From the NCBI GenBank assembly GCA_018062765.1, contig JAGORR010000001.1, positions 356,930 to 420,929 of the forward strand: a stretch of 64,000 nt of DNA. Reading direction: 5' to 3'. The notes under the pieces were generated by a model, which saw nothing but the letters and a program-made list of their open reading frames with translations, was not told where the DNA came from and made no database searches. Positions 1 to 64,000 of this stretch are shown here, piece after piece. Source of the stretch: Minisyncoccota bacterium. GTDB taxonomy: Bacteria > Patescibacteriota > Minisyncoccia > Phycocordibacterales > Phycocordibacteraceae. The position numbers and the translations under genes were made by a program. How positions within the stretch are numbered: the first letter of the stretch is position 1; each line of letters starts with the position of its first letter.

Positions 1-44
1 TCCGTGCTAAATATACCGCCTGATTCCGATAGGTACATAGAGAA

Positions 45-75
45 GGCCTCGGTCGTCCGAAGACGAGCCGAGGCC
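45..75. other. strong GC stem-loop in unassigned non-coding region
   Basis: GGCCTCGGTCGTC / CGAA loop / GACGAGCCGAGGCC (one bulged G), read directly. Region 187-572 has no ORF >=60 aa in any frame. Confidence 0.5.
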
Positions 76-396
76 CCGAAGTCTCTGCTATGTTTTCCCT
101 TTGCCGCGCGAAACTCACGCGCGACTCACAACAACTTAGATTGCGCTTTCGAGCCCAGCCTATGGTTCTCGTATGCGAGTTCCTAGCGTCTGGGTGAATC
201 GTCAGCCACCTCCTTTCTAGTTTGGGATCAGGCGATCAGATCATGGCGCCGGCCGATTTCTAACGGACGGACAAGCTGCGGTGCCAGGTCATGGTGACCT
301 CCCTTTTGGTGGAACACATCGTGGGGCGTCGCGCCCCGAGAACAGCCGAGACCTGTGCGTTGGGACGTATCCCGCCGCGCGTCTGGCGGTAGGAAG

Positions 397-424
397 ACTA
401 TACACGAAGCCTAAAAAATGTCAA
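397..424 (-). promoter_or_regulatory. sigma70-like promoter firing leftwards (TTGACA-16 nt-TATAGT)
   Basis: Minus-strand reading is cTTGACAttttttaggcttcgtgTATAGTc, with -35 at 419-424 and -10 at 397-402. Confidence 0.45.
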
Positions 425-783
425 GCACCCAAGAACGTGTCGAAATAACACGCCGCCGGCAAGCCTTTCCCAAGAACGCAGGGAAGTGCTCGCCGACGGC
501 GCTGGCTGAAATCAAATCAGCCTGGAAGGCGGTCGGTGCCGCGGGTCACTATTCGAGCGTACGTCGCTCTCGGTGATCGCGGTAGGCGGCATTCGTCGGA
601 AGCCCTGTCCCGAAGAAAGCCATCCCATCCAAAGATCTAGCCATATCGCCCTCGATGTTGCTATCGAAACGCAGGTCCCAGAGAAGGAGCTCAGGTCACT
701 CGGTACTCGTCAGATGCTCTCGTCTGGTCCTGCAGTCGTATCTACGCACGTAGAGGGAGCGTATGCAAGCTGCTGCTGTGTAC

Positions 784-817
784 GAAAAAGATAGGGCCCT
801 GCACTGAGGCAGGGCCC
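784..817 (-). terminator. intrinsic-terminator-like hairpin in minus orientation with no obvious gene
   Basis: On the minus strand, GGGCCCTGC-ctcagt-GCAGGGCCC is followed by tatCTTTTT. The only minus ORF upstream (710..1063) overlaps the plus-strand hydrolase gene and looks spurious. Confidence 0.4.
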
Positions 818-914
818 GGAGTTGGCTGCGCCGATACTAAGGGGTTCGGGCTGGGTGGCGCAGCTATAGGAAGCTATCACCAGGCCTTCATTTTTGCTAT
901 ACTTCCTATACACA

Positions 915-1556
915 ATGGTCATTACGCACCACGGCGGGCAGTGCTTCAAGGTCACGTTCGGGGACCTGACGCTTGCCTTCGACCCCATCTCAAAGTCAGG
1001 TACGCTGCCGCCGGTCAAATTCGGTGCGGATCTCGCGATCATCTCCCGCAACCACCCTGACATGAATGGCGCCGCGGAGGTGACCTATGGCGAGCGCGAA
1101 CCGTTTTTGATAAACGGTCCCGGCGAGTACGAACGCGCCGGAGTCGCGGTGCGCGGCTTTTTGACCAAGAGCCAGTACGGGCTTCCGAAGGGTCAGGCGG
1201 ATGCGATAAACACGATGTATTCGGTCGAGCTCGAGGATATGAATCTCGTCTTTCTAGGAGCGCTCTCCTCCACCGAGCTTCCTGCTGAGGCGCGCGAGGC
1301 GATAGATGAGATCGACATCCTATTCGTGCCGGTCGGCGGCGATGGGGTGTTGACGCCGGTCGAGGCGAACAAGCTCGCGGTCTCCCTAGAGCCCCACATC
1401 ATCATTCCTATGCACTGGAGCGGGATGGGAGAAACTAAGGCGCTCGATGCCTTCCTCAAGGAAGAGGGTGGAGAAGCTGAGAAGGTCGAGAAGCTCACCG
1501 TGCGCAAGAAGGACGTCGCCGGAAAGGACGGTGCTATCATCGTCATAACCCCGTAG
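915..1556 (+). CDS. metallo-beta-lactamase-fold hydrolase (UPF0173-like)
   Basis: ORF track 894..1556, with the start moved to ATG 915 (MVITHHGGQCFKV...). Length and pattern (DILFVPVGGDG, IIIPMHW) fit small MBL-fold hydrolases. Function is inferred from family resemblance only. Confidence 0.6.
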   Translation: MVITHHGGQCFKVTFGDLTLAFDPISKSGTLPPVKFGADLAIISRNHPDMNGAAEVTYGEREPFLINGPGEYERAGVAVRGFLTKSQYGLPKGQADAINTMYSVELEDMNLVFLGALSSTELPAEAREAIDEIDILFVPVGGDGVLTPVEANKLAVSLEPHIIIPMHWSGMGETKALDAFLKEEGGEAEKVEKLTVRKKDVAGKDGAIIVITP

Positions 1557-1558
1557 GT

Positions 1559-1879
1559 ATGAAGGAATACCTGGACTCACTTAGAAAGAAGCCGAAGGCG
1601 GTGCGCGAGCGCATCGCGATAGGCGCGTCGCTCGGCACTTCCGGCGTCATCGCCTTGGGCTGGCTTATGGTCATGATTTTCGTAACACCCTATGGGGGTG
1701 CTCCCGCTCCGTCCGAGGAGTTCAATGCATCTCTTTCTGAAACGCGCTCTTCTTTTACGGACGTGCTTGCTGGCGCGGGCGCTGCAGGCGCGACGACGAC
1801 GCGCGCAAGCGGCGTCGAGATCGTCGACACGACGCCGAATAAGCCCGCGGACGCGACGCCGTCCGCTATCGCGTTCTAG
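1559..1879 (+). CDS. hypothetical small membrane protein
   Basis: 106-aa ORF starting 3 nt after the previous stop. One TM helix (GVIALGWLMVMIFV). No family recognised. Confidence 0.5.
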   Translation: MKEYLDSLRKKPKAVRERIAIGASLGTSGVIALGWLMVMIFVTPYGGAPAPSEEFNASLSETRSSFTDVLAGAGAAGATTTRASGVEIVDTTPNKPADATPSAIAF

Positions 1880-1888
1880 ATCCTGACT

Positions 1889-4360
1889 ATGGCAAAAGCT
1901 AAGGAGCCTGAAGCAGGAGGGGAAGCCGCGCCGGTACAGCGCGTCATACAGCAGTCGATTACGGGCGAGATGCGCACGTCGTATCTCGACTACGCGATGT
2001 CCGTCATTACCTCGCGCGCCCTGCCTGATGTGCGTGATGGCCTCAAGCCGGTGCATCGCCGCATCCTCTTTACGATGCGCGAAGCAGGCCTCACGCCGTC
2101 CGCAAAGTTCCGTAAGTCAGCGACGGTGGTCGGAGACGTGCTCGGTAAGTATCACCCTCATGGCGACGTCGCCGTCTACGACTCCATGGCTAAGATGGCG
2201 CAGGATTTCTCATACCGGTATCCGCTTGTCATGGGTCAGGGAAACTTCGGATCCATCGATGGCGATTCTCCTGCTGCCTACCGTTATACGGAGGCGAAGA
2301 TGTCGCGCCTTTCCGACGAGCTTCTCGCAGACCTCGAGAAGGACACGGTGACCTGGGGCGCCAACTACGACAACACCCGACAGGAACCGAAGGTGCTTCC
2401 GGCGGCGCTCCCGAATCTTCTTTTGAACGGAACGTTGGGCATCGCTGTTGGTATGGCGACCAACATCCCGCCGCATAACCTGAAGGAGGTGGTAGATGCG
2501 ACCGTGCACCTTATCGATGAGCCGGAGGCGACAACCGATGACCTCCTGGGAATCGTGAAGGGTCCTGACTTCCCTTTGGGCGGCATCGCATTCAATCAGG
2601 CAGACATCAAGCACGCGTACGCTAACGGCAAGGGCGGCGTTGTCGTGCGCGGCGAGGCAGAGATTGTCGAGGACAAGAAGGGAAGCCACATCGTGATCAC
2701 TTCTATTCCGTATCGCGTTAACAAGGCAGAACTCATCACGCGCATCGCGGAGTTGGTGCAGGAGAAGAAGCTCGAGGGCGTCCGCGACCTTCGCGATGAG
2801 TCAGCGGCAGACATTCGCGTCGTTGTCGAGCTTAAGGGCACTGCACACCCGCAGGCGGTATTAAACGCTCTCTATAAGCACACGGAATTGGAGTCCACCT
2901 TCCACTACAACATGCTGGCGCTCGTCGACGGTGTGCCGCAGACGCTGTCCTTGAAGGGTATGCTCGAGCACTTCATCGAGCACCGCAGGGAGGTGGTGAA
3001 GCGTCGCACGGAGTACGACCTCCGGAAGGCCGAGGAGCGCGAGCATATCCTCTTGGGACTCTCGAAAGCGCTCGATCATATCGACGAGGTCATCGCCATA
3101 ATCAAGAAATCAGCGGACGTTGCTGCGGCTTCCTTGGCGCTCCAGAAGAAGTTCGCGTTCTCGCAGATACAGGCGGCAGCGATTCTCGAGATGCGCCTTT
3201 CGAAGCTTGCAGGCCTCGAGCGCAAGAAGATTGAGGATGAGCTTGCGGAGGTCCAGGCGCTCATCAAGAAGCTCAAAGAGATTCTCTCCTCCGCGAAGAA
3301 GATTCTCGCGGTGGTGAAGGCCGAGCTCGTCGCTATCGGCGAGAAGTACGGAGATGATCGCCGTACGAAGATCGTGAAGGGCGGAGTGAAGAACATCTCG
3401 GTCGAGGACATGGTTCCCGACGAGGAGAGCGTCTTGGTCATCACCGCAGGCGGCTATGTGAAGCGCACTAACCCATCAGAGTACAAGGCGCAGAAGCGCG
3501 GTGGCGTTGGTGTTATCGATATGTCTACCAAAGAAGAGGATGTGGTGACCCACTTCCTTTCTACTTCGGCGCACTCCGACCTTCTCTTCTTCACGAATCT
3601 CGGCAAGGCGTACCAGACCAAGATGTACGACATCCCAGAAGGAAGGCGCGCAACGAAGGGGAAGTCCATCATGAACTTCCTGCCTTTTGCAGCCGAGGAG
3701 AAGGCGACATCAGTGCTTGCGGTTCCAAAGGGCGCCGAGCGGGATGCCTTGTCTGTGTTCTTCGTGACCGAGCAGGGCGTCGTGAAGAAAGTTGCTGCCA
3801 AGTCATTCGCTGACGTGCGCAAGTCCGGCATCATCGCGATAAACCTCAAGGGCGGAGATAAGCTCGTCTCCGCGCACTTGGCCTCCGAGGGGGATACCAT
3901 TTCCATAGTGACCGCGAAGGGGCAATCGATACGGTTTGCGGCAGACGACGTGCGCGAGATGGGGCGCACGGCGGCGGGTGTGCGCGGCATGTCTGTGAAG
4001 AAGGGAGACTCGGTAGTTTCCGCAGAAGTCATTCCAGCTGCGGACGAGAAGCACGCAGCGCTCCTCGTCGTCATGGCCAAAGGGTATGGCAAACACACAT
4101 CTATCGATGAGTACAAAATTCAGGGACGCGGTGGATCGGGTATTAAGACCGCAGAGGTGACCGGCAAGACTGGTGAGATTATCGGCGCGAAGGTTCTCAC
4201 GGGTGAATTTAAGGAGGATGAAATCGTCGTCATCTCGAAGAAAGGCCAGGTCATCCGCACGAAGGTGGGGGAGATTTCGAGCCTTGGACGCGCGACGCAG
4301 GGGGTACGCATTATGAAGTTGCGAGAGGGAGATGCCATCGCCTCCATGGTGGCGTTGTAA
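1889..4360 (+). CDS. gyrA: DNA gyrase subunit A
   Basis: 823 aa. Hallmarks are [41 protein letters not shown] (catalytic Tyr region) and C-terminal beta-pinwheel repeats. Confidence 0.97.
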
Positions 4361-4581
4361 ACCGCGGATAAGGGTCATCTGCGTCGTTTCTCATTCCGGT
4401 GCTCGCTCACCGTATTTCAATACGGCTCGCTTCGCTCCTCATTCGTGCCTCGCATCTGAACCCTTCTTCACGGTTTATTGAGTGACTTAGTATCTGCTTC
4501 CAATTTTCGCCAAAATTCCTGTGGCGTTGCGCTTTATAGGTGTCGGGCTACACTCGAGAACGGAAAGAAAGGAGGGCCCCA

Positions 4582-5238
4582 ATGGACCTCGATGCACTTA
4601 AGGAACGTTTCTTCAGGCTCTGGCATTTCTCAGACGCCAAGCAGGTCATCTGGAACGATGTGATCGCTCGTTATGGTGAGAAGCATCGCTTCTACCACAC
4701 GCTCGAACATATCGGCCACTGTCTCACGGAGTTCGATATCGCCCGCAAGTATCTCACGCTTCCGCGCGCGACCGACTGGGCGGCTATCGAGCACGCGCTC
4801 TGGTTCCACGACATCGTCTACAGCACGACGTCGTCCGGTAACGAGGAGAAGAGCGCGGAGTACGCCTATCGCGAGCTTCGCGGCATGGACATGCCGGTGC
4901 TGTTCTGTGATCAGGTGAAGCGGCTCATTCTCGTGACGAAGCTGCATCTGCCGCAGGCTCCCGACGAAGAGGTGATGTGCGACATCGACCTCGCCATCCT
5001 CGGGCAGCCTCGGCTGCGTTTCTCGCAGTACGAGGAATACATCAAGTTCGAATACGGAGTCGAGCCGCACGTTTTTTCCGCCGGCCGCGCGAAATTCCTC
5101 GTCGGTATGCTGAAGCGGCGACCCATCTTCTCGACGAGCCTCTTCCAACATGCGTACGAGCTCCATGCGCGCGCGAACATGGCTCTCTCCCTGCATCAGT
5201 GCGAGATAGATGTCGACATGCATGAGAATGCCGCCTGA
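4582..5238 (+). CDS. HD-domain metal-dependent phosphohydrolase-like protein
   Basis: ORF track 4540..5238. ATG 4582 is preceded by AAAGGAGGG. FYHTLEHIGH ... LWFHDIVY gives the H...HD pattern. Confidence 0.6.
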   Translation: MDLDALKERFFRLWHFSDAKQVIWNDVIARYGEKHRFYHTLEHIGHCLTEFDIARKYLTLPRATDWAAIEHALWFHDIVYSTTSSGNEEKSAEYAYRELRGMDMPVLFCDQVKRLILVTKLHLPQAPDEEVMCDIDLAILGQPRLRFSQYEEYIKFEYGVEPHVFSAGRAKFLVGMLKRRPIFSTSLFQHAYELHARANMALSLHQCEIDVDMHENAA

Positions 5239-5260
5239 CAACGAGTGTGACGACTGTAAG

Positions 5261-5284
5261 CGGGACGCTTAGGCGTCCCGTTTT
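5261..5284. terminator. bidirectional intrinsic terminator between convergent genes
   Basis: CGGGACGC-ttag-GCGTCCCG followed by TTTT. It lies between the stop at 5238 (+) and the stop at 5285 (-). Confidence 0.65.
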
Positions 5285-5935
5285 CTATTTGCTACGGAGC
5301 GCAAGCAAGGAGAGGATGCCGGAGAACGCACCAGCGGACAGTAGTCCGTGCCACAGGAAGTGAGTGCCCATTGTTATGTACTCGCATGCCCACAAATCGA
5401 TAGACCGGAACAGGAGCGCGGATAGGGCGAGCACGAGTGCAAGGATGCCAAGGAGAGCGGCGCGTCCGGATACTCGATAGCTCCTCCACGTGAGTAAAAG
5501 CCCAAGGAGGACAACCGGAATTGCGACGCCTGCGAAAAAAGGTAGTTCAGGGAAGGTGGCATCGACCAGGAGTGCCGAGAGGTATTGGAGCGCGAGAAAT
5601 GCGACAAACATGAGGCCGGCGCCGAGCCATCCGTAGAACGTGCGAGCCCAAAAATATACGAAGAACAGTAGGAATAGAAGTCCTGGTGTCGTGTCGAAGG
5701 CAAGTGCCCACGGGGTGCGCAGTCCGTGCCATAGTAGGCTCCCAACGCCGTTCGTGACTAAGAGAATGCCAAGTACCCAGAGATCGTACGCGCGCGGTGC
5801 GCGGCGGTACACAAGGTAGAGTGCGAGGAGTCCGAACGCGACAATGATGAGGTTGGACCATGTATTCCATGTTTCCGCAGGGAACGCGGTTAACACATCT
5901 GGCGTCTCACAATACTGCGGACCGAAAGGGTACAT
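5285..5935 (-). CDS. polytopic membrane protein (about 7 TM, ceramidase/hemolysin-III-like topology)
   Basis: 216-aa ORF of consecutive hydrophobic helices (WNTWSNLIIVAFGLLALY...HFLWHGL). The family call is tentative. Confidence 0.6.
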   Translation of the reverse strand: MYPFGPQYCETPDVLTAFPAETWNTWSNLIIVAFGLLALYLVYRRAPRAYDLWVLGILLVTNGVGSLLWHGLRTPWALAFDTTPGLLFLLFFVYFWARTFYGWLGAGLMFVAFLALQYLSALLVDATFPELPFFAGVAIPVVLLGLLLTWRSYRVSGRAALLGILALVLALSALLFRSIDLWACEYITMGTHFLWHGLLSAGAFSGILSLLALRSK

Positions 5936-5986
5936 GCGCCTAGTTTAGCAAATCGCTATTCCTCGACCTCCTTGCTCTCTCCTAGT

Positions 5987-6026
5987 TTGCTCCATCTCGG
6001 TGCCTATAGGCACCGAGATGGAGCAA
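5987..6026. repeat. perfect 40-nt palindrome, copy 1 (TTGCTCCATCTCGGTGCCTA|TAGGCACCGAGATGGAGCAA)
   Basis: Read directly. A second copy at 62402-62441 differs only by a compensatory T..A to C..G pair. Confidence 0.9.
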
Positions 6027-6175
6027 AGAAGTTCACGGCATATCACGTTGTTACATGTACTAGCTCGCGTTTGCGCGCAAAAGCTCGCGCGCACCCAATA
6101 GTACTCACATCCTGTTCCTACTCTCCCCAAAAACCGACGACCCAAGGCAGATGCGTGCTATTTTTATACATATAT

Positions 6176-6712
6176 ATGTCATTCGCGGACCCGCGAGAGA
6201 ATGTTCTGCAGATAGGCCTTCATGACGGCATGAAGGTGGGAGACTTGGGCGCTGGATCGGGTCACTACGCGCTTGCTGCAGCTGGCGCCGTCGGAGACAC
6301 CGGTCGCGTGTACGCGATCGATGTCCAGGAGGAAGTCGTCATGCATATAAGGGACGCGGCACATCGCGCAGGGCTCAAGAATGTCGAGACGATATGGGGA
6401 GACTTCGAACGCCCTGGCGGCACCAAGCTTAAGGACGGAGTCCTCGATGCTGCCATACTCTCGAATGTCATGTTCCAGGTGGAGCATCATACGAGCGCGA
6501 TCTCGGAGGTGAAGCGCATCGTGCATCCTGGCGGAAAGGTGCTTGTCATCGACTGGGCGGGTTCCTACGGGCACTTGGGGCCTCATCCGGACCAGGTCGT
6601 TCCTGAGTCAGAAGCAGAGCGATTGTTTATACAGGCAGGATTCCACAAGGCGAAGAGTTTTCGCGCAGGTCCCCATCACTACGGTATCCTGTTTACGACA
6701 CCCGCCTCATGA
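6176..6712 (+). CDS. class I SAM-dependent methyltransferase
   Basis: ORF track 5972..6712 is over-extended, so the start is taken at ATG 6176 (MSFADPRENV). SAM motif I is VGDLGAGSGHYALAAAG. Confidence 0.8.
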   Translation: MSFADPRENVLQIGLHDGMKVGDLGAGSGHYALAAAGAVGDTGRVYAIDVQEEVVMHIRDAAHRAGLKNVETIWGDFERPGGTKLKDGVLDAAILSNVMFQVEHHTSAISEVKRIVHPGGKVLVIDWAGSYGHLGPHPDQVVPESEAERLFIQAGFHKAKSFRAGPHHYGILFTTPAS

Positions 6713-8007
6713 TGCCGAACCTGAACATTCGTCCGTTCCAACTCATCGTGATCTCCGTCTTCGGAGTACTGGCGCTCGTAGGTGTGTTCGTGTTCGCCAC
6801 CTACGAGCGCAACGCAACAGGAAGCACGAGTGCGGGCAAAGTAGTTATCTGGGGCATTATCCCCGAGCGCGAGATGCAGGGGGCGATGGAGGAGCTGACG
6901 CGAAACAGCGACTATCGCAACGTGTCGTATCTGTACGTGCGGCCCGAAGCATTCGCTTCAGAGCTTGCGAACGCGCTTGCTGAGGGTAATGGCCCCGATC
7001 TGGTACTTATCTCCCAAGAGGAGCTCGCAAGCCAAGAGTCGAAGCTCTCGCTCATCTCTTTCAAGTCCGTTCCGGAAAGGACGTATCGTGATATGTACGC
7101 CACCATATTCGAGATATTCCTTACGAATGAGGGCACATACGGATTCCCGCTCGCGCTCGACCCTATGGTCATGTATTACAATCGACAAACGCTCGCGAAC
7201 GCAGGCATCGCGACGCCGCCCACAACCTGGGCCGGGATACGCGGTCTCGTGGACACGCTTACGAGCCGGCAAGGGGATACTGTCGCGAAGTCGGCAATAC
7301 CCTTCGGGAGCTACGGGAACGTGGATAATGCGCGCGGAATTATCTCGACCCTGTTCTTGCAGGCAGGCTCGCGTCTCTCCGAGCGAGGCACGAGCGGCAT
7401 ACGCGCCACATTCACTAGCGACGCGGGTGGAGGAAGCCCGGTCCAATCCGCTCTTCTCTTTTATGCAGAGTTCGCTGACCCGGTGAAGCCGTTTTATACT
7501 TGGAACAGCGCGCGCGAATCGTCCCGACAAGCGTTTCTTTCTGGAACCTTGGCGTTCTACCCGGGCTACGCGTCGGAGGCGCGTTCCCTAGCCGCAGCAA
7601 ACCCTAATCTCGACTTTGATATGGCGCGCATGCCGCAGCCGGAGGCAGGCGGCACTAAGGCGGTGTACGCGAAAGCATACGCGCTCGCGATAACCAAGGT
7701 ATCGCGCAATTACCACGGGGCATTCTCTGCAGCGCTCGGGCTTACGGAGGCCCGCATAATGTCGCTTGCTGCGCAGAGTGCCGGTCTAGCACCTGCCATG
7801 CGCACCCTGATAGCGAAGCCGCCCGCGGACCTCTACTCACCGGTCTTCTATCCGGATGCGCTCATTGCGCGCGGTTGGCTCTCCCCAGCGCCCTCCGTCA
7901 CGGACGGCATCTTCGCTGGTATGATGCAGAACGTGACTTCAGGACGCTTTACTATCGCGCAAGCAATCAAGTATGCGTCAGATTCCATCGACGCGTCGTT
8001 AAGGTAA
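6709..8007 (+). CDS. membrane-anchored extracellular solute-binding protein (ABC-type, sugar-like family)
   Basis: 432 aa. ATGA overlap with the upstream stop. N-terminal TM anchor. Size and pattern fit periplasmic binding protein family 1. No permease or ATPase gene is adjacent. Confidence 0.6.
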   Translation: MMPNLNIRPFQLIVISVFGVLALVGVFVFATYERNATGSTSAGKVVIWGIIPEREMQGAMEELTRNSDYRNVSYLYVRPEAFASELANALAEGNGPDLVLISQEELASQESKLSLISFKSVPERTYRDMYATIFEIFLTNEGTYGFPLALDPMVMYYNRQTLANAGIATPPTTWAGIRGLVDTLTSRQGDTVAKSAIPFGSYGNVDNARGIISTLFLQAGSRLSERGTSGIRATFTSDAGGGSPVQSALLFYAEFADPVKPFYTWNSARESSRQAFLSGTLAFYPGYASEARSLAAANPNLDFDMARMPQPEAGGTKAVYAKAYALAITKVSRNYHGAFSAALGLTEARIMSLAAQSAGLAPAMRTLIAKPPADLYSPVFYPDALIARGWLSPAPSVTDGIFAGMMQNVTSGRFTIAQAIKYASDSIDASLR

Positions 8008-8011
8008 GGCA

Positions 8012-8464
8012 ATGAAACGCACAGCCATCTTCGTTTCTGCACTCTTGCTGACTCTTTCAGCGATGTCCGCCCCAGTGTACGCGCAGGACATGAATCTTGG
8101 GGGTGGAGCGACCGGTAACGCTAGTACCAATCTCGGCGGAGGTCCGTCAGGTAACGGTACCAATCTGGGGGGAGGCTCTCAGGGGTGCGGATTCCTTTTG
8201 AATCCACTCGACAACGAGTGCAATAGCGACATGACGCTCAATGATCTCCTTAGCAAAATATTGAACGTCATCGTCCAGATAGGTGTAGTCGTGCTCACTA
8301 TGATGCTCGTCTACGTTGGTTTTCTCTTTGTCACTGCCCAAGGGAACCCGGAAAATCTTTCCAAGGCCCGGAGCGCACTCATATGGACGATAATCGGCGG
8401 CTTCCTCGTGCTTGGCGCGAGCGTCATTGCAGAGGCGGTTAAGTCGACGGTTGAAGCGCTCTGA
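8012..8464 (+). CDS. VirB2/TrbC-like two-helix pilin paralogue 1 (signal peptide, NLGGG x3 repeats)
   Basis: Signal peptide ...APVYA/QD. C-terminal TM1-loop-TM2 module VVLTMMLVYVGFLFVTAQGNPENLSKARSALIWTIIGGFLVLGASVI. Confidence 0.7.
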   Translation: MKRTAIFVSALLLTLSAMSAPVYAQDMNLGGGATGNASTNLGGGPSGNGTNLGGGSQGCGFLLNPLDNECNSDMTLNDLLSKILNVIVQIGVVVLTMMLVYVGFLFVTAQGNPENLSKARSALIWTIIGGFLVLGASVIAEAVKSTVEAL

Positions 8465-8465
8465 T

Positions 8466-8738
8466 ATGGACGGCGAGGAGGTTATCGTCGTGGGACAGAA
8501 AGGCACCTTCGCCTCGATGGTGTACAAGTTCACCGGCTTCATTGACTCCAGTATTATCCCGTTATTGTTTGCGGCCGCATTCCTCGCGATGCTGGTGGGC
8601 ATATTTCGCTATTTCATGATTCCGGGCGAGGAGAATTTGCAGAAGGGTCGCCAGTTTTTGCTGTGGGGCGGTATCGCTTTTGTGTTCATGTTCCTTATCT
8701 GGGGGCTCGTAAACCTACTCCTCGATTCGGTATTCTAG
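8466..8738 (+). CDS. VirB2/TrbC-like pilin paralogue 2 (no signal peptide)
   Basis: ORF track 8412..8738, with the start at ATG 8466. Module is FLAMLVGIFRYFMIPGEENLQKGRQFLLWGGIAFVFMFLIWGLVNLLL. Confidence 0.65.
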   Translation: MDGEEVIVVGQKGTFASMVYKFTGFIDSSIIPLLFAAAFLAMLVGIFRYFMIPGEENLQKGRQFLLWGGIAFVFMFLIWGLVNLLLDSVF

Positions 8739-8786
8739 CTGTTTATAAGTACACATAGCCTGGCTCAGTACTGATACGCTAAACGT

Positions 8787-9215
8787 ATGAAAAAGACATT
8801 CTCCGCCCTATTGTTTTCACTAGCGCTCATGTTCACACTTACACCGTCCATTGCCTTTGCGCAGGGCCAGCAGCAGCCGCAACCTGATCAGCAGGGCACG
8901 GGTGAGTCACAGCCGAGCGAGCTCGAGCTTCGTATCGGATGGCTTCTCGACTTCGTCGATGGGTACGTCATTCCGCTCATATTCGGACTCGCATTCGTCG
9001 TATTCATCTGGTTCGTGTTCGTGTACTTCATCCTTGGCGGAGCTGAGGAAGAGCAGCGCGCTAAAGGAAAGCAGTTCCTGTTGTGGAGTCTTATTGGGTT
9101 CGTACTCATGCTCTCCTTGTGGGGTATCGTGAACCTGCTTCAGAACACCATAGGATTCGATAATAACTCCAAGCCGTGTCTGCCGGTGTTCGAACAGGAC
9201 AACGAAGACTGCTAA
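8787..9215 (+). CDS. VirB2/TrbC-like pilin paralogue 3
   Basis: Signal peptide ...SIAFA/QG. Module is FVVFIWFVFVYFILGGAEEEQRAKGKQFLLWSLIGFVLMLSLWGIVNLLQ. Confidence 0.7.
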   Translation: MKKTFSALLFSLALMFTLTPSIAFAQGQQQPQPDQQGTGESQPSELELRIGWLLDFVDGYVIPLIFGLAFVVFIWFVFVYFILGGAEEEQRAKGKQFLLWSLIGFVLMLSLWGIVNLLQNTIGFDNNSKPCLPVFEQDNEDC

Positions 9216-9299
9216 TGCGGTTGTCCCCACAGTGCACCCCATACGATTGACTTCGCGCCAAAGCCGCTTACCCTTAGTACATATCCGCTTACCACTGCT

Positions 9300-9689
9300 A
9301 TGAAGAAAATTCTCTTGCTCGTCGCTCTGTTCACCATCCCGGCCATTGCGTTCGCGCAGTTTGGCGAAGGCGGTAATAATCAGGACCTTGGCGATCTCGG
9401 TCAGGAGTTCACTGACATCATCAATAACATCGCGGTTCCGCTTATCTTCGCGCTCGCGTTCGTCATCTTTATTTGGGGAGTATTCAAGTACTTCATTCTT
9501 GGTGGCGGAGACGAGGAGGCTCGCGAGAAAGGTCGCGACCTCATGATTTGGGGACTTCTGGGATTCTTCTTCATGATTTCAGTCTGGGGACTCGTGAATC
9601 TCGTCGTGAACACCATCGACCTGGAGCAAAGCGGAGCACCGGACGAAAATGACTTGCCGGACGCTCCGGGAGTCAGGGACTCGAACTAA
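9300..9689 (+). CDS. VirB2/TrbC-like pilin paralogue 4
   Basis: Signal peptide ...AIAFA/QF. Module is FVIFIWGVFKYFILGGGDEEAREKGRDLMIWGLLGFFFMISVWGLVNLVV. Confidence 0.7.
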   Translation: MKKILLLVALFTIPAIAFAQFGEGGNNQDLGDLGQEFTDIINNIAVPLIFALAFVIFIWGVFKYFILGGGDEEAREKGRDLMIWGLLGFFFMISVWGLVNLVVNTIDLEQSGAPDENDLPDAPGVRDSN

Positions 9690-9704
9690 CTCATAGTGTA
9701 GGCG

Positions 9705-9729
9705 AAAAGACCCGCTCGGCGGGTCTTTT
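9705..9729 (+). terminator. intrinsic terminator
   Basis: aaaaGACCCGC-tcg-GCGGGTC-TTTT. Confidence 0.7.
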
Positions 9730-9783
9730 GCTATCCCCGATTAGTACGTGCCATAGATGAGTGCGGATATATACTGAACAGTA

Positions 9784-10053
9784 ATGAACGAAAGAGTAGA
9801 GATACCGCTTCTTGAGGGCATCAAAACGCAGATAGTGAATCCCATCATCACGCTTCTAGCGCTTGGAGCATTTGTAATGTTTCTTTGGGGTCTCGTCGTA
9901 TTCATATGGAATGCCGGGGATGCGGAGGCGCAGTCGACGGGGAAGCGCGTCATGCTGTGGGGTGTCATTGGGCTTGTTGTCATATTCGGTGCGTGGAGCA
10001 TTGTGGAGCTTATCGGAAGCACGATAGGGGTAGACCCAAATCAGTACCGGTAA
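9784..10053 (+). CDS. VirB2/TrbC-like pilin paralogue 5
   Basis: 89 aa. Module is GAFVMFLWGLVVFIWNAGDAEAQSTGKRVMLWGVIGLVVIFGAWSIVELIG. Confidence 0.65.
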   Translation: MNERVEIPLLEGIKTQIVNPIITLLALGAFVMFLWGLVVFIWNAGDAEAQSTGKRVMLWGVIGLVVIFGAWSIVELIGSTIGVDPNQYR

Positions 10054-10060
10054 AGAAGAA

Positions 10061-10090
10061 GGCCGCCGTCACCATCAGGTGCGGCGGCCT
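10061..10090. terminator. hairpin between convergent genes
   Basis: GGCCGCCG-tcaccatcaggtg-CGGCGGCC. Confidence 0.5.
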
Positions 10091-10103
10091 CAAGAGGAAA
10101 GAA

Positions 10104-10610
10104 CTAGTTCGGACCTTCTATCCAGTAATGGAAGACGAAGGGTTCTGCTGTAGAGCTTCGGATGCGAAATCCATCAGCAAACTCGCAGCCTTCTGCTGTC
10201 CAGTTGATCCAGGCTTCATGCACGTAGCACTGGGCCTCGTAGCCGCTCGTCTCTAGCACGTGAAGATCAGCGGCAGGGCAGTTTCTCGGCATCCAAAGCT
10301 CGGGAGCATGCGACCAGTCGTCTGGGGACGACTTGGCCGGAGCTATTCGCGCCTGGGGTCTCGTCTCGCCACTTGGCTTGCCGCAGATTGTTGGCACGTT
10401 TAAGCGCTCATCTTGAGACGAACTTCTGTAGCCACGCTCATTTGTAGCCTGCGTCGGATTCGATTCACCCCAAAACTGGAAGTGGTAGCCTAAGAATCCG
10501 AGCACGCTCAGAGCGATCGTAACCCAAAGCGCAATGTCCCACATGAAGGAATTGCCGCTCTTCTTCGCCTCACCAGGCGAGCCTGCTGAGGGTGTAGCGT
10601 GAGATGCCAC
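10104..10610 (-). CDS. hypothetical membrane-anchored protein, second gene of the SPFH operon
   Basis: 168 aa. One TM helix (IALWVTIALSVLGFLGYHF). Cys/Trp-containing C-terminal domain. Starts 12 nt after the upstream gene's stop. No family recognised. Confidence 0.55.
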   Translation of the reverse strand: MASHATPSAGSPGEAKKSGNSFMWDIALWVTIALSVLGFLGYHFQFWGESNPTQATNERGYRSSSQDERLNVPTICGKPSGETRPQARIAPAKSSPDDWSHAPELWMPRNCPAADLHVLETSGYEAQCYVHEAWINWTAEGCEFADGFRIRSSTAEPFVFHYWIEGPN

Positions 10611-10621
10611 AAGTTACTCCT

Positions 10622-11860
10622 TCAGATGTTCTTGGTTGCATTATGGCCGACAGCGGCGTCGAGAAGGCTGTTGCCGCTCGACTGCACGATGACCTTTTTT
10701 GCAGTCCCGCGCCGGGCTTGTACCCGGTCGAGAGCCTCGGTCAAGGTCATGATAGACTCCTTTGTTTTTTCAGAAGACTTTTCGGACGCCGCGACGAGCT
10801 TGAGCGCTTGCTCGAGTTCGGCATCGCTGTCCTTATCCTCGGCACGCTTCTCTGCGTCTTCCGCTGCGGCCTTGTTCTGTGCCAGTAGCATCACAGCATC
10901 TGGAGTGAGACGCGCGACGTTGAATCGCGTGATCTTAACACCAAGCTGCCGTACGTCACCGACACCGTTCGCAACCGCAGTGTTGAGGAAGAACTCAATC
11001 TCCTTCTCAACCTCGCGTTGCGCGGCGCGCTGCTCCTTCGCTTCGAGGCCCGCGCCTGCCTCAAGGAAGTAGGCTACGGGGTCGTCGATCGCTTTAAGCG
11101 TTCCGTCCTGAGTCTTCGCCTCGTAGTTCGTGGCAGTGATACCGAGACGTTTGATCTGCGCTTCGTCGACTTTCCCGCTTGCGTCGCGAGGAAGCTCAGC
11201 CATCTTGGTGTTCGCGATCATCGTGATGAGCTGAACGGATAGTGGAAGCTTGAGGAACAGGAACTGCTCCCAGGTATGGAAGAGTGCTGCACCACGCATG
11301 GCCTCCTTCGTCATGCCTTCAACGATGCTTCGGACGCCGTTCATGAGGCCGCTCTTGATCAACTCCTTCATGCGCTGAGGCCCGATCGGTCTTCCGCTGT
11401 CGTCCTTGGCTTCATGGTCTGGCTCGATCGTAAGATCGACCTTCACATCCACGGAACCGCCCGCGGTCTGTTTGCCCTCCTTGTCGGTCGCCTTGCAGGT
11501 GACCGAGAATGGGGCAAATTCGACATCGAGACGGGTTACGTCAATTGGTATCAGGCCGATTTCAAACGGCAGGTAGTCTGCCGTCATGTAGTCGCCTGGT
11601 CCGACGAGGATGTCCTGCGGTTCGCCATAGCAAGTCACCAAGGCGACATGCTGCGGCTTGGCAGAGACGTTCGTTTTCCAGCCCATCTTCACCATGAGGA
11701 TTCCGAGAGTGGCAAAGCTGACACCCATGAGGTAGTTCCCGTCGACTCGGTAGGCGAGAAACGCACAGAGCGCGCCGACCGCCATAAGTATGACGGCGAT
11801 GCGCCACAACTTCGAACTGAAGTCAGGACCGACTATGTATTGGCTTACAAGGTTCTTCAT
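10622..11860 (-). CDS. SPFH/band-7 (flotillin/prohibitin-like) membrane protein with coiled-coil tail
   Basis: 412 aa. Two N-terminal TM helices. SPFH-like core (HVALVTCYGEPQDILVGPGDYM..LPFEIGLIPIDVTRLDVEF). Ala/Glu/Lys-rich C-terminal coiled coil. Confidence 0.7.
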   Translation of the reverse strand: MKNLVSQYIVGPDFSSKLWRIAVILMAVGALCAFLAYRVDGNYLMGVSFATLGILMVKMGWKTNVSAKPQHVALVTCYGEPQDILVGPGDYMTADYLPFEIGLIPIDVTRLDVEFAPFSVTCKATDKEGKQTAGGSVDVKVDLTIEPDHEAKDDSGRPIGPQRMKELIKSGLMNGVRSIVEGMTKEAMRGAALFHTWEQFLFLKLPLSVQLITMIANTKMAELPRDASGKVDEAQIKRLGITATNYEAKTQDGTLKAIDDPVAYFLEAGAGLEAKEQRAAQREVEKEIEFFLNTAVANGVGDVRQLGVKITRFNVARLTPDAVMLLAQNKAAAEDAEKRAEDKDSDAELEQALKLVAASEKSSEKTKESIMTLTEALDRVQARRGTAKKVIVQSSGNSLLDAAVGHNATKNI

Positions 11861-11898
11861 TCCTATGACCCTCCTGGTCGTTAAGGTTCCCTGTATGT

Positions 11899-11927
11899 AT
11901 TATACACCACAGCCCACACAATGTCAA
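11899..11927 (-). promoter_or_regulatory. consensus sigma70 promoter of the SPFH operon (TTGACA-17 nt-TATAAT)
   Basis: Minus strand reads cTTGACAttgtgtgggctgtggtgTATAATac. RBS AGGAGGG lies before ATG 11860. Confidence 0.7.
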
Positions 11928-11974
11928 GCGTCAAATCAAGAAAAGAGCTCATAGGTACGGGCTCGTTTGTCGAT

Positions 11975-12128
11975 TGCTGGGGGAGGGCTTGGTCAGGCGC
12001 TCATTCGTCGCCGTCGCTCCTCACTCCGCCTGACCACCCTCGCGTGACAGACTTTGCTAAGTCTGTAGACCGCGCTCGGTTTCAAGTCTCCACCCCATGC
12101 CATTGCGGCTGCTTGCGCAGCCTTTATG
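11975..12128 (-). repeat. tRNA-trailer structured element, copy A (distal to tRNA-Leu-TAG)
   Basis: In tRNA orientation the order is:
- hairpin GGCTGC-gcaa-GCAGCC
- GGAGACTTGAA, antisense to the tRNA T-arm
- ACAGACTT-AGCA-AAGTCTGT
- GGTCAGGCG..(GAGTGAGG..GACG loop)..CGCCTGACC
- CAAGCCCTCCCCCAGCA, mimicking the tRNA 3' end. Confidence 0.8.
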
Positions 12129-12282
12129 TGCTGGGGAGGGCTTGGCGAAGCGTCTGCCGATCGTCGTCACTCCCGGCTCCGCTCGGCCCTGCTCGCACGA
12201 CACGGCGTGCTCGCCGCGTAGACCGTGCTTGCGTTCAAGTCTCCACCCATGCCTCTGCGCCAGGCTTGTGTCTGGTTACGTG
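12129..12282 (-). repeat. tRNA-trailer structured element, copy B (adjacent to tRNA-Leu-TAG)
   Basis: Also 154 nt. In tRNA orientation the order is:
- GCCT-ggcgcag-AGGC
- GGAGACTTGAAC
- ACGCGGCG-AGCA-CGCCGTGT
- GCCG-gGAGTGACGACGat-CGGC
- CCAAGCCCTCCCCAGCA. Confidence 0.8.
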
Positions 12283-12364
12283 TGCTGGGGAGGAGACTTG
12301 AACTCCTAACCCGTGAGGGACATGGTCCTAAGCCATGCGCGTATACCAATTCCGCCACCCCAGC
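12283..12364 (-). tRNA. tRNA-Leu (anticodon TAG), class II long variable arm
   Basis: Hand-folded. Acceptor GCTGGGG/CCCCAGC. Anticodon arm CATGG-cTTAGga-CCATG. T arm AGGAG-TTCAAGT-CTCCT. Discriminator A. No encoded CCA. Confidence 0.9.
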
Positions 12365-12416
12365 GTCCTTCACAGAATACTACGATTTGTTATATTGCGT
12401 TCTGTCGCGCCTATAG

Positions 12417-12489
12417 CTCAGTTGGTAGAGCAGATCCCTCTTAAGGATAAGGTCCCTGGTTCGAGCCCAGGTAGGCGCACTAACACGAA
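12417..12489 (+). tRNA. tRNA-Lys (anticodon CTT)
   Basis: Hand-folded. Acceptor GCGCCTA/TAGGCGC. Anticodon loop CTCTTAA. T arm CCTGG-TTCGAGC-CCAGG. Confidence 0.9.
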
Positions 12490-12639
12490 AAAGTCCTGGT
12501 CTGCACCAGGACTTTTCGGTTAGTGCGCGACGGAACCATGTTTTGCGAGCGCGCAAAACCGGTGAGCCAGGGTCGTAGCCTGAAGTGAGTGTCGACGAGC
12601 TTCAGGGCTATGACCACGTGCGAGGCACAGCGATGTTTT
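12490..12639 (+). repeat. tRNA-trailer structured element after tRNA-Lys
   Basis: Order:
- terminator-like H1 AAAAGTCCTGGT-ctgc-ACCAGGACTTTT
- TGCGCgaCGGAACCA (antisense-like to the tRNA 3' end)
- GTTTTGCG-AGCG-CGCAAAAC
- GGTCGTAGCCTGAAG-tgAGTGTCGACGag-CTTCAGGGCTATGACC
- ..GAGGCACA (compare tRNA end TAGGCGCA). Confidence 0.65.
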
Positions 12640-12725
12640 GTCTGCAGATAAAACCACGAGCCGGGATAGCGGAATTTCATGAATAATGACTAATGAAATA
12701 TCCGTGACCACAAATTGCAAAACGT

Positions 12726-13562
12726 TTAGATACCAGCGTACTTTCTGAATCGTCCAATTAGGTCAGTCGTGAGGGTCCCTGGCTTACCGCTGCCTACCTT
12801 ACGGTCATCGATGCGGATGACCGGCACTACGTCCTTGAACGACGAGGTGATAAACACCTCATCAGCGTTCCAAACGTCGTCCATGCTGACTGCGCGCTCT
12901 TCGGTCTTGTAACCGGCTTCAGCCGCAAGCTCTAGGATGACCTTCCTGGTAATGCCATGCAATACGCCCTCCTTCGCCGTGATAACCACTTTGTCCTTCA
13001 CGATGAACGCGTTTGATGTCGAGCACTCGAGCATGTTGCCGTTTGCGTGGTACAGGATTTCGAGTGCGTTCGCGGCTCGTCGCTTAGGCTGTAGCATCAC
13101 CGCATTTATGTAATTGATGGTCTTGTACTCCGGCATCATGCGCTGGTGCTCGCTCGTGATGAGAGAAACGCCATCAGTAAACACTTCGGGCGCAAGCACA
13201 AATGCCGGCTCGCAATTTATGAAGAATGTCTCGCGTCCAGGAACGTGCTCAAGCCCTCCGAGCGCTTCTCCGCCAGTAAGAACGACACGTACGGTTGCGC
13301 GCGTATCTGGTGAGTTGCGCTTGGCGATCTCTATCAGGGCAGCCTCAAACGCGTCGCGCTCGATAGGAATGGTAAGGGAGAGGGCAGCCGCTGACTTCAG
13401 TAACCGCTGCCAGTGGTCTTCGAAGCGAAACGGCTTTCCGCCAATGACCGTAATGCCCTCATAGACACCGTAGGAGCGTAGGACGCCGAGATCGAGGATG
13501 CCCACCTTCGCCTCCTGAAGCGGAAGAAATGCCCCATTAAGAAAGGCGACAGGCTCGTTCAT
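12726..13562 (-). CDS. class IV aminotransferase (branched-chain / D-amino-acid aminotransferase family)
   Basis: ORF track 12726..13700 runs into tRNA-Leu, so the start is taken at ATG 13562 (MNEPVAFLNG). Family pattern includes EYKTINY (PLP lysine region) and FITSSFKDVVPV. Confidence 0.85.
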   Translation of the reverse strand: MNEPVAFLNGAFLPLQEAKVGILDLGVLRSYGVYEGITVIGGKPFRFEDHWQRLLKSAAALSLTIPIERDAFEAALIEIAKRNSPDTRATVRVVLTGGEALGGLEHVPGRETFFINCEPAFVLAPEVFTDGVSLITSEHQRMMPEYKTINYINAVMLQPKRRAANALEILYHANGNMLECSTSNAFIVKDKVVITAKEGVLHGITRKVILELAAEAGYKTEERAVSMDDVWNADEVFITSSFKDVVPVIRIDDRKVGSGKPGTLTTDLIGRFRKYAGI

Positions 13563-13625
13563 CGGAGGATTATAACAGCAGTAATGTGTTATGGGTTTCT
13601 CGATATATGCTAGAACTAGTCGTAC

Positions 13626-13708
13626 GCCAGGGTGATGGAACGGTAGACATAGGGGACTTAAAATCCCCAGCTGTAACAAGCGTGTGGGTTCGACTCCCAC
13701 CCCTGGTA
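13626..13708 (+). tRNA. tRNA-Leu (anticodon TAA)
   Basis: Hand-folded. Acceptor GCCAGGG/CCCTGGT. Anticodon arm GGGGA-cTTAAaa-TCCCC. Long variable arm. T arm GTGGG-TTCGACT-CCCAC. Confidence 0.9.
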
Positions 13709-13738
13709 CTCGGTAGGGCGTGATAGGATTCTGCCATC

Positions 13739-13810
13739 GGCCCGATGGTGAAGTGGTAACACGGGGGACTGCAAATCCTCTATGCGCGGGTTCAATTCCC
13801 GCTCGGGCCT
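13739..13810 (+). tRNA. tRNA-Cys (anticodon GCA)
   Basis: Hand-folded. Acceptor GGCCCGA/TCGGGCC. Anticodon loop CTGCAAA. T arm GCGGG-TTCAATT-CCCGC. Confidence 0.9.
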
Positions 13811-13950
13811 CAAATTGGACGCGCAGCGTCTAATAGCGGGAATTGAAGGCCGTAGCTATATCGTGCGAGCACGCACGATTGCGAGGCGGGGTCACGAATA
13901 AGGTCTGCTCGACGGAGCAGACCTTATTCGTGACCAGTACCGCTCTGTCT
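13811..13950 (+). repeat. tRNA-trailer structured element after tRNA-Cys
   Basis: Order:
- GACG-cgcag-CGTC
- AGCGGGAATTGAA, an exact antisense of the tRNA-Cys segment TTCAATTCCCGCT
- ATCGTGCG-AGCA-CGCACGAT
- 20-bp hairpin GTCACGAATAAGGTCTGCTC-GACG-GAGCAGACCTTATTCGTGAC
- CAGTACCGCTCTGTCT (compare tRNA CAATTCCCGCTCGGGCCT). Confidence 0.75.
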
Positions 13951-14303
13951 TAAATTTGGTTCCCTAACTCATCCATTCGCTGACGGTTCTTCTCCCCAGC
14001 ATCGTGCTCAAACTTTACAGACGGAATGGCGCGCAGACGGGACTTCTGCTTGAGGAAGGTCCGGAATTCATCGCGGTTGCGATTTAAGAAATCTAGCGCG
14101 TAGGGAAGGGCGGTGTCAGGGAACACGGTGACGAACAAGGTGGCGCGGTCACCTCTTGAGGAGAGTACTGCGCGTGTCACCGTTATAAGCGATGTGTTAT
14201 TCGATTCGCGCGCAATAAACTCAGCCGCTAGATGCGCTACCTGCTCCTCGGCGCGCTCGCCGTGATGATTTGCCTTGCCGCCCCCGGTAAATGGAAGGCT
14301 CAT
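13950..14303 (-). CDS. rbfA: ribosome-binding factor A
   Basis: 117 aa. RbfA-like core (AEFIARESNNTSLITVTRAVLSSRGDRATLFVTVFPD). Overlaps the infB stop by 4 nt, matching the conserved infB-rbfA order. Confidence 0.85.
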   Translation of the reverse strand: MSLPFTGGGKANHHGERAEEQVAHLAAEFIARESNNTSLITVTRAVLSSRGDRATLFVTVFPDTALPYALDFLNRNRDEFRTFLKQKSRLRAIPSVKFEHDAGEKNRQRMDELGNQI

Positions 14304-15802
14304 GCTATATCCGTGCGAAAAGCTGCGACAACATCCCCGCCCTGCACCTCCGCCTTTGTCTCTATCTGCATACCAAAATCTCCTTCTACCTTAATCTCCG
14401 AGACATCCGCTCGTGCCTGCTGGAGGTTTACAATCTTTCCACGACCAATTTCTTCGTCCTGACGAAGTATCTTCACGAGCGCATTGAGAGCGAGCGTACC
14501 GGACACATGCTTTGCTCCGACAACCTTTTTCGTAGAGGTTGCACTGAAGACTTTAAGCAGTTTCGCCTCGCCGGTGACAGTCTCAACGTTTATTTTTGGC
14601 GTACGCTCGATTAGAAGTGCTTCTACACGCTCCTTGAGCTCGTAAATAATAGTAAATGTTTCTATGAGAACGCCAGAGCGCTCGGCGACATCGCGCGCAG
14701 CTGCATCGACGCTTACGGAGAACCCAATAACGACGCCTCCTGATGCTTGCGCGGTCTTTACGTCCGCTTCACCCACCGCGCCAATGCCCGTCTGGATGAT
14801 ACGGATAGCCGCACGCTCATGAGTAATCTTCGCGAGCTCGTGCTTGATTGCTTCTATGCTCCCCGTTACATCAGCCTTAATAACGAGTGCGAGGGTAGTG
14901 ATGCTGTCGTTTGTCTCCACATTCGCTGCTTGCTCCTTCTTGGCCTCGGCATTGAACGCCGTGGCAAGCGCCTCTGCGTCTTTGCGGGACTTTGCGGAGG
15001 AAAAGGGCGTGCCTGCAGGCGGAAGGATGGAAAACCCGGATATGCGTGCGGGCGCCGAGGGGAGTGCTGCATCGACGCGCTTTCCGGCGAAGTTCTCAAT
15101 AAATCGCACTGGTGCGTATGCGCCTCCTGCGACTACAAACGAGCCTGACGAGAGCGTGCCATCCTTGACTATCAAGGTCGCGGAAAGTCCCTGCTTAGGG
15201 TCCTGCGTGGATTCGAGAACGAATCCGGAGGCAGGAGCGTCCGCGTCAGCGGAAAGCTCTGCAAGGTCTGCGGTAAGAAGCACGAGATCCAAAAGTTCAG
15301 GCACGCCCACACCAGACTTTGAAGAGACGCCCGCGTATGGAATATCTCCGCCGAGTCCTTCGAGGTAGACACCGTTCTCAAGAAGCGATGACTTTGCGCG
15401 CTCCGCGTCAGCACCATTCTTATCAATCTTCGTGAGCGCGACGACGAACGGTGTCTTCGCCTCCTGAATCGACGCAAGTGCCTCCAGCGTCTGTGGCTTT
15501 ACGCCTTCATCGGCTGCGACGACGAGGATTGCGACATCAGCTACCGCAGCGCCGCGCGCGCGAAGCGCACGGAATGCCTCATGACCTGGGGTGTCGAGAA
15601 AGGTGATTTTGCGCACAGCGCCCTCGTGCTCGTGTAGAGCCTCGTATGCGGACACGTGTTGCGTGATGCCGCCTGCCTCGCCTGCGGTAACGTTCGCCTT
15701 ACGGATGTAGTCAAGCAAGGATGATTTGCCGTGGTCGATGTGACCCATAACAGCAACGATGGGAGGGCGTGGGGAGGCGGCCATATTCGCCGATTTCATC
15801 AC
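14300..15802 (-). CDS. infB: translation initiation factor IF-2 (short form lacking the N-terminal extension)
   Basis: 500 aa. G-domain VAVMGHIDHGKSSLLD, DTPGHEAF, TKID. C-terminal IF-2 domains are present. Confidence 0.95.
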   Translation of the reverse strand: MMKSANMAASPRPPIVAVMGHIDHGKSSLLDYIRKANVTAGEAGGITQHVSAYEALHEHEGAVRKITFLDTPGHEAFRALRARGAAVADVAILVVAADEGVKPQTLEALASIQEAKTPFVVALTKIDKNGADAERAKSSLLENGVYLEGLGGDIPYAGVSSKSGVGVPELLDLVLLTADLAELSADADAPASGFVLESTQDPKQGLSATLIVKDGTLSSGSFVVAGGAYAPVRFIENFAGKRVDAALPSAPARISGFSILPPAGTPFSSAKSRKDAEALATAFNAEAKKEQAANVETNDSITTLALVIKADVTGSIEAIKHELAKITHERAAIRIIQTGIGAVGEADVKTAQASGGVVIGFSVSVDAAARDVAERSGVLIETFTIIYELKERVEALLIERTPKINVETVTGEAKLLKVFSATSTKKVVGAKHVSGTLALNALVKILRQDEEIGRGKIVNLQQARADVSEIKVEGDFGMQIETKAEVQGGDVVAAFRTDIA

Positions 15803-15842
15803 GAAAATCGCCTTTTTGCAATGTTTTTTATATAGTGCGCAT

Positions 15843-17006
15843 ATGTTCAGGAACCTGTTTCAGAAGAAGCGAACGTATCTCGACTACGCAGCGAGCGCAC
15901 CGGCGTCGGTGCGGGCACTGCACGCACATGGAGAGGCGCTGCAGCTTGTCGGGAACCCGTCGTCCCCGCATACGGAAGGCCGTGCCGCAAAATCGCTTCT
16001 TGAGGGTGCGCGTACGCGCGTTGCGCGGGTGCTTTCGGTTAAATCGGACGATGTCATCTTTACCTCAGGTGCGACCGAGGCGAACAATATCGCGATTCAA
16101 GGGAACGTAATGTCCGCAAAAAGGCGAGGCGCCGCAGCGCCGCATGTTCTTTACCTCCCTAGCGCGCACGCTTCGGTCATTGAAACACTCAAATCTCTCT
16201 CACAATGGGGGGTGGTCATGGAACCGCTCGCGATACGAGACGGAGAAATCGATATAGAATATCTGAAGAAGCAGCTACGGCCAGATACCGTGCTCGTCGT
16301 GGTAGATATGGTGTGCGGGGAGACAGGAACGCTTTGGAATACGCGCGAAGTCGCACTTGCGCTTCGTGACACGAGCGCAAAGCTTCTCGTTGACGCGAGT
16401 CAGGCACCTTATACAGAGCAGATGGAGCGCACGCGCATTGCAGGTGACATCATTGTGCTCGATGCACAGAAGATTGGGGGCGTGCGGGGTACAGGTGTCC
16501 TTATTGCGCCGCGTATGCTCGGACTCATCCCGTATGCACATGGCGGCGGGCAGGAACGCGGGCTTTCACCTGGTACTGAGAACGTCGCAGGTGCAGTGGC
16601 TTTTGCGATAGCGCTCGAAGACGCTGAGCGCGAACGGGAGTCGCGGGTCACCGAATGGGAGCGAATGCGCAATGTGGTGATGGACGCCATAGCTGCCATT
16701 CCTGTTATCGAGATAAACGAAGGGAAGAAGCGTTCGCCACGCATACTCAATCTGTCGCTTCGTGGCCGCGATACCGATTATCTTGTCGCGCTTCTGGATG
16801 AAGCAGGATTCGCTGTTTCGACCAAAAGCGCCTGCGAATCCGATTCATCGCAAGGCTCGCGTGCAGTCACTGCTCTAACGCAGGACGAGGCGCGGGCGAC
16901 GTCGACGCTCCGTATCTCCTGGGGACCAGGCGTATCGATGCATGACCTGACACGTTTCGTTATCGCGCTCAAAAAGACCGTCGTATTCCTTGACGCATCC
17001 TTGTAG
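15843..17006 (+). CDS. cysteine desulfurase-like class V aminotransferase
   Basis: ORF track 15759..17006, with the start at ATG 15843 (MFRNLFQKK). Motifs are YLDYAASAP, FTSGATEANN and the PLP-lysine region DAQKIGGVRGTGVL. Confidence 0.8.
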   Translation: MFRNLFQKKRTYLDYAASAPASVRALHAHGEALQLVGNPSSPHTEGRAAKSLLEGARTRVARVLSVKSDDVIFTSGATEANNIAIQGNVMSAKRRGAAAPHVLYLPSAHASVIETLKSLSQWGVVMEPLAIRDGEIDIEYLKKQLRPDTVLVVVDMVCGETGTLWNTREVALALRDTSAKLLVDASQAPYTEQMERTRIAGDIIVLDAQKIGGVRGTGVLIAPRMLGLIPYAHGGGQERGLSPGTENVAGAVAFAIALEDAERERESRVTEWERMRNVVMDAIAAIPVIEINEGKKRSPRILNLSLRGRDTDYLVALLDEAGFAVSTKSACESDSSQGSRAVTALTQDEARATSTLRISWGPGVSMHDLTRFVIALKKTVVFLDASL

Positions 17007-17035
17007 CCATACCAGCCCCGGAGTATCCTAGATGC

Positions 17036-17758
17036 ATGGACATAGACGATCTCTCCAAATCACAGCTCCTGCTCTTGACGCTCCTCGTGAACTTCGTGAT
17101 GTCGATTGCAACCGGAATCGTAACCGTCTCGCTTCTTGATGAGGCACCTCCTGTTATCACGCAGACGGTGAACCGTATCGTCGAACACACGGTCGAGACT
17201 GTGGCTCCCGCTGTTGTCACGCCGGGAAAGCCACAACCGTCGGAGGAGGACCGTCTCGTCTCGGCCGTCGCGGTTGCAAACGCACGGACGGTATTCCTTT
17301 ATGATAAGTCGACAACGACTCCGGCTATCGCGCGCGGCATGTATCTCCCTACCTCGCGTAGCGCGGTATTCGTCACGGACGAGGCGCTTCCGAACGAAGC
17401 TATCGTCGGTTTCGCAAACGGCGCCTCTTCGCCAGTGTCTCTTACGCGCAAGAACGGGTCGCTCATGCTCTATGGATTCTCCGATAACGCGGCACTCCCG
17501 CCCGCAACGGCAGCGAATCCCGTCCCATCGTCATCGCTCAAGCAGGGACAGGCAGTAATAGCGATACGCGCCGACGGAAGCGCGGTGACCGGCATCGTAT
17601 CCAAGGTGGACGCCGGTAGCGTGACGACTACGCTTCCAGAAACCACGCGCGGTAGCGGAGCCGTGGATCTTTCAGGTCGGGTCGTCGGCATCTCAACGGG
17701 TGCGGCGAGCACGTACATCGGTGCAGAGAGCATTACGTCGATACTCGAAGCGCAATAG
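17036..17758 (+). CDS. membrane-anchored trypsin/HtrA-like domain protein, probably non-catalytic
   Basis: 240 aa. N-terminal TM helix. C-terminal GSGAVDLSGRVVGIST sits where serine proteases have GDSGGPL..G.VVGI. Weak call. Confidence 0.4.
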   Translation: MDIDDLSKSQLLLLTLLVNFVMSIATGIVTVSLLDEAPPVITQTVNRIVEHTVETVAPAVVTPGKPQPSEEDRLVSAVAVANARTVFLYDKSTTTPAIARGMYLPTSRSAVFVTDEALPNEAIVGFANGASSPVSLTRKNGSLMLYGFSDNAALPPATAANPVPSSSLKQGQAVIAIRADGSAVTGIVSKVDAGSVTTTLPETTRGSGAVDLSGRVVGISTGAASTYIGAESITSILEAQ

Positions 17759-17847
17759 CACGCTCCGTGCTATACTTTCAGTAACGCGGATGAATCTGGC
17801 ATCCGGGCGGTAAGGATAGCTAGGCGTTCGCGTCTTCTTCTAAAGCC

Positions 17848-20532
17848 ATGCCTCCCTTTAAGAATTTCACGACCAAGGCCAAGGAAGCGATACGCAAGGC
17901 CCATGAACTCGCCATTGAGCGCGGGCAGAATCACGTTTCCCCGCTACATCTTTTGACGGCGCTCATCCATCAGGAAGAGAGTCTTGTCTTTTCTATACTC
18001 GACCGCCTCGACATCGACACGATGCTTCTTGCGGATACTCTTCTTGAAACCTTGGAGGCGCCAGAGACTTCGAGCGTACTTTCGCCTTCCTATCAGCTGT
18101 ATCTCACTCCCGACCTCGCGCAGGCCTTGGAGGCCTCTGGCAAGGTTGCGGCACGCATGAATGATGCGTTCGTGGGCACTGAGCATCTTTTCGTTGCGCT
18201 TCTTGAGCACCCGGGCCCAGCCTCTGATGTGCTTGCACGCTTCAAAATAGACGAAGAGACGGTCGAAAGCGTGCTTAAGGAGTTGAAGAGCATGAAGGAA
18301 GGGCAGGGCGCGGAACCAAAGCGTTTCAAGGCGCTTGCCAAGTACACCAGGAATCTGACGAAGCTCGCCTCTGAGAATGCGCTCGACCCGGTTATTGGAC
18401 GCGATCAGGAAATAAACCGCGTCATCCAGATATTGTCGCGCCGCACGAAGAACAATCCAGTCCTTATCGGCGAAGCGGGGGTCGGAAAGACCGCGCTCGC
18501 GGAAGGACTCGCGTCAAGAATCGCGAGCGGGGACGTGCCGGAATCGCTCCGTAATAAGGAGCTCCTTTCCCTTGACCTCGGGCTTCTTATCGCCGGGACA
18601 AAGTACCGAGGCGAGTTCGAGGAGCGAATGAAGAACGTGATGAAGGAGGTGGAGAAGGCCGACGGAAAAGTCATCCTTTTCGTCGACGAGCTTCATACCT
18701 TGGTCGGAGCTGGCGCCGCTGAAGGTGCGATGGATGCATCGAACATGCTGAAGCCCGCACTGGCGCGTGGAGAGATACGCGTTATTGGCGCAACTACCCT
18801 GAAGGAGTATCAGAAGTACATAGAGAAGGATACGGCACTCACCCGCCGCTTCCAGCCTATTTTCGTACAGGAGCCGAGCCCCGAGGATGCTATCGCGATA
18901 CTGCGTGGCTTACGCGATAAATATGAGCTATTCCATGGCGTGCGCATCACGGACGGCGCGATTGTAAACGCAGTAGAACTCTCCAGCCGCTACATAAGCG
19001 ACCGTTTTCTTCCGGACAAGGCGATAGATCTTATTGATGAGGCCGCCTCGGGTCTCCGTATTGCGCTTGAGAACAAACCGCCTCTTCTTGAGGAGACTGA
19101 CCGTAAGATTCGCCGGCTTGAGATTGAACGCCAAGCGCTTGAAAAGGACGAGGACGGGGATCGTGCGAAAGAAATTAAGGAGCGCATAAAGTCTATCGAT
19201 ACCGAGGTTGCGGACCTGCGTGAGAAGACGGCGGAGCTCGAACTTAAGTGGAAGAACGAGAAAGAGGTACTCGATGGCATTCGAAAGGCTAAGACCGAGC
19301 TTGAGAAGCTTAGGAATCAAGCGGAGAACGCGGAAGCGCTCGCTGACCTTGGCACTGCTGCGGAAATTCGCTACGGCAAGATTCCTGCGTGGGAAAAAGA
19401 TCTTGAGACTAAGATGAAGCGCTTGAAGTCGCTTCAGAAGTCTCGCCGCGTGCTGAACGAAGAGGTAACTGAGCAGGAGATAGCGAGCGTGGTTTCGCGG
19501 TGGACCGGCGTCCCAGTCTCTAAGATGCTTGAGGAAGAGGCAGCAAAACTCGCACGCATGGATGACGCATTGAAGTCCGCGGTTATCGGTCAGGAAAAGG
19601 CAGTGCTTGCGGTGACGGACGCGGTGAAGCGCTCCCGCGTTGGCATCGCTGACCCTAACCGTCCTATCGGCTCGTTCCTCTTCCTTGGCCCAACCGGCGT
19701 CGGTAAGACGGAGCTTTCGCGGCGACTTGCGGAATTTATGTTCAACGACACAGACGCACTGGTGCGCGTTGATATGTCTGAGTTCATGGAGAAACACTCG
19801 ATTGCGAAGCTCATCGGCGCGCCGCCAGGCTACGTGGGTTACGAGGAGTCGGGAAGCCTGACTGAACGCATTCGTCATCGTCCGTATGCGGTCGTACTCT
19901 TTGACGAGGTCGAGAAAGCACATCCGGAGGTGTTCAACATTCTCCTCCAGGTTCTCGACTCGGGGCACCTTACCGATGGCAAAGGACGTAAAGTTAATTT
20001 CAAGAATACGATTATCGTCCTCACCTCGAACATCGGCGCGGAGTTCATGGACCGCATGTCCACGATGGGCTTTGGTGTATCGGGTGCTGACGACGCCGCG
20101 AAATACGAGCAGATAAAGGAGAAGGTGATGGGCGCCTTGAAAGATCATTTCCGTCCGGAGTTCCTCAATCGTCTCGATGATATCGTCATGTTCGATGTGC
20201 TCTCCAAAGCAGCGCTCGCGGACATCGTAGAGAAGCAGGTAGAGGAGGTAATTGCGCGCCTTGGCGGGAAGCGCATCACGCTCGCGCTCTCGCCCGAGAT
20301 TCGCGCATGGCTTGCGGAAAAGGGATACAACCCGCAATACGGCGCACGCCCCCTAAAGCGCCTCATCCAGGACAAAATACTGACGCCTATCGCGACCCTG
20401 ATGGTAGGCCAAGGCATCATGGAAGGCGGGTCTGTCGTCGTGACGCTTAAGAACGGCGAGCCGTCGTTTGAGGTCCGCAAGAACGCGCCGCGTGGCGGGC
20501 ACCGGGCTGCCGCGACCGCTCACGCGGCCTAA
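17848..20532 (+). CDS. clpB: ATP-dependent chaperone ClpB
   Basis: 894 aa. Clp N domain. Two AAA+ modules ([18 protein letters not shown]). Long middle coiled coil typical of ClpB. Confidence 0.96.
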
Positions 20533-20568
20533 ATTGCCGAAAAAAGGCCTTCCTGCTATAGTTTTCGC

Positions 20569-20724
20569 ATGTCACAGGACCACCTCATAAAGCTGAAGTC
20601 CACGAAGTCCGACTACGTGTACTTCACCCGCAAGAACCGCAAGCAGGTTGAGCGGAAGCTTGAATACATCAAATTCGACCCGACGCTTCGCAAGCGGGTC
20701 GCTTTCAAGGAGGCGAAGAAATAG
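20569..20724 (+). CDS. rpmG: 50S ribosomal protein L33
   Basis: 51-aa ORF, too short for the ORF track: MSQDHLIKLKSTKSDYVYFTRKNRKQVERKLEYIKFDPTLRKRVAFKEAKK. This is the typical L33 pattern. A terminator follows. Confidence 0.85.
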   Translation: MSQDHLIKLKSTKSDYVYFTRKNRKQVERKLEYIKFDPTLRKRVAFKEAKK

Positions 20725-20734
20725 ATTCTACCGA

Positions 20735-20756
20735 AACCGCCCGAAAGGGCGGTTTT
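20735..20756 (+). terminator. intrinsic terminator after rpmG
   Basis: AACCGCCC-gaaa-GGGCGGTT-TT. Confidence 0.7.
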
Positions 20757-20859
20757 GCATTACTCAGGCCAGCTTGACGAGGGGTCTTTCATGCAGCAGA
20801 GTGCGCACGGACCAGATACCGGATTCCCCGGTCACATCATCTGGCAGAGAGAGGTTCGA

Positions 20860-21342
20860 ATGAATTTCTGGCAAAAGCTTGGGATCGCGGTCGGTGCGCT
20901 TCTCGTCCTCACGATGCTCGGCTACGGCTTCTTCCGCGCCGGTTTCGTCGGCAAGGTCGAGAACTACGAGATCGGTTACGTCTTCCATCCGCTCTCAGGT
21001 GAAATCGAACGGCTCGATCGGCCCGGCTACCATCTGATGCTGCCGTGGGATAACCTCGGCGTCATCGACAAGCGCCCGATGCAGGTTTGCATCGCCGCGA
21101 ACAAACGCGTCCTCAACTGCAAGTTAGTGCAGTTCAACCCGAGCGAGGAGGGACTCAAGACGTTCCTCAGCTGGCACGGCGTCGACTACGCGAGCGGGAC
21201 AGTCGCCTCGGCCGGCTCGGGATCCCCTCTCGCGGAGATCCTGATGAGCTATGCATACGACGGGTCGGGGAAGACCTATCCCTTCCTCACGGTCATCCGC
21301 GAGATGAAGGGGATAGATGCTGACGCGGCATCCGTGCAATGA
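20860..21342 (+). CDS. hypothetical membrane protein, paralogue A (SPFH-N-terminal-like motif)
   Basis: ORF track 20755..21342. Start at ATG 20860 after AGAGAGAGG. One TM helix, then YEIGYVFHPLSGEIERLDRPGYHLMLPW..NCKLVQFNPSEE. Confidence 0.6.
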   Translation: MNFWQKLGIAVGALLVLTMLGYGFFRAGFVGKVENYEIGYVFHPLSGEIERLDRPGYHLMLPWDNLGVIDKRPMQVCIAANKRVLNCKLVQFNPSEEGLKTFLSWHGVDYASGTVASAGSGSPLAEILMSYAYDGSGKTYPFLTVIREMKGIDADAASVQ

Positions 21343-21791
21343 GGACCGTCGCGTACGCAACCCTCATGGGCCTCGCGATTGCGCTCGCTTCGTTCTATCT
21401 GCTCTGCGTGAACTATCTGGGTGCGAACGAGCGCGGACTTGCCTACGACGTGTTCTCGGGCGAGCTCTTCTTGCAGGAGCAGCCGGGCATCCAAGTGACC
21501 CCGCCGTGGATCTTCACGACGAGAATCGACCTGGAGCCGAATAAGGTGTGCGTCACTTCGACGGCGCATGCCCGGTTCAACTGCAGGCTTGTCCAGTTCA
21601 TACCGGAGGAATACCGTGCGTTCCTCGAGGTCGAAGGGTGGCGCTGGTATTGGTGGAGCAATCGCATCTCCTTCAACTGGGGGTACGACGACGAGTACCG
21701 AGGGTTCCGCGACGTGCTGCGCGGCTATGCACTCTCCGGCCAGGACTACCCGTTCATCCGCGTTCTCGAGGAGTTCGAAGAAGGAGCCTGA
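21339..21791 (+). CDS. hypothetical membrane protein, paralogue B
   Basis: ATGA overlap with paralogue A. Shares the TM helix plus ..SGELFLQEQPGIQVTPPW..NCRLVQFIPEE..YPFIRVLEE. Confidence 0.6.
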   Translation: MRTVAYATLMGLAIALASFYLLCVNYLGANERGLAYDVFSGELFLQEQPGIQVTPPWIFTTRIDLEPNKVCVTSTAHARFNCRLVQFIPEEYRAFLEVEGWRWYWWSNRISFNWGYDDEYRGFRDVLRGYALSGQDYPFIRVLEEFEEGA

Positions 21792-21895
21792 ATACCGACC
21801 CGCCACGCCCTTTGGGCCTGGCGGGTCATTCTTTTGGTGCGAGCACCAAGGCAACGTAGGCGTATACTGAAACAGGACAAGCGAAGGAGGTCCAC

Positions 21896-22096
21896 ATGTC
21901 ACGCACTAAGGGAGTCGACCTGCCGACTCATCTGCAGGAACTCGCTGACCGCATCGACGCGAACGATGACTCGTTCGGGAATCCTATGAAGCTCAAGTTT
22001 GCTTCGGAAGATCGTGTCGATCTACGCCAGCAGATGTTTGAGGCCGGGTACACCGTCGACGAAGTCGATGCGGTAACTGGAAGTAACTGCGATTAA
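21896..22096 (+). CDS. hypothetical small acidic protein
   Basis: 66 aa. RBS GAAGGAGG lies upstream. A terminator hairpin follows. Confidence 0.55.
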   Translation: MSRTKGVDLPTHLQELADRIDANDDSFGNPMKLKFASEDRVDLRQQMFEAGYTVDEVDAVTGSNCD

Positions 22097-22100
22097 CCAC

Positions 22101-22126
22101 CGATAGCCAGCAGCTGCTGGCTATCG
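22101..22126 (+). terminator. terminator hairpin
   Basis: CGATAGCCAGC-agct-GCTGGCTATCG followed by tcTTTaT. Confidence 0.6.
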
Positions 22127-22138
22127 TCTTTATATGGG

Positions 22139-22239
22139 TGCGGCTCCCAGGTGGTCACAAATACTTCCGCGTCGACACTTGGAAGTTTCGCGACCCCGCC
22201 AAAAAGGAAAAACCTGGAGCAGTCCAGGTTTTTCCTTTT
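22139..22239 (-). repeat. tRNA-trailer structured element after tRNA-Trp (short form, no AGCA hairpin)
   Basis: In tRNA orientation the order is:
- GGAAAAACCTGGA-ctgc-TCCAGGTTTTTCC then TTTTT
- TGGCGGGG (antisense to tRNA end GCCCGCCA)
- GGTC..CTTCC-aAGTGTCGACGc-GGAAG..GACC
- ACCTGGGAGCCGCA (compare tRNA CTACTGGGCCCGCCA). Confidence 0.65.
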
Positions 22240-22313
22240 TGGCGGGCCCAGTAGGAATCGGACCTACGCTAACGGTTTTGGAGACCGTTGTACTACCACT
22301 ATACGATGGACCC
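22240..22313 (-). tRNA. tRNA-Trp (anticodon CCA), CCA end encoded
   Basis: Hand-folded. Acceptor GGGTCCA/TGGGCCC. Anticodon arm ACGGT-cTCCAaa-ACCGT. T arm GTAGG-TCCGATT-CCTAC. Confidence 0.88.
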
Positions 22314-22411
22314 GTTGTGCAAATGGCGAGCTACCTCTAGACGATACCAGAGGCGCGTTCGTGGGGAAAGCAGCACGCACTAGCCATTATTGAAGCTACA
22401 ATCAAAGCCAC

Positions 22412-23368
22412 ATGCGCCGCTTGGCACTTTACCTCCTCGCAGCTTCTCTCATACCGCTTGCCGCGGCGGCACAAGGGCTTCCGTCAGGCTCAATCATCCC
22501 GGACCTCGATGAGGGAGATCAGAACCTGCGCACGTGCGCTGCAGGTTGGAAGGCGGTTCTCATAATATCGGGAGGGTTCCTAGAGCTCGCAATTTACATC
22601 GCGATGCTTATCGCCGTTCTCGTTATCGTCTATGCAGGGATTATATTCCTGTTTAATGCGACAAACCCCGAGAACCTGTCGAAAGGGAAAAAGATTCTTG
22701 GAAACGCGGCGATTGGTCTTCTTATTACGCTTTGCGCATGGCTACTTGTGAATACGGTGCTCACAAGCCTGGGCGCAGGAGACATCGCAAGCCGCACAAG
22801 CGTCATAGGTTCAGGCGGCTCGCTCTGTATCACGATACAACCTCCGCAATCTCAAATACCAACCAGTCAGGAAGTAGCTGCCGGTTTGCCACTGGCACCA
22901 CCTCCTCGAGGTACCGGCTCGTGTGACCCGATTGCTGTGCGCGCAGCCGCAGCGGCCGGTGGGTACCAAATCTCGGAGCGAGAGGCGAACACATTTGCCT
23001 GCCTTGCAGGTCCCGAGAGCTCGTGCGGCGCAAATGTCGATGGTGCGACGACGCCTTCTGGGCAGCGTACGAGTGCAGCGGGTCCGTGGCAGAACATTCT
23101 TGGTTTTAAGGATAAGTGCCACTCACTCAACATCCCCGCCTGTGGCAACTTGCAGTGTCACCAGGCATTTTCAGGCGGAGTGGAGAAGTCTGATCCGGCC
23201 TCGAGAGCTCTCGCTGCCAAGTGTCGTCAGGCACTTGCAAACCTTACGTGCGCTGCCGCCGCAGCCGTGTGTCTTAATAACGCGAGCGGAAACGACTTCA
23301 GCGACTGGACTGCGGATTCGCGCAGCTCGAAACAGAAGAAGTGTATTCGCGACCATGCGGGGCTCTAG
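22412..23368 (+). CDS. pilin-like N-domain fused to a Cys-rich lytic-transglycosylase-like (SLT-like) domain
   Basis: 318 aa. Signal peptide. N-module is IAVLVIVYAGIIFLFNATNPENLSKGKKILGNAAIGLLITLCAWLLVNTVL. The C-domain has SLT-like motif order: PESS, GPWQNIL, LNNASGNDFSDW. Confidence 0.6.
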   Translation: MRRLALYLLAASLIPLAAAAQGLPSGSIIPDLDEGDQNLRTCAAGWKAVLIISGGFLELAIYIAMLIAVLVIVYAGIIFLFNATNPENLSKGKKILGNAAIGLLITLCAWLLVNTVLTSLGAGDIASRTSVIGSGGSLCITIQPPQSQIPTSQEVAAGLPLAPPPRGTGSCDPIAVRAAAAAGGYQISEREANTFACLAGPESSCGANVDGATTPSGQRTSAAGPWQNILGFKDKCHSLNIPACGNLQCHQAFSGGVEKSDPASRALAAKCRQALANLTCAAAAAVCLNNASGNDFSDWTADSRSSKQKKCIRDHAGL

Positions 23369-23383
23369 CGCTATACTTTACCT

Positions 23384-23926
23384 ATGAGCCGAACAGCCTT
23401 TTGGATACTCGCACTCGCATCGGTTGGGCTTTTGGCTGCTGGCACACTTTTCTATCTCAATTTGAATCCTGAGCCGGAAGCTCCTCCCATGGTAACTCCT
23501 GACCCATTTGGGAGTACTAACGATGGCGTAATTATTACGGCCGTGGGCGGGGAGGACATACGCGCTCGTGACTTCGTTAACGATGGCGAGACTGAACCTG
23601 ATCCCGGTAATCCCGGAACGTACTTCCTTGCCGGTTATTTCGGCTACTGCGACGGGGACGAGGAGTGTGAACCTATTGCAACAAGCGACTTCAACATTAA
23701 GTACGATAGCAAGATTGATGCCTTCACGATCGGTCTTGCCACCGAGCCGATAGGTGAAGTTAGGAAGCGTGCAGAAGCATTTCTAATGAAGAAGCTCGGG
23801 ATTGGGGAAAATGATATGTGTGCACTCAATTACTATGTCGGCACTTCGTATTGGGTAAATGAAACTTACTCGGGAGGTAATCTTGGGTGGAGTTTCTGTC
23901 CCGGCTCCATAGCACTTCCTGACTAG
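23384..23926 (+). CDS. hypothetical membrane-anchored secreted protein
   Basis: 180 aa. N-terminal TM helix. Acidic, Cys-containing ectodomain. Sits between the two pilin-hydrolase fusion genes. Confidence 0.55.
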   Translation: MSRTAFWILALASVGLLAAGTLFYLNLNPEPEAPPMVTPDPFGSTNDGVIITAVGGEDIRARDFVNDGETEPDPGNPGTYFLAGYFGYCDGDEECEPIATSDFNIKYDSKIDAFTIGLATEPIGEVRKRAEAFLMKKLGIGENDMCALNYYVGTSYWVNETYSGGNLGWSFCPGSIALPD

Positions 23927-23927
23927 T

Positions 23928-24839
23928 ATGCGACGTACTACGACATTGCTCCTGCTTCTCCCGTTGCTACTTACAGCTATGCCCGCGCATGCGCAGTTCA
24001 CCGAGGGCTGGACCATCGTCCCGGCAGCGTGCCATTCGTGCCCTGCGGCTTGGGTTTGCGTACTTGAGATGCTCAACAATCTGGTGACGCTCATCATGAC
24101 CATCGCGGTCTTAATCGTCGTACTCGTCATCACCTACGCCGGCATCCTGCTTGTGTTTACTGCGACGAACCCCGAGAACAAGAGCAAAGCAAAAAGCATG
24201 CTTATTAATGCTGCGGTAGGTCTCGTCATCGCTCTTGGCGCGTGGCTCATCATCGATAAGGTCCTCGAGTCTTTGGGTGCGGGCGGTATAGACGAGACAA
24301 CGCGCGTTATTGGTACCGGTGGCAGCGCATGTGTTGTTGCTCAGGATCCGATCACTGAGCCGCCTGAGGGAACGGATCCATCGCCTATTACTCCCGGTCC
24401 TGGCGGTGGAGGCAGCGGCGCTAATTGCCCGGTCCCGGCGGCGTCCGGGATGGTGGCATTCCCTGCGGAGGCTACAAGCGGTGAAACTGAATACGCAACA
24501 CCGAGTACGGTCGAGAACTTCCTTGCGATGCGCGCCGCAGCGCTTGCCGATGGAATTGACATTAAGGTGACTGACGGATATCGGTCCGAAGCCGAACAGG
24601 TTCAGTTATGGTATCGCTACAATCAGGACACGAGCCAAGTCGCAAGGCCGTGTACGCTAGGTGGCAGCGGTTCAAACCACAACTCAGGTGTCGCTCTGGA
24701 CCTCACCGTCGGCTGTAGAAAGACAGATAGTTCCTGTGATAGCGCCCAATACCGATGGCTTAAAGCAAATGGTTCTCAGTGGGGCTTCAACAACAATTTG
24801 CCTACCGATACGGTGCACTGGTCACCATCGGGTCGCTAG
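23928..24839 (+). CDS. pilin-like N-domain fused to a peptidase M15 (VanY-type D,D-carboxypeptidase) domain
   Basis: 303 aa. Signal peptide. N-module is IAVLIVVLVITYAGILLVFTATNPENKSKAKSMLINAAVGLVIALGAWLIIDKVL. M15 motifs are VTDGYRSEAEQ, SNHNSGVALDL (SxHxxGxAxD) and DTVHW. Confidence 0.75.
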   Translation: MRRTTTLLLLLPLLLTAMPAHAQFTEGWTIVPAACHSCPAAWVCVLEMLNNLVTLIMTIAVLIVVLVITYAGILLVFTATNPENKSKAKSMLINAAVGLVIALGAWLIIDKVLESLGAGGIDETTRVIGTGGSACVVAQDPITEPPEGTDPSPITPGPGGGGSGANCPVPAASGMVAFPAEATSGETEYATPSTVENFLAMRAAALADGIDIKVTDGYRSEAEQVQLWYRYNQDTSQVARPCTLGGSGSNHNSGVALDLTVGCRKTDSSCDSAQYRWLKANGSQWGFNNNLPTDTVHWSPSGR

Positions 24840-25687
24840 ACAAGCGCAGAAAGCTTTCGAAGCCACGCCTTCTGACGGCGCGCATACTGCCATAGCTTCG
24901 CGTTAAGGGAAGGGAGAAGTGATGCTTCCTCGCGCTCACCACGCAGATACTCGCCGACAATGCGGTACTCAAGTCCGAGCTCGTTAAGGCGTGCATCACC
25001 CACGCGCTCGCGTGTTCGCCGTACTTCCTCGATGAGTCCCTTCTCGAGCGCCTCCTCAAGACGCGCCTCTATGCGAGGCTTCAATTCCTCAGCCTCCGGG
25101 TTCAGCACTATCCATTCGACTTCGTACTTCTCGGTCAGTGATTCGCGCTCAGGCACCGAGCCCTTGGCTTCGATGATTTCCAGAGCGCGCAAGAGCCGAC
25201 GGCGATTCTTTGGGTCAAGCTCCACAGCTCGCCGCGGGTCTAGTTTCTGAAGTCTAGCGAAGAGTTCTTCGCTAGAAACATCGGCCAGTTCTGACTGAAG
25301 CGCTGGGTTTGTGGGAACTGCTTCTGGTATGCCGCGCAGAAGCGCGTCGAAATAGAAGTGCGTGCCGCCGGCAAGAATTGGAATCTTCCCTCGCGCGTGG
25401 ATATCTTCAATAAAACGCGTCGCATCATCCCGAAAGTCGCCGGCGCTGTAGGAGTCCTCCGGTTCCCGTATGTCGATGAGGTGATGGGGAACGCCACGCA
25501 TCTCTTCCGGCCGAATCTTTTCCGTGCCGATATCAAGCGTTCGATAGACTTGGCGTGAATCGACGGAAATGATTTCGCCCCCTCTCTTAAGAGCTTCATC
25601 GACTGCGCGCGCGGTCTTGCCGCTTGCGGTCGGACCCGCAACGAGAATAAGCCGTATTTTGGCGCTCATAGGGCGAAATGCTATCAT
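24836..25687 (-). CDS. miaA: tRNA dimethylallyltransferase
   Basis: 283 aa. P-loop VAGPTASGKT. Also ISVDSRQVYRTLDIGTEK and GVPHHLID. Confidence 0.93.
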   Translation of the reverse strand: MIAFRPMSAKIRLILVAGPTASGKTARAVDEALKRGGEIISVDSRQVYRTLDIGTEKIRPEEMRGVPHHLIDIREPEDSYSAGDFRDDATRFIEDIHARGKIPILAGGTHFYFDALLRGIPEAVPTNPALQSELADVSSEELFARLQKLDPRRAVELDPKNRRRLLRALEIIEAKGSVPERESLTEKYEVEWIVLNPEAEELKPRIEARLEEALEKGLIEEVRRTRERVGDARLNELGLEYRIVGEYLRGEREEASLLPSLNAKLWQYARRQKAWLRKLSALV

Positions 25688-25723
25688 GTGCCCACCTATT
25701 TACTAGCTAGCGGCTAATCTACT

Positions 25724-26386
25724 ATGGCAAAAGACACCAAGAGCAATTACTGCGAGCACTGTGGTAACTTCCACGACGAAGCAAAGGAGTATTCGTTGAA
25801 CGTGAAAGTGGGTGAGGCCGTCCCGGACTACGAGTTCGAGGTGTTTCAGAATAACGAAGCAAAGACGATGAGTTTCTCATCGCTTCGCGGAAAGTGGGTG
25901 GTAGTTGCATTCTACCCAGCAGACTTTACGTTCGTCTGCCCGACGGAGCTTGAGGAGCTCGCTGCGCTCTATCCGAAGTTCAAGGAGCTCAATGCGGAGG
26001 TTATTTCTGTCTCCTCCGACACGGTGCACAGCCATAAGGCATGGCACGATACTTCACCTTCCATCAAGAAGATTGAGTATCCGATGGCCGCAGACCCGTC
26101 AGGAAAGCTTGGCTACGCGTTTGGCGTACTCATCGAAGGTGGCGAGGCTGAGTTCACTCCGGATGAAGGGCTCTCAATGCGCGGAACCTTCATCATCGAT
26201 CCTTCCGGCATACTTCGTTCGATGGAAATCAACGACAACAGCATGGGGCGCAAGGGTGCGGAGACGCTCCGCAAACTCCAGATGGCGCAGTATGTCGAGA
26301 CGCATAAGGGGCAGGTATGTCCCGCAAGTTGGGAGCCGGGCGGCGACACCTTAGAGCCCGGCATGGATCTCGTCGGTAAGATATAG
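25724..26386 (+). CDS. 2-Cys peroxiredoxin (AhpC/Prx family)
   Basis: 220 aa. Contains FYPADFTFVCPTELEEL (peroxidatic Cys) and VCPASW (resolving Cys). Confidence 0.93.
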   Translation: MAKDTKSNYCEHCGNFHDEAKEYSLNVKVGEAVPDYEFEVFQNNEAKTMSFSSLRGKWVVVAFYPADFTFVCPTELEELAALYPKFKELNAEVISVSSDTVHSHKAWHDTSPSIKKIEYPMAADPSGKLGYAFGVLIEGGEAEFTPDEGLSMRGTFIIDPSGILRSMEINDNSMGRKGAETLRKLQMAQYVETHKGQVCPASWEPGGDTLEPGMDLVGKI

Positions 26387-26483
26387 CAATCAGCAACCCG
26401 CCATAGTGCGGGTTGCGCATTTACCTGACTCAGCCTAGATTCGGATGGGGGTGCATGCTGCACCCGAACGGCTAGGAGGCCAA

Positions 26484-27245
26484 ATGACCGACAATACCGA
26501 GTACGACCTGCACGGATACGAGCCAGGGCATGACGATACGCCGCTCGTACTTCTAGAGAAAGCAGGAGGATTTTACGAATGTCCGCGCGATGCTGATGGC
26601 AAGCGCATCGGACCGCTTGTTGGCTACGCGGGGAAGTACGGATCCGACGAGCTCCAGTACGTCGGCGATGTCTATGCGAATTTCGGGAAGCTCGAGCGAT
26701 GGCCACATCTGGTCGAATCGATCGTCGATACGACGGACCTGATCGCGCTCTACGAATATCCGATTGACGTGATCTGCGGCGTCCCTGAAGGCGGCCGTAC
26801 GCTCGGTCAAGAAGTGGCTCGTCAGCTGCGCTCTGCGTTCGTCTATCCGGTCAAATCCATCGTGAAGCCCGCGACCGAGACGCACCGACAGGAAGAAGCG
26901 CTGGTCTTCAGTCGCGAAGAGCCGTGGGCCGGTCATCGGGTCTGGATATCGGAAGATGTCGTCAATAACATGACGAACACCGAAGAGACCATCGCCGGCA
27001 TCGAAGCATTCGGTGCAACTGTCGAGGGCATCTGCTGTTTCTTGAATCGTTCGGAAACGAACGATCACGAGTACACCACGAGGTCGGGTCGCACGATACC
27101 TATCGTCTATGCGGTCAGGAAGACCTACTCGCAGTGGCAGCAGGATGACCCTGCGGTCGCCCTCGATATGCAGTCGGGAAATTTCGCCTTGAAGCCGAAG
27201 AAGGAGTGGTCGCGCCTCATGAGCGCCATGAATGCCGCTCGCTAA
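26484..27245 (+). CDS. phosphoribosyltransferase-family protein (orotate PRTase-like)
   Basis: ORF track 26445..27245. ATG 26484 is preceded by AGGAGG. PRPP-binding-like motif VWISEDVVNNMTNTEET. Convergent with pyrF. Confidence 0.6.
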   Translation: MTDNTEYDLHGYEPGHDDTPLVLLEKAGGFYECPRDADGKRIGPLVGYAGKYGSDELQYVGDVYANFGKLERWPHLVESIVDTTDLIALYEYPIDVICGVPEGGRTLGQEVARQLRSAFVYPVKSIVKPATETHRQEEALVFSREEPWAGHRVWISEDVVNNMTNTEETIAGIEAFGATVEGICCFLNRSETNDHEYTTRSGRTIPIVYAVRKTYSQWQQDDPAVALDMQSGNFALKPKKEWSRLMSAMNAAR

Positions 27246-27256
27246 GATAAACGATA

Positions 27257-27284
27257 AAGGCCGCGCGTGTAAACGCGCGGCCTT
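27257..27284. terminator. bidirectional terminator hairpin
   Basis: AAGGCCGCGCG-tgtaaa-CGCGCGGCCTT. Confidence 0.65.
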
Positions 27285-27297
27285 CTACGTTGCAAGC

Positions 27298-28017
27298 CTA
27301 AAGATCGCCAAGGTGCTTGCGATACTCCAGGTACCGTTCTTGAGGGTTCGCATGCGACAGATAGTCGCGGCCGATAATCGTGACTGTCGCGCCGCTCTCG
27401 TAGGCGAACAGAGTTGTCTCGATGTTCTTCTGGTCATGTGCATTGCCGCCCGGAAGACGTGTTCCAGGAACAACAGTCCGAAGGTCGGGGAACTTCTCCG
27501 AGATCTCCCTCACTTCGTTCGCAGCACAGACGACGCCCCAGAGTCCGGATTCGAGTGCGAAACCGGCAAGCTGCAGCACCTTCTCAAGGCGCCGCATGCC
27601 GTACATCTCGACGCACTGCCGGTCGCTGAGCGAAGTCGGCACGGTAACGCCCAGGATGCCGAAGTCGGTACCGCCGTTGTCATCGAAGGCCTTCACTGCC
27701 GCGCGCATCATCTCCCTCCCGCCGGTAGTGTGGACGGTGATGAGAGAAGCGCCCGCTCTCGTGAACTTCGCGACGCTGTTTGCGACCGTGTTAGGTATGT
27801 CGTGCAGCTTTGGGTCTGCGAAGACATGTCCGTACTCTTTCAGAATCTCGATGAGCGTCGTAGCACCTACTTCGCCGATGAGCGCGTCATTTACCTTGAC
27901 GCCGAGGAAACGCTCCTTGTTGTCGGATGCCACCGATATCGCGGTGCCAAGAGACATCCCGTCGAGCGCGAGAAACGCAGACTCATGCAGGCGAAACACA
28001 CGTGTCGATTCGGTCAC
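27298..28017 (-). CDS. pyrF: orotidine 5'-phosphate decarboxylase
   Basis: ORF track 27298..28059 starts at GTG. GTG 28017 is preceded by GGGAGG and is preferred. Motifs are FLALDG, LGVKV and FADPKLHDIPNTV. Confidence 0.88.
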   Translation of the reverse strand: MTESTRVFRLHESAFLALDGMSLGTAISVASDNKERFLGVKVNDALIGEVGATTLIEILKEYGHVFADPKLHDIPNTVANSVAKFTRAGASLITVHTTGGREMMRAAVKAFDDNGGTDFGILGVTVPTSLSDRQCVEMYGMRRLEKVLQLAGFALESGLWGVVCAANEVREISEKFPDLRTVVPGTRLPGGNAHDQKNIETTLFAYESGATVTIIGRDYLSHANPQERYLEYRKHLGDL

Positions 28018-28115
28018 AGTGACCTCCCAAGGCTCAGAATTGAGCCATTCCGGACGCACCCTACCACAGAGACTACATTCTCAAAAACCGAGGAGTGACG
28101 TAGGATGTGAGCTAC

Positions 28116-28196
28116 GCCGGGGTGGCGAAATGGTAAACGCAGAGGATTCAAAACCCTCCGCCGCAAGGCTTGAGAGTTCAAGTCTCTCCCCCGGCA
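28116..28196 (+). tRNA. tRNA-Leu (anticodon CAA)
   Basis: Hand-folded. Acceptor GCCGGGG/CCCCGGC. Anticodon loop TTCAAAA with an A-C mismatch closing the stem. Long variable arm. T arm GAGAG-TTCAAGT-CTCTC. Confidence 0.88.
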
Positions 28197-28362
28197 CAAA
28201 GCGCGAAGCGCGCATGGTCGGGGAGTACCCTGCCTGCGCAGGGTACGTGAGAGACTTGAACGCCGGAGCGATGATTCGTCAGCAGACGAATCCGCGAGGC
28301 AAGGCTATGAAAATTCTCGAGTGACGGCGAGAGAATTATTCCTGGCCAAGCCTTCCCCGGCA
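28197..28362 (+). repeat. tRNA-trailer structured element, copy 1 after tRNA-Leu-CAA
   Basis: Order:
- TACCCTG-cctgcg-CAGGGTA
- GAGAGACTTGAAC, a 13-nt exact antisense of the tRNA T-arm
- GATTCGTC-AGCA-GACGAATC
- AATTCTC-gAGTGACGGCg-GAGAATT
- CCAAGCCTTCCCCGGCA (mimic). Confidence 0.8.
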
Positions 28363-28509
28363 CATGAAGCACGCGCAGCGTGCGAAGGGCTCGTGGGTGG
28401 GACTTGAACGCCGGAGCGATGCTTCATCAGCAGATGAAGCCGTGAGCTGGGGTCGCGGAAAATGCCATGTGACGACATGGCATTTATTCGCGACCAAGCC
28501 ACCCCGGCA
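28363..28509 (+). repeat. tRNA-trailer structured element, copy 2 after tRNA-Leu-CAA
   Basis: Order:
- GCACG-cgcag-CGTGC
- GGGTGGGACTTGAAC
- GCTTCATC-AGCA-GATGAAGC
- GGTCGCG..AAATGCCATGT-GACG-ACATGGCATTT..CGCGACC
- AAGCCACCCCGGCA. Confidence 0.8.
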
Positions 28510-28555
28510 CGTGACAAATATGTTGCGCGCATAAGCGCATGCTAAAATCCTTCAC

Positions 28556-29575
28556 ATGACAGAGCCGATGCGATCAGTAGAGCCGACACGATACGACTCC
28601 GTGTATTGGGTCGATACTGACAAGGTCAAACCGAATCCCTATCAGCCCCGGAAGGAGTTCGACGAAGAGCGTCTGAAGTCGCTTGCAGAAAGTATTCGCC
28701 AGTACGGGATACTGCAGCCCTTGACCGTAACACGCGTCGAGATAGCGCGCATGGATGGAGGACTCGCGACCGAGTACGAGCTCATCGCTGGAGAGCGCCG
28801 GCTCCGTGCCTCGAAGCTTATCGGTCTCAAGCAGGTACCGGTCGTTATTCGTATCGGAGAAGAATCAGGCAAGGTAAAGCTCGAGCTTGCCATCATCGAG
28901 AACCTGCAGCGTGAGGACCTTAACGCAATCGACCGAGCGCAGGCACTGAACCAGCTCGTAAAGGAGTTCGATCTCTCTCATGCGGAAGTGGGTGAAAAGA
29001 TAGGACGCTCGCGTGAGTATGTCTCGAACTCCATCCGTCTGTTGGCGCTCCCGCCGCAAGTGCAGCAGGCTGTCGTCAATCGCGAGCTTTCCGAGGGGCA
29101 TGCCCGGGCACTCCTCATGATCGCCGATAAGCCGGTTGAGATGGAAACTCTGTTCAAGGAAATTGTCCTTAAGAAAACGTCTGTGCGCCACGTCGAGCAG
29201 ATGGTGCGTCGACTTGCACAGGACAAGATTCGCAAGCACGACAAGACACCAGAGATGATGGCGCTCGAGAAGTCGCTTACGGAAACCCTAGGTACGCGCG
29301 TCCTCATCGAGAATCGCCCGCAAGGCGGACGTCTCCTCATCGAGTTTTTCTCGCCAGAGGACCTTTCCAATATAGTCTCTCAGCTTGCGACGAAGGAGGA
29401 TACTTCTTTCGGAGAGCCGGGAGCACCAGAGGTGTCCGCAACTTCCCATATCGAACATGCGAACACGTCTCAGATTACGGATGAGGTAGCAACAACTCCG
29501 CTAGCAGCACCAGCACCAGCATCAACAGCAGCAGAGCAGGATGATCTTGATTCCATCAAGAACTTCAGCGTCTAG
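28556..29575 (+). CDS. parB: ParB/Spo0J chromosome-partitioning protein
   Basis: 339 aa. Contains IRQYGILQPLTV and YELIAGERRLRASKL (ParB box), then an HTH region. No parA gene is adjacent. Confidence 0.92.
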   Translation: MTEPMRSVEPTRYDSVYWVDTDKVKPNPYQPRKEFDEERLKSLAESIRQYGILQPLTVTRVEIARMDGGLATEYELIAGERRLRASKLIGLKQVPVVIRIGEESGKVKLELAIIENLQREDLNAIDRAQALNQLVKEFDLSHAEVGEKIGRSREYVSNSIRLLALPPQVQQAVVNRELSEGHARALLMIADKPVEMETLFKEIVLKKTSVRHVEQMVRRLAQDKIRKHDKTPEMMALEKSLTETLGTRVLIENRPQGGRLLIEFFSPEDLSNIVSQLATKEDTSFGEPGAPEVSATSHIEHANTSQITDEVATTPLAAPAPASTAAEQDDLDSIKNFSV

Positions 29576-29700
29576 CGCGTGCGTCAAAAAAGCCCCGATA
29601 CTTTGTCACGCATCACTCGAAAACGCTCAACGTACAGATGCGTACGCCTCGCATTTTCTCGATCGCGCTCCTTGTCTCAGGGCTTTTTTGACAGCACGCG
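29576..29700. repeat. about 20-bp inverted repeat enclosing about 84 nt between convergent parB and rel
   Basis: Left arm CGCGTGCGTCAAAAAAGCCC (29576-29595). Right arm GGGCTTTTTTGACAGCACGCG (29680-29700). They are complementary apart from one extra base. Confidence 0.7.
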
Positions 29701-29705
29701 AGATC

Positions 29706-31352
29706 CTAACGGCGCGTTTTCGGAAGTATCCGCTTTTTCGCGCGCCTCCTCGGTACTGCCGCTTCCGCGACCTTGTGCTCCTTATCGGCGACTTGTAGCC
29801 GAATGTGGCGCTTCGCGAGAGAGGTCTTCGCATACTCGAGCCACTTTTTCGTTGGATGTGCTGAGTCTCGCGTCATAATTTCAACCTGATCTCCGTTACG
29901 AAGCTTCGTATCAAGAGATACAAGCTTGCCGTTAATCTTTGCGCCATTCATGTGGTTACCGAGGTCCGAATGTATAGCGTACGCAAAATCGACAGGGGTA
30001 GATTCGTACGGAAGGTCGATTGCATCGCCTCTCGGAGTGAATACAAATACGCGGTGTGAGAAGAAGTCCTCTTTGAGTCCTTCGATGAATTCTTCTGAGC
30101 CCTCAATTCCTGCGTGACCATCACGTAAATCTCTAAGCCACTGCGGGGTGTCTTTTATTTCTACTGGCGATGTGCCAGGAGCCGTCGGTTTCTTGGAATA
30201 GCGAAGTAGGGACGGAATGAGTCCGCGTATCCAGGAAAGTGAAAGCCGCTCAAATGCGCTCTTCTGACTTGCCGCGTCTAGTTTCTCGATACCCTTACCG
30301 AGCTGCTTGTAGGAAAGGTGTGAAGCGATACCGAACTGCGCGCGCTGGTGCATCTCCTCTGTGCGTACCTGCATCTCTACGATTCCCGCTTCAGCAGTGA
30401 GTGTCGTCGTATGGAGGGACTGATAACCGTTCGGCTTGGGGAACGCGATGTAGTCCTTGAACTCGCCCGGCAATGGTTTCCATAAGGAGTGGATGACACC
30501 AAGCGCCAAGTAACAGTCATCTACCGTAGGCACGATGACGCGAAGCGCCGCTATGTCGTGAATCTTTGTGATGTCGTCATGCTTTCGCTTCAACTTCTGG
30601 TGCAGACTCCAGAGACCCTTTGTGCGAATCTCGGTCTTGAACTTCGTGACGCCGCGCTTGGCGAGCTCTTTTTGGAGCGCTTTCTGTATACGTGCGAGTC
30701 CCTCCTCGTTCTCTTTGGTCTTGAGCTTCCTTACTTCTACCGCGTGCGCATAGGCGTCCGGGTCCACGTAGGGGAATGCCATATCTTCTAACTGCTTTTT
30801 TATACGTCCCATGCCAAGTCGGTCGGCAATCGGTGCGTATATTTCCAACGTCTCCATCGCGATGCGCTTACGCTTCTCCTCAGGCACATGCTCGATAGTC
30901 GTCATGTTATGGAAACGGTCGAGAAGCTTCACGATGAGTACGCGGATATCAGCAGAAGTAGCGACCAAGAGGCGTCTAAGGCTCTCTGCATGACGCTCGG
31001 CGCCCCGATACTTGTGCTTCCCGAGCTTCGTCACTCCTTCGACAAGAAAAAGGACTTCCTTGCCAAACTCGCGCTCGACTTCTTCGGATGTGGCCTTCGC
31101 GTCTTCGATTGAATCATGTAAAAGACCTGCGGCTATCGCAGGTGCATCCATGCCAAACTCCGCTAAATGCTTCGCGACAGCGGATGGGTGTACGAAATAC
31201 GGCTCACCGGAATAGCGCGCGTGTCCCTCATGCGCTCTCTTTCCAAACTCGTACGCTTTTGTGATAAGGGCGATGTCCTCTGCAGAGGGACTTCGCATGG
31301 CTGCCACAATCTCTTTGGCGCTCGTCACGGCTACAGCATACCAAATCGGCAC
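29706..31352 (-). CDS. rel: RelA/SpoT-family (p)ppGpp synthetase/hydrolase (HD + synthetase + TGS, no ACT domain)
   Basis: 548 aa. HD region is HEGHARYSGEPYFVHPSAVA...LLHDSIED. RelA_SpoT synthetase core is present. TGS region is VFVFTPRGDAIDLPYESTPVDFAYAIH. Confidence 0.93.
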   Translation of the reverse strand: MPIWYAVAVTSAKEIVAAMRSPSAEDIALITKAYEFGKRAHEGHARYSGEPYFVHPSAVAKHLAEFGMDAPAIAAGLLHDSIEDAKATSEEVEREFGKEVLFLVEGVTKLGKHKYRGAERHAESLRRLLVATSADIRVLIVKLLDRFHNMTTIEHVPEEKRKRIAMETLEIYAPIADRLGMGRIKKQLEDMAFPYVDPDAYAHAVEVRKLKTKENEEGLARIQKALQKELAKRGVTKFKTEIRTKGLWSLHQKLKRKHDDITKIHDIAALRVIVPTVDDCYLALGVIHSLWKPLPGEFKDYIAFPKPNGYQSLHTTTLTAEAGIVEMQVRTEEMHQRAQFGIASHLSYKQLGKGIEKLDAASQKSAFERLSLSWIRGLIPSLLRYSKKPTAPGTSPVEIKDTPQWLRDLRDGHAGIEGSEEFIEGLKEDFFSHRVFVFTPRGDAIDLPYESTPVDFAYAIHSDLGNHMNGAKINGKLVSLDTKLRNGDQVEIMTRDSAHPTKKWLEYAKTSLAKRHIRLQVADKEHKVAEAAVPRRRAKKRILPKTRR

Positions 31353-31373
31353 TCTCGACGACAGAATGCGAAG

Positions 31374-33803
31374 TTACTTGAGGTATTCGAGTGCCTCGAC
31401 AACAGAAAGCGAGTGAGGAGAAACGCTTTCGGGAATGTAGATGCGCCGCAGACCCTTCTTAAGGAAATGACCCTGCTTTGACTTATAGAGAATGACTGTC
31501 TTTCCGGTGCGCGGATGCTTACCCAGTTCCTTCATGCTCTCAACGCCGCGTGGCGGCTTCTTCGGCTCCTTGATGAGCGCGAGCGCGTGCTCGAGAGTGA
31601 TTGTATAAGGGTCCAGAGGCGCCTTTAACGAACGAAACTCGCCATCATGGACTACGAACGGGCCGAATCGACCGACTCCCGACGAAATCATCTTCCCGGT
31701 GTCGGGGTTCACGCCAAGTTCTCGCGGAAGCGATAGCCACTTCACCGCGTCGGCAAGGGTGATGGTAGCGAGGTCAGTTCCAGGAGGGACGCTGGCGCGC
31801 TTCGCTTCAATCTTCACCTTCTTAGGTTTTTTGGCTCGCGCCGGTTTCTTCGCTGCTTTTCTCTTCTTGGGTTTCTCTTCTTCCTTGGGCTCCTCAGTCA
31901 GGCTGTCAGCTACCAGCTCTGAGCTAACAGCTTGTTTCAATGGCATCTCCACATACGGGCCGAAGCGTCCGGTTTTGATGTATACGGGCATCCCGGTGTC
32001 CGGGTGCGTGCCGATAGGCTCATCCGGACGTATCTCGGTTCCATCCTCGCCGCGCGCACCTTCGCACTCCGGGTAGCGCTTGCAGCTCATGAATACACCA
32101 CCACGCCCGAGCTTGAATTCCATCGCGCTCTCACAGTCAGGGCAATGGAACTTCTCAGGGACGTCACCCAGCGAAGTCGCTTTCGGCAGATCCTCCTTCG
32201 CATCGACCGCTTTCCTGAACGGCTTATAGAATTCCGCGAGCGTCTTCTCGTACTCGCGTTCGCCGCGCGCTATCTCGTCGAGCTCGTCCTCCATCTCAGC
32301 CGTGAATGAATCGCTGATGTACTCGGCAAAATGCTCCTCGAGCCACCCCGACACCACCATGCCGGTAGCCGTAGGCATCAAGGTACGTCCTTCCTTGAGA
32401 GCATACTCGCGGTCCTGGATTGTCTTCATGATGGACGCGTACGTCGATGGGCGGCCGATGCCGCGCTTCTCAAGCTCCTTCACAAGCCCTGCCTCGGTGT
32501 AGCGGTTGGGCGGCTCCGTCTGCTTCTCGGTCCCTTCGAGAGACTTCAACTCGACGACCTCTCCCTCAGCGAGCTTCGGAAGCTCCACGTCCTCACCGCG
32601 CGCTTTGGTGTCGAGCGCGAGCCATCCAGGGAAGGTAACGCGGGAGCCGTTCGCGGTAAACGCAGGTACACCCGGCGTCGCAACCGATACGCTCGTGCGC
32701 AACACCTTGGCTGCTGCCATCTGGCTCGCAAGCGCACGCGTACGGATGAGCTCATAGAGATTCGCCTCATCGGTCGTCGAGCCGGCTTTCTCGCGCGCAG
32801 GGTCAGTCGGGCGCACTGCCTCGTGCGCTTCCTGAGCATTCTTCGACTTGGTCTTGTATTCCCGACGGTCGACGTACTCCTTGCCGAACTTCCTCTCGAC
32901 GATGCTGAGTATCGCGTTTACGGCATCCTTGCCTAGATTCACGGAGTCCGTGCGCATGTAGGTGATGTGACCGGCTTCATAGAGCTTCTGCGCGGCGCGC
33001 ATGGTGCGTGATGGCGAGAATCCGAGACGCGTAGAAGCAACCTGTTGCAGGGTGGAGGTCGTGAACGGCGGACGGGGATTACGATCCTCCGCACGCTCTA
33101 CGACCTTTGCGACAGACCATGCGCCTGCCTTGCCTGCAGCCAGGAGCTTGTCCGCTTCCTCGCGTGTCTTCGGCTCTTCGGAACAGGTCGCGGAGAATTC
33201 CCCGCTCTTCGCCTTGAAAAGTGCGGAGAGCACGAAATACGTCACCGGAACGAATGCCTGGATCTCGCGCTCGCGCTCGGCGAGTATGCGAAGCGCAGGG
33301 GACTGCACGCGGCCGGCGGAGAGCCCGTAGCGCACTTTCTTCCAGATAAGGCCCGAGAGGTCGTACCCCACGATGCGGTCGAGGACGCGGCGCGCCTCCT
33401 GCGCCTTTCTGAGGTCCTCATCTATATGGCGCGGGTGCGTAAGCGCTTCCTCAATGGCCGCCTTGGTGATCTCATGGAATACGACGCGCTTAGGGTGTTT
33501 CAGTCCAACCGCCTCCTTTATATGCCACGAGATGGCCTCGCCCTCGCGATCGGGGTCGGTCGCAAGGTATATCTCATCCGCCTTCGCAGCAGCCCGTCTG
33601 ATGCGTTCGATAACGTCGAGCTTTCCAGGGGAAATGATGTAGTGAGGACGGAATCCCTTCTCGATATCTATAGCGTTCTTGTCGCTTTTCGGGAGGTCAC
33701 GCACGTGACCCACGGAGGCAAGCACCTCGTATTCCTTACCGAGGTACTGCTGTATGGTGCGCGCTTTCGCGGGCGACTCGACTATGAGCAGCTTCTTCGC
33801 CAT
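31374..33803 (-). CDS. topA: DNA topoisomerase I
   Basis: 809 aa. Toprim start LLIVESPAKARTI. Catalytic region includes GHITYMRTDS. C-terminal zinc-ribbon motifs (CPDCES..C, CKRYPEC). Confidence 0.96.
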   Translation of the reverse strand: MAKKLLIVESPAKARTIQQYLGKEYEVLASVGHVRDLPKSDKNAIDIEKGFRPHYIISPGKLDVIERIRRAAAKADEIYLATDPDREGEAISWHIKEAVGLKHPKRVVFHEITKAAIEEALTHPRHIDEDLRKAQEARRVLDRIVGYDLSGLIWKKVRYGLSAGRVQSPALRILAEREREIQAFVPVTYFVLSALFKAKSGEFSATCSEEPKTREEADKLLAAGKAGAWSVAKVVERAEDRNPRPPFTTSTLQQVASTRLGFSPSRTMRAAQKLYEAGHITYMRTDSVNLGKDAVNAILSIVERKFGKEYVDRREYKTKSKNAQEAHEAVRPTDPAREKAGSTTDEANLYELIRTRALASQMAAAKVLRTSVSVATPGVPAFTANGSRVTFPGWLALDTKARGEDVELPKLAEGEVVELKSLEGTEKQTEPPNRYTEAGLVKELEKRGIGRPSTYASIMKTIQDREYALKEGRTLMPTATGMVVSGWLEEHFAEYISDSFTAEMEDELDEIARGEREYEKTLAEFYKPFRKAVDAKEDLPKATSLGDVPEKFHCPDCESAMEFKLGRGGVFMSCKRYPECEGARGEDGTEIRPDEPIGTHPDTGMPVYIKTGRFGPYVEMPLKQAVSSELVADSLTEEPKEEEKPKKRKAAKKPARAKKPKKVKIEAKRASVPPGTDLATITLADAVKWLSLPRELGVNPDTGKMISSGVGRFGPFVVHDGEFRSLKAPLDPYTITLEHALALIKEPKKPPRGVESMKELGKHPRTGKTVILYKSKQGHFLKKGLRRIYIPESVSPHSLSVVEALEYLK

Positions 33804-33864
33804 TCAGTCAGTCATAACGCGACACTATATATATGGTCAAGCATCGAATATGCGATGAAGGCGA

Positions 33865-34722
33865 CTACACGCGTCTCCACAGGCCGAATTCCTCACGGAC
33901 GAAGCCATTCAATTCGAGTGATGCGAGCGCGGAAAGCGCACGACCGGCTGGAAGGCTCGTAGCACGCAACAGGTCATCGCGGGACAACGGCTCAACTAGG
34001 GCGTCATGCATGACACGCTCATCATCGGACATCGCCTGCGAGGGCGAAGCGAGAGCAGAACGTTCCTGTATGCCGAGAACCTCAAGGATATGGGCAGGCT
34101 CAGAGACGAGTACGGCACCAAGGCGTATGAAAAGGTGCGCCCCAAATCCGCCTGGGTCGCCGATGCGGTAGGGAACGCAGAGCAGGTCGCGGTTATAGTC
34201 GGTCGCGAGCCTTGCGGTAATGAGCGTCCCGGACTTTTCACCGGCTTCGATGATCAGAGTCCCCGCGGACATTCCCGCCATGATGCGGTTACGAGACGGG
34301 AAGAACTCGGGGCGAGCAAGCGTACCTGGTGCGTGCTCCGAAAGAAGTGCTCCTCCCGAGCCCAGTATCCGCTTCGCGAGCGCTTGATTAGTCACGGGCG
34401 CTATCGAATCATCATCTATCGCGGAGCCTGGTATGGCGATCGTATGGAGTCCGGTACGGAGCGCTGCCTCGTGCGCGCAGGCGTCTGCACCCAATGCAAG
34501 ACCCGAGACGATGGATACGGGATAGCCGCGAAGCCCTGTGATCAGTTTCGTGCATGCTTCGCGCCCGTACGAGGAAAGCGCGCGGGAACCGACGACTGCG
34601 AGATATGTCGTACCTTCCGGCGCGAGCGTGCCGCGCAGCCAGAGCGAAGGCGGCGCATCAGGAATCTCCCGGAGCAGCGCCGGATATTCGCTTGCTTCAA
34701 GTTGTCGCAAGCCCTCCGCCAT
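33865..34722 (-). CDS. dprA: DNA processing protein DprA (Smf)
   Basis: 285 aa. Contains AVVGSRALSSYGREA and IVSGLALGADACAHEAAL. The dprA-topA order is conserved. Confidence 0.9.
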   Translation of the reverse strand: MAEGLRQLEASEYPALLREIPDAPPSLWLRGTLAPEGTTYLAVVGSRALSSYGREACTKLITGLRGYPVSIVSGLALGADACAHEAALRTGLHTIAIPGSAIDDDSIAPVTNQALAKRILGSGGALLSEHAPGTLARPEFFPSRNRIMAGMSAGTLIIEAGEKSGTLITARLATDYNRDLLCVPYRIGDPGGFGAHLFIRLGAVLVSEPAHILEVLGIQERSALASPSQAMSDDERVMHDALVEPLSRDDLLRATSLPAGRALSALASLELNGFVREEFGLWRRV

Positions 34723-34742
34723 ACTATGCTGGCTAAGTATAT

Positions 34743-36059
34743 ATGCTGGATATCCACTTCATCCGCGAGAATGCTGACATCGTGAAGATGGCAGCCCAGA
34801 AGAAGAAGGTCGATGTCGATATCGATCGCCTCCTCGTCGTCGACGAAGAACGAAAGGCGATACGACAGCAATTGGACGACAAGCGCGCCGAGCAGAACCG
34901 AGCATCCGGACGAATCTCGCTTGCGGGCGGTGAGGAGCGCTCGAAACTCATAGAGTCCATGCAGCACCTGAAGGAGGGTATGAAGGAGCTCGAGGAGCAG
35001 TTCACTAAGGCGACCGAGGAGTGGACGAAGCTCATGCTCGCGGTCCCTAATCTCCCGTCTCCGGACACTCCGGAGGGCGAGGACGAGGCAGGTAACAAAG
35101 TGGTGCGCGAGTGGGGTAAGCCGACTGCGTTTTCGTTCGCACCCAAGGCGCACTGGGATATCGGTCGCGACCTCGACATCATCGATACCGATACCGCAGG
35201 CGCGGTTTCCGGCGCGCGGTTCTCATACCTTAAGGGTGACCTCGCGATGATGCAGTTCGCGCTCATCCAATTCGCGATGAAGACGCTCACTTCGCGAGAA
35301 ACTTTGGAGAAGATAGCGCAGGAGGCAGGGCTTGAGGTGGACACGCGCCCGTTCGTGCCGGTCATCCCGCCCGTGATGGTGCGCGCAGAGGTCGCCGGCC
35401 GCATGGCACGCCTGCATCCTTTGGACGAGCGCTACTACTTTGAGAAGGACGACATCCTCCTGGTCGGGAGCGCCGAGCATACCCTGGGTCCTATACACAT
35501 GGACCAGATTCTCGAGGACGAGCGGCTGCCGATACGGTATGTCGGCTATTCGACCGCATTCCGGCGCGAAGCCGGTGCTGCCGGGAAGGACACGCGCGGG
35601 ATACTGCGCCAGCATCAGTTCGATAAGATAGAGATGGAGAGCTTCACCAGGCCCGAGGACGGATACAAGGAGCAGGATTTCTTCGTCGCGATACAGGAAT
35701 ACCTCATGCGTTCCCTGGAGCTCCCGCACCAGACGTTGATCGTCTGCACTGGCGATATGGGAAAGCCCGATCAGCGGCAGTTCGATATCAATACGTGGAT
35801 GCCGGGACAGGATACCTATCGCGAGACGCACACTTCCGACTACATGGGAAGCTATCAGGCGCGTCGCCTCAATACGCGCGTCAGGCTCGCGTCCGGCGAT
35901 ACGACGCCGGTGCATATGAACGACGCCACCGCATTCGCCATCGGCCGTACCCTTATAGCGATACTCGAGAACTACCAGCAGGAGGACGGGAGCGTGCGCG
36001 TTCCGACGGTACTCGTTCCTTATGTCGGCAAAGAGATCCTGGGACATAACGCCGGGTAA
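34743..36059 (+). CDS. serS: seryl-tRNA synthetase
   Basis: 438 aa. N-terminal coiled-coil arm. Class II core (FRREAGAAGKDTRGILRQHQF, TAFAIGRTL). Confidence 0.95.
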   Translation: MLDIHFIRENADIVKMAAQKKKVDVDIDRLLVVDEERKAIRQQLDDKRAEQNRASGRISLAGGEERSKLIESMQHLKEGMKELEEQFTKATEEWTKLMLAVPNLPSPDTPEGEDEAGNKVVREWGKPTAFSFAPKAHWDIGRDLDIIDTDTAGAVSGARFSYLKGDLAMMQFALIQFAMKTLTSRETLEKIAQEAGLEVDTRPFVPVIPPVMVRAEVAGRMARLHPLDERYYFEKDDILLVGSAEHTLGPIHMDQILEDERLPIRYVGYSTAFRREAGAAGKDTRGILRQHQFDKIEMESFTRPEDGYKEQDFFVAIQEYLMRSLELPHQTLIVCTGDMGKPDQRQFDINTWMPGQDTYRETHTSDYMGSYQARRLNTRVRLASGDTTPVHMNDATAFAIGRTLIAILENYQQEDGSVRVPTVLVPYVGKEILGHNAG

Positions 36060-36930
36060 GAAGAGCGCGTCCGCTGGCGCGTCTTCACGCAGACCCGCGC
36101 CGAAAGCGGGCAAACGTGTCGATACCTCCGTGCCTTTGCGGGCGCGCAGGAAGCGAGCCCGTAATCGCTCGCTCGTCATAGCGTGCGTCGTCCTCGCGCT
36201 TCTTGCGGGAGGTGCGATCTACGCGCTTAATCATCCGTCGCTACGCATACGGACGATCGAGACGGATGGCGCGCACAAGCTCGAGATGGAAGCGATAGCG
36301 AAAACCGCCATGGGGGGTACGTTCATCGGCGTGATACCGCAGGACTCGATACTCTTTTTCTCACAGCACGAGATACGCTCCTCGATACTCGCGAAGCTTC
36401 CGGATGTTTCCGCGCTCTCCATACAACGCACCGGGCTTTCCTCGATACGCATCTCGGCGGTCGAACGCGCGGAGGCCTTCTCATGGTGCGGAGTTTCAGC
36501 GGCCCTTCCCGCCGCAGGATGCTACGAGGCCGATGGCGAGGGGTTTATCTACCGGCTCCGAGAGAGTGCTACTACATTGCTGCGTATCTATGCGCCCCTT
36601 GCAGACGGCGACACGGAGCCGGTGGGTGCGACCGTGGAAGCCGCGCGACAGGTACCCTTCGCGCTCCAGCTCGTACGCGCTATAGAGTCCTTGGGTGCTG
36701 GCGTCGAGTCTGTGGAGCTGCGGGGAGATGAGGCAGATCTCTATGTATACGGCAGCCGCTCCCGCATCACGTATATCCTCGGGCAGGAGGCCGCGGCAGC
36801 GGCCCTCGCTGCGAGCGTGATGCCGACGATCTCCATGACGGATGGGTCCATCGACTACCTGGATCTCCGCTTCGAGGGGAAGGCATACGTGAGCCGCAGG
36901 CAATCCCCAGTAGACAACGCCGCAGAGTGA
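36022..36930 (+). CDS. FtsQ/DivIB-like cell-division protein (basic tail, TM, POTRA-like)
   Basis: 302 aa. Arg/Lys-rich N-terminus. TM helix LVIACVVLALLAGGAIYAL, then LRIRTIETDG... The start overlaps the serS end by 38 nt and is uncertain. Confidence 0.5.
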   Translation: MSAKRSWDITPGKKSASAGASSRRPAPKAGKRVDTSVPLRARRKRARNRSLVIACVVLALLAGGAIYALNHPSLRIRTIETDGAHKLEMEAIAKTAMGGTFIGVIPQDSILFFSQHEIRSSILAKLPDVSALSIQRTGLSSIRISAVERAEAFSWCGVSAALPAAGCYEADGEGFIYRLRESATTLLRIYAPLADGDTEPVGATVEAARQVPFALQLVRAIESLGAGVESVELRGDEADLYVYGSRSRITYILGQEAAAAALAASVMPTISMTDGSIDYLDLRFEGKAYVSRRQSPVDNAAE

Positions 36931-36945
36931 TATAAGACTTTACGT

Positions 36946-37947
36946 ATGGATTCCTTCTGGAGCCGGCTGCCACGGCCCTTTTTCGTGCTCGCCCCTATGG
37001 CGGACGTGACCGACGCAGCCTTCCGCTCACTCATCGCGGAGAAGGGCGCGCCGCACGTAACCTGGACCGAGTTCGTCTCGGCTGACGGCCTCTATCACAC
37101 GCGCGAGCCGCGCAGCGATGGTTCCGTCGTGTACGCCTCGGACGCTGAGAATCCGCTCATCCGGGACCTCCGCTTCACGGAGGGCGAGCGACCCATCGTC
37201 GCACAGCTCTTCTCCGCAAAGCCGGAAATGATGAGATACGGTGCGAAGCTGTGCGCGGAGCTCGGATTCGATGGTATCGATATCAATATGGGTTGCCCGG
37301 ATAAGACCATCGAGAAGCAGGGCTGCGGCGCGGCGATGATCAAGGACCCGGCACTTGCTGCGAGCGTTCTTGAGGCTGCACGCGAGGGCGCTCGAGAAGG
37401 GAGGGCAGGCGGATTGCCGGTCTCCGTAAAGACCCGTATCGGATACAGCCGCGAAGACATCGACGGCTGGATACGTCATGCCATAACCATGCGTCCTGAT
37501 GCTCTTACGGTGCATCTGCGTACACGCAAAGAGATGTCCTTAGTGCCCGCGCACTGGGAGCTGATGCCGCGTATCGTTGCGCTGCGTGATGAAATAGCGC
37601 CCGGGATGCCAATCATCGGAAACGGGGATGCGGAGGATCTGGATGATGCGCGAAAAAAAGCAGAAGCGTCCGGATGCGATGGCGTCATGCTCGGCCGAGG
37701 TATATTCGGCAATCCATGGCTGTTTTCAGGCAGGAATCTCGCTGATATTCCTCTCGACGAGAGGCTAGCAGCACTCGTCGAGCTCGCCAAGCGCTTCGAG
37801 ACGCTCGCACCCCGAAAATCATTCCACATACTAAAGAAGCACGTAAAAGCGTTCGTAAAGGATTTCGATGGGGCGGCCGAATTGCGCGGCAAGCTCATGC
37901 AAACGGAAACTGCGGCAGAACTCGAGAACGTCGCTGGTACGCTATAA
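36946..37947 (+). CDS. dus: tRNA-dihydrouridine synthase
   Basis: 333 aa. Contains LAPMADVTDAAFR and GFDGIDINMGCP. Confidence 0.9.
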   Translation: MDSFWSRLPRPFFVLAPMADVTDAAFRSLIAEKGAPHVTWTEFVSADGLYHTREPRSDGSVVYASDAENPLIRDLRFTEGERPIVAQLFSAKPEMMRYGAKLCAELGFDGIDINMGCPDKTIEKQGCGAAMIKDPALAASVLEAAREGAREGRAGGLPVSVKTRIGYSREDIDGWIRHAITMRPDALTVHLRTRKEMSLVPAHWELMPRIVALRDEIAPGMPIIGNGDAEDLDDARKKAEASGCDGVMLGRGIFGNPWLFSGRNLADIPLDERLAALVELAKRFETLAPRKSFHILKKHVKAFVKDFDGAAELRGKLMQTETAAELENVAGTL

Positions 37948-37959
37948 TCGGGGCACGCT

Positions 37960-39003
37960 ATGGCAGAACTCTCCTTGTATCGTCGCTACCGTCCGCAGTC
38001 CTTCAAAGAAGTCATGGGGCAGGAGCATATTACGGGGACTCTTGAAAGTCAGGTCGAGGGTAAGACGTTCGCGCACGCGTACCTGTTTGCCGGCTCTAGG
38101 GGTTTGGGAAAGACGTCCATAGCGCGCATTTTCGCTCGCGAACTAGGTGCGGATGAGCGCGACATAAGGGAGATCGACGCAGCAAGCCACAACGGCGTCG
38201 ATCACATCCGCGCGCTTTCAGAAGAGGTGTACACGATGCCGTTCTCCTCGCCCTATAAGGTCTACATACTGGATGAGGCGCACATGCTCTCTAAGAACGC
38301 ATGGAATGCGTTTCTGAAGACTTTGGAGGAGCCGCCCGCGCACGCGGTTTTCATCCTCGCGACGACAGAGCTCGAGAAAGTACCGGAGACCGTAAAATCC
38401 CGGTGCCAGGTGTTCGAGTTCAGGAAGCCATCTAAAGGTGCGCTCGCAAAGCTCGTGGCGTCGGTCGCGAAGAAGGAGGGGTACCAGATAGAGACTGCAG
38501 CAGCAGACCTCGTCGCCATGCTCGCCGACGGTTCGTACCGTGATTCACTCTCGGTACTCGAGCGCGTCCTCGCTTCCGCGAGCGACAGGAGCATCACGCT
38601 TTCAGAGACTGAGAAGGTCACGGGAGCTCCGAAGCGCGAGCTCGTGGCAACGCTTGCCGCAGCGCTCGGCAAAGGGGACGCTGGCGAAGCGCTCGCCACG
38701 CTTAGAAGGGCATCAGAAGGGGACGTAGATATGTCGCTTTACCTCGATCTTCTGCTCGAATACGTGCGCGCAACGCTGCTCGTTCGTTACGCACCGACGC
38801 TCCGCAAGGTGATAGAGGAGGAGCAGGGGGGCGATGCGTACGCGGGAATCCTCGCGCTCGCTGAAGACAAGGACTCGAAGCTGACGCACGACGTCCTGAA
38901 AGCACTCCTTGAAGCAGCCTCCCAGATGCGGTACGCGAGCGTGCCTGCGCTACCCCTGGAGCTTGCGATACTCGGGCTTTTTGCAGGCAGCAGAGAGTTA
39001 TAA
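37960..39003 (+). CDS. dnaX: DNA polymerase III gamma/tau subunit (short form)
   Basis: 347 aa. Contains YRPQSFKEVMGQEH, GSRGLGKTS, ILDEAHML and SRCQVFEF. Confidence 0.9.
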   Translation: MAELSLYRRYRPQSFKEVMGQEHITGTLESQVEGKTFAHAYLFAGSRGLGKTSIARIFARELGADERDIREIDAASHNGVDHIRALSEEVYTMPFSSPYKVYILDEAHMLSKNAWNAFLKTLEEPPAHAVFILATTELEKVPETVKSRCQVFEFRKPSKGALAKLVASVAKKEGYQIETAAADLVAMLADGSYRDSLSVLERVLASASDRSITLSETEKVTGAPKRELVATLAAALGKGDAGEALATLRRASEGDVDMSLYLDLLLEYVRATLLVRYAPTLRKVIEEEQGGDAYAGILALAEDKDSKLTHDVLKALLEAASQMRYASVPALPLELAILGLFAGSREL

Positions 39004-39013
39004 TCAAAACACC

Positions 39014-39328
39014 ATGCAGAAAAGGATACTGCTCATAGAAGTGCTCCTGACGCTTGCGGTTAACTCGTTGCTTCTCATCAACCTGCCATACCTCACTGAT
39101 TCATACCCAGACTTAGCTGCGCTCGCTGGCGCGGTAATCTTGTTTGCTTTCCTTTCGGTGATCAACATAACGATGATCATCCGTTCGTTTGTGAATAAGG
39201 AAGCAAATAACCGCAAGGCGTATGTACTGGCATTGATCGTTACATTCCTGCTCGGCCCAGTATTGATGTATTTCATGCTCGACACGTTCGGTAGCTGGAT
39301 CATGGAGGTGAGCGCGTCCCTCGTTTAA
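39014..39328 (+). CDS. hypothetical membrane protein
   Basis: ORF track 38909..39328, with the start at ATG 39014 (MQKRILLIEV). Three or four TM helices. Lower GC than its neighbours. Confidence 0.5.
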   Translation: MQKRILLIEVLLTLAVNSLLLINLPYLTDSYPDLAALAGAVILFAFLSVINITMIIRSFVNKEANNRKAYVLALIVTFLLGPVLMYFMLDTFGSWIMEVSASLV

Positions 39329-39372
39329 TCAAGTCTTTTCAATTTTCGTAACCGTTGTATCGTTAGAGTCAT

Positions 39373-39443
39373 TGGGGGGTCGTCTAATGGTAGGACAGAG
39401 GCCTTTGAAGCCTTTAATTTTGGTTCGACTCCAAGCCCCCCAG
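39373..39443 (+). tRNA. tRNA-Gln (anticodon TTG)
   Basis: Hand-folded. Acceptor TGGGGGG/CCCCCCA (U1-A72). Anticodon arm GAGGC-cTTTGaa-GCCTT. T arm TTTGG-TTCGACT-CCAAG. Confidence 0.88.
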
Positions 39444-39538
39444 CCAACTTGAGCGAGGTTCTTGCGTCCGAGACGCATTGAACTAAGCCAAGACTCCATT
39501 CAGAAAAGGCATACCGGCTGAGAGTCGCATTCAGAACG

Positions 39539-39562
39539 AAAAACCGCCCTAGGGCGGTTTTT
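39539..39562 (+). terminator. intrinsic terminator
   Basis: AAAAACCGCCC-tag-GGCGGTTTTT. Confidence 0.75.
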
Positions 39563-39585
39563 CGTTTGCGCGTTATAATTGGATT

Positions 39586-40233
39586 ATGAAGGTTACGAAA
39601 TTCGCCCATTCCTGTCTCCTCATCGAAACCGATGAAGTTCGTATCCTTACCGATCTGGGCTCTTGGAATACTGGGGTTCCAGATATATCCGATCTCAATG
39701 CAGTTCTTATAACCCACGAACATGCGGATCATTTCGAGCCAGAGAAGCTCAAGGTTGTTCTAGAGAAGAACCCCGAAGCGAAGGTTATAACTCATGCGGC
39801 TGTAGGCTCGAAGCTCGAGGAAGTGGGAATCGCCTATACCACTATCGAGCCAGGGCAGAACATCGACGTAAACGACGTTTCTATTGAAAGCTACGGAACT
39901 GACCATGCGATTATCTACGGCGATACTTCACCTTGCCGCAACACGGGCTACCTCATTGCCGGAAAGCTATTTATTCCAGGTGATGCGCTTCATGATGTGC
40001 CACCAAAACAGGTTGAGATTCTTGCGCTCCCAACAGGGGGCCCATGGCTGAAGATCTCAGAAGCTATCGACTACGGTAAGGCAATAAAACCGAAGATTAC
40101 ATTTCCAATACACGACGCGATGTATACCGATGCATACAAGCAAACTAGTATTCCTCGCTGGATCGGGACGCAGCTTGAGGCGAACGGAACTAAGTTTATA
40201 AACATGGCGGATAACTCCACTGAAGAATTCTAG
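39586..40233 (+). CDS. MBL-fold metallo-hydrolase
   Basis: 215 aa. Contains LITHEHADH (HxHxDH). Confidence 0.85.
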   Translation: MKVTKFAHSCLLIETDEVRILTDLGSWNTGVPDISDLNAVLITHEHADHFEPEKLKVVLEKNPEAKVITHAAVGSKLEEVGIAYTTIEPGQNIDVNDVSIESYGTDHAIIYGDTSPCRNTGYLIAGKLFIPGDALHDVPPKQVEILALPTGGPWLKISEAIDYGKAIKPKITFPIHDAMYTDAYKQTSIPRWIGTQLEANGTKFINMADNSTEEF

Positions 40234-40235
40234 AC

Positions 40236-40337
40236 ATGAAACTCTTTCTAGCTTCGTCAGCAGATAAGACTCTTTCAGAATTAGAAAAAGTTTGCCCTAA
40301 GATTGGGAAGAGGGTTCTATTCAGGAACCGCCCATAG
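40236..40337 (+). pseudogene. 33-codon fragment resembling the N-terminus of a peptidase S51 (PepE-like) gene
   Basis: MKLFLASSADKTLSELEKVCPKIGKRVLFRNRP then stop. AT-rich relative to flanks. The resemblance is short and unverified. Confidence 0.3.
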
Positions 40338-40384
40338 GGGCCGCGTGTCTGGTACATCGGCGAAGGCTCGCTTAGAATGCACGA

Positions 40385-40783
40385 ATGGCGACAAAAGCGA
40401 CGATTCGTACTCCGGAAACAGAGGCCAGGTACGCGGCAGAGCGGAGCAGACGCCCTGCGGACTACGGGTGTCCTCTCTGTAAGGCAGAGACGGTGAAGGA
40501 TTTCACCCATTGGAGGATCGTGCGCAATGATTTCCCGTACGACCTTATTGCGAAGCAGCACGACATGATCCTCTCCAAGAGGCACGTGACGGAGCATGAG
40601 CTCACGGAGGAAGAGAAAGCAGAGTACGCGACTATCAAGGACGGATATGCCCAGGAGCAGGGATATAACTACATCGCTGAAGCGACGCATGACGCGAAAT
40701 CCGTACCTGCGCACCACCACGTACATCTCATAACGCTGCGGGACGATAACTGGGAGAGGATAGCTTCACCGGCAGTTCATTAA
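40385..40783 (+). CDS. HIT-family (histidine triad) protein
   Basis: 132 aa. C-terminal histidine triad-like PAHHHVHLI. Confidence 0.65.
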   Translation: MATKATIRTPETEARYAAERSRRPADYGCPLCKAETVKDFTHWRIVRNDFPYDLIAKQHDMILSKRHVTEHELTEEEKAEYATIKDGYAQEQGYNYIAEATHDAKSVPAHHHVHLITLRDDNWERIASPAVH

Positions 40784-40884
40784 GCACGCGGTACAAGTAG
40801 CTGCTGAGTCGTGGTGCGTTGCGGCGTCAACCGACGGCGCGCGTAGTACGATTAAGACGCGCCTTATCAGGAATCACTTCACCC

Positions 40885-41037
40885 ATGCTTTACACCATCG
40901 CGACCATCCTGCTGATCCTCTGGATCCTAGGATTCGTGACCGGCTACACCATAGGGAATTTCATCCATATTCTCCTCGTGATTGCCGTGATCATGATCCT
41001 CATCCGTCTCATCCGCGGAGAGAACCCCATCGCCTGA
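40885..41037 (+). CDS. lmo0937-family small membrane protein
   Basis: ORF track 40819..41037, with the start at ATG 40885. MLYTIATILLILWILGFVTGYTIGNFIHILLVIAVIMILIRLIRG matches this family's characteristic sequence. Confidence 0.75.
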   Translation: MLYTIATILLILWILGFVTGYTIGNFIHILLVIAVIMILIRLIRGENPIA

Positions 41038-41067
41038 CCTTTACCCGTACCCACTAGCATTATCCTC

Positions 41068-41250
41068 ATGAACCAAGGCAACAGCACCACCAACGTCATA
41101 CTCGTACTCCTCTTAGTCGCTGTCGTAGGCCTCGGTGTCTGGTACTTCGCGTACCGCACACCTGTTGAAGAGTCGTCAGACGCCGGGATTAACATCGAAC
41201 TTGATGGCGGCGGAAGCGGAGAGTCCGACGGAACTGACACAACCTTCTAG
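41068..41250 (+). CDS. hypothetical small membrane protein
   Basis: 60 aa. One TM helix and an acidic Gly-rich tail. Confidence 0.5.
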   Translation: MNQGNSTTNVILVLLLVAVVGLGVWYFAYRTPVEESSDAGINIELDGGGSGESDGTDTTF

Positions 41251-41271
41251 CGAGCGAGGTGCTCTAAGCGC

Positions 41272-41544
41272 ATGGATGACTTTCTCAAGATGGACGTGTT
41301 CTTCGTTGTCGCGACGGGGAGCATGCTCATCCTCAGCGCGTTCGCCGCAATCATCCTTTGGCGCATCGCGCGTATCCTCAAGGAAGTAGAGCGCGTAACC
41401 CGTGAGGTCGCGGCCGAGAGCGAGCTCATCCGCGCGGATATAGAGGACTTCAGAGGTCGCGTTCGCACTGGGAAGGCGACATTCCGCTCATTCATGCGGC
41501 TTATCGGGAACCTCGGGAAACATGGACGAAGCAAGGACGATTAG
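41272..41544 (+). CDS. hypothetical membrane protein (DUF948-like: TM helix + coiled coil)
   Basis: 90 aa. TM helix, then a charged helical region EVERVTREVAAESELIRADIEDF. Confidence 0.5.
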   Translation: MDDFLKMDVFFVVATGSMLILSAFAAIILWRIARILKEVERVTREVAAESELIRADIEDFRGRVRTGKATFRSFMRLIGNLGKHGRSKDD

Positions 41545-41561
41545 CGGCTAAGCATACGCAC

Positions 41562-41960
41562 ATGGATAAGAAAACCACCCAAGCACTTGAGATCGGCGCA
41601 GGCGTCGCGGCCGCAGCGGCGATAGTCGGTGCCGGTTATTACTTCTACGCGAGTCCGGAAGCGAAGAAGCATCGGCAAGCGGCTTCGAAGTGGGCTACCG
41701 GTCTTAAGCGGTCGGTTATCAAGGAAGCGAAGAAGCTCGGGAAGCTCGACGCTAAATCAATCGCTCGCATCGTCGACGATGCGGCTATGGCATACGAGGA
41801 TGCAAGAAACCTCAAGAAGTCGGACCTCACAGCAGCGATGAAGGAGCTGAAGTCGAACTGGAAGCTGGTTGCGGCAGAGGCTGGGGCCGGTGCTACTGGC
41901 GCAGCAAGGACTGCCGTGAAGCGGGCGGCGCCTAGGAAGTCTGCAAAGAAGAGATCATAG
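41562..41960 (+). CDS. hypothetical membrane protein (YtxH-like architecture)
   Basis: 132 aa. N-terminal Gly/Ala TM helix, then a Lys/Ala-rich helical region. Confidence 0.5.
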   Translation: MDKKTTQALEIGAGVAAAAAIVGAGYYFYASPEAKKHRQAASKWATGLKRSVIKEAKKLGKLDAKSIARIVDDAAMAYEDARNLKKSDLTAAMKELKSNWKLVAAEAGAGATGAARTAVKRAAPRKSAKKRS

Positions 41961-41963
41961 CGC

Positions 41964-42296
41964 ATGAACATACTCATCCGTTGGCTGCTGTTCGCTCTCG
42001 CTATCTACGTATCTGCATATGTCGTGCCGGACGTGGAGACGACCGTGCCCGCCGCCTTCGTGCTCGCGATCGTACTGGGCCTCATCAATGCGTTCCTGAA
42101 GCCGATTCTCGTGCTTCTGACGCTCCCCATAACGATCGTCACGCTCGGTCTCTTCGCGCTCGTCCTCAACGCACTCCTCGTCATGCTCGCGGACGCCATC
42201 GTGCCTGGGTTCGAGACAGCTGGATTCATTTCAGCGCTCCTGTTCTCAATCGTGCTTGCGCTGGTCGGCTATGTACTGAAGCGCTTCGATGATTAA
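41964..42296 (+). CDS. phage-holin-4-like (YvlD/DUF360-type) membrane protein
   Basis: 110 aa, four TM helices. INAFLKPILVLLTLPITIVTLGLFALVLNALLVMLA is typical of this family. Confidence 0.7.
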   Translation: MNILIRWLLFALAIYVSAYVVPDVETTVPAAFVLAIVLGLINAFLKPILVLLTLPITIVTLGLFALVLNALLVMLADAIVPGFETAGFISALLFSIVLALVGYVLKRFDD

Positions 42297-42356
42297 GTGC
42301 TATAGTCCCCGACAGGCTCAGGTTCCTTCCTGAAGCGGACAAGCAAGGGGGTATAG

Positions 42357-42902
42357 ATGGTCACTAAGCCACGTGCCTGGGGTGTAAAAGCACCTGCGGC
42401 AGAGCCAGGCACGGATACGAAACTCAAAGTTCTCATTCTGGTAAAGAAGGGGTGCGACGATCTGGCTCGAGCAGTGAAAATGGAGCTCGAACAGTTCGGC
42501 ATCGCATACGGATGCGTGCCCTTGAAGTCCAGCACCGGGTGCGGTGCTGCCTCGAGCATAGTGCGCACCTGCCCGGAGAGCGGTTACGGCGCGATTATCG
42601 TCATCTCAGGCGACTCCGTCCACGAAGCACACATGCTCACGCGAGCGAGCGTCGTGCCCATGTGCCTGGTGCTCAACACCGGAGGCAGGTCAGCTAAGCA
42701 TTGGTTGCGCTCCATGTCGGACCTGATTGGCGTTGAGGTCGGAAGCGGCATACCGGTCTTTCTCTCGGGTGATCCGCATGATGACCTAACCGCAGCAGGG
42801 AACGCGGCGCTCCACGCCGCGAAGTGCCTCGCGCTCCACGACCAAAAGCTGCGCAAACGCATCTACATGCTCATCGTAGAGGGTTCTCCAGCTTCGATAT
42901 GA
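42357..42902 (+). CDS. degenerate PurE/AIR-carboxylase-fold protein
   Basis: 181 aa, aligned by eye to E. coli PurE. GYGAIIVISGDSVHEAHM matches [18 protein letters not shown]. GIPVF...AGNAALHAAKCLALHDQKLRKRI matches GIPVG...AANAALLAAQILATHDKELHQRL. The SAHR and GGAAHLPG motifs are lost. Confidence 0.6.
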   Translation: MVTKPRAWGVKAPAAEPGTDTKLKVLILVKKGCDDLARAVKMELEQFGIAYGCVPLKSSTGCGAASSIVRTCPESGYGAIIVISGDSVHEAHMLTRASVVPMCLVLNTGGRSAKHWLRSMSDLIGVEVGSGIPVFLSGDPHDDLTAAGNAALHAAKCLALHDQKLRKRIYMLIVEGSPASI

Positions 42903-42989
42903 CATCGCGCGCCGCACGCTCTGTGCGGCGCGTTCCTTTATCCCTCATCGCGAGGCATGGTGCTCTACGCGTAGCCTATACTAGAGCGC

Positions 42990-45731
42990 ATGGAGGGAAC
43001 ACGGCAGCTTACGACTCCCGAGGAGGAGCTTGCCTACTTGCGTGCGCAAGTAGAGGAGAAAGAACGCGAGCTCGCGGGGCGCGCGCAGGAAGCACCGCGC
43101 AACACTCTCGTGCACGAGCGTATCCTTCATCACCGGCGCGAGATGCCAGAGACGGTGCTCGCTCCGTCCTACAAGCTACCTGAAGCTGAAGTGGAAGGCA
43201 TCGCGCTGGATCTCGATCCGGATGATAACGACGCAACGATGGCGGAACTTCAGGGAATCATGGAGGAGAAGGGTATCAAGAATGCGCTCTCGGTCCTTGA
43301 AAAGCTCCGGAATCCGCATCTCGATGACGACTTCCATCGATTCCTGGTGCAGTACGTCGTCGCTGGAATGCAGGTGAAGGGGCTCGGGGAACGGGAACCA
43401 GCATGGAAGGCGCTCCACATGACTCTCTACGAGGTCATCCTTCCGGAGCCCGGCAAGGACTCGGACGCGCGAGAGAAGACCTTGAAGGAACTCATCTCCT
43501 CGATGGAGCAGTTCTATGCAGGCATGCTCTCGGTGGGGGATGCGAGCGCGAGCGAGCCGGGCTATTTCTCGATGGAGCTCGCTGTTCCCGCTAATCGTCC
43601 GGAGCTCCTTTTCTATGTCGCTGTGCCTAACGGCAAGCGCGCGCTCTTTGAGCAGCAGCTCTTGGCAACCTTTCCGAACGCGAACATTCGTCCGCAGCCG
43701 AACGATTACAACATATTCAGCGAGGATGGCGTTGCCGTAGGCGCCTCTGCGACGCTAGCTGACAAAGGCGTGCTTCCTCTCAAGGATTATGCTGATTTCG
43801 ACTACGACCCGTTGAATACGGTTCTGGGTGCCTTCGCGAAGATCGAGAAGGCGAGCGAGGGAGCGGCGCTCCAAGTCATCATCGAGCGCGATACGCACCA
43901 CCTGGAACATTACCGCCGGATACTCGGAGCGCTCCGTCGCGGCGAATCGAAGGATCGTGCGCTCTCGATGCCGGAGACATTCGTGGGCGAGGCCGCGCGC
44001 GAGATCGGGTCAGCGCTCTTCCCGGGCTCACGCAAATGGGAGAACGAAGTTGAGAAGAGAGCCGAAAGGAAAGATGGGAACCAGGCTTTGATTGAGCAGA
44101 TAGAGAAGAAGATCGCAGCTCCCATCGTAAAGACGACGCTCCGTCTCATGGTGTCCTCGCCGACCCACACCCGCGCGGAGTCAGGGCTCGCGGACCTTGA
44201 GGCGGCATTCAATCAGTTCACCAACACCGTAGGCAACAAAATCAACTGGAATCGGTTCTCAGGCACCAAGGTACAGAGCCTTTTCCATGCATTCTCTTAC
44301 CGTTTGCCGGCGAAGGACGCGATACCGCTTTCTCTTCGAGAGGTCACGAGCCTCTACCACTTCCCGCCCGAGGGCATCAGCTCTACGCCGCAACTCCGGC
44401 AGTCGCGCTTCACTGCGGCCGCTGCGCCCTTGGATCTCCCTGACTCGGGGACGTATCTCGGGGATAACGAGTTCCGCGGACGGAAGACTGCGGCATTCCT
44501 GTCGCCGGAGGACCGCATGCGGCACCTCTATGTCGTCGGACAGACGGGAACCGGTAAGTCGGTATTCATGAGGAATCTCGCCATACAGGACATCAAGGCA
44601 GGGAACGGCGTCTGCTTCATCGACCCCCACGGGAACGACATCCTCGATATCCTCGCGGCTGTACCTCCCGAGAGATACGAGGATGTCATCTATTTCGATC
44701 CGGCGAACCTGGCGCGTCCGTTCGGCCTCAACTTGCTTGAATACGATGCGAGCCGCCCAGAGCAGAAAACCTTCATCGTTAATGAGATCCTCGCGATATT
44801 CCGCCGCCTCTACGGGGACGTGCCGGAGTCGATGGGTCCTGCGTTCGAGCAGTACTTCCGCAACTCAACCCTCCTGGTGATGGAGGACCCGGCATCGGGC
44901 TCGACCTTACTCGATATCGCGCGAGTCCTTTCGAACAAGGAGTTCCGCGACCTGAAACTCTCGCGAAGTAATAATCCGGTCATAAACCAGTTCTGGAACG
45001 AGATAGCGACGAAGGCTGAAGGAGAGGCATCGCTTCAAAACATCGTTCCGTACATCACTAACAAGTTCGATGACTTCACCGCGAACGACTTCATGCGGCC
45101 AATCGTCGGGCAGCAGGAATCCTCGTTCAAATTCCGTGAGGTGATGGACAACAAGAAGATACTCCTTGTGAACCTCTCTAAAGGAAGGCTCGGGGAACGA
45201 AACGCCAACCTCCTGGGCCTCATCCTCGTCGGGAAGATATTCATGGCTGCGCTCTCTCGTGCAGATAACCCGAGGGCAGACTACGCGCCGTTCTACCTCT
45301 ATATCGACGAATTCCAGAACATAACTACGGACTCCATACCGGGAATCCTCTCCGAGGCTCGCAAATACCGGCTTTCGCTTACCATGGCGCACCAGTTTCT
45401 GGCGCAGGTGGATGAGAAGGTGCGGGATGCCGTGTTCGGGAACGTCGGCTCCATGGCCGTGTTCCGCGTCGGCGAGGAAGATGGCGAGTACTTCGAGAAG
45501 CAGTTCGCGCCGGTGTTCTCCGCGCTCGATTTCGTGAACATAGAGAATTACAACGCGTACGTCAGACTCCTTGCGCGCGGCGTGCCGCAGAAGCCATTCA
45601 ATATAAAGACGCCGCCACCGGCCGCCACGAACCCTGCGCAGGTGGACGACCTCAGAGAGCTCTCAGCACTCGTCTACGGCCGCGACCGTACACAGGTGGA
45701 AAACCTTATCAGAAGCAGGTACATGTCATAA
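42990..45731 (+). CDS. TraD/VirD4-like FtsK-HerA-superfamily ATPase (type IV coupling-protein-like) with a large soluble N-terminal domain
   Basis: 913 aa. Walker A VVGQTGTGKS. Walker B FYLYIDEFQN. SEARKYRLSLTMAHQFLAQ is typical of the TraD/TraG C-terminal region. I found no N-terminal TM helix. Confidence 0.7.
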   Translation: MEGTRQLTTPEEELAYLRAQVEEKERELAGRAQEAPRNTLVHERILHHRREMPETVLAPSYKLPEAEVEGIALDLDPDDNDATMAELQGIMEEKGIKNALSVLEKLRNPHLDDDFHRFLVQYVVAGMQVKGLGEREPAWKALHMTLYEVILPEPGKDSDAREKTLKELISSMEQFYAGMLSVGDASASEPGYFSMELAVPANRPELLFYVAVPNGKRALFEQQLLATFPNANIRPQPNDYNIFSEDGVAVGASATLADKGVLPLKDYADFDYDPLNTVLGAFAKIEKASEGAALQVIIERDTHHLEHYRRILGALRRGESKDRALSMPETFVGEAAREIGSALFPGSRKWENEVEKRAERKDGNQALIEQIEKKIAAPIVKTTLRLMVSSPTHTRAESGLADLEAAFNQFTNTVGNKINWNRFSGTKVQSLFHAFSYRLPAKDAIPLSLREVTSLYHFPPEGISSTPQLRQSRFTAAAAPLDLPDSGTYLGDNEFRGRKTAAFLSPEDRMRHLYVVGQTGTGKSVFMRNLAIQDIKAGNGVCFIDPHGNDILDILAAVPPERYEDVIYFDPANLARPFGLNLLEYDASRPEQKTFIVNEILAIFRRLYGDVPESMGPAFEQYFRNSTLLVMEDPASGSTLLDIARVLSNKEFRDLKLSRSNNPVINQFWNEIATKAEGEASLQNIVPYITNKFDDFTANDFMRPIVGQQESSFKFREVMDNKKILLVNLSKGRLGERNANLLGLILVGKIFMAALSRADNPRADYAPFYLYIDEFQNITTDSIPGILSEARKYRLSLTMAHQFLAQVDEKVRDAVFGNVGSMAVFRVGEEDGEYFEKQFAPVFSALDFVNIENYNAYVRLLARGVPQKPFNIKTPPPAATNPAQVDDLRELSALVYGRDRTQVENLIRSRYMS

Positions 45732-45743
45732 TCACAGCTATAT

Positions 45744-48700
45744 ATGGCAGGCGAGGGTCCAGGAAACGGTAATGGCAGCAAGCTCGCGGAGCAGCTTGCG
45801 AAACTCGTCGAGCAGAAAGGCCTTCAAGGGATGGCAGTCGCTGATGCTGGTGAGGAACAGGTGCCTGCTCAAGTTGCCACCCCCGCTGTTGTTGAACAGC
45901 ATGAAGTGCCCGTTTCCAGCTACGATGAGGCAGCGGTCTCGAAAGCGCACAAGCGATTCACCGCGCTCATAAGGGGGCTTGAGAAACACCCCGAGATACA
46001 GGTACGTCCTGATGCGCTTGCGAGCCTGAAGACGGCATTCGATGCTATGGGTAAGGCAAAAGGCAGGCTGAAGGCTATGGATGACGCGAATGAAGTGAAT
46101 CACGAACGCCGTAAGAAACAGTTGGATATCATCCAGGCATCGTTTTCCGTGATATTCGGAGAAATCGGAAACGAAGTATCCGAAGGGCTGCGCCCGGTCG
46201 ATGGGACTGCGACAGGAAGGAACGAGGCCACTTCGCGCGACGAAGTGGATACGCGCTACTATCCGCTCGCAGATGAGATTTTCGCAAAGGGGTATAACCC
46301 GAATGAGCTCGAATCGTGGCGAAACATCGCTAAGCGAGTCAAAAGGCCGATTCCAGGAAAGCCTTACAACCCGGGGATATCGCTTACTGATCGCGAGATA
46401 CGCGCGGTTCGCGCCGAACTTGCCAAACTCGAGCAGAAGGACCCGATAGTGCTTCCGACTAAAGCTGCGTCAGAACCAGCACCGCAAGTGCCGCGCGAGC
46501 GGGCACGAAAGCCAAAGCGATCGGAAAAGGATCGCGAGTCACGCGCGATTCGCGATGAACCAAGCATATACGACTCACCTGGCCCGATGCGCCGTACCGA
46601 CATGGACCGCATTGATCCTGCGGTCGTATCAGGGGTAGTTGGAACGTTTGACACGAATGCTCCTGATACGGTTACGGAGCCTTCTGGAGCGGATGCCGCC
46701 TCTGAACTCGACGTCGAGCCTGCTATTCACGACAGCACGCCGAGGCTCCCTGCGGATAAGTTCAAGGATGCGACCCCGAAGAGCGTACGCGAGAGTCTGC
46801 GCCGTTCGATACTGAGTATCAAAGAGCTGCCGCCTACGGAAATGCCAGCCGGGGCTATCGATACCTTGCCGCCTGACCTCGGGTTGAGAACCACTACTCC
46901 CGCAAGAGCGGAAGCGCTGAGGTCCGTAGTCACCCCGCCCGGATCGATAGACACGCTTCCTCCGGTCATCGATACTGCGCCGCAAGCATCTGCAGCCCCA
47001 GAGCCTGTGCTGGTTGCGGAGGTAGATCCGGACGCCGCTGATGCGGCACTTGCGCACGCCGTGTTCCCGAGTGCGTCAACGGAAGGTGTAGCAAATCTTC
47101 CCGCAGTGGTGAATTCGGAAGCTACGCCTACATGGCAGCCGCTCTCGGAGCAAGGTCTCACGCAAGAAGAACTTGTGCATCGGCGTGCTGAGCGCCGTGT
47201 GCAGATTGGCGTCGAGGCTGGCCTTACACAGGAGCTTGGCGACATGTACAACGCACGCGAAGCGTACCTCACTGCGTACCGGGCATTTTATGCGAATAAC
47301 AACCTGGCTGCGCGCGCTGCAGTACAGGCAACGAATTCCACCGAGTGGCAGAACTTGAAGCGACTTGAGGCTGCCTCGGCGACAGCAAGCCTTGCATACC
47401 AGCAAGCACTCGAGCGTTCCGCGACGGAACGGCTAACGGCTAACGCGCCTGAGCGCGAGGCGCTGCTACGTGCAAAGGGAGAGGCCAGGTACCTACTTCT
47501 TGTCGGCGTCGGCTGGAATGCGCCGCGGTACGAAGACGGCCGGCTGATGTCTAAAGAGGACTACGTGAACCAGTACATGACGCAGTACCAGGGCCGCGTA
47601 CTCGATCGCTACATGTCTACTATTGCGTGGCGCGAAGTCACAGCCGGGAACGAGAACGCACGCATCGAGACTCGTGCGGAGGCGCTAGGAGCAAAACAAC
47701 GCAACGTCTTCGATAGGATGCGCTCGTTGGTCCAGGCAACGAACCAGGGACTCGAACGGACGCTTACTCCGACGGGCGCTCGCGCATTCCGTATCGTCGC
47801 AGCTGCGGGCGTCGGTACCGTGCTTGGCGGGTGGGCAGCAGGTGCGATGCGTGGTGCCTCGGTTATCGCAGGTATGCTCACTGGCTCCACCGCGGGTGCG
47901 GCAGCAGGCTCCTTGTTCCAGCGTCTCGTGGGTGCGCGCCGGGCAGCTGCCGTTGATACTGTGCGACACTCGCGTATCACAAGTGCCGCAGACTTAACAG
48001 CGGCAGCTGCTGCGTTCCGCAAGGGTGACGCTGCGCAAATAGCAGCTACGCGAAGGCGTTGGGAGATGGGCGTCGCGCTCGGCGTCGCCTTCCTTACGGC
48101 ACGTTCTATGCCGGGACTAGAGCCCGTCGTTACTAGCTCCCTTAGCGATTTGAGGCGCATCGGCGGAGAGATTATGGGAACAGGCGAGAGCGCCGGCGCG
48201 ACAGCGGCCGTACCCACTGGTGGCGAGTCAGCGTCGCCTTCGTCAGCGGTCACGGGAGGCGCTGGCGGCAGTGAAGGCCAGTCTGCGCCTGTCGCCGGGG
48301 GTGAGAGCGGTACGGGAAGCGGAGCACCAAGAGCAGGCGGTGAAGGCTCCGGGGGCGCAGCTCCGCTCGACTCATCCGTGCCGCCACCTGCGAACAATCC
48401 AGGCCCTGCGGGGAGTCCCTTCGGACGCATTCCGGTACCGACGGATTCCGTTCCGCAGGCGGACGCTATCGGGGGATTCGCTCGTGAGTCGGCGATAATC
48501 TCGGGCGGTAACGGAGGTGACGCCGTGTCGAGTGAAGGACTCGACGATATGCGCGCAGTTGCGGCCGAAGTGCGCGGCACCTCGACAGAATACGTGGCAC
48601 GTTCAGGTGACGGCGGCATTAAGCTCGTCGAAGGTCTCCAGCAGCAGCTTGCGCGCGAGGGCATCACTGAGACGACACCAGGCATTTCAGCTATGACGCG

Positions 48701-49547
48701 TGAGATAGCATCGGCTGATACGAATGCGGAAGCCGAGGCAGTCGCGAAGAAATACGGACTCTACAAGCCAGGGGTCACCGATGAGAGTGCAGCAATCGGT
48801 AAGGAAGCTCGAATCAGGATAGACGGAGAGAAGCTCGTGCTTACGGACGCAAAAGGCGAGGCAGTTTTCATAGACGAGAAGAATCCATATAGCGGAAAGA
48901 TGTTTGATAGCAATCCACCACCTCCTGTTCGTGAGATTCCACCGGAAACAAGGGCTTCCGGTGAACGCGTAGCTCCAAGTGAGGCGCCACCACCTGCTCA
49001 AAGAGAAGTAGTCTCGAGCGCAGGACAAGAGCAGATAGTTCCAAGAGAGGAGCCTCCTCGAGTAGCTGGTCAAACGAAGTCCTATTGGGACATGACAGAA
49101 GTCGAGAAGACGCAGCACCTGAACCGACTCTCGATAGCGGACGCGCGACAGGCACGTCTCGATTGGGAGGACTACGCACGTAAGTATGACGCGTATCTCG
49201 AAGAGGTGGCACGCGAGAGGGGAGTTCCTGCAGCCGCGGTTGTGGGAAGTGCTCCCGTCGCGTCCCCCGCTGCCATCGAACGCGATCTTCAACCGGTACG
49301 TGTAGACGCCTCACCAACGCCTGCGTCAGAACCTGCGCCTTCGGCGGCAAAACCCGCACCAGAGCCAGTTCGTCCTGTACCGTCTCCGGAAGGACCACCG
49401 CGCGATACCATTTCTACCGACGAAGCGATCCGTCAATTCGGCGATCCGCAGGCAGCGGCGTCACGAGGAGCAACGCCGACGCCAGCAGCGAGCGAGTCGA
49501 TAACCACGGACGAGGCTATTAACCAGCTTCGTGCGCAGAAGAAGTAA
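45744..49547 (+). CDS. giant low-complexity Ala/Pro/Gly-rich protein with central TM cluster
   Basis: 1267-aa ORF starting 12 nt after the ATPase stop. Coiled-coil N-terminus. IDTLPP repeats. Hydrophobic Gly/Ala segments (FRIVAAAGVGTVLGGWAAGA...). Pro-rich tail with repeated (S/T)TDEAI(R/N)Q. Confidence 0.7.
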   Translation: MAGEGPGNGNGSKLAEQLAKLVEQKGLQGMAVADAGEEQVPAQVATPAVVEQHEVPVSSYDEAAVSKAHKRFTALIRGLEKHPEIQVRPDALASLKTAFDAMGKAKGRLKAMDDANEVNHERRKKQLDIIQASFSVIFGEIGNEVSEGLRPVDGTATGRNEATSRDEVDTRYYPLADEIFAKGYNPNELESWRNIAKRVKRPIPGKPYNPGISLTDREIRAVRAELAKLEQKDPIVLPTKAASEPAPQVPRERARKPKRSEKDRESRAIRDEPSIYDSPGPMRRTDMDRIDPAVVSGVVGTFDTNAPDTVTEPSGADAASELDVEPAIHDSTPRLPADKFKDATPKSVRESLRRSILSIKELPPTEMPAGAIDTLPPDLGLRTTTPARAEALRSVVTPPGSIDTLPPVIDTAPQASAAPEPVLVAEVDPDAADAALAHAVFPSASTEGVANLPAVVNSEATPTWQPLSEQGLTQEELVHRRAERRVQIGVEAGLTQELGDMYNAREAYLTAYRAFYANNNLAARAAVQATNSTEWQNLKRLEAASATASLAYQQALERSATERLTANAPEREALLRAKGEARYLLLVGVGWNAPRYEDGRLMSKEDYVNQYMTQYQGRVLDRYMSTIAWREVTAGNENARIETRAEALGAKQRNVFDRMRSLVQATNQGLERTLTPTGARAFRIVAAAGVGTVLGGWAAGAMRGASVIAGMLTGSTAGAAAGSLFQRLVGARRAAAVDTVRHSRITSAADLTAAAAAFRKGDAAQIAATRRRWEMGVALGVAFLTARSMPGLEPVVTSSLSDLRRIGGEIMGTGESAGATAAVPTGGESASPSSAVTGGAGGSEGQSAPVAGGESGTGSGAPRAGGEGSGGAAPLDSSVPPPANNPGPAGSPFGRIPVPTDSVPQADAIGGFARESAIISGGNGGDAVSSEGLDDMRAVAAEVRGTSTEYVARSGDGGIKLVEGLQQQLAREGITETTPGISAMTREIASADTNAEAEAVAKKYGLYKPGVTDESAAIGKEARIRIDGEKLVLTDAKGEAVFIDEKNPYSGKMFDSNPPPPVREIPPETRASGERVAPSEAPPPAQREVVSSAGQEQIVPREEPPRVAGQTKSYWDMTEVEKTQHLNRLSIADARQARLDWEDYARKYDAYLEEVARERGVPAAAVVGSAPVASPAAIERDLQPVRVDASPTPASEPAPSAAKPAPEPVRPVPSPEGPPRDTISTDEAIRQFGDPQAAASRGATPTPAASESITTDEAINQLRAQKK

Positions 49548-49574
49548 TAGTTTCGCATTGTAACAACCTGAAGT

Positions 49575-49859
49575 ATGGATACTCACACAAACGGAGCACT
49601 CGATATCGGCTCGCTTCCACCCGATGAGCAGGAGGAGGTTCTCCTTACTGCCGGAGACCTTATCATGAAGGAATCCCTAGTGCGGCTCGCGGAGCAGATG
49701 GATGATGCGACCGCAACCGAATTCGATGCGCTCCTCACTAAGGGCGCGAGCGAAGAAGAGATAGCAGCCTTCATACAGACTCGTGTGCCTGGTGCGGACG
49801 TTGCTATGAAGGGCTCCGTTGACGATGTGCAGGGTGCTATACTCGGGGACAAGCCTTAA
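49575..49859 (+). CDS. hypothetical small acidic protein
   Basis: 94 aa, acidic. Same strand as the giant ORF and close behind it. Confidence 0.5.
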   Translation: MDTHTNGALDIGSLPPDEQEEVLLTAGDLIMKESLVRLAEQMDDATATEFDALLTKGASEEEIAAFIQTRVPGADVAMKGSVDDVQGAILGDKP

Positions 49860-49871
49860 TACACATAGCGT

Positions 49872-50363
49872 ATGAATGTCACTGGTACCGGAGTAGCTGT
49901 CGCCCTCGCGGTCGTCTTTGCTCTCGGATTCCTGTTCTTCGGCCCCGCCATACTTACTCCGTCAGCAGTCATTTCTCCCCCTGTCACTATGAATTCAGAA
50001 GAAAACCTAGCAGCTTACGCAGATGTGCTGCCGACCGAGCTCACCGTAACCGATCTGAGTGTCGGGGAAGGCGCTGAGGCTGCGAGCGGCGACCTTATCT
50101 CCGTGAATTACATAGGAGCGTTCCCGGATAACACGATATTCGATGCGTCCGCAAGCCACGGCGGCCCCTTCACGTTCCGTCTTGGCGTGGATTCAGTCAT
50201 CCAAGGATGGCAGAAGGGACTCGTCGGGATGAAGGAGGGAGGTACGCGTATCCTTATCATTCCACCCCATGAGGGATACGGACCTGACGGATACGGCTCC
50301 ATTCCGCCAAACGCGACGCTCATCTTCAAGGTCGAACTCGTAAAAGTTGAAAAAGCTCAGTAG
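49872..50363 (+). CDS. FKBP-type peptidyl-prolyl cis-trans isomerase (membrane-anchored)
   Basis: 163 aa. FKBP core is VNYIGAF.DNTIFDAS......FRLG...VIQGWQKGLVGMKEGGTRILIIPP..GYG. Confidence 0.9.
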   Translation: MNVTGTGVAVALAVVFALGFLFFGPAILTPSAVISPPVTMNSEENLAAYADVLPTELTVTDLSVGEGAEAASGDLISVNYIGAFPDNTIFDASASHGGPFTFRLGVDSVIQGWQKGLVGMKEGGTRILIIPPHEGYGPDGYGSIPPNATLIFKVELVKVEKAQ

Positions 50364-50386
50364 CTTTCGAACATAGTATAAAAAGT

Positions 50387-50414
50387 AAGCGCCGGAGATT
50401 TCTCTCCGGCGCTT
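50387..50414. terminator. bidirectional terminator hairpin
   Basis: AAGCGCCGGAGA-tttc-TCTCCGGCGCTT. Confidence 0.65.
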
Positions 50415-50446
50415 GTAGTTTCCCACGAAGGGATGGTTGTCTCGGT

Positions 50447-51175
50447 TCAGTCCCGGATGGGATCCTGATACCGCTGTTCGACCTGGACTAGGCGGCCGTT
50501 CGCTTCGACGTAGCCGACGAAGGACGGGCACCATTCTCCCATCGCGTCGAGCCAGATGTCGTTCTGGGCGAACCAGAACCGCGACATGGCGAGCCACATG
50601 CTGTTCTGCATGTCGTACCCATCCAACATCGTGTTGTACATCATCTGGTTGGAGAGCGACGGAATCACACTGCCCAAGAGGTAGGTGGCGCCATAGTCGG
50701 CACCAAACGCACTCCAGGCCTGGATTCCGCCGGCAACCACCGAGCCGATGGTCACGATGTTGCTCGTGTCGCGCTGGGACTTGGCCTTCAGCTGGAAGGC
50801 CTCGATGTGATCCGCCTGACGGCGGAGCTCAGCGAGCCACAGGCGCTGCAACTCGATGCGGCCACAGGCGCGCACCACCTGCGGGATGTGATACCGCAGG
50901 TCGCGTTCGCCGAACTGTTCTATCGCGTAGCGGGTCGACAGGAAGGTCTGACGACCCAAGTCGTCAGTCTTTTCGGTCAGAGGCGCGATGTTCGGGGGCA
51001 GATTGCCCTCGTAGTACATGCCACGACCATCGAGGTTCGCATGGATCGACGCGTTCTGGACGCGCGCTTCGAAGTCAGCCGTCCGTTCCAGTGGTGCGAT
51101 TCCCTGACGGGAAGCGCATGCGCTGAGCGGAACGACGATCGCCATGGCGAGTGCCACGGCACGGAAGATACGCAT
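50447..51175 (-). CDS. hypothetical lipoprotein (long paralogue)
   Basis: 242 aa. Lipobox VVPLSAC. Shares N- and C-terminal blocks with the 51370..51729 gene. Confidence 0.65.
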   Translation of the reverse strand: MRIFRAVALAMAIVVPLSACASRQGIAPLERTADFEARVQNASIHANLDGRGMYYEGNLPPNIAPLTEKTDDLGRQTFLSTRYAIEQFGERDLRYHIPQVVRACGRIELQRLWLAELRRQADHIEAFQLKAKSQRDTSNIVTIGSVVAGGIQAWSAFGADYGATYLLGSVIPSLSNQMMYNTMLDGYDMQNSMWLAMSRFWFAQNDIWLDAMGEWCPSFVGYVEANGRLVQVEQRYQDPIRD

Positions 51176-51266
51176 GTCAGTGCCCTCCTCGGGCGTTTCA
51201 GTTGATTGGTTTCAGTTTCGGAAGGGAATTGGCTCAGATGAGCCTCCTCCGGCACTCCTGCAGTCA

Positions 51267-51294
51267 AATATACATGATTATAGTAGCTTGTCAA
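51267..51294 (-). promoter_or_regulatory. sigma70-like promoter (TTGACA-16 nt-TATATT)
   Basis: Minus strand reads cTTGACAagctactataatcatgTATATTtg, upstream of the lipoprotein gene. Confidence 0.5.
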
Positions 51295-51320
51295 GCTCAT
51301 GATCGTCGCTGGAAAAGTAA

Positions 51321-51349
51321 AAGGCGCCGAGGGGTTTCCTCGGCGCCTT
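51321..51349 (-). terminator. intrinsic terminator after the short lipoprotein paralogue
   Basis: Minus strand reads AAGGCGCCGAGG-aaacc-CCTCGGCGCCTT-TTacTTTT. Confidence 0.65.
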
Positions 51350-51369
51350 GTTTGCGCGGCTGTCGTCGC

Positions 51370-51729
51370 TTATTCGTCGACGATGGCGCCGTGCTTGTCG
51401 ATCCACATGGTGAAGAGCGAGCACCAGGCGGCCATCTCGCCGAGCTGCGTGTGCTGCCTGTCGCCGAACCAGAACCGGTTCAGCTAATGCCAATGCGCGT
51501 TCTGTGCGCATTCCTGCTTCATCGCGGCGACGCGGATGCGGACGGCGTTCTCGCCGAACGTGGCGCTCGCGGCATCGGTTCGGACGAAGAGCAGGCGGCC
51601 GAGGTCATCGGTCTGCACGGTCGCCGGCAGGATGTTCGGCGGCAACGGGCCTTCATAGGTCGGAGCCGCCGAAGAACAGCCGATCAGCATGAGCGCACAG
51701 GCGGCGCTTAACAACAGTTTGCGGGCCAT
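51370..51729 (-). pseudogene. short lipoprotein paralogue interrupted by an in-frame TAG (stop at 51484..51486)
   Basis: ATG 51729 follows GAAGGAGG. Lipobox LMLIGCSS. After ..AQNAHWH the TAG is followed in the same frame by LNRFWFGDRQHTQLGEMAAWCSLF... This aligns without gaps to QNSMWLAMSRFWFAQNDIWLDAMGEWCPSF of the long paralogue. Confidence 0.6.
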
Positions 51730-51880
51730 AAGGCCTCCTTCAGGCTTGGGTTGCCGGGCACTTGTGCCCGTGGTCTTAGAACGTAAAACCGTGAGTGATA
51801 ATGAACTTATTACTGAATATGTCAAGTCTTCATGGCAGTCGCGGCTTGCCGTTTACGCCCGTCGCCCGTAGGCTTTTTAG

Positions 51881-53101
51881 ATGTCAGCCATCTTGTTTTC
51901 CATAGGTTCGCGTTCACCGCGCTCGAAGGCGCGTGCAGGAACGCTCACGACGCCGCATGGTGTCATCGAGACGCCCGCCTTCGTACCGGTAGGAACCAAG
52001 GCGAACGTGAAAGGCATCCTGCCGGAAACGCTAACGGCCATAGGAGCTCAGGTCGTTCTTGCTAATACCTACCACCTGTATCTCACGCCCGGCGAGGCTG
52101 TCGTAGAGCAGGCGGGAGGACTCGGGCAGTTCATGAACTGGAGCGGCCCTACGATGACGGACTCAGGCGGGTTTCAGGTGTTCTCTTTAGGTGTAGCGTT
52201 TGGAAAGACCATATCGAAGTTCGTGAAAGGCGAGGAGCCTGCCGAAGACGGGGTGGCGGTGTACGACGAGGGCGTCGCTTCGCAACACGGCCAGCTTGCG
52301 GTCATCGATGAGGAAGGCGTTACCTTCACCTCGCACTACGACGGTACCTTGCATCGCTTCACGCCGGAACGCTCGGTAGAGATTCAGCAACGACTTGGCG
52401 CAGACATGTTCTTCGCGTTCGATGAGTTCAAATCACCGACCGCGCCCTACGAGGAGCAAAAGGACTCGATGAATAGGACGCACCGCTGGGCGGAGCGCTC
52501 CCTTAAGGCGCATCGGCAGAATATCGCCGCGCGCGAGCGCCAGGCGATATTCGGCATCGTGCAGGGCGGGCGTCACGAAGACCTGCGGAAGGAATCCGCT
52601 AGAGAAATTGCCTCACTCGGATTCGACGGTATCGGCATCGGCGGCTCCTTCAGCAAGGAGGACATGCGAGGAGCGCTTCAAGCCGCGGTAAACGAATTGC
52701 CCGAAGAGCTACCCAAGCACTTCCTCGGGATAGGCGAGCCCGGCGATATCCTGGAGGGTATCGCTAACGGGATGGACCTCTTCGACTGTGTGGCGGCTAC
52801 CCGCATCGGCCGCCATGGCTCCATCTATACGAAGCGCGGGATACTTCACCTCCGGAATGGTTCCTTTAAGAACGACTTCTCGCCGCTTGACCCGGAGACG
52901 GTGATTCCGGGCACGGAAGGCTTCACACGCGCATACGTCTCGCACCTGACGCGAAGCGGGGAGCTACTCGGCTCCATGCTGTGCTCGATGCATAACGTCG
53001 GATTCATCCTTCAGCTCGTGGATGAAGCGCGACGTGCGATACAGGATGGTCGCTTCGAAGCATTTCGTGAGGAGTTTGTACGCAACTACTACAGCAATTG
53101 A
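51881..53101 (+). CDS. tgt: queuine tRNA-ribosyltransferase
   Basis: 406 aa. Contains TPHGVIETPAFVPVGT, LANTYHL, DSGGFQV and a C-terminal zinc-site region. Confidence 0.93.
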   Translation: MSAILFSIGSRSPRSKARAGTLTTPHGVIETPAFVPVGTKANVKGILPETLTAIGAQVVLANTYHLYLTPGEAVVEQAGGLGQFMNWSGPTMTDSGGFQVFSLGVAFGKTISKFVKGEEPAEDGVAVYDEGVASQHGQLAVIDEEGVTFTSHYDGTLHRFTPERSVEIQQRLGADMFFAFDEFKSPTAPYEEQKDSMNRTHRWAERSLKAHRQNIAARERQAIFGIVQGGRHEDLRKESAREIASLGFDGIGIGGSFSKEDMRGALQAAVNELPEELPKHFLGIGEPGDILEGIANGMDLFDCVAATRIGRHGSIYTKRGILHLRNGSFKNDFSPLDPETVIPGTEGFTRAYVSHLTRSGELLGSMLCSMHNVGFILQLVDEARRAIQDGRFEAFREEFVRNYYSN

Positions 53102-53152
53102 CATATGCCTTGATTAGTGGTATACAGTACTCAGTCAGCTAAGGAGGTACAG

Positions 53153-53260
53153 ATGGTTGCGAACGATAATTTTGCGTACGGCAAATGGAAGCGTCGCGTG
53201 TGGTGGGTAGCCGGCATCCTTGCAGCGATCGGAGCGATCGTCTACGCGATGTCGACGTGA
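53153..53260 (+). CDS. hypothetical 35-aa membrane peptide
   Basis: AAGGAGG, 6 nt, then ATG. Sequence is MVANDNFAYGKWKRRVWWVAGILAAIGAIVYAMST. A terminator follows. Too short for the ORF track. Confidence 0.45.
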   Translation: MVANDNFAYGKWKRRVWWVAGILAAIGAIVYAMST

Positions 53261-53280
53261 GCCCGCCGATCAGGCGAAGG

Positions 53281-53307
53281 GCGGCAGTCATTTTGACTGC
53301 CGCTTTT
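53281..53307 (+). terminator. intrinsic terminator
   Basis: GCGGCAGTC-atttt-GACTGCCGC-TTTTT. Confidence 0.75.
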
Positions 53308-53351
53308 TCTACATCCGCGGGCTGGCGCGTAAAGTGCTAGAATGTCCTGTC

Positions 53352-55418
53352 ATGGCGAATTTCAAGCTCCATACGCCCTTTCCGCCGGCTGGCGATCAGC
53401 CTGCGGCTATCAGCGCGCTCACCAAGGGGCTTAAGAACGGTCTCGAACACCAGACCTTGCTCGGCGTAACCGGCTCCGGAAAGACGTTCACCTGCGCAAA
53501 CGTCATCGCGAATTATGATAAGCCGACACTCGTCCTCGCGCACAACAAGACGCTTGCCGCGCAGCTCGCGCAGGAGTACCGCGAATTCTTCCCGGATAAC
53601 GCGGTGCACTTCTTCGTTTCGTACTATGACTACTACCAGCCGGAGGCATACATCGCGCACTCTGATACCTACATAGAGAAGGAGGCGCAGATAAACGCCG
53701 AGATAGATCGCCTAAGGCATGCTGCGACGCAGGCGCTTTTGACACGCAAGGATGTCATCATTGTGGCGTCCGTTTCAGCTATATACGGCCTCGGCTCGCC
53801 GGAAGAGTACGAGAAGGTGCATGTGAAGCTCGAGAAGGGAAAGGAGATAGAGGGCGGCCGGGCGGGACTTATCCGCAAGCTCATACGCATCTATTTCGAG
53901 CGCACGAACGCGGACCTTGAGCCTGGAAAGATCCGCGCCGTAGGGAACGCGGTGGAGTTCATGCCGGTCAACGAACGCTCTATATACCGGGTACGCTTCG
54001 ACGGGGATGTCGTCGCGGAGATCGAATGCCTCGACCCGGTATCCCGCGCGAAGTCGACTTCCGTGGACTCTGCGTTCATATTCCCGGCCAAGCACTTCGT
54101 ATCAGACGAGGAGGACAGAAACCGGGCAATCGAGGACATTAAGCTCGAGCTCGACGAGCACTTGGCGAAGCTGAAGCGCGAGGGCAAGGACCTCGAGGCG
54201 GAGCGCATGAAGCGCCGCACGCTTCATGATCTCGCTCTCATAAAGGAGATCGGCTATACGACGGGCATCGAAAACTACTCGCGTCACTTCGACGGCAGAA
54301 AGCCGGGAGAGCCGCCGCATACGCTGCTCTCCTACTTTCCACACAAGAAGGACGGTTCCGCGGATTTCCTCACGGTGATAGACGAGTCCCACGTAACCGT
54401 CTCGCAGATAGGCGGCATGTTCGCGGGTGACCGAAGTCGCAAAGATAACCTCGTTGAATACGGTTTCCGGCTGCCTTCGGCACGCGACAATCGTCCTTTG
54501 ATGTTCGAGGAATTCGAAAAGCGCATCGGACAAGTCATCTACACGTCTGCAACGCCAGGAAATTATGAACGTGAGCACTCGGTGGCACCTAGCGGCCAGG
54601 TTGTGGAGCAGATCATCCGTCCGACGGGCCTTATCGACCCGGAATTGGTCATACGGCCGGTCACCGAGGAAAAGGATTTCCCGGGGCAGGTGAAGGACTT
54701 TATCGCAGAGTCCGAGATTGTCATCAAGCGCGGCGGGCGTGCGCTTGCGACGACCCTCACCAAGCAGATGGCAGAGGACCTTGCGACGTTCCTGCGCGAG
54801 AAGGGAATCAAAGCCGAGTATCTTCACTCGGACATAAAGACCATCGACCGTATCGAGATACTCACGGCGTTCCGTAAGGGAACGTTCGACATACTGGTCG
54901 GCGTCAATCTCCTTCGAGAGGGGCTCGACCTGCCGGAAGTAGAGCTCGTTGGCATTCTCGACGCCGATAAGGAGGGATTCCTGCGCTCCGAGACCTCCCT
55001 CATCCAGACCATCGGACGCGCAGCGCGTAACGTTCTGGGGCGTGTGATTTTGTATGCGGATCAGATGACAGGGTCGCTTGAGAAGGCGATAGGGGAAACC
55101 AACCGACGTCGCGCGATTCAGGTTGCCTATAACGAGAAGCACGGCATAACGCCGCTTTCCATAAAAAAAGAGATTCGTGATATCGCTGAGTCGATACGCA
55201 CCGAGCATCAGAAGACAGTAGATTCGCTCCTCTCACTCGACGCAATCATGTATCGGGACGACCCAGAGGCGTTCGTGAAGGACAAGCGACAGCAGATGGC
55301 AGAGGCGGTGGAGTCCCTGGACTTCGAGACCGCAGCCCTCATCCGGGACGAGCTCTACGTGCTTGAAGGAAACGGCCCGGTTAAGAAAGCACGACCGAGA
55401 AATCGTCGTGGGCGGTAG
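53352..55418 (+). CDS. uvrB: excinuclease ABC subunit B
   Basis: ORF track 53220..55418, with the start at ATG 53352 (MANFKLHTPF). Contains GDQPAAI, GVTGSGKTF, helicase motifs and a C-terminal UVR domain (LDFETAALIRDEL). Confidence 0.95.
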   Translation: MANFKLHTPFPPAGDQPAAISALTKGLKNGLEHQTLLGVTGSGKTFTCANVIANYDKPTLVLAHNKTLAAQLAQEYREFFPDNAVHFFVSYYDYYQPEAYIAHSDTYIEKEAQINAEIDRLRHAATQALLTRKDVIIVASVSAIYGLGSPEEYEKVHVKLEKGKEIEGGRAGLIRKLIRIYFERTNADLEPGKIRAVGNAVEFMPVNERSIYRVRFDGDVVAEIECLDPVSRAKSTSVDSAFIFPAKHFVSDEEDRNRAIEDIKLELDEHLAKLKREGKDLEAERMKRRTLHDLALIKEIGYTTGIENYSRHFDGRKPGEPPHTLLSYFPHKKDGSADFLTVIDESHVTVSQIGGMFAGDRSRKDNLVEYGFRLPSARDNRPLMFEEFEKRIGQVIYTSATPGNYEREHSVAPSGQVVEQIIRPTGLIDPELVIRPVTEEKDFPGQVKDFIAESEIVIKRGGRALATTLTKQMAEDLATFLREKGIKAEYLHSDIKTIDRIEILTAFRKGTFDILVGVNLLREGLDLPEVELVGILDADKEGFLRSETSLIQTIGRAARNVLGRVILYADQMTGSLEKAIGETNRRRAIQVAYNEKHGITPLSIKKEIRDIAESIRTEHQKTVDSLLSLDAIMYRDDPEAFVKDKRQQMAEAVESLDFETAALIRDELYVLEGNGPVKKARPRNRRGR

Positions 55419-55487
55419 CTATTGACAGATATGTGTTTAGGTGCTATTATGCACATCAGCAATCACGCTAGCGGGTAGGAGATCCCA

Positions 55488-55901
55488 ATGCGGCAGTTCG
55501 TTTCCATGTCACTCGTTCTCGGCACTCTCTGCCTTTGTCTCGGGCTCGTTGCCTGCGGCGGGGCCCCTGGCGAACGCACCGTTCGCCGCGAATACGACGC
55601 ACTCATCGACTCTGTGAAGAACGAGGTCGGCTGGGCGGTCACGAAAGAGTCGCCGCGTCTGGAGAATCACGGAAAGGCGTCGATCGTCGCCGACAACGGC
55701 AACGGGCGCTGGATCGTGAAGACCGACGAGACGATCGCGATCGAGTTCTGGGACAATACGTTCTCAGAGCCGTACGATCAGCTCGAGATTCGCGAGGACG
55801 GCACCTGCGGCGATACACCCCAGGTTTGCATGTTCTTCAAAACCGAAGAGCTCGAGCGCGTCTATCGCACGCTCGACGACATGCTCATACATCGGTCCTG
55901 A
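55488..55901 (+). CDS. hypothetical lipoprotein
   Basis: 137 aa. Lipobox LGLVACGG. Confidence 0.6.
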   Translation: MRQFVSMSLVLGTLCLCLGLVACGGAPGERTVRREYDALIDSVKNEVGWAVTKESPRLENHGKASIVADNGNGRWIVKTDETIAIEFWDNTFSEPYDQLEIREDGTCGDTPQVCMFFKTEELERVYRTLDDMLIHRS

Positions 55902-55922
55902 GGTCCAGTGCCGAACTTCCAA

Positions 55923-55948
55923 CCTCCCCTGCATATCTGGGGAGGTTT
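55923..55948 (+). terminator. intrinsic terminator
   Basis: CCTCCCC-tgcatatc-TGGGGAGG-TTTcgTTT. Confidence 0.7.
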
Positions 55949-55975
55949 CGTTTATATATTGCTATCATTCAGGTA

Positions 55976-57004
55976 ATGCCTCTGGCGCTCTTGTTCTTCG
56001 TGTCTTATGTCATCCTAGCCGCCGTAGCTGCTGGCTCGGTCTGGTACTCGGTCATGGTGCAGGGCCATCCGCTATACGAGGCCGGTTCTACCGCTGTTGC
56101 CGCGGTCATCGTCCTTGCGCCGCTTTTCATATACTTATGGCTCACGATTGCGAAGCCGATGCGCGCTCTGAGAAGGGCGATGGCTGCATTCGCACAGGAC
56201 GGCACGCGACTCCCGTTCACGGTCCCGTCCTCCGCGCCGACAGATGTACGCTCATTGGCGCAATCGCTCTCAGCCTTGATCGAGGGCGTCGAGAAGCTGC
56301 ACAAGCGAGATGCGGAAGTGTCCCGCGTGAAGTCCGATTTCATCTCGACAGCCGCCCATCAGCTCCGGACCCCTTTGACCGGCATCCGCTGGGCGCTTGA
56401 AGCCCTAGAGAAGGACAACATCACGGAGGAACAGCGCTCCCTGGTAAAGAGCGCGACGGATAAGAGTCATGAGCTCGTCGCTATCGTCGGGACCCTGCTC
56501 GACATCTCTTCCATCGAATCAGGGAAGTACAAGTACAAGTTCGAGCTGGTGAATATCGATGCGCTTGCGGCCGAGGTCATCGCGGATCTGAAGCCACTCG
56601 CTGAGATGCGGAGCGTGTCATTGTCCCTGATGCACGCGACCGTCGCTGTGCCGAGCGTGAACGCGGACCGAGAGCGTATGAAGTGGGTCGTAACGAACCT
56701 CATCGAGAACGCAATACGGTACACGCCCTCCGGCGGAAGCGTTACCGCGGCGATGGACGTAGCTCCCGGCCGGGTGTACCTCATGGTGCGCGACACCGGC
56801 ATAGGCATCGCGCCAGAGGACAAGGGGAACATCTTCGAACGCTTCTATCGCGCGCAGAACGCGGTGGCCAAAGAGAATCAGGGCAACGGACTCGGTCTCT
56901 ATATCGCCCGCACCATCGCGACCGACCACGGCGGAGACCTGAATTTCACCCAGAACAAGGAGGGGCCAGGAACGACTTTCACCCTCTCCTTGCCGGCCGC
57001 ATAG
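55976..57004 (+). CDS. sensor histidine kinase (2 TM, HisKA + HATPase_c)
   Basis: ORF track 55535..57004 is over-extended across the terminator, so the start is ATG 55976 (MPLALLFFV). H-box is STAAHQLRTPLTGI. N, G1 and G2 boxes are present (NLIENAIRYT, DTGIGI, GNGLGL). Confidence 0.88.
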   Translation: MPLALLFFVSYVILAAVAAGSVWYSVMVQGHPLYEAGSTAVAAVIVLAPLFIYLWLTIAKPMRALRRAMAAFAQDGTRLPFTVPSSAPTDVRSLAQSLSALIEGVEKLHKRDAEVSRVKSDFISTAAHQLRTPLTGIRWALEALEKDNITEEQRSLVKSATDKSHELVAIVGTLLDISSIESGKYKYKFELVNIDALAAEVIADLKPLAEMRSVSLSLMHATVAVPSVNADRERMKWVVTNLIENAIRYTPSGGSVTAAMDVAPGRVYLMVRDTGIGIAPEDKGNIFERFYRAQNAVAKENQGNGLGLYIARTIATDHGGDLNFTQNKEGPGTTFTLSLPAA

Positions 57005-57023
57005 CCGTGCTATCCTAGCCTCC

Positions 57024-57404
57024 ATGACCGACACCAAATTCCTCCTCGTCGTCGAGGACGACCCCATCCTTAAGAACCTCCTAGGGCATACGTTTGCGGG
57101 GAAGTACCAGACCCTGTACGCATCCGACGGTAACGAGGCTATGTCGCTCTTCGAGCAATACCGGCCTGCTATGGTCCTTCTCGACCTCATGCTCCCAGCG
57201 ATGGACGGATTCGCCGTTCTCGAGACTATCCGCAAGCGACCGGATGAGGCAGGGAAGACGCCTATCATCGTCGTTTCGAATCTCGGACAGGAGAAAGATA
57301 AAGAGCGCGCGAAACAGCTTGGTGCTACCGAGTACCTGGTGAAGGCGGAGAATTCCGTGGAGGAGATAGTCGCACGGATGGAGAAGGTGCTCGGTTCTGC
57401 GTAA
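57024..57404 (+). CDS. single-domain response regulator (CheY-like receiver)
   Basis: 126 aa. Contains LLVVEDDP, VLLDLMLPAMDG and VSNLG..., with no output domain. Confidence 0.88.
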   Translation: MTDTKFLLVVEDDPILKNLLGHTFAGKYQTLYASDGNEAMSLFEQYRPAMVLLDLMLPAMDGFAVLETIRKRPDEAGKTPIIVVSNLGQEKDKERAKQLGATEYLVKAENSVEEIVARMEKVLGSA

Positions 57405-57631
57405 CGGTACTGCAGCAGGTGCATATACGGAGTACACGTCAGCTCCTCCAGCGAGGAGCTGCGACTCTCTCGGCCTAGCAAATCCGCTCGCAGCTGCCCT
57501 ACAGCTCGCGGATTGCCATGCTGCTGCGGCCTGCGACGCCTCCTCCTGTGCACCTGCTTCCGTCACCTTCTATGTCAATCCTCGCTAGGAAAGGGTCGAT
57601 TTGATAGTATGTCTGGTGACCCTGTGCCTCC

Positions 57632-60298
57632 ATGCGCGGGCGCAAATCTATGGCAAGCAAGGCAAAAAAGGACGAGCATCACGCACGGGGAGCTGATTGG
57701 CTCACCGTTAAGGGTGCGCGTACCCATAACCTCAAGAACATATCGGTAAAGATGCCTCGTGGCGCGATGAGCGTCATCACAGGACTCTCCGGCTCCGGAA
57801 AGTCTTCTCTCGCTTTCGATACGATATTCGCCGAAGGGCAGCGTCGCTACGTCGAGTCGCTCTCCGCGTACGCGCGCCAATTCCTCAATCAGATGGGGAA
57901 GCCGGATGTTGACGAGATTACCGGCCTCTCGCCCGCTATTTCCATAGATCAGAAGAGTCGCTCGAATAACCCGCGCTCGACGGTGGCGACCATCACCGAG
58001 ATTTACGACTACCTGCGCGTCCTTTATGCGCGCGCGGGGCAGCCCTACTGCGTGAATCACGACGTACCCATCGTGAAGCTTTCAAAAGAGGAGATGGTGA
58101 AGATCGTCATGATGCGCCTTTCCGCCAGAGGCGAAGCTGGAGGCAAGGAGAAGGTGATGGGAGTTGCGGTCGATGCGCGGCAGGTAGCCGTTATGGCGCC
58201 GGTCGTTGTTGGTCGCAAGGGAGAGTACTACCAGCTTCTCTACGACCTCTTGGGTAAGGGTTACGAAAAAGTCGTAGTCGACGGAAAGACGCAGTCCTTG
58301 CGCGAGAAGATCGTGCTCGATCGGAACAAGCGGCATGACATCGACGCTCTGGTCGATACTATTTACCTTTCGGAATTCGAGAAGAACCCGAGCGCCGCGC
58401 GTGAGCGCCTGTCGGAAGCGCTTGAACTCGCGCTTAAGGAAGCGGACGGTCTGGTAAAGATTCGCCACGCAGACGGTACGACCGAGACCCTATCCTCGAA
58501 ATTCATCTGTCCAGAGGACGGTGCCTCGTTCCCTGAAGTCGAGCCTCGTCTGTTCTCGTTCAATAGTCCGTATGGTGCATGTCCCATATGTAACGGACTC
58601 GGTACCGAGTCTCTTTTCTCAGATGAGGTTTGCTCTACGTGCGAGGGAGCGCGCCTGCGTCCCGAAGCGCTCCGTGTCTTCCTGAAGGGTAAGGTCAAAA
58701 AGGGTGAAAACCCGCTTGGAAAGAACATTGTCGACTTCACGTCGATGTCGATACGCGACGCGAAGGAATTCGTCGACTCCTTGGAGTTCTCGGAACTGAA
58801 GACAGAGATCGCCGCGCCTATCGTCCGCGAAATAGACGGACGCCTGAAGTTCATGCTTGATGTCGGCCTTGATTACCTCTCGCTCTCGCGCACCGCGGCG
58901 ACGTTATCTGGTGGCGAGGCGCAGCGTATCCGTTTGGCGTCACAGCTTGGCACCGGTCTTGTGGGCGCACTCTATGTGCTTGATGAGCCCACTATAGGTC
59001 TTCATCAGCGCGATAACGACCGACTCATAAAGACCTTGGTATCTCTTAAGGAGCTCGGGAACACCATCATCGTCGTTGAGCACGACGAGGACACTATTTA
59101 CGCATCTGATTACCTCATCGATATCGGACCAGGAGCCGGAACCCATGGCGGGCAGGTAGTGGTCTCCGGCTGGCTTGAAGATCTCTTAACCGCAAAGACG
59201 AACGAAAGCGGGTCATCAACGCTTGCGTATCTTCGAGAGGAGAACGAGATTCCGGTTCCGGAGGAACGTCGCACAAGCGAGAAGGGAGCCATTAAGATCC
59301 GCGGCGCGACTCTGCATAACCTCGTGAATCAGAATGTTGATATTCCGCTTGGAAAGCTCGTGGGTATCACCGGCGTATCGGGCTCCGGGAAGTCTACGTT
59401 TCTGTATGACGTGCTTCATAAGAACGTCGCTGCAAAGTACTCAAGGCGTCAGTCTGAGGCGGTGCACGCGGCAAGCATTACCGGCACGGAGTACCTTTCC
59501 CGTGTCGTTCTCATTGACCAGTCCGCGATAGGCCGTACGCCACGCTCTAACCCCGCGACCTATACGGGCGCGTTTACGCACATACGCGATCTGTTCTCGG
59601 CGACGCCCGAGGCACGCGCACGCGGATGGAAGCCAGGCCGGTTCTCGTTCAACGTTCCGGGTGGCCGCTGCGAGGCATGCCAGGGCAACGGCATGGTAGC
59701 GGTGGAGATGCACTTCCTGCCGACCGTCTATGTCGTGTGTGACGTATGCGAGGGAAAGCGATTCATGAAAGAGACCCTAGACGTCACCTTCCGCGGTAAG
59801 AACATCCACGAAGTGCTCGGGCTCACCATCGAGGACGCGGTGGCGTTCTTCAAGGATATTCCGGCAATCGAGGATCGTCTCGCGACCTTGGTATCTACGG
59901 GACTCGGATACCTCACGCTGGGGCAGTCCGCGACAACGCTGTCCGGAGGCGAGGCGCAGCGCGTGAAGATTGCCACGGAGTTCTATCGTCCTATCACGAT
60001 GAAGACGCTTTACTTGCTTGATGAGCCAACGGTGGGGCTTCATTACGATGACGTACGCCGCCTCGTCGAGATCCTCCAGGAATTGGTACGACGCGGAAAC
60101 ACCGTAGTCGTCATCGAGCATAACCTCGACGTCATCAAGTGCGCTGACTACCTCATCGACTTCGGTCCTGAGGGTGGCGCCGGTGGCGGGAAGGTCGTCG
60201 CTAGAGGAACGCCGGAGGAAGTTTCCAATACTGAAGGCTCTCATACCGGCTACTACCTCAAGAAGGTCCTTGCTCGCAAAATAAAGCGGCCCAAGTAA
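57632..60298 (+). CDS. uvrA: excinuclease ABC subunit A
   Basis: 888 aa. The start could instead be ATG 57650. Contains [10 protein letters not shown], two ABC modules ([18 protein letters not shown]; LSGGEAQR twice) and zinc-finger Cys clusters. Confidence 0.96.
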
Positions 60299-60409
60299 TC
60301 GGACAGACTAAGGTGCGAAGTAGAAAACGACTGTTGGTGTTGCGCAAGGCGCTCGGAAGCTGCTAGTCTTAAATCTTCAGAAGCTCTCCATACGAAAAGG
60401 ACCTGTGCG

Positions 60410-60913
60410 ATGAAGGGAACTCGAACGCTAGAAGAACTCCTCGAGCGACACAAGATGCCGAAGCGTCCGCGCTGGGATGCGGAGCGGCCGCTGTACTACG
60501 TGCAACCGACTCCTCCCAAGGATTGCGGGCCGTGGAAGATGAACCGATGGTTCCCCACGGTGAATTCGATATGCGAGCCGTTGCTCGGGCACAGCGTGCG
60601 CGACCGAGCGACAGGGAAGATCGACGGAGTACGCTACCCGCCCATGGCCGCGAAGTACCGGATGTATCGCGAGGCGCTCGAGCTTGTAGCCGTAACCGGC
60701 AACCGTTCGGAACTCCTTACGATAGCCGTCTATCGCCGGAACGTGAGCCTCGGGAATCTCGAGCTCGACAAGCTCCTGGTGGCGCTCGGCGACCGGTTTG
60801 CGGATACGCCCTGGGAACTCATACAGGTGCGTATGCCGCACGGCACGTGGGTGGAGGCCCAGTGCATGCTGCGCGCGAACGAAGCGCGAGCCGTACTCAT
60901 CGCTGCCCAATAG
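60410..60913 (+). CDS. hypothetical protein between uvrA and uvrC
   Basis: 167-aa ORF with G/C-biased third codon positions. No family recognised. The opposite-strand ORF 60428..61000 looks like a shadow. Confidence 0.45.
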   Translation: MKGTRTLEELLERHKMPKRPRWDAERPLYYVQPTPPKDCGPWKMNRWFPTVNSICEPLLGHSVRDRATGKIDGVRYPPMAAKYRMYREALELVAVTGNRSELLTIAVYRRNVSLGNLELDKLLVALGDRFADTPWELIQVRMPHGTWVEAQCMLRANEARAVLIAAQ

Positions 60914-60980
60914 ACCGCGAACCCGACCTAGGTTGGGTTCGCTTCTTTCCAATGACCGATTGAGCGCGTACGATTTACCC

Positions 60981-62279
60981 ATGATTCGCGACGACCTCAA
61001 GAAATTCGACCTTCCGGATGTCCCTGGGGTCTATCTCTTTTCCGCGGGGAAGGGGTCAGCGAAGCGCATTCTCTACGTAGGAAAGGCGACGTCCTTGCGG
61101 GATCGCGTGCGTTCCTATTTCGATGACGACCTTATTGCGACCCGGGGCCCGCGGCTTGTCGATATGGTGACGAAGGCGGACCGGGTGTCGTTTGAAACGA
61201 CGCCCACCGTGCTTGAGGCGCTGGTGCGCGAGGCTGCACTCATACGCGAGTATCTGCCGCCGGCCAATAGCGAGGGCAAGGATGATAAGTCGTTCCTGTA
61301 CGCGGTGGTAACCGATGAGGATGTGCCTCGTGTGCTCCCAGTGCGCGCTACCGCTATTGATATGGCTGCGAAGACGATATCCGAGCCGCAGGAAGTGGGC
61401 GTACGGAGCATTCACGGACCGTTTACCTCCGGGTACCAGCTTCGAACCGGCCTTGGCCTCATACGGAAGATATTTCCGTTTTTTGATACGGCGCAGCCAA
61501 TCATCCTGGTCGATGGACGGACGACGCTCGCGACCACCAATAAGCATCAGAAGGCGAAAGTAGAATTTAACAGGCAGATAGGTCAGTACCCGCGCGAGTT
61601 CGATCGGAAGTCCTACATGCGCTCGATACGGAACATCGAGCTATTTCTCTCCGGCGAGACGAAGGCGCTCCGGCGCAAGCTCGAAAAGTATATGAAGGAA
61701 GCGGCGGACGAGGAGCGCTTCGAGGATGCAGGCGAGGCGCGCCGGCAGCTATTCTCGCTCGACCACATACAGGATGTGTCGCTCATCAAGGCGGAGCGCA
61801 CGGAAGACAAGGCGTCTCCGCGTATAGAGGCATACGACACCGCGCATATCTCTGGTACGAATGCGATAGGCGTTATGACGGTTCTCGACTCAGGGCTCCC
61901 GGTAAAGCGGGACTATCGCACTTTCCGCATACGCGGGAAAGGCGGGAAGTCCCTAAACGATGACATCGCCTCCATGCGCGAGATCCTCGCGCGCCGCTTC
62001 AATCACCCGGAATGGCCGTACCCGCGCGCTATCGTGGTGGATGGCGGAAAGACGCATAGGAAGCAGGCAGAGTCGCTTCTCGCGGAGCTCGGCATAGGTA
62101 TCCCGGTACTCGCAGTCGTAAAGGACGAGCGCCACCGCCCGCGCGAGGTGCTCGGGATGAAGCCGGGATTTGCCGAGCAGGGCATTACTCCGGCGGATGC
62201 GGTGCTCGCAAATAGTGAAGCACATCGCTTCTCCCTGCGGCGCCATCGCGAAGCGCGCTCAAGAAGCCTGCGCAAGTAA
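60981..62279 (+). CDS. uvrC: excinuclease ABC subunit C (short form lacking the C-terminal HhH region)
   Basis: ORF track 60798..62279, with the start at ATG 60981 (MIRDDLKKF). GIY-YIG region is PGVYLF...ILYVGKATSLRDRV. UVR domain is ERFEDAGEARRQL. Endonuclease domain is IEAYDTAHISG. Confidence 0.9.
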   Translation: MIRDDLKKFDLPDVPGVYLFSAGKGSAKRILYVGKATSLRDRVRSYFDDDLIATRGPRLVDMVTKADRVSFETTPTVLEALVREAALIREYLPPANSEGKDDKSFLYAVVTDEDVPRVLPVRATAIDMAAKTISEPQEVGVRSIHGPFTSGYQLRTGLGLIRKIFPFFDTAQPIILVDGRTTLATTNKHQKAKVEFNRQIGQYPREFDRKSYMRSIRNIELFLSGETKALRRKLEKYMKEAADEERFEDAGEARRQLFSLDHIQDVSLIKAERTEDKASPRIEAYDTAHISGTNAIGVMTVLDSGLPVKRDYRTFRIRGKGGKSLNDDIASMREILARRFNHPEWPYPRAIVVDGGKTHRKQAESLLAELGIGIPVLAVVKDERHRPREVLGMKPGFAEQGITPADAVLANSEAHRFSLRRHREARSRSLRK

Positions 62280-62401
62280 AAGAGTATTCCCGTTTGCGTA
62301 TGAGTTGCCTCGGGTGCTAGCTGCCCTGGTTGGTCGTGCGTTGCCCGGCAGCGCGTATCAAGCAGCCCGCTTCAGAACTTCTCTTTCCTCCTTACTTTCA
62401 C

Positions 62402-62441
62402 TTGCTCCATCCCGGTGCCTATAGGCACCGGGATGGAGCAA
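62402..62441. repeat. perfect 40-nt palindrome, copy 2 (TTGCTCCATCCCGGTGCCTA|TAGGCACCGGGATGGAGCAA)
   Basis: Read directly. It differs from copy 1 (5987-6026) only at the symmetric positions T/A to C/G. Confidence 0.9.
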
Positions 62442-62557
62442 TGCATAAATAGGGCATATATGTGCGAGTCATACATACACGAGCGGTACATATGATGCGG
62501 TGGGAGTTGAAATGGTGTGCTGAAACTTGAGTGCAGGAGCTGCGTTATACTTTGCAT

Positions 62558-63526
62558 ATGCAAGGCACGGTAGTAGGAGTTCTGCGCGGCGGCCCGTCTC
62601 GCGAGCATGAGGTATCGCTTAAGTCAGGCGCTGCAATGCTCGCGCATCTGCCCGCTGATCACTACACCGTCCGCGACCTCTATATAGACAAGCGGGGAGT
62701 CTGGCATGACCGCGGGAGGGAAGTAGAGCCCATGAATGCGCTACGTTCCATCGATGTCGCCCTCTTGGGACTTCACGGGGAGTACGGAGAAGACGGACAG
62801 GTGCAGCGCCTTTTGGAGAATGCCGGGGTGCCCTATGCGGGGTCAGACTCCTTCTCTTCGCATGTAGCGATGCACAAGGCGATGACGAAGCACAGAGCGC
62901 GCGAGGCGGGCTTCCAGCTTGCGCGCGACGTGTACATCGAATCGGTAGACGGGGTGGAGGCCGGGGTGCATGACGCGATACGCGCATTTCATCAGCCGGT
63001 CGTGGTAAAGCCTGTGGGCTGGGGCTCGTCGGTGGGTGTTTCCATAGTTGCGGGTTATCAGCCTGTGCACGATGTCGTTGTGACCTTGTTTGAGGAGGGG
63101 GCTTCAGGTGTCCTTATCGAGGAACGCATCGTTGGTACAGAAGCGACTGTAGGAGTGGTCGAGAATCTTCGTGGAGAGGAGTTGTACCTATTGCCCGCAA
63201 TCGAAATCGTGCCACCACCACGCGACTTTTTTTCATACGACGCTAAATACTCGGGTTCTTCAAACGAGGTTTGCCCAGGACGCTTCTCTTCGGACGTGTC
63301 AGCGGAGTTGCGACGTCTCGCAGGCGAGGCGCACCGCATTCTAGGACTACGTCACTACTCGCGGTCTGACTTCATCGTGGCGCCCTCGGGCATTTACTAT
63401 CTTGAGACGAATACGCTCCCCGGCCTGACTTCCGAGTCACTCATGCCAAAGGGTCTTGCTGCCGTCGGCGTGTCGTTCCCTGAGTTCCTCCATCACCTCG
63501 TCGGGCTCGCAAAGCATGCGGTATGA
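62558..63526 (+). CDS. ddl: D-alanine--D-alanine ligase
   Basis: ORF track 62531..63526 starts at GTG, so ATG 62558 is used (MQGTVVGVLRGGPSREHEVSL). ATP-grasp core and LETNTLPG are present. Confidence 0.92.
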   Translation: MQGTVVGVLRGGPSREHEVSLKSGAAMLAHLPADHYTVRDLYIDKRGVWHDRGREVEPMNALRSIDVALLGLHGEYGEDGQVQRLLENAGVPYAGSDSFSSHVAMHKAMTKHRAREAGFQLARDVYIESVDGVEAGVHDAIRAFHQPVVVKPVGWGSSVGVSIVAGYQPVHDVVVTLFEEGASGVLIEERIVGTEATVGVVENLRGEELYLLPAIEIVPPPRDFFSYDAKYSGSSNEVCPGRFSSDVSAELRRLAGEAHRILGLRHYSRSDFIVAPSGIYYLETNTLPGLTSESLMPKGLAAVGVSFPEFLHHLVGLAKHAV

Positions 63527-63852
63527 GCGAGCTCGCTAGGCGCAAGTGCGTTCCGTGCGAGGGGGATTTCCCTGCGCTTACGAAGGCGCAGGCAGGGGAT
63601 TTCCTCCCGCATGTTCCGGGTTGGGAAATGAACGTAGAAGCCAAGGAGATTTCGCGAGACTATACGTTCCCGGACTTTGCCGAAGCGCTCGCATTCGTCG
63701 ACAAGGTCGGTGCGCTTGCAGAGGAGGAAGGTCACCACCCCGATATTGTCTTGTCCTGGGGAAAGGTCGGCATCCGCCTTTCCACCCATGCTGTGAAGGG
63801 CCTCTCCGAGAACGACTTCATTCTCGCAGCCAAAATCGATCTACTCGACTAG
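63523..63852 (+). CDS. pterin-4-alpha-carbinolamine dehydratase
   Basis: 109 aa. Contains EEEGHHPDI and TH...GLSENDFILAAKID. Confidence 0.88.
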   Translation: MSELARRKCVPCEGDFPALTKAQAGDFLPHVPGWEMNVEAKEISRDYTFPDFAEALAFVDKVGALAEEEGHHPDIVLSWGKVGIRLSTHAVKGLSENDFILAAKIDLLD

Positions 63853-63913
63853 TGGTGAAAAGGGGTTGGCGAGAAAACGGCGATAGGGTAAAGTTCTACC
63901 TGTCCCTATATAT

Positions 63914-63986
63914 GGGCCGTTAGCTCAGTTGGTAGAGCACCTCATTTGCAATGAGGGGGTCGCAGGTTCGAATCCTGTACGGTCCA
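63914..63986 (+). tRNA. tRNA-Ala (anticodon TGC)
   Basis: Hand-folded. Acceptor GGGCCGT/ACGGTCC with the G3:U70 identity pair. Anticodon arm CCTCA-tTTGCaa-TGAGG. T arm GCAGG-TTCGAAT-CCTGT. Confidence 0.9.
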
Positions 63987-64000
63987 CAATCAGCCAGGCG

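Follow-up and report, generated by a model that had tools for sequence, protein, structure and literature searches.

Two genes of a three-gene operon in a Minisyncoccota bacterium each encode a T4SS pilin hairpin fused to an enzyme domain of a peptidoglycan-hydrolase type, and this fusion is not a one-off but belongs to a chromosomal operon that is conserved in Paceibacteria and inherited vertically. ORF1 and ORF3 may be wall cutters that are tethered by a pilin hairpin and associated with the T4SS, and ORF2 the cognate partner of the glycosidase; in our judgment this reading falls just short of probable. The operon was analyzed within a 64,000-nt stretch of contig JAGORR010000001.1 (hereafter the window), and its three open reading frames were confirmed exactly (Table 1). 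They are separated by 15 nt (ORF1-ORF2) and 1 nt (ORF2-ORF3), and miaA, which is convergent with ORF3, overlaps the 3' end of ORF3 by 4 nt. The central gene is indeed lower in GC, as had been estimated by eye, with 56.9% and 56.5% in the flanking ORFs and a window mean of 57.1% (sd 3.0% for ORF2-sized windows). In NCBI, ORF1 (MBP6859981.1) and ORF2 are labeled "hypothetical protein" and ORF3 (MBP6859983.1) "M15 family metallopeptidase", and the pilin module of ORF3 carries no annotation. A promoter and terminator scan of the locus was uninformative, with signals at or below the shuffle expectation.

Table 1. Features of the operon and of related loci in the window
Feature	Coordinates	Strand	Description	Length, composition or score
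ORF1	22412..23368	+	Signal peptide, T4SS_pilin hairpin, Pro-rich linker, Cys-rich lysozyme-like domain	318 aa
ORF1 signal peptide	22412..22471	+	Residues 1-20, MRR...PLAAAA/QG, read from sequence; cleavage site (slash) predicted	
ORF1 T4SS_pilin (PF18895) match	22577..22759	+	Residues 56-116: TM1, loop ATNPENLSKGKK, TM2	36.8 bits
ORF1 lysozyme-like domain	22916..23365	+	Residues 169-318; Glu202 (codon 23015-23017) in PES; G224-x-x-Q227; 10 Cys	
ORF2	23384..23926	+	N-terminal membrane anchor and conserved extracytoplasmic domain	180 aa, GC 50.3%
ORF3	23928..24839	+	Signal peptide, T4SS_pilin hairpin, Pro/Gly linker, M15/VanY zinc peptidase	303 aa
ORF3 T4SS_pilin (PF18895) match	24066..24254	+	Residues 47-109: TM1, loop ATNPENKSKAKS, TM2	43.8 bits
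ORF3 M15/VanY (LAS-type) domain	24420..24836	+	Residues 165-303; Zn ligands H251, D258, H297; D294 in D-x-x-H; R219	
Five-gene free T4SS_pilin array	8012..10053	+	8012-8464, within 8412-8738, 8787-9215, 9300-9689, 9784-10053; N-module homologues	
T4SS-type (VirB4/VirD4-like) ATPase candidate	42990..45731	+	About 18 kb downstream; functional link presumed	

The signal peptides of ORF1 and ORF3 appear to end at AAA/Q and AHA/Q, respectively, and are followed in both proteins by two hydrophobic helices with a short basic loop between them. The original prediction that the two proteins share this N-terminal region was borne out by 50% identity over 115 aa (E = 1e-36), and the proposed kinship with the small pilins at 8012-10053 by 30-36% identity between the N-modules and the free pilin 8012-8464 and by matches of all five free pilin ORFs to the same profile. 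The loop motif of the free pilin at 8012 is QGNPENLSKARS; those of ORF1 and ORF3 are given in Table 1. Both N-modules scored above the PF18895 gathering threshold of 26.6 bits, and 68 of the 71 ORF1 homologues also match PF18895. Moreover, the N-module profile retrieves free pilins of 91-195 aa (E down to 1e-20), some of which are named "pilin" or "VirB2 component" in their source. Judged from these profile scores, the N-modules are true members of the Patescibacterial T4SS_pilin family and not generic hairpins. The TrbC/VirB2 profile (PF04956, threshold 27.9 bits) is passed by the free pilin 8012-8464 at 32.8 bits; ORF3 stays below it (20.1 bits) and ORF1 gives no match. The hairpin profile found no solved VirB2/TraA chain among PDB sequences. 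In the single-sequence AF2 model of full-length ORF1, two long helices span residues 37-82 and 87-121 (pLDDT 66-79); the model as a whole was poor (pLDDT 48) and was excluded from the fold search. The hairpins are nearly as conserved as the catalytic domains (49% versus 56% and 33% versus 41%), with only 30% and 15% in the linkers, and the gene-1 and gene-3 hairpins show co-evolution (rho = 0.84).

For the Cys-rich C-terminal domain of ORF1, which has 10 Cys among its 150 residues, the predicted model (pLDDT 96) does show a lysozyme-like fold in which the catalytic Glu-Ser and G-x-x-Q motifs are kept. All 71 ORF1 homologues retain E202, G224 and Q227, and nearly all retain S203. The resemblance to family-1 lytic transglycosylases that had been proposed for this domain stands for E-S, G-x-x-Q and the fold, but not for the third motif, the AYNxG-like stretch (NNASGNDF), which is not conserved (only W299 is), nor at the level of SLT HMMs: Pfam gave nothing for the ORF1 domain at E up to 10, and SLT and SLT_3 match, weakly, 2 and 4 of the 71 homologues. 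A word-indexed search with the domain found no homologues, and those used here came from an exhaustive representative search. Fold matches of the domain include EtgA and phage tail lysozymes; Foldseek gave no PDB match. Membership in family-1 SLT was rejected for the missing HMM match and the unconserved AYNxG-like motif. C-type lysozymes are closest by sequence profile, and a true GH22 lysozyme was likewise rejected because the catalytic Asp is missing, the position of GH22 Asp53 being taken by a near-invariant Ala222. Unlike GH22 and the GH23 SLT/SLT_3 domains, the ORF1 domain has its 10 Cys in a pattern of its own. Within the lysozyme superfamily it forms a separate branch, rich in disulfides and with a single Glu, that has no close solved structure.

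The assignment of the ORF3 C-terminus to the M15/VanY peptidases was upheld. VanY (PF02557) matches residues 191-294 at 50.9 bits (threshold 25 bits), SNHNSGVALD and DTVHW are present, and the zinc ligands (His-x6-Asp plus a C-terminal His) are invariant in 45 ORF3 homologues. By these residues the domain is an intact M15 zinc peptidase. It shares S-x-H-x-x-G-x-A-x-D and the C-terminal His with other M15 (LAS) peptidases (VanY/LdcB, Ply500, LysB4 and CwlK), and differs from them in its fusion to a pilin hairpin and in its extra Cys pairs (C242, C263, C270). The catalytic-base position holds the Asp of D-x-x-H, as in M15C, and not the Glu of VanX/VanY. Among solved structures the phage endolysin Ply500 is the closest (E = 4e-5). 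Because Ply500 and LysB4, which head the solved relatives, both act on L-Ala-D-Glu bonds, the family name VanY may not describe the bond cut by ORF3; a specifically D-Ala-D-Ala carboxypeptidase was rejected on the same ground, these relatives being endopeptidases.

To survey the fusion in related genomes, loci were located with the ORF3 alignment (ORF1 alone as a query gave none). In about 16 of the 23 Paceibacteria species covered, the operon, including ORF2, lies at one shared chromosomal position (ClpB ... miaA-AhpC-ParB), and it was also found on two further metagenome contigs. Its position among ClpB, miaA, AhpC, ParB, RelA and TopA is kept across 30-79% protein identity. The architecture recurs in more than 75 ORF3 protein clusters (90% identity) and in 68 of 71 ORF1 representatives (50% identity), in both cases from many independent assemblies. 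The fusion had been called unusual, and it is so in the papers searched, where neither a survey of Patescibacteria T4SSs (PMC12102498) nor a T4SS review (PMC12857230) mentions pilin-hydrolase fusions, but its spread shows that it is not a one-off. An origin as a mobile element or defense island was rejected, since chromosomal synteny is conserved and PADLOC gave no match.

It is also evident that the catalytic ends are exchanged between near relatives. In close relatives whose ClpB, AhpC and miaA are 92%, 87% and 75% identical, the N-modules are kept (normalized score 0.69-0.77), whereas the gene-3 C-domain in these loci (L029 and L030) scores 0.04. VanY is replaced there by an NlpC/P60-like domain (E = 0.011) or by another non-homologous Cys/His-rich domain. 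Similarly, the catalytic end of gene 1 can be of the SLT_3 or SLT type in place of the Cys-rich one, with positional ORF1 orthologues matching SLT at 92 bits in L024 and SLT_3 at 29.9 bits in L029. ORF2 is strongly diverged in the close relatives with swapped catalytic ends, and in L029 an extra anchored 169-aa gene adjoins the swapped amidase-like domain. At this locus the hairpin module is thus borne by at least four enzyme types (VanY, Peptidase_M15_4, SLT/lysozyme-like and NlpC/P60-like). Some family members have added N-terminal PKD/Ig-like domains.

The 180-aa anchored protein between the two fusions, first described as of unknown function, belongs to no known family: ORF2 has no match in Pfam (E up to 10), NCBIfam or PADLOC, a profile search of PDB sequences gave nothing meaningful, and the Pfam lysozyme inhibitors (such as Ivy and MliC/PliC) did not match at E up to 10. 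Its extracytoplasmic domain has an invariant Cys146/Cys172 pair. ORF2 always accompanies ORF1; it is missing exactly where ORF1 is (L003/L009, L016, L020 and L026) and still adjoins ORF1 in L019, where the gene order is altered. Its variation follows that of the ORF1 C-domain (partial Mantel test, r = 0.57, P = 0.0002), and this co-variation is specific to the catalytic end of ORF1. The best reading of these patterns is that ORF2 is a putative cognate partner of the ORF1 glycosidase.

The operon lies outside the T4SS cluster of the window, about 18 kb from the ATPase candidate, which is followed by a 1267-aa ORF without a family match, and about 12 kb from the pilin array. No T4SS genes were found within 5 kb of the operon in any related locus. 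In Southlakia epibionticum, lysozyme-like and Hedgehog/DD-peptidase (LAS) proteins adjoin virB4 and PF18895 pilins in the essential T4SS locus (PMC10633639; PMC12102498), and most Patescibacteria with VirB2-like pilins are missing a recognizable VirB1 (PMC12102498).

If ORF1 and ORF3 are tethered wall cutters, they would be exported by Sec and then lose their signal peptides by cleavage. The hairpin would be embedded in the membrane, its Lys-rich loop (NPEN-K-S-K-A-K) facing the cytoplasm, and a linker rich in Pro and some 30 residues long would hold the catalytic domain outside the membrane. ORF1 would cut glycan strands, and because it has a single catalytic Glu it could do so as either a lytic transglycosylase or a lysozyme; ORF3 would cut peptide stems with its LAS zinc site, which is nearest to those of L-Ala-D-Glu endolysin peptidases. 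Because the hairpin and the free pilins are of the same family, we propose a functional link in which the hairpin co-localizes or co-assembles with the free pilins at the T4SS, pilus formation by PF18895 proteins being itself putative. Cutting of the wall, whether the cell's own or that of a host, would thereby be limited to the place at which the pilus or channel has to pass. ORF1 and ORF3 would then do the job of VirB1, PrgK and CwlT in other T4SSs and of FlgJ in flagella, and ORF2 may bind and restrain, or otherwise regulate, the glycosidase domain. In favor of this reading are the PF18895 scores and the free pilins retrieved by the N-module profile, the conservation and co-evolution of the hairpins, the VanY score and zinc ligands of ORF3, the conservation of the operon, the linkage of ORF2 to ORF1, the hydrolases beside virB4 in S. 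epibionticum, and the missing VirB1 of most Patescibacteria with VirB2-like pilins. It is weakened by the location of the operon outside the T4SS cluster, by the lack of a solved VirB2/TraA match together with the failure of the N-modules to pass PF04956, and by the rapid catalytic swapping, which would sooner be expected of antagonistic effectors than of machine-assembly enzymes.

The N-modules resemble the VirB2-like pilins of Patescibacteria (the arrays of S. epibionticum and Nanosynbacter lyticus) in their signal peptide, two TM helices and short basic loop. However, known PF18895 pilins are free-standing (about 90-190 aa), whereas the hairpins of ORF1 and ORF3 bear a C-terminal linker and enzyme of 170-190 aa. 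The VirB1-like hydrolases of monoderm T4SSs (PrgK of pCF10, TraG of pIP501, CwlT of ICEBs1 and SEML1_0006/0007 of S. epibionticum) are membrane-anchored and extracytoplasmic, as predicted here, and combine lysozyme/SLT-like glycan cleavage with peptide cleavage. In contrast to this group, the two predicted activities are on two proteins here, each anchor is a pilin hairpin in place of one TM helix, the peptidase belongs to M15 and not to CHAP/NlpC-P60, and the genes are not in a T4SS cluster. FlgJ is both rod cap and muramidase, and VgrG3 of Vibrio cholerae joins a spike to a lysozyme-like domain with TsiV3 as its immunity protein. Like FlgJ, VgrG3, phage tail or tape-measure lysins and the T3SS lytic transglycosylase EtgA with its rod-protein partner EscI, whose coupling is covalent or physical, the fusions would couple a wall cutter to a filament or needle subunit and thereby make lysis local; unlike in these systems, the carrier is a T4SS pilin-like hairpin with only putative incorporation into a filament. 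Fusions of structural subunits to hydrolases are thus known (FlgJ, VgrG3), and by comparison with these, as far as the papers searched show, a T4SS pilin hairpin as the carrier is new.

The swapping of catalytic ends could also be explained by interchangeable "warheads" directed against another cell. The pilin module would then be a carrier that the T4SS draws out of the membrane and polymerizes as a minor or tip subunit, the hydrolase domains would decorate a pilus drilling into the wall of a host or competitor, and ORF2 would be the immunity protein of a polymorphic effector-immunity system. We regard this as possible but unlikely. Retention of the N-modules beside a replaced VanY, an SLT_3-type gene 1 and a diverged ORF2 is consistent with it, as are the co-variation of ORF2 with the ORF1 C-domain beyond phylogeny and its loss along with ORF1, the extra anchored gene in L029, the PKD/Ig-like extensions, and the phage endolysins nearest to ORF3. 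Moreover, cultured Patescibacteria are epibionts, and in the one genetically tractable species neither the T4SS nor the pilin array is dispensable (PMC10633639). A conserved N-module with swappable wall-degrading ends and a small co-varying neighbor is also seen in polymorphic toxins (T6SS Tae-Tai and Tse3-Tsi3), but these differ from the present locus in having multiple orphan cassettes. No immunity candidate adjoins ORF3, either in the window or at most loci, and the ORF2 family persists across Cys-rich, SLT_3 and SLT glycosidases, a breadth not usual among specific immunity proteins, and matches no Pfam lysozyme-inhibitor family. The locus is single-copy and vertically inherited among housekeeping genes, its products are membrane-anchored with the ATPase some 18 kb away, and a pilin with a C-terminal domain of 150-190 aa would have to polymerize. 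A version in which the hairpin is a loading module, by which the T4SS polymerizes interchangeable lysozyme-like, M15 and NlpC/P60-like domains into or onto a pilus that bores through the host wall, with ORF2 as immunity, is in our view rather doubtful.

The constant position among housekeeping genes across 30-79% identity, the separation from T4SS genes, the standard use of M15 peptidases and lytic transglycosylases in wall maintenance, and the plain M15 metallopeptidase annotation of ORF3 would suit housekeeping autolysins that remodel the cell's own wall during growth and division, with the hairpin a mere two-helix anchor lacking any T4SS link and ORF2 a regulator. This is improbable: a simple anchor needs neither a conserved cytoplasmic loop nor conserved extracytoplasmic flanks and would not be expected to be nearly as conserved as the catalytic domain or to serve at least four enzyme types, and non-homologous catalytic replacement between near relatives is unexpected for a core autolysin. 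Nothing speaks for chance ORFs, or for an assembly error that joined a pilin gene to an enzyme gene, and such an artifact has next to no chance of being the explanation, as identical proteins are found on a 638-kb contig in NCBI and the same architecture recurs across independent assemblies.

A large part of bacterial diversity belongs to the Patescibacteria, all cultivated members of which, to our knowledge, live on a host. The conserved hydrolase pair on a pilin hairpin is a concrete candidate for the missing VirB1 function in Patescibacteria, and the operon may explain how Paceibacteria cells open the wall for a secretion pilus. Its two catalytic domains, both small and soluble, and its putative inhibitor also lend themselves to expression and assay. 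If the hairpin acts as a carrier, the operon would be the first lead for an enzyme-carrying pilus; if it acts as a loading module, the operon would encode polymorphic effectors borne on a pilus, and the T4SS would act in a way that has not yet been described.

The locus consists of three co-directional genes, ORF1 to ORF3, separated by gaps of 15 nt and then 1 nt, and at its 3' end ORF3 shares 4 nt with miaA, which runs convergently. The window is chromosomal and comes from a Candidatus Paceibacterota MAG, of which the exact ORF1-ORF3 proteins are found in NCBI (MBP6859981-83, on a 638-kb contig); the annotation there records neither the pilin module of ORF1 and ORF3 nor the lysozyme-like domain of ORF1. 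Housekeeping genes surround the operon (gyrA, IF-2, ClpB, miaA, AhpC, ParB, RelA/SpoT and TopA). A short way upstream (20755-21791) lie two tandem genes for paralogous anchored proteins of 195 aa and 150 aa, which show 29% mutual identity (E = 2e-14) and no family match; the related locus L003 bears two unannotated ORFs (164 and 153 aa) at the same position, alike in size and place.

Features of the operon, its surroundings and a four-gene relative
Feature	Position	Strand	Description
Free T4SS_pilin array	8012-10053		five divergent tandem genes (150, ~75-108, 142, 129 and 89 aa)
ORF adjoining the array	10622-11860	minus	412 aa; no Pfam or NCBIfam match
tRNA-Trp	22240-22313	minus	upstream boundary of the locus
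ORF1	22412-23368	+	318 aa; MBP6859981, named 'hypothetical'
ORF2	23384-23926	+	180 aa; second of MBP6859981-83, named 'hypothetical'
ORF3	23928-24839	+	303 aa; MBP6859983, named 'M15 family metallopeptidase'
miaA	24836-25687		convergent with ORF3
T4SS-type ATPase	42990-45731	+	913 aa, FtsK/HerA-type; weak sub-threshold VirD4/TraD/VirB4 matches (DUF87, TraG-D_C, TrwB P-loop)
L024 four-gene operon version	3521-4414 and 977-2068		gene coordinates in L024

ORF1 and ORF3 were originally predicted to start with the same pilin-like module as the small proteins of the array, and the searches bear this out. Both exceed the Pfam threshold of 26.6 bits for T4SS_pilin (PF18895; 36.8 bits in ORF1 and 43.8 in ORF3), their N-terminal modules are 50% identical over 115 residues in an alignment that extends past TM2 through the extracytoplasmic segment to a conserved Cys, and a profile of the fusion-protein hairpin matches all five free pilins. 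The TrbC/VirB2 family (PF04956) has a sub-threshold Pfam match in ORF3 (20.1 bits) and none in ORF1; the free pilin at 8012-8464, 30-36% identical with the two modules, is above the TrbC threshold (32.8 bits). Searched against a collection of 5.8 billion proteins, the fusion-hairpin profile retrieved 355 proteins with E-values down to 1e-20, and the matches listed are free proteins of 68-195 aa, most with PF18895; some bear the source name 'pilin' or 'VirB2 component'. Because the profile found no solved VirB2/TraA chain, the tie from the hairpin to classical pilins is transitive, via the Pfam families. Across orthologues the hairpin is nearly as conserved as the catalytic domain and the linker far less so, both in the ORF3 family (49%, 56% and 30%, respectively) and in the ORF1 family (33%, 41% and 15%). 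Judged by its sequence, the shared module is a genuine T4SS_pilin module. The signal peptides end after AAA and AHA, each followed by Q; the Lys-rich loop NPEN-K-S-K-A-K should be cytoplasmic and the Cys-containing termini outside. One protein (P0079, 524 aa) consists of about five pilin-like hairpins joined head to tail, a 'poly-pilin'. In five longer family members of 540-724 aa (P0091, P0093, P0099, P0103 and P0145), PKD/Ig-like domains precede the hairpin and the lysozyme-like domain follows it, and both hairpin ends therefore carry extracellular domains in these members.

As a single sequence, the ORF1 C-terminus matches nothing in Pfam and no PDB sequence. An exhaustive search with this domain yielded 86 representatives at 50% clustering; PF18895 is present in 68 of the 71 full-length ones, and pilin fusion is therefore the rule for the ORF1-type domain. 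Nine residues are invariant in the family (C171, C197, E202, C205, G224, Q227, C244, C280 and C311). The family profile matches human C-type lysozyme (E = 2e-4), with PES aligned to W-E35-S and SSAxGxFQI to S-T-D53-Y-G-I-F-Q-I; the position of the lysozyme Asp53 is occupied by Ala222, which is near-invariant. An AF2 model from a 53-sequence alignment has a pLDDT of 96.4 and a pTM of 0.91. Positional orthologues of ORF1 bear a canonical SLT domain in L024 (2e-26) and an above-threshold SLT_3 domain in L029 (29.9 bits). The proposed resemblance to family-1 lytic transglycosylases holds for the first two motifs, E202 and G224/Q227 being invariant; the third is not conserved, and by HMM the domain is not recognizable as a family-1 member. 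It is a divergent, disulfide-rich branch of the lysozyme superfamily with a single Glu.

The M15/VanY assignment of ORF3 was correct (PF02557, 50.9 bits), with R219, H251, D258 and H297 invariant in all 45 homologs and D294 nearly so. By sequence, its closest solved relatives are the L-Ala-D-Glu endopeptidase domains of the phage endolysins Ply500 (2vo9, E = 4e-5) and LysB4, and we take D-x-x-H in place of E-x-x-H to fit this subgroup. ORF3 is probably a LAS peptidase cleaving stem peptides, and 'D-Ala-D-Ala carboxypeptidase' is a family label only. In ORF2, a variable linker joins an N-terminal anchor to a conserved domain of ~110 aa, with F114, R127, A130, L138, C146, C172 and L178 invariant; neither a family nor a solved relative was found in Pfam, NCBIfam or PADLOC or by profile against PDB.

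At 50.3% GC, the central gene is indeed low for the window (mean 57.1%, sd 3.0%), and the pilin array is also below this mean (52.1%). GC3 is 0.50-0.60 in the three operon genes and 0.44 in the array, compared with 0.70-0.73 in neighboring housekeeping genes and ~70% in miaA and the T4SS-type ATPase. The low GC3 could reflect a separate regime of codon usage, more rapid evolution or an exchange in the past.

ORF3 homologs form 79 clusters, ~72 of them with both PF18895 and PF02557. The full module, pilin-glycosidase, ORF2 and pilin-peptidase in this order, occurs at ~16 loci in the 23 GTDB species surveyed (Paceibacterota, Parcubacteria, Kaiserbacteria and others) and on additional metagenome contigs, L029 and L030 among them, usually within ClpB ... 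miaA-AhpC-ParB-RelA-TopA. Five loci (L003/L009, L016, L020 and L026) have the pilin-VanY gene alone, with ORF1 and ORF2 both absent, and in L019, where gene order is altered, ORF2 still directly follows the glycosidase gene. The marine MAG locus L024 has four genes: pilin+canonical SLT, ORF2-like, pilin+VanY and an extra pilin+Peptidase_M15_4.

The locus evolves in a cassette-like manner, with catalytic domains that differ between close relatives. L029 and L030, close to the window organism (ClpB 92%, AhpC 87% and miaA 74-75% identity), retain the N-terminal modules (normalized score 0.69-0.77), and their gene-3 catalytic domains are non-homologous to that of the window, being NlpC/P60-like in P0069 (E = 0.011) and, in P0074, of another kind that is rich in Cys and His; gene 1 is of SLT_3 type and ORF2 has sharply diverged. 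Genes 1 and 3 show co-evolution of their hairpins (rho = 0.84), and ORF2 similarity follows the ORF1 catalytic domain (rho = 0.64), also when hairpins are controlled for (partial Mantel test, r = 0.57, P = 0.0002); the values are r = 0.28 (P = 0.05) for ORF2 against the ORF3 domain and r = −0.02, i.e., no mutual tracking, for the two catalytic domains. An extra membrane-anchored 169-aa gene beside the swapped domain in L029 (5909-6418, minus; weak DUF3828 match, E = 0.001) is present only where the NlpC/P60-like domain replaces VanY, and is a candidate immunity gene. Domain swapping and ORF2 co-variation leave room for a reading that we consider possible but doubtful: interchangeable effectors carried on the pilus and directed at the host, together with an immunity protein.

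The best-supported reading is instead of two extracytoplasmic wall hydrolases tethered by pilin hairpins at a T4SS/pilus assembly site, with ORF2 as the partner of the glycosidase. S. epibionticum has this pair of enzymes too, a lysozyme-like protein and a LAS peptidase, beside virB4 and the pilins of its essential T4SS locus (PMC10633639). In the Patescibacteria T4SS survey, a recognizable VirB1 is missing from most of the genomes that have VirB2-like pilins (PMC12102498). The window array resembles essential pilin arrays reported in Saccharibacteria. The T4SS-type ATPase is followed by a 1267-aa ORF without Pfam or NCBIfam match, and the pair (42990-49547) is probably the T4SS core of the genome. 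Counting against a tight T4SS link are the ~18 kb between operon and ATPase, the housekeeping synteny and the lack, in the literature searched, of any demonstration of a pilus made by the PF18895 family. A plain autolysin reading, in which the hairpin does no more than anchor the enzymes, is improbable.

We found no mention of pilin-hydrolase fusions in the literature searched. FlgJ, VgrG3, phage tail lysins and EtgA-EscI are known cases in which a structural subunit is coupled to a hydrolase, and the operon is therefore classed as a variation on the same logic, with a T4SS_pilin hairpin as carrier. Under the reading of tethered wall hydrolases, ORF1 would cut glycan strands and ORF3 peptide stems, both outside the cytoplasm, the pilin-family hairpin would bring both enzymes to where the T4SS or pilus is assembled, and ORF2 may serve as the cognate partner of the ORF1 glycosidase.

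Follow-up and report, generated by a model that had tools for sequence, protein, structure and literature searches.

Behind the tRNA-Leu(CAA) gene of the 64-kb stretch of DNA that we analysed (hereafter the window) lie two tandem folded units, and we estimate a probability of about one half that these units and their relatives are insertion elements of CPR/Patescibacteria, small, structured and non-autonomous, which integrate at gene 3′ ends, mostly those of tRNA genes. The units are about 110-170 nt long and hold no ORF. They share a common layout, which runs from the 3′ segment of the gene ("a"; for tRNAs, C56 to the discriminator) through a variable left arm (L0) with a hairpin H1, an antisense block (a′) that complements "a" and reaches back to T54, an H2 module (with an AGCA loop and a purine-rich internal loop) and a hairpin H3 (with a GACG-type loop) to a second "a", followed by the original downstream DNA. 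A full-text literature search returned no description of such elements, a CPR paper in which stem-loops are mentioned proved unrelated, no unit matched Rfam 15 at the gathering threshold (only tRNAs passed), and this family of folded CPR elements is apparently undescribed so far. The best permissive Rfam match other than a tRNA was CRISPR-DR28 on H1, at 22.6 bits against a threshold of 35 bits, and the miRNA and plastid matches were noise. Self-cleaving ribozymes, T-box, tmRNA and Y-RNA-like families were not supported, as the Rfam searches gave only tRNAs.

An earlier note on this DNA had listed, for both units, an H1 hairpin, an antisense block, the H2 and H3 hairpins and a terminal sequence. 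All of these parts are present, far beyond what chance would give, and the features of the locus are as follows:

28116-28197 (end 28196 or 28197), plus strand: tRNA-Leu(CAA) gene (ARAGORN; Rfam tRNA, 55.3 bits; sequence)
28177-28196, plus strand: target segment "a" of tRNA-Leu(CAA), spanning T54 (28177) through discriminator A (28196) (sequence)
28198-28363, plus strand: unit 1, whole (sequence)
28198-28248, plus strand: left arm of unit 1 (sequence)
28201-28213, plus strand: small hairpin in the left arm of unit 1 (sequence)
28216-28225, plus strand: block GGTCGGGGAG in the left arm of unit 1, an imperfect complement of the acceptor 3′ strand (sequence)
28226-28245, plus strand: H1 of unit 1, TACCCTGC-CTGC-GCAGGGTA, 8 bp with a CTGC loop (sequence)
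28249-28261, plus strand: antisense (guide-like) block of unit 1, GAGAGACTTGAAC (sequence; covariance model positions 1-13)
28262-28300, plus strand: H2 module of unit 1, GCC-GGA-GCG pairing with CGC-GA-GGC (hairpin scan, covariance model)
28273-28292, plus strand: AGCA hairpin of unit 1 H2, GATTCGTC-AGCA-GACGAATC (hairpin scan)
28303-28347, plus strand: H3 of unit 1, a long hairpin with apical CGAG-TGACG-GCGAG (folding, covariance model, covariation in helix 4)
28346-28362, plus strand: terminal sequence of unit 1, CCAAGCCTTCCCCGGCA (sequence)
28347-28362, plus strand: right end of unit 1, CAAGCCTTCCCCGGCA (sequence; family rule that the repeat begins at C56)
28364-28510, plus strand: unit 2, whole (sequence)
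28364-28394, plus strand: left arm of unit 2 (sequence)
28369-28383, plus strand: H1 of unit 2 (sequence)
28395-28409, plus strand: antisense block of unit 2, GGGTGGGACTTGAAC (sequence, folding, covariance model)
28410-28448, plus strand: H2 module of unit 2 (hairpin scan, covariance model)
28421-28440, plus strand: AGCA hairpin of unit 2 (hairpin scan)
28451-28495, plus strand: H3 of unit 2, GGTCGCGG...TGACGA...CGCGACC (folding, covariance model)
28494-28509, plus strand: terminal sequence of unit 2, CCAAGCCACCCCGGCA (sequence)
28495-28509, plus strand: right end of unit 2, CAAGCCACCCCGGCA, which directly repeats the 3′ end of a tRNA-Leu(CAA) (sequence)

The H1 hairpin reported for unit 1 is present, although its parse differs slightly from the one given earlier (8 bp, CTGC loop); H1-type hairpins with a CTGC loop occupy the same position in many metagenome units. 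The 13-nt block of unit 1 is, as had been claimed, an exact complement of the CAA T arm: it pairs at 13/13 positions with 28176-28188 (T54 to C65 plus one base). This 13-mer occurs at only two places in the whole window, the block and the T arm, and with at most one mismatch it has 3 matches in the window against 0.16 expected by chance. The block forms the 5′ strand of helix P1, and the 3′ strand of P1 is the right end, which repeats, in diverged form and direct orientation, the tRNA stretch that begins at C56 and closes with the discriminator. The antisense block of unit 2 pairs with its own right end (CCACCC). The H2 module of unit 1 has a purine-rich internal loop and encloses the 8-bp AGCA hairpin, and the apical motif of its H3 consists of tandem G.A pairs and a GACG-type loop. 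Folding-energy z-scores on the plus strand were -5.6 and -7.05 for units 1 and 2, respectively, and a covariance model from which all window sequence had been left out recovered them at E = 8e-25 and 9e-23. The units in the window come after the tRNA and before the next promoter and, judging from the sequence, are probably co-transcribed with the tRNA. We found no convincing intrinsic terminator (a GC-rich hairpin with a direct T run) in 27950-28650, either in the space that separates tRNA and units or where the units end; the terminator-type sites reported in this interval were the H3 apical stem (both strands) and a minus-strand hairpin at 28524-28539.

The window as a whole gave eight covariance-model matches, all directly 3′ of tRNA genes and on the tRNA strand (Leu-CAA, Leu-TAG and Lys with two each, Cys and Trp with one each), and 5/8 tRNA genes are followed by one or two units. 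Besides the pair described above, these are:

11982-12246, minus strand: two units behind tRNA-Leu(TAG), at 12135-12246 and 11982-12093 (covariance model, E = 6.5e-10 and 5.2e-08)
12515-12711, plus strand: two units behind tRNA-Lys(CTT), with a "type B" layout (covariance model, E = 4.5e-13 and 4.4e-11)
13835-13944, plus strand: one unit behind tRNA-Cys (covariance model, E = 3.1e-19)
22146-22253, minus strand: a reduced unit behind tRNA-Trp, palindrome plus H3 (covariance model, E = 3.2e-06)

The tRNA-Cys unit has the block GCGGGAATTGAA, a complement of the Cys T arm. The type B units of tRNA-Lys(CTT) begin with a long palindrome, terminator-like and taking in the last tRNA bases, and continue with H2 and H3. 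The units are real, structured and non-random. They number eight in the window, not five, and stand behind five tRNA genes. Neither the tandem arrangement nor the elements as such are specific to the Leu loci, since the Lys units are also in tandem and tRNA-Trp also carries a unit. We did find the five AGCA hairpins claimed earlier: exactly five 8-bp stems with an AGCA loop occur in the window, all inside units and in the same orientation as the adjacent tRNA; no two of the five stem sequences are alike. Shuffled sequence contained about 1.7 AGCA-loop stems even at a stem length of at least 6 bp.

Beyond the window, covariance model R1, which was built from 26 metagenome units only, gave 125 matches in 100 other loci. 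The nearest tRNA lay upstream on the same strand for 87 of these matches and upstream on the opposite strand for none. More than 120 further loci carry units, and the upstream tRNAs have 33 different anticodons. The 3′ ends of a few protein genes, e.g. topA, are also targets, and this breadth does not support the earlier picture of a Leu trailer tuned to its isoacceptor. True matches among 185,579 species genomes were confined to four CPR genomes, and viral, phage and plasmid collections contained no unit; on viral contigs, a Leu-type pattern gave 58 matches, all without the hairpin and attributable to chance, and the general signature gave 0. Composition is modular, with H3 alone behind tRNA-Trp, H2 and H3 behind tRNA-Lys, and extra modules in loci L143, L159 and L213. 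Cores are up to 93% identical at different tRNAs on different contigs, and transfer between sites is therefore needed in addition to local duplication. Within a locus, units behind different tRNAs share only about 40-60% identity, which is no more than units of different loci share, and there is no sign of recent copy-and-paste bursts, unlike in typical MITEs.

The units fold as a three-way junction with strong covariation. Paired cells made up 88.1% in the units compared with 69.6% in shuffles, and 24/33 base pairs had changes on both sides. The covariation score was 0.543 as against 0.19 in shuffles (0/500 reached 0.543), and it was at most 0.14 when the partners were slid. Among 79 distinct H2 stems, G:T/T:G pairs exceeded A:C/C:A pairs by 20 to 1, an excess which indicates that the fold is selected on the tRNA-sense strand. 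We conclude that conservation of the fold is limited to the gene-sense strand. Considering geometry alone, helix a′:a copies the T stem, and in some units acceptor-stem pairs as well, with the discriminator on the 3′ side. Three other structural candidates were rejected. A minus-strand pseudo-tRNA or permuted tRNA would need the 5′ strand of the T stem, which is absent, and the G:T bias favours the plus strand; a kink-turn at the GGA/GA internal loop does not fit, as the bulge is 1 nt and not 3 (by eye); and H2 differs from group II domain V in helix lengths and loop, with the bulge on the wrong side (by eye).

The antisense block a′ pairs with the cognate tRNA from T54 onward. Across 46 independent units, the block pairs at 11.2/13 cognate T-loop/T-stem positions, in agreement with the earlier observation that the units match the adjacent tRNA, and a pairing of at least 9/10 was reached in 43% of cognate but only 14% of non-cognate pairings. 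The GAA end of the block pairs with T54-T55-C56, even though neither T is present in the right copy; the block of some units spans 17-19 nt, up to the discriminator. We conclude that a′ is specific for its cognate target. Specificity for the cognate tRNA is not the same as tuning to the resident one, as had been proposed, because the unit 2 block can pair at 15/15 positions with the tRNA-Leu(CAA) allele found in a relative (L223), which has the T stem CCCAC; the window's own tRNA-Leu(CAA) has the T stem CTCTC and is not the match of unit 2. On this sequence evidence, the unit 2 block is a record of history rather than of present-day tuning.

The right end, called an acceptor mimic in the earlier note, is in our analysis no designed mimic; it directly repeats the tRNA, from T-loop position C56 through the 3′ terminus. 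In 18 units C56 is the first repeated base, in most of the others the start lies close by, and the repeat, about 4 to 88 nt long, usually stops at the tRNA 3′ end. It is perfect over 36 nt in L003 and, in two L077 repeats, over about 59 and 88 nt (by eye). The repeats of these two loci run 26 to about 70 nt past the tRNA, so duplication alone suffices to explain why the presumed mimic matches the respective tRNAs. At tRNA-Trp of L003, the left copy has no encoded CCA and the right copy keeps CCA and the native terminator palindrome. A comparable arrangement is present at the 3′ end of topA in six metagenome loci, where the unit sits between the gene end and a second copy of the gene end. In L193, L206, L209 and L215, the right copy still encodes KTIPERCSNKxCPNHNPHK. 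We compared codons between the two copies in these four loci, which have a diverged, alignable second copy, and counted 11:3, 17:7, 10:2 and 13:2 codons with synonymous-only versus amino-acid-changing differences, which makes the divergence of the gene ends mostly synonymous.

Occupancy of a single site varies. The tRNA-Leu(CAA)/parB site holds two units in the window, one each in L003 and L102, and none in L002, L004 and L223-L228; a site that carries 0, 1 or 2 units in close relatives does not support an essential role. The "empty" site of L002 may be a deletion scar, where a hairpin is followed by the vestige CTTTGAAC. In L191, a 6.2-kb island lies between two units that are 98% identical, three identical units stand in tandem in L152, and several arrays end in a truncated unit. 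No recombinase domain was found in the 6.2-kb L191 island, no integrase was seen in the loci examined, and a test of 20 ORFs (19 distinct) found no unit-linked recombinase, transposase or reverse transcriptase. The matches that these ORFs did give were limited to a large serine recombinase, unrelated to the units, and a rolling-circle Rep protein in one neighbouring island; the serine recombinase of L176 is part of a separate island.

Several of these observations could also be explained if the units were host-functional structured RNAs derived from the 3′ trailers of tRNA transcripts, an account that we regard as possible but rather unlikely. The block would then pair either with the upstream tRNA, in its 3′ half, or with the unit's own 3′ tRNA-like copy, the latter giving a replica of an acceptor/T-stem minihelix, and RNase Z and the CCA-adding enzyme could free the units, which might control the maturation of the cognate tRNA, sequester it or protect it. 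A strand-specific, covarying fold is what such RNAs should have, as is a block that is specific for the cognate tRNA, includes the T54-T55 complement and in some units extends over 17-19 nt to the discriminator. The window units follow the tRNA and precede the next promoter, no terminator-like site separates them from the tRNA, a terminator-like hairpin and T run follow the array in L087 and L077 (behind Leu-TAA; by eye), and the units of one genome are diverged in the manner of paralogous RNA genes. The same core is nevertheless found behind protein genes such as topA, and type B units lie downstream of terminator-like hairpins with T runs (6/25 by a strict test, which was too strict to be informative). 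Trailer RNAs also sit poorly with an occupancy of 0 to 2 for one tRNA gene among close relatives and with a unit 2 that fits a tRNA allele absent from the genome, and they would leave the spread to 33 tRNAs and the synonymous topA differences unexplained unless mobility were added.

We consider it improbable that the units are REP/BIME-like extragenic palindromes or unusual terminators, which would stabilise or terminate transcripts and multiply by local duplication, with the tRNA match as a by-product. Palindromes of this kind would be in keeping with the modular composition (tRNA-Trp, tRNA-Lys, L143, L159 and L213), the tandem arrays with truncated last copies, the three identical tandem copies in L152 and the resemblance of H1 hairpins to terminators, yet they would account neither for a repeat start fixed at C56 nor for an antisense block that reaches T54-T55, outside the repeat, and they conflict with the synonymous differences between the two topA end copies and with cores up to 93% identical at different tRNAs and contigs. 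Very improbable, finally, are inert scars, that is attL/attR remnants of deleted integrase-encoding islands at tRNA genes: the tRNA 3′-end repeats do begin in the T loop like classical integrase sites, and real islands occupy the same sites (L176, L191), but scars should decay, whereas 24/33 pairs are compensatory and 88% of cells are paired across many hosts and targets, conserved AGCA and GACG loops and a strand bias are not expected of them, and an identical compact architecture recurs at more than 120 loci. Of the refuting case named in the earlier note, att duplications flanking lost islands, one half applies, as the repeats are att-like; the units are not decayed island remnants, as the fold is kept with covariation, and we conclude that the covariation result largely refutes the scar reading.

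If the units are small insertion elements, the element, probably as a folded single strand with a′ paired to "a" (helix P1), would recombine at the left edge of "a". Since the element would carry its own copy of the gene 3′ end, the gene would remain intact and the native end would be pushed to the right. The target would be regenerated in the process, which would permit repeat insertion or local duplication and could give tandem pairs such as units 1 and 2. With a universally conserved T loop, every tRNA gene would be a safe target in any host. An enzyme acting in trans is assumed. We tentatively suggest a more specific version, which we think somewhat doubtful, in which the unit is a nucleic-acid-guided mobile element of a new kind, with a folded core of about 100 nt bound by an enzyme of the host or of the element: a′ would pair with the sense strand of the T loop/T stem or of any short gene-end sequence, the replacement 3′ end would allow harmless and horizontal spread between reduced CPR genomes, and the trailer RNA may also interact with the cognate tRNA.

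Several results count against the insertion-element reading. The 20 ORFs tested gave no element-linked recombinase, transposase or reverse transcriptase. Units behind different tRNAs of a locus are as diverged as those of separate loci, without a trace of recent bursts of copying. Lasting conservation of the fold with compensatory changes is equally expected of a host-functional RNA, the "empty" L002 site may be a deletion scar, and the variable repeat length and truncated array ends also fit local tandem duplication. In addition, the unit 1 block fits the tRNA to its left and the unit 2 block fits its own right end, so that no single simple insertion order can be given.

Among known systems, integrative elements target the 3′ end of tRNA genes (with a T-loop sublocation) or of icd (phage 21, e14), bring their own gene 3′ end and displace the native end, and CIMEs are integrase-less derivatives with flanking att sites. 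The units resemble the tRNA- and icd-targeting elements in their co-oriented insertion, a boundary on the T-loop crossover side, a repeat that runs from the T loop to the gene 3′ end, a replacement 3′ end, synonymous differences in the displaced protein-gene end and tandem accretion. They differ in being 110-170 nt long with no integrase or excisionase gene encoded within, in having a covarying single-strand fold as their core instead of protein arm sites, and in carrying a target-complementary block, with one core type serving dozens of targets. As in integron attC sites, structure is kept while sequence varies, folding is strand-specific, arrays occur, the ends (a′ and a) are mutually complementary like R″ and R′ with the outer one equal to the target core, and cargo occasionally lies between units, as in integron cassettes (L191). 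Unlike attC, the units lack the RYYYAAC (R″) and GTTRRRY (R′) boxes: by eye, ..CTTGAAC or ..TTCGAA closes the left block and CAAG.. or CGAAT.. opens the right end, both depending on the target. The paired ends vary with the target, which is a gene 3′ end and not attI, the fold is a three-way junction and not a single imperfect hairpin, and no intI was seen in the loci examined.

One-strand hairpins, an orientation tied to one strand and small non-autonomous copies are shared with IS200/IS605 miniatures and REP/RAYT, and an internal guide that pairs with the cleavage or target site is shared with IS200/IS605. The guides there are 4 nt, however, compared with 9-19 nt in the units; those elements make no target repeat, whereas the units do, and their conserved motifs bear no relation to those of the units. 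The loci examined contained no TnpA or RAYT gene. An internal target-complementary segment sets the position in group II (class C) introns and IS110 bridge RNAs as well, and type B units stand behind terminator hairpins as class C introns do. In contrast to both, the units have no ribozyme domains, Rfam match, intron-encoded protein or DEDD recombinase, and they end in a copy of the target. MITEs are likewise small and non-autonomous, with inverted-repeat-like ends (compare a′ and a) and flanking repeats; in the units, however, the ends are derived from the target, the repeats are long and variable, copies within a genome are highly diverged and orientation is fixed. Element-specific inverted repeats, a short fixed duplication and near-identical copies, by which MITEs are recognised, were not what we observed.

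CPR genomes are tiny, and the units are a recurring, unannotated feature of them that annotation pipelines and Rfam miss. If the units act as RNAs, they would be trailers with a tRNA-specific antisense or mimic character, in organisms whose RNA-processing machinery is minimal. Under either reading, covariance model R1 provides a direct means of annotating the units, and the topA case can serve as a natural marker for horizontal transfer. Mobile units, if that is what they are, would rank with the smallest known elements that replace the 3′ end of their target, and could be of interest to tool builders. Their specificity would apparently reside in a short complementary block and not in a protein, which would bear on how DNA moves between CPR lineages.

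Two tandem units, folded elements of about 110-170 nt, lie behind the tRNA-Leu(CAA) gene.

28116-28196/7, + strand: tRNA-Leu(CAA), upstream of both units
28198-28363, + strand: unit 1, by direct sequence reading
28364-28510, + strand: unit 2, by direct sequence reading

Reading the sequence, we located in both units all of the parts that the earlier note had described, including a block antisense to the T arm of the tRNA, H3, which is a long hairpin whose loop is of the (T)GACG type, and a terminal CCAAGCC..CCCCGGCA. The small hairpin H1 is also present; a better parse of it in unit 1 is TACCCTGC-CTGC-GCAGGGTA. The CTGC tetraloop is very frequent in tRNA-adjacent H1 hairpins, both in the window (28226-28245, 12494-12510 and 22207-22225) and at many metagenome loci, with GCCAA-CTGC-TTGGC and CCCGC-CTGC-GCGGG as examples. 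The sequence GAGAGACTTGAAC has its sole site in the window at 28249, plus an opposite-strand match that is the T arm itself; with up to one mismatch there are 3 matches in the window against 0.16 expected. As claimed, there are exactly five 8-bp AGCA-loop hairpins (H2) in the 64 kb, with stems that are all different, and each lies within a unit and has the same strand as the tRNA beside it. For the two Leu-CAA units, folding of the + strand gives z-scores of -5.6 and -7.05. The evidence against a chance origin of the unit motifs is strong, and the earlier observation is confirmed. At L001, a near-identical strain with an identical ParB, a C-to-T change occurs at window position 28355 in the acceptor-like end of unit 1 (CCTTCCTCGGCA vs CCTTCCCCGGCA), so this copy is not strictly constrained.

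The earlier note had described these elements as trailers tuned to the CAA isoacceptor of tRNA-Leu. Reading downstream of every tRNA in the window, we found related modules 3' of tRNA-Cys, tRNA-Lys (two modules) and tRNA-Trp. The window's proteins place the host in the Paceibacterota/Parcubacteria, within the candidate phyla radiation (CPR). A DNA pattern scan over 185,579 species genomes gave 39 matches, and the hairpin is present in four of them, all CPR (two Saccharibacteria, one Nomurabacteria and one Kaiserbacteria); in all four genomes the unit lies directly behind a tRNA-Leu gene. A target-independent signature, CGGAGCGATG-N7-AGCA-N9-GYGAG, identified at least 120 metagenome loci, a sample in which one subfamily is over-represented because a single signature was used to draw it. 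Among the metagenome matches listed, 116 of 123 have at least six of the eight stem pairs, and 83 have a same-strand tRNA within 700 nt upstream, representing at least 33 different anticodons. The covariance model R1, built from 26 metagenome units and no window sequence, gave eight matches in the window, all immediately 3' of tRNA genes and on the tRNA strand (E-values 8e-25 to 3e-06, which are rough owing to a shortened calibration). Elsewhere R1 found 125 matches across 100 other loci; the nearest tRNA was upstream on the same strand for 87 and upstream on the opposite strand for none. Units at Cys, Lys, Trp and 33 anticodons contradict specificity for Leu, and we conclude that the units are members of a large family. 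Rfam 15 holds no matching family, the units are absent from the viral contigs, phage records and plasmid records searched, and a full-text literature search found no description of such elements.

One layout, type B, consists of a long terminator-like palindrome that takes in the last tRNA bases, followed by H2 and H3, with few bases repeated. Two window regions have it, with reduced units behind the palindrome.

12481-12711, + strand: tRNA-Lys(CTT) region, palindrome followed by H2 plus H3 twice
22146-22253, - strand: tRNA-Trp region, palindrome followed by H3 alone

Each palindrome covers the last 6-7 tRNA bases and combines an A run, a CTGC-loop stem and a T run, and from its sequence looks like a bidirectional terminator. 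Elsewhere in the window, a sigma-70 promoter that fits the consensus perfectly (TTGACA, 17 nt, TATAAT; 11899-11927, - strand) directly follows the Leu-TAG array and precedes the next gene.

From an alignment of 26 sequences we propose a three-way junction fold for the units.

P1: junction helix of the antisense block (a') with the right end of the unit (a)
H2 arm: GCC-GGA-GCG paired with CGC-GA-GGC around a purine-rich internal loop, enclosing the 8-bp AGCA hairpin
H3 arm: conserved bulged A, tandem G.A pairs and a GACG-type loop

Pairing and covariation counts support this fold. Standard pairs fill 88.1% of cells, compared with 69.6% after shuffling and 32.3-44.0% when partners are slid by 1-3 columns. 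The covariation score is 0.543, compared with 0.19 for shuffled alignments (0 of 500 reach the observed value) and at most 0.14 for slid partners, and both partners change in 24 of 33 pairs. For the H2 stem this covariation is unbiased, because the stem positions were left free in the search pattern. Among 79 distinct H2 stems, G:T or T:G pairs outnumber A:C or C:A pairs 20 to 1, and therefore selection acts on the fold of the tRNA-sense strand in single-stranded form; RNA and single-stranded DNA are alike compatible with this result. Some units (at loci L143, L159 and L213) carry extra modules between H2 and H3, namely a second hairpin bracketed by CGGAG...CGAGG and a variant of H3 that has AGCA as its loop, which suggests a modular, expandable architecture.

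The right end of the unit is a direct repeat of the tRNA. The first base of the repeat is T-loop position C56 in 18 units and lies a few bases away at most in the majority of the rest, and the usual end point is the tRNA 3' end. The CCAAGCC of the window's Leu units comprises the last H3 base, C56-A-A-G, a T-to-C change and C. Repeats can extend further: at L003, a relative of the window, a perfect 36-nt repeat joins 10 nt of tRNA to 26 nt of downstream DNA, and at L077 repeats of about 59 and 88 nt, judged by eye, reach into a truncated second unit. The supposed acceptor mimic, which the earlier note had found to match the respective tRNAs, is therefore a duplication, and this accounts for the match.

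As proposed, the antisense block matches its cognate tRNA specifically. On average 11.2 of 13 positions pair, and pairing of at least 9 of 10 is reached in 43% of cognate vs 14% of non-cognate combinations. The block fits the tRNA better than its own right end in 17 units, and the opposite holds in 3. Its nearly invariant GAA end pairs with T54-T55-C56, and the right copy lacks the two T's, so the block was matched to an intact T loop. At L075 the complementarity covers 19 of 19 nt, as far as the acceptor end. A subclass of blocks (L110, L123, L133, L148, L150, L157, L180, L187, L218) has A(T/C/G/A)GAGAA in place of ATTCGAA, with a tandem G.A/A.G mismatch opposite the T loop replacing two Watson-Crick pairs; the same swap occurs in H2 and H3 stems. 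The block of unit 2, GGGTGGGACTTGAAC, is mismatched to the window's own tRNA-Leu(CAA) (T stem GAGAG/CTCTC) and is a perfect 15/15 complement of the allele in a relative, L223 (GTGGG/CCCAC). Unit 2 is thus not tuned to the resident tRNA, and its block preserves, without re-tuning, the sequence of a former or foreign target.

In L003 the tRNA-Trp gene is followed by a unit and then by the tRNA 3' end once more; this second copy retains the encoded CCA and the native terminator palindrome, and the tRNA-proximal copy has no CCA. From this arrangement, the gene-attached copy looks element-borne. Among the matches listed, six metagenome loci (L154, L159, L193, L206, L209, L215) have a unit within the 3' end of topA, in the region coding for the C-terminal zinc ribbon. 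There the gene end is followed by H1, a block that is the complement of the first part of the duplicated segment, H2 and H3, after which the last ~20 codons come a second time. The topA gene of the window (31374-33803, minus strand) has no unit. In L193, L206, L209 and L215 the diverged, alignable second end still encodes KTIPERCSNKxCPNHNPHK, and synonymous-only vs amino-acid-changing codons number 11:3, 17:7, 10:2 and 13:2. Such a pattern is not what neutral decay of a target-site duplication would produce. Mainly synonymous divergence is the signature of an integrating element that carries its own diverged copy of the gene end, as for phage 21 and e14 at icd.

Occupancy of one orthologous site varies. 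The tRNA-Leu(CAA)/parB site has two units in the window, one in L102 and one in L003 (ParB 77% identical), where the H2 stem is nearly that of unit 1. It has none in L002 (ParB 81% identical), with a possible 8-nt vestige, and none in seven further loci (L004, L223-L228), where the tRNA gene has the reverse orientation. Close relatives differ in the strand of this tRNA gene, which sits between the ahpC/pyrF side and parB (L223, L224, L225/L226, L227/L228 and L004 vs the window, L002, L003 and L102), and also in its T-stem allele (CTCTC, CCCAC or a TTCGATT-type loop). Rearrangement of this small locus is frequent.

Units also flank or adjoin islands. L191 (1414-7995) reads tRNA-Glu(CTC), unit, tRNA-end copy, 6.2-kb island, 98%-identical unit and tRNA-end copy; the island codes for a PemK/MazF-like toxin and a DinG/XPD-like helicase, and no recombinase domain was found in it. 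In L176 (498-7480), an island sits directly behind tRNA-Glu; it codes for a large serine recombinase of 504 aa and for a REP_ORF2-G2P/RepSA-like rolling-circle Rep protein, and beyond it come a diverged tRNA 3'-end copy and a unit array. At L152 three units stand in tandem, all identical. The closest unit cores among the matches listed (up to 93% identical) lie at different tRNAs on different contigs and differ in block and right end.

The reading best supported by these results is that of small non-autonomous integrative elements. The data show the fold with its strand specificity, a constant starting point of the repeat, a block matched to the cognate target, turnover at an orthologous site and a pattern of 3'-end replacement. 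Recombination with the target would take place at the left boundary of a (T55/C56 for tRNAs), and the recombining form would be a folded single strand with a' paired to a. The element's own 3'-end copy would stay on the gene, with the native end pushed away, and the regenerated target could then receive further insertions or local duplications, giving tandem pairs such as units 1 and 2. Every genome has the T loop in nearly invariant form, which would make it an ideal target. Several results count against integrative elements. At a single locus, identity between units is about 40-60%, the level of random pairs, with no recent intragenomic bursts; some arrays end in a truncated copy, as simple tandem duplication would also give; and no single simple insertion order accounts for both unit 1 and unit 2. 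No element-linked enzyme was found adjacent to the units (islands in L191 and L176).

The main rival is that the units are host-functional trailer RNAs, which explains the covariation, the location inside the tRNA transcription unit and the complement of T54-T55 in the block, but leaves unexplained the protein-gene targets, the variable occupancy and the mismatch of unit 2 with its own tRNA, and gives no account of how at least 33 different tRNAs gained units. Both readings are compatible, and it is quite possible that a mobile element is also transcribed with the tRNA. Inert att scars, which the earlier note had raised as duplications flanking lost islands, are excluded by the covariation of the fold.

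Like the units, integrative elements that target tRNA genes or icd have a boundary in the T loop, a repeat that extends as far as the end of the gene, a replacement for the 3' end and arrays that grow by accretion. Their defining feature, an encoded integrase, is missing from the units, and they in turn lack the covarying core and internal antisense block of the units. Integron attC sites share strand-specific folding, complementary ends equal to the target core, arrays and occasional cargo; the units lack their R''/R' consensus boxes. IS200/IS605 elements also have one-strand hairpins and recognition by an internal guide, but the units make a repeat and have much longer guides. MITEs differ from the units in nearly every defining feature. 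We therefore file the units as a variant, not previously described, of small integrative or repeat elements. That the targeting principle itself is new is the less likely case, but its chance is substantial.

What the first reader, a model, noticed from the sequence alone, without database searches (positions are those of the whole stretch)
42990..45731. TraD/VirD4-like ATPase with a 500-aa soluble N-terminal domain and no membrane anchor
The C-terminal half has these features:
- Walker A: VVGQTGTGKS
- Walker B: FYLYIDEFQN
- SEARKYRLSLTMAHQFLAQ signature, typical of TraD/TraG/VirD4 coupling proteins

Canonical coupling proteins begin with two TM helices. This protein instead begins with a charged coiled coil and about 500 aa of unassigned soluble sequence.

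It is not encoded next to the pilin genes, a relaxase, or VirB4. It forms an apparent operon with a degenerate PurE-like gene upstream and a 1267-aa low-complexity protein downstream.
Basis: partly seen in the sequence, partly recalled or inferred. Interest (0 to 1): 0.55.

Follow-up and report, generated by a model that had tools for sequence, protein, structure and literature searches.

The report
Anchorless coupling ATPase fused to partner
This gene from a Paceibacteria (CPR) chromosome encodes a conjugation-type "coupling" ATPase whose membrane anchor has been replaced by a fused partner protein and whose unassigned N-terminal half folds like the N-domain of the sister ATPase VirB4, which gives testable partners for the abundant orphan coupling-protein genes of these bacteria.

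Summary
The ORF is real: 42990-45731, 913 aa, with all three quoted motifs and no hydrophobic segment. The VirD4-like reading is right for the C-terminal half only.

The "unassigned 500 aa" resolves into two parts:
- **aa 7-131** is homologous to a ~135-aa helical protein. In a sister subfamily this protein is a separate gene directly upstream of an ATPase that starts with one TM helix. Here the partner is fused and the TM helix is deleted.

The same DUF8128 + ATPase architecture occurs in coupling proteins of Bacillus and actinomycete conjugative plasmids and in Bacillus phage G.

The gene is chromosomal, evolves slowly and belongs to a very large Patescibacteria family. It is not co-transcribed with the PurE-like gene. 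It is co-transcribed with a variable 3-helix membrane-like protein, a DUF5663 protein and an FKBP. The big-protein/DUF5663 pair also accompanies the membrane-anchored form.

Best reading: a partner-docked translocation or coupling ATPase. Whether it serves the patescibacterial type IV secretion system or an autonomous module remains open. I rate it a new variant of a known kind, interest 0.6.

The parts
42907..42933 (+). Terminator-like hairpin between the PurE-like gene (stop 42902) and the ATPase start. It marks the 5' boundary of the transcription unit.
   Evidence: 12-bp stem with 9 G-C pairs followed by a T-rich tail. This is a consensus scan only.
42990..45731 (+). Gene for the 913-aa DUF8128/T4CP-family ATPase (fused, TM-less form).
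   Evidence: ORF. A 100%-identical database protein comes from a Candidatus Pacebacteria MAG. More than 1545 homologues were found, and the best 120 are 66-100% identical.
43008..43382 (+). aa 7-131: helical adaptor domain, homologous to a stand-alone ~135-aa protein encoded directly upstream of the TM-anchored sister ATPases. It carries the motifs LAPSYKL (aa 57-63) and DDDFHRFLVQY (aa 112-122).
43407..44489 (+). aa ~140-500: DUF8128 core with a VirB4-N-terminal-domain-like alpha/beta fold.
44502..45629 (+). aa ~505-880: FtsK/HerA-superfamily P-loop ATPase domain of the T4CP (VirD4/TrwB) type. Walker A at nt 44532-44561, Walker B at 45291-45320, SEARKYRLSLTMAHQ motif at 45351-45407.
   Evidence: Pfam DUF87 and TraG-D_C, and NCBIfam VirD4-like CD1115 across aa 507-831. 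TrwB is the best PDB sequence match. Fold matches to TrwB, Cagbeta, DotL and HerA. Motif coordinates.
45744..49547 (+). 1267-aa variable, low-complexity protein. Its conserved core is aa 471-870 (nt 47154-48353). The core contains three Gly/Ala-rich hydrophobic helices at aa ~681-790 (nt 47784-48113). It is a candidate membrane partner.
   Evidence: Starts 12 nt after the ATPase stop. No Pfam hit. The core is shared with large ORFs in 20 fused-form and 2 TM-form loci. A central hydrophobic segment is present in nearly all large downstream ORFs. Alignment of the helices.
49575..49859 (+). 94-aa acidic DUF5663 protein. It forms a fixed gene pair with the big protein.
   Evidence: Pfam DUF5663: E 0.012 here and clear hits in relatives. 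DUF5663-like ORFs occur in 40 of 82 fused-form loci and 20 of 84 TM-form loci. 54 of 60 follow a >=250-aa ORF.
49872..50363 (+). 163-aa FKBP-type peptidyl-prolyl isomerase with an N-terminal hydrophobic anchor or signal. It is the last gene of the unit.
   Evidence: FKBP_C E 6e-29. KD up to 2.54 at aa 1-30. Conserved downstream in 43 of 81 loci.
50387..50414 (.). Palindromic terminator-like hairpin after the FKBP stop. It marks the 3' boundary of the unit and is shared with the convergent gene.
   Evidence: 12-bp stem with 8 G-C pairs. This is a consensus scan only.

Best explanation
The gene encodes a T4CP-family (VirD4/TrwB-like) P-loop ATPase built like VirB4: an N-terminal VirB4-NTD-like platform (DUF8128) followed by the motor domain.

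In this Paceibacteria lineage the family's single N-terminal TM helix has been deleted. A small helical partner protein, elsewhere encoded just upstream, has been fused in its place.

I propose the following mechanism.
- The protein works as a ring ATPase recruited to the cytoplasmic face of the membrane by protein partners rather than by its own anchor.
- The likeliest dock is the co-transcribed large protein with three hydrophobic helices, possibly with DUF5663 as a small adaptor.
- There it couples ATP hydrolysis to handing a macromolecular substrate to a membrane channel, most likely the chromosomal MPF-FATA-derived T4SS of Patescibacteria.

Shown: the ORF and motifs, the absence of a TM segment, the domain homologies, the fusion, the operon and module conservation, and plasmid relatives sitting in T4SS/relaxase clusters.

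Inferred: hexamer formation, docking on the big protein, a link to the T4SS, and the nature of the substrate.
For: - **Motor domain.** By sequence it is closest to T4CPs and by fold to TrwB, Cagbeta, DotL and HerA. Catalytic motifs are invariant.
- **N-domain.** Its only strong structural match is VirB4/TrwK. VirB4 is held at the membrane by a partner, VirB3 (paper PMC12102498).
- **Anchored sister form.** The ~785-aa sister subfamily has a strong N-terminal TM helix in 76 of 84 loci. A ~135-aa gene abuts its start (63 of 80 loci), and this gene is homologous to aa 7-131 here.
- **Plasmid relatives.** The same DUF8128 + ATPase architecture is found in plasmid proteins placed as the coupling protein next to a replication-relaxation relaxase and a VirB4-like ATPase. 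Examples are B. subtilis NZ_CP154917 and Embleya NZ_CP108778.
- **Operon.** Spacings are 12, 27 and 12 nt, bounded by hairpins.
- **Module.** The big-protein/DUF5663 pair travels with both ATPase forms, in different gene orders.
- **Genome.** The window carries VirB2-like pilin genes.
- **Published survey.** These are the only T4CP homologues found in Patescibacteria.
Against: - No T4SS component lies within 18 kb here. In 166 related loci only one held a pilin-like ORF and one a VirB4-like ORF.
- Published counts give T4CP homologues in 2,918 of 3,035 genomes, VirB4 in 2,417, and only 148 of 5,713 t4cp genes near virB4. The t4cp of Ca. S. epibionticum was not essential although the T4SS was. 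With about two copies per genome, redundancy could explain that.
- Relaxases are nearly absent from the phylum.
- Fold assignments rest on AlphaFold2 models. The motor domain has pLDDT of only 50-70.
- No sequence-level link to the VirB4 NTD was found.
- The TM status of the big protein's helices is marginal by hydropathy (KD 1.5-2.2).
- There are no experimental data.
Confidence: 0.4

Rival explanations
1. Exapted, autonomous module. The ATPase, its partner domain, the big 3-helix membrane protein and DUF5663 form their own translocation or assembly machine and do not use the VirB4 T4SS. Possible roles are export or insertion of the rapidly evolving big surface protein, or another envelope function.
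For: - T4CP homologues are more widespread than VirB4 and are almost never adjacent to it. The authors raise exaptation themselves.
- The partner, DUF5663 and big-core families are absent from plasmid loci that carry DUF8128-type T4CPs. They co-vary with the ATPase in Patescibacteria.
- Conservation is at housekeeping level. Identity across the same loci is 61-69% for the ATPase, 62-80% for TGT and 42-59% for FKBP.
- A membrane-anchored or exported FKBP foldase sits in the operon.
Against: - No channel-forming component has been identified.
- The big protein is missing in some loci where FKBP directly follows the ATPase (L004, L006, L039, L044).
- In the 49-55% identity clade no conserved neighbour was seen.
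- Homologous plasmid proteins clearly sit in T4SS clusters.
Confidence: 0.33
2. DNA-uptake motor working with type IV pili or competence. The ATPase pulls or processes DNA brought in by type IV pili, analogous in logic to the archaeal Ced system, which pairs a VirB4/HerA-like ATPase with pili.
For: - In the clade closest to L082 the partner and TM-anchored ATPase genes lie at the 3' end of a type IV pilus cluster: response regulator, pilin, PilB, PilC and two Laminin_G_3 proteins. This holds in 6 of 7 loci with enough upstream DNA.
- Laminin_G_3 is the second commonest upstream neighbour family.
- T4CPs are DNA-dependent motors (established knowledge of TrwB).
Against: - The adjacency is confined to one clade and may be inherited gene order.
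- No type IV pilus gene was found among the ORFs scanned in this window.
- No type IV pilus association was seen in the fused-form loci, although that scan did not include pilus-gene queries.
- No ComEC or ComEA linkage was seen.
Confidence: 0.1
3. Cytoplasmic HerA/FtsK-like DNA translocase for repair or chromosome segregation, unrelated to secretion.
For: - It is soluble.
- Pfam DUF87 (HerA central domain) matches, and HerA structures appear among fold hits.
- There is conserved synteny with UvrB, with UvrA and UvrC nearby.
- PADLOC gives a weak mad8/HerA match to the ATPase domain.
Against: - T4CPs score better than HerA by both sequence and fold.
- The N-domain is VirB4-like, not a HAS barrel.
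- No NurA or other nuclease partner is present.
- The sister subfamily is membrane-anchored.
- TGT and other genes separate it from uvrB, and terminator-like hairpins bound the unit.
Confidence: 0.07
4. Classification rival: it is really a highly divergent VirB4 paralogue, the T4SS energising ATPase, not a coupling protein.
For: - It has a two-domain VirB4 architecture.
- Full-length TrwK/VirB4 chains are the best Foldseek hits (E 7e-10, about 930 aligned columns).
- It has no TM anchor, as in VirB4.
Against: - The family profile finds TrwB and DotL but no VirB4 in the PDB.
- Plasmid members co-occur with a separate VirB4-like ATPase and sit next to the relaxase, which is the T4CP position.
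- Patescibacteria have their own monophyletic VirB4 clade.
Confidence: 0.05

Closest known systems
VirD4/TrwB/DotL-type type IV coupling proteins (T4CP)
   Same: The P-loop motor domain is shared. This covers Walker A/B, a TraG-D_C region and a helical insertion. These are the best PDB sequence matches (TrwB E 1.9e-8, DotL 4.9e-5), and fold matches agree.
   Different: - It lacks the two N-terminal TM helices.
- It carries a ~360-aa VirB4-NTD-like domain plus a fused helical adaptor ahead of the motor.
- It is chromosomal, with no relaxase or Mpf genes nearby.
VirB4 (TrwK of R388)
   Same: - The overall architecture is shared: an alpha/beta N-terminal domain followed by a RecA-like motor, with no TM segment of its own.
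- VirB4 is tethered to the membrane by a small partner, VirB3.
   Different: - No sequence similarity to VirB4 is detectable in either domain.
- It is not adjacent to a VirB3-like gene.
- The small partner fused here is soluble and helical, not a 2-TM VirB3-like protein.
DUF8128-type coupling proteins of monoderm mobile elements: B. subtilis plasmid NZ_CP154917 (885 aa), Embleya plasmid NZ_CP108778 (812 aa), Bacillus phage G gp156
   Same: - They share the DUF8128 N-domain plus T4CP motor. DUF8128 HMM scores are 59.7 bits for the B. subtilis protein and 40.2 bits for the Embleya protein.
- phrog_5156 covers aa 144-907.
- Phage G gp156 covers 92% of the query region.
- The Bacillus protein also lacks a TM segment.
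   Different: - The two plasmid proteins sit in conjugation clusters with a relaxase and a VirB4-like ATPase; the context of phage G gp156 was not examined.
- The plasmid loci lack the partner domain, DUF5663 and the big protein.
- Identity in the motor domain is only about 29-30% for the two plasmid proteins; phage G gp156 is 22% identical across both domains.
TM-anchored patescibacterial DUF8128 ATPase with a separate ~135-aa partner (split form; e.g. P0276 in Candidatus Jorgensenbacteria)
   Same: - It shares 41.7% identity across the DUF8128 and motor domains.
- Its partner is homologous to aa 7-131 here.
- DUF5663 and big-protein genes lie nearby in part of the loci.
   Different: - It has one N-terminal TM helix.
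- The partner is a separate gene.
- It occupies a different chromosomal position (TIM, FtsW, YceG, RpoBC).
- In one clade it abuts a type IV pilus cluster.
TraJ of pIP501, a T4CP without its own TM domain that is proposed to be anchored by TraI
   Same: It is a precedent for a monoderm coupling protein that depends on another protein for membrane attachment (review PMC12857230).
   Different: - I did not compare the sequences.
- TraI is a 2-TM protein, whereas the candidate dock here is a >1000-aa 3-helix protein.
Cagbeta-CagZ (H. pylori), a T4CP regulated by a small helical protein
   Same: It is a precedent for a small all-helical subunit bound to a T4CP. Cagbeta (8dol) is among the fold hits. 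The role of CagZ is taken from the PDB entry title and my own knowledge.
   Different: - No homology between CagZ and the partner domain was tested.
- CagZ is not fused to Cagbeta.

Membership tests
Type IV coupling protein (VirD4/TraD/TraG/TrwB) | FtsK/HerA-superfamily nucleotide-binding domain that scores best against T4CPs | tested here: met
   - TrwB E 1.9e-8 and DotL 4.9e-5 with the family profile; no VirB4 at E<=1.
- NCBIfam VirD4-like CD1115 matches across aa 507-831, although far below its curated cut-off.
- Pfam TraG-D_C scores 23.4 bits against a cut-off of 22.
Type IV coupling protein (VirD4/TraD/TraG/TrwB) | N-terminal transmembrane domain (usually two helices) | tested here: not met
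   No KD19 window reaches 1.6. Sister subfamily members have one TM helix.
Type IV coupling protein (VirD4/TraD/TraG/TrwB) | All-alpha domain inserted in the NBD | tested here: inconclusive
   The model shows helices at aa 591-720 between the core strands, but pLDDT there is 50-70. TM-score to TrwB, normalised to the target, is 0.43-0.46.
Type IV coupling protein (VirD4/TraD/TraG/TrwB) | Encoded with a relaxase and/or Mpf (VirB4, VirB6) genes | tested here: not met
   - None was found in the 64-kb window.
- One of 166 related loci holds a pilin-like ORF and one holds a VirB4-like ORF.
- The feature is met for plasmid homologues.
Type IV coupling protein (VirD4/TraD/TraG/TrwB) | Binds the relaxosome or substrate and docks on the T4SS channel | not testable with these tools
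   Requires biochemistry or genetics.
VirB4 | VirB4-type N-terminal domain fold | tested here: met
   [not shown]
VirB4 | Sequence membership (CagE_TrbE_VirB or VirB4 profiles) | tested here: not met
   VirB4 models match only the P-loop, at 14 bits. No Pfam VirB4 hit. No VirB4 in the PDB profile searches.
VirB4 | Adjacent virB3 and other Mpf genes | tested here: not met
   Neighbours are a holin-like protein, a PurE-like protein, the big protein, DUF5663 and FKBP.
DUF8128 (PF26449)-containing ATPases | Match to PF26449 | tested here: met
   PF26449 is precomputed on P0001, which is 100% identical, and on most homologues. It is named DUF8128. The local Pfam copy did not report this family for the protein. 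My own DUF8128-core HMM scores 447.8 bits.
HerA (non-secretion helicase/translocase) | HAS-barrel N-domain and a NurA or other nuclease partner | tested here: not met
   The N-domain matches VirB4, not HerA. No nuclease gene is in the unit. HerA scores are weaker than T4CP scores.
FtsK/SpoIIIE | Multi-TM N-domain, FtsK_SpoIIIE motor and gamma domain | tested here: not met
   FtsK_SpoIIIE scores 16.8 bits against a cut-off of 24, at the P-loop only. No TM segment.

The most novel reading that the evidence does not exclude
DUF8128-type ATPases are a surviving intermediate between VirB4 and VirD4: a coupling-type motor that still carries the VirB4 N-domain. In Patescibacteria they have been domesticated, together with three lineage-specific partners (the ~135-aa helical adaptor, DUF5663 and a fast-evolving 3-helix membrane protein). 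The result would be a near-universal translocation machine that works independently of the VirB4 T4SS, for example for macromolecule uptake or surface-protein export in the episymbiotic lifestyle.
Probability: 0.25. Interest if true: 0.8.

Novelty: new variant of a known kind. Interest (0 to 1): 0.6.

Why it matters
**An open question gains testable leads.** A 2025 survey found 5,713 VirD4-like genes in 2,918 of 3,035 Patescibacteria genomes. Almost none are next to virB4, and their role was left open (PMC12102498). No paper in the library mentions DUF8128 or PF26449.

This analysis gives those orphan genes an anatomy and candidate partners that can be tested directly:
- a VirB4-like N-domain;
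- a partner protein that is either separate or fused, which amounts to a Rosetta-stone prediction of physical interaction;
- an accompanying DUF5663 plus large membrane-protein pair.

**Evolutionary angle.** The same N-domain occurs in plasmid coupling proteins of Bacillus and actinomycetes. This bears on how T4CPs arose from a VirB4-like ancestor.

**Caveat.** If the protein is simply the T4SS coupling protein, the result is a useful annotation refinement and not a new system.

Tried and rejected
- **Narrow profile for the fusion test.** A profile of aa 1-140 built from close homologues scored only 11.4 bits against the small upstream proteins. I replaced it with the reverse test, an HMM of 63 upstream ORFs searched against the fused forms, which was decisive.
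- **Sequence link to VirB4.** A DUF8128-core profile against PDB sequences gave nothing. The VirB4 link is therefore structural only.
- **AlphaFold-database fold search.** The library was not available.
- **R388 trwK for profile comparison.** The accession is not in the collections.
- **PurE-like gene as an operon partner.** Rejected.
- **Type IV pilus linkage as a general feature.** Rejected; it is confined to one clade.
- **Defence-system reading.** There is only a domain-level mad8/HerA similarity, and neither PADLOC nor PHROGs matched the neighbours tested.
- **pLS20-type T4CP as the plasmid relative.** Rejected, because pLS20 p48 has two N-terminal TM helices.
- **Coexistence of fused and TM forms in one genome.** This could not be tested with +-8-10 kb flanks.
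- **Single family for all big downstream proteins.** They fall into several sequence clusters, so only part of them is demonstrably homologous.
Full report
**Observation.** The window holds one ATG-initiated ORF at 42990-45731 (+) of 913 aa.
- The three quoted motifs are present: Walker A at aa 515-524, Walker B at aa 768-777 and SEARKYRLSLTMAHQFLAQ at aa 788-806. They are invariant or nearly so in an alignment of 55 homologues.
- No 19-residue Kyte-Doolittle window reaches 1.6. The maximum, 1.57, lies inside the ATPase core.
- The local Pfam copy finds nothing in aa 1-508.
- The gene is real. An identical protein is on record from a Candidatus Pacebacteria MAG on a 638-kb contig. At least 1545 homologues were scored, and the best 120 are 862-956 aa long and 66-100% identical.

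**Setting.** The window is ordinary chromosome. It encodes GyrA, ClpB, TopA, RelA/SpoT, IF-2, ParB, SerRS, Dus, a short DNA polymerase III gamma/tau-like protein (by inspection; not run through Pfam), Tgt, UvrB, UvrA, UvrC, Ddl and eight tRNAs.
- It carries three scattered VirB2-like T4SS pilin genes.
- It has no VirB4, relaxase or second ATPase of this kind.
- A scan of one genome per GTDB species found relatives in at least 568 genomes. All named ones are Patescibacteria/Paceibacteria: Kaiser-, Nomura-, Taylor- and Zambryskiibacteria and others.
- Across the same loci the ATPase is 61-69% identical, TGT 62-80%, UvrB 73-83% and FKBP 42-59%. It therefore evolves like a housekeeping gene, not like mobile-element cargo.

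**C-terminal half.**
- Pfam gives DUF87 and TraG-D_C just above their cut-offs.
- NCBIfam's only end-to-end match is a VirD4-like family (aa 507-831), far below its cut-off.
- A profile of the family finds TrwB (E 1.9e-8) and DotL (4.9e-5) in the PDB, then HerA weakly, and no VirB4.
- The full-length model (pLDDT 71.5) matches TrwB, Cagbeta, DotL and HerA over this half.

**N-terminal half, part 1 (aa ~140-500).**
- The identical database protein and most relatives carry precomputed PF26449, named DUF8128. No paper in the library mentions it.
- All 14 best Foldseek hits with this model are TrwK chains.
- Because the query contains no ATPase domain, the match is to the VirB4 N-terminal domain.
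- With the full-length model, full-length TrwK chains are the best hits, with about 930 aligned columns and E 7e-10.
- There is no sequence-level signal to VirB4. Homology is therefore an inference from fold.

**N-terminal half, part 2 (aa 7-131).**
- A search of 1.8 billion cluster representatives with aa 1-500 found 921 clusters. They include ~790-840-aa proteins that match only aa 140-500 and begin with a hydrophobic helix.
- This sister subfamily is very large, with 6515 hits among the scored candidates. Members come from Jorgensenbacteria, Paceibacterota and others.
- In 84 loci, 76 ATPases have an N-terminal 19-residue window with KD >= 1.8.
- Directly upstream, usually within a few nucleotides on the same strand, lies a ~125-150-aa helical protein with LPSYL and DAFHDALvDkL motifs. 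63 of 80 such ORFs form one family.
- The family has no Pfam match. At least 150 stand-alone database clusters exist, all "hypothetical".
- An HMM built only from these ORFs hits aa 7-131 of the window protein end to end (41.8 bits, E 8.4e-10 for a nominal database of 1e5). It also hits the N-termini of 70 of 72 fused-form proteins.
- The TM-form ATPase then aligns with the window protein at 41.7% identity, from about aa 115 onward.
- Only about 10 residues separate the end of the partner homology from the first conserved DUF8128 strand. The TM helix has been excised.

The window protein is thus a fusion of partner and ATPase that has lost its membrane anchor. P0216 (823 aa) is a shorter fused variant.

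**Transcription unit and module.**
- A terminator-like hairpin at 42907-42933 lies between the PurE-like gene and the ATPase.
- The PurE-like gene is absent from 81 related loci. It is present only in a 97% relative, and a 79% relative has PurC at that position. It is not a partner.
- Downstream spacings are 12, 27 and 12 nt to the 1267-aa protein, the 94-aa DUF5663 protein and an FKBP with a hydrophobic N-terminus. A palindromic hairpin follows at 50387-50414.
- In the 61-69% identity clade a large ORF of 453-1267 aa follows the ATPase in most loci. It is absent in L004, L006, L039 and L044, and replaced by a short 114-aa ORF in L037.
- These large proteins are very divergent and fall into several sequence clusters.
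  - The window's core (aa 471-870) is shared with 20 fused-form loci and 2 TM-form loci.
  - The core contains three Gly/Ala-rich hydrophobic helices flanked by basic residues.
  - Nearly all of these large ORFs have such a central segment.
- DUF5663-like ORFs occur near the ATPase in 40 of 82 fused-form loci and 20 of 84 TM-form loci. 54 of 60 directly follow a >=250-aa ORF.
- In several TM-form loci the order is big protein, DUF5663, partner, ATPase. Here it is partner::ATPase, big protein, DUF5663. The same components in two gene orders argue for functional linkage.
- In the 49-55% identity clade I saw no conserved neighbour.

**Outside Patescibacteria.** The motor domain has 27-35% identical relatives on 373 plasmids of Streptomyces, Bacillus, haloarchaea and Sulfolobus.
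- In a B. subtilis plasmid, an 885-aa TM-less protein lies next to a replication-relaxation relaxase, conjugal transfer genes and an 847-aa VirB4-like ATPase.
- In an Embleya plasmid, an 812-aa protein lies between a VirB4-like ATPase (preceded by PrgI/VirB3) and a relaxase.
- Both match my DUF8128-core HMM, at 59.7 and 40.2 bits.
- PHROGs family 5156 covers aa 144-907. Bacillus phage G gp156 covers both domains.
- The two plasmid loci lack the partner, DUF5663 and the big-core protein.
- pLS20's T4CP is the canonical 2-TM type.

DUF8128 + T4CP is therefore an unrecognised architecture of some monoderm coupling proteins. It fits the published view that the patescibacterial T4SS derives from monoderm MPF-FATA systems.

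**Mechanism.**

*Shown:* an intact, conserved T4CP-type motor; a VirB4-like N-domain; loss of the anchor with fusion of a partner; co-transcription with a putative membrane protein, DUF5663 and FKBP.

*Inferred:* the protein forms a ring ATPase that reaches the membrane through partners. This would parallel VirB4 through VirB3, or TraJ of pIP501 through TraI. At the membrane it would feed a substrate to a channel.

My confidence in each reading:

| Reading | Confidence |
|---|---|
| Coupling to the chromosomal T4SS | 0.40 |
| Autonomous, exapted module | 0.33 |
| DNA-uptake motor with type IV pili | 0.10 |
| HerA/FtsK-like repair or segregation motor | 0.07 |
| Divergent VirB4 paralogue | 0.05 |

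- *For T4SS coupling:* plasmid relatives occupy the T4CP position, no other T4CP candidate is known in the phylum, and pilin genes are present in this genome.
- *For an autonomous module:* published counts give T4CP homologues in 2,918 genomes, VirB4 in 2,417, and 148 of 5,713 t4cp genes near virB4. The t4cp was non-essential in Ca. S. epibionticum. My own scan found T4SS parts next to the gene in at most 2 of 166 loci. The partner set is lineage-specific. About two copies per genome could, however, explain the non-essentiality.
- *Type IV pili:* the link rests on one clade's gene order.
- *HerA-like:* this reading is disfavoured by the N-domain fold, the anchored sister form and the lack of a nuclease partner.

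**Novelty.**
- Already known: the existence and abundance of orphan T4CP homologues in Patescibacteria (PMC12102498), and the Pfam DUF8128 entry.
- I found nothing in the searched library on the following: the VirB4-like nature of DUF8128, its presence in plasmid T4CPs, the split/fused partner with loss of the anchor, and the DUF5663/big-protein module.

I rate it a new variant of a known kind.

**Limits.**
- Fold claims depend on AlphaFold2 models from an alignment of 55 fairly similar sequences.
- TM calls are hydropathy only.
- Terminator calls are consensus matches.
- Synteny counts include related genomes and truncated contigs.
- E-values from my local HMM searches use nominal database sizes.

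Noticed in passing
window 8012-8464, 22412-23368, 23928-24839: Three scattered VirB2-like T4SS pilin genes (PF18895). The third is fused to a VanY D-Ala-D-Ala carboxypeptidase domain. No VirB4 or VirB6 is in the window.
   Followed up: partly
window 42357-42902; L171 5513-6436; L172 2803-3348: The orphan, sub-threshold PurE-like gene sits where a 79%-identical relative has a SAICAR synthetase (PurC). These may be remnants of a purE-purC cluster in a lineage thought to lack purine synthesis.
   Followed up: partly
window 50447-51175 (-) and 51484-51825 (-): Two neighbouring ORFs with lipoprotein-like N-termini share an 'LPPNIxPxTxxTDDLGR' stretch. They look like paralogues, and neither has a Pfam match.
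   Followed up: no
window 41272-42296: A DUF948-like ORF (90 aa), a 132-aa ORF with a hydrophobic N-terminus and a 4-TMS Phage_holin_4_2 protein form a trio. Part or all of it recurs upstream of the ATPase in many fused-form loci.
   Followed up: no
L082, L084, L085, L086, L091, L092 (upstream of 8001): In one clade of the TM-anchored sister subfamily, the partner and ATPase genes close a type IV pilus cluster. The cluster comprises a response regulator, a pilin, PilB, PilC and two Laminin_G_3 proteins.
   Followed up: partly
TM-form loci L083, L085, L091, L102, L105, L106, L110, L111 and others: PMT_2/PMT-type glycosyltransferases are the commonest neighbour family at positions -4 to -2 (14 of 131 ORFs); the loci listed here have a large opposite-strand ORF at those positions, but which ORFs carry the hit was not checked.
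   Followed up: no
[not shown]
   Followed up: no
window 42990-45731, aa 509-858: PADLOC model mad8 (MADS defence system) matches the motor domain at 43 bits. The stand-alone 395-aa Sulfitobacter plasmid homologue sits among recombinase and transposase genes. T4CP-like motors therefore also occur outside secretion contexts.
   Followed up: no
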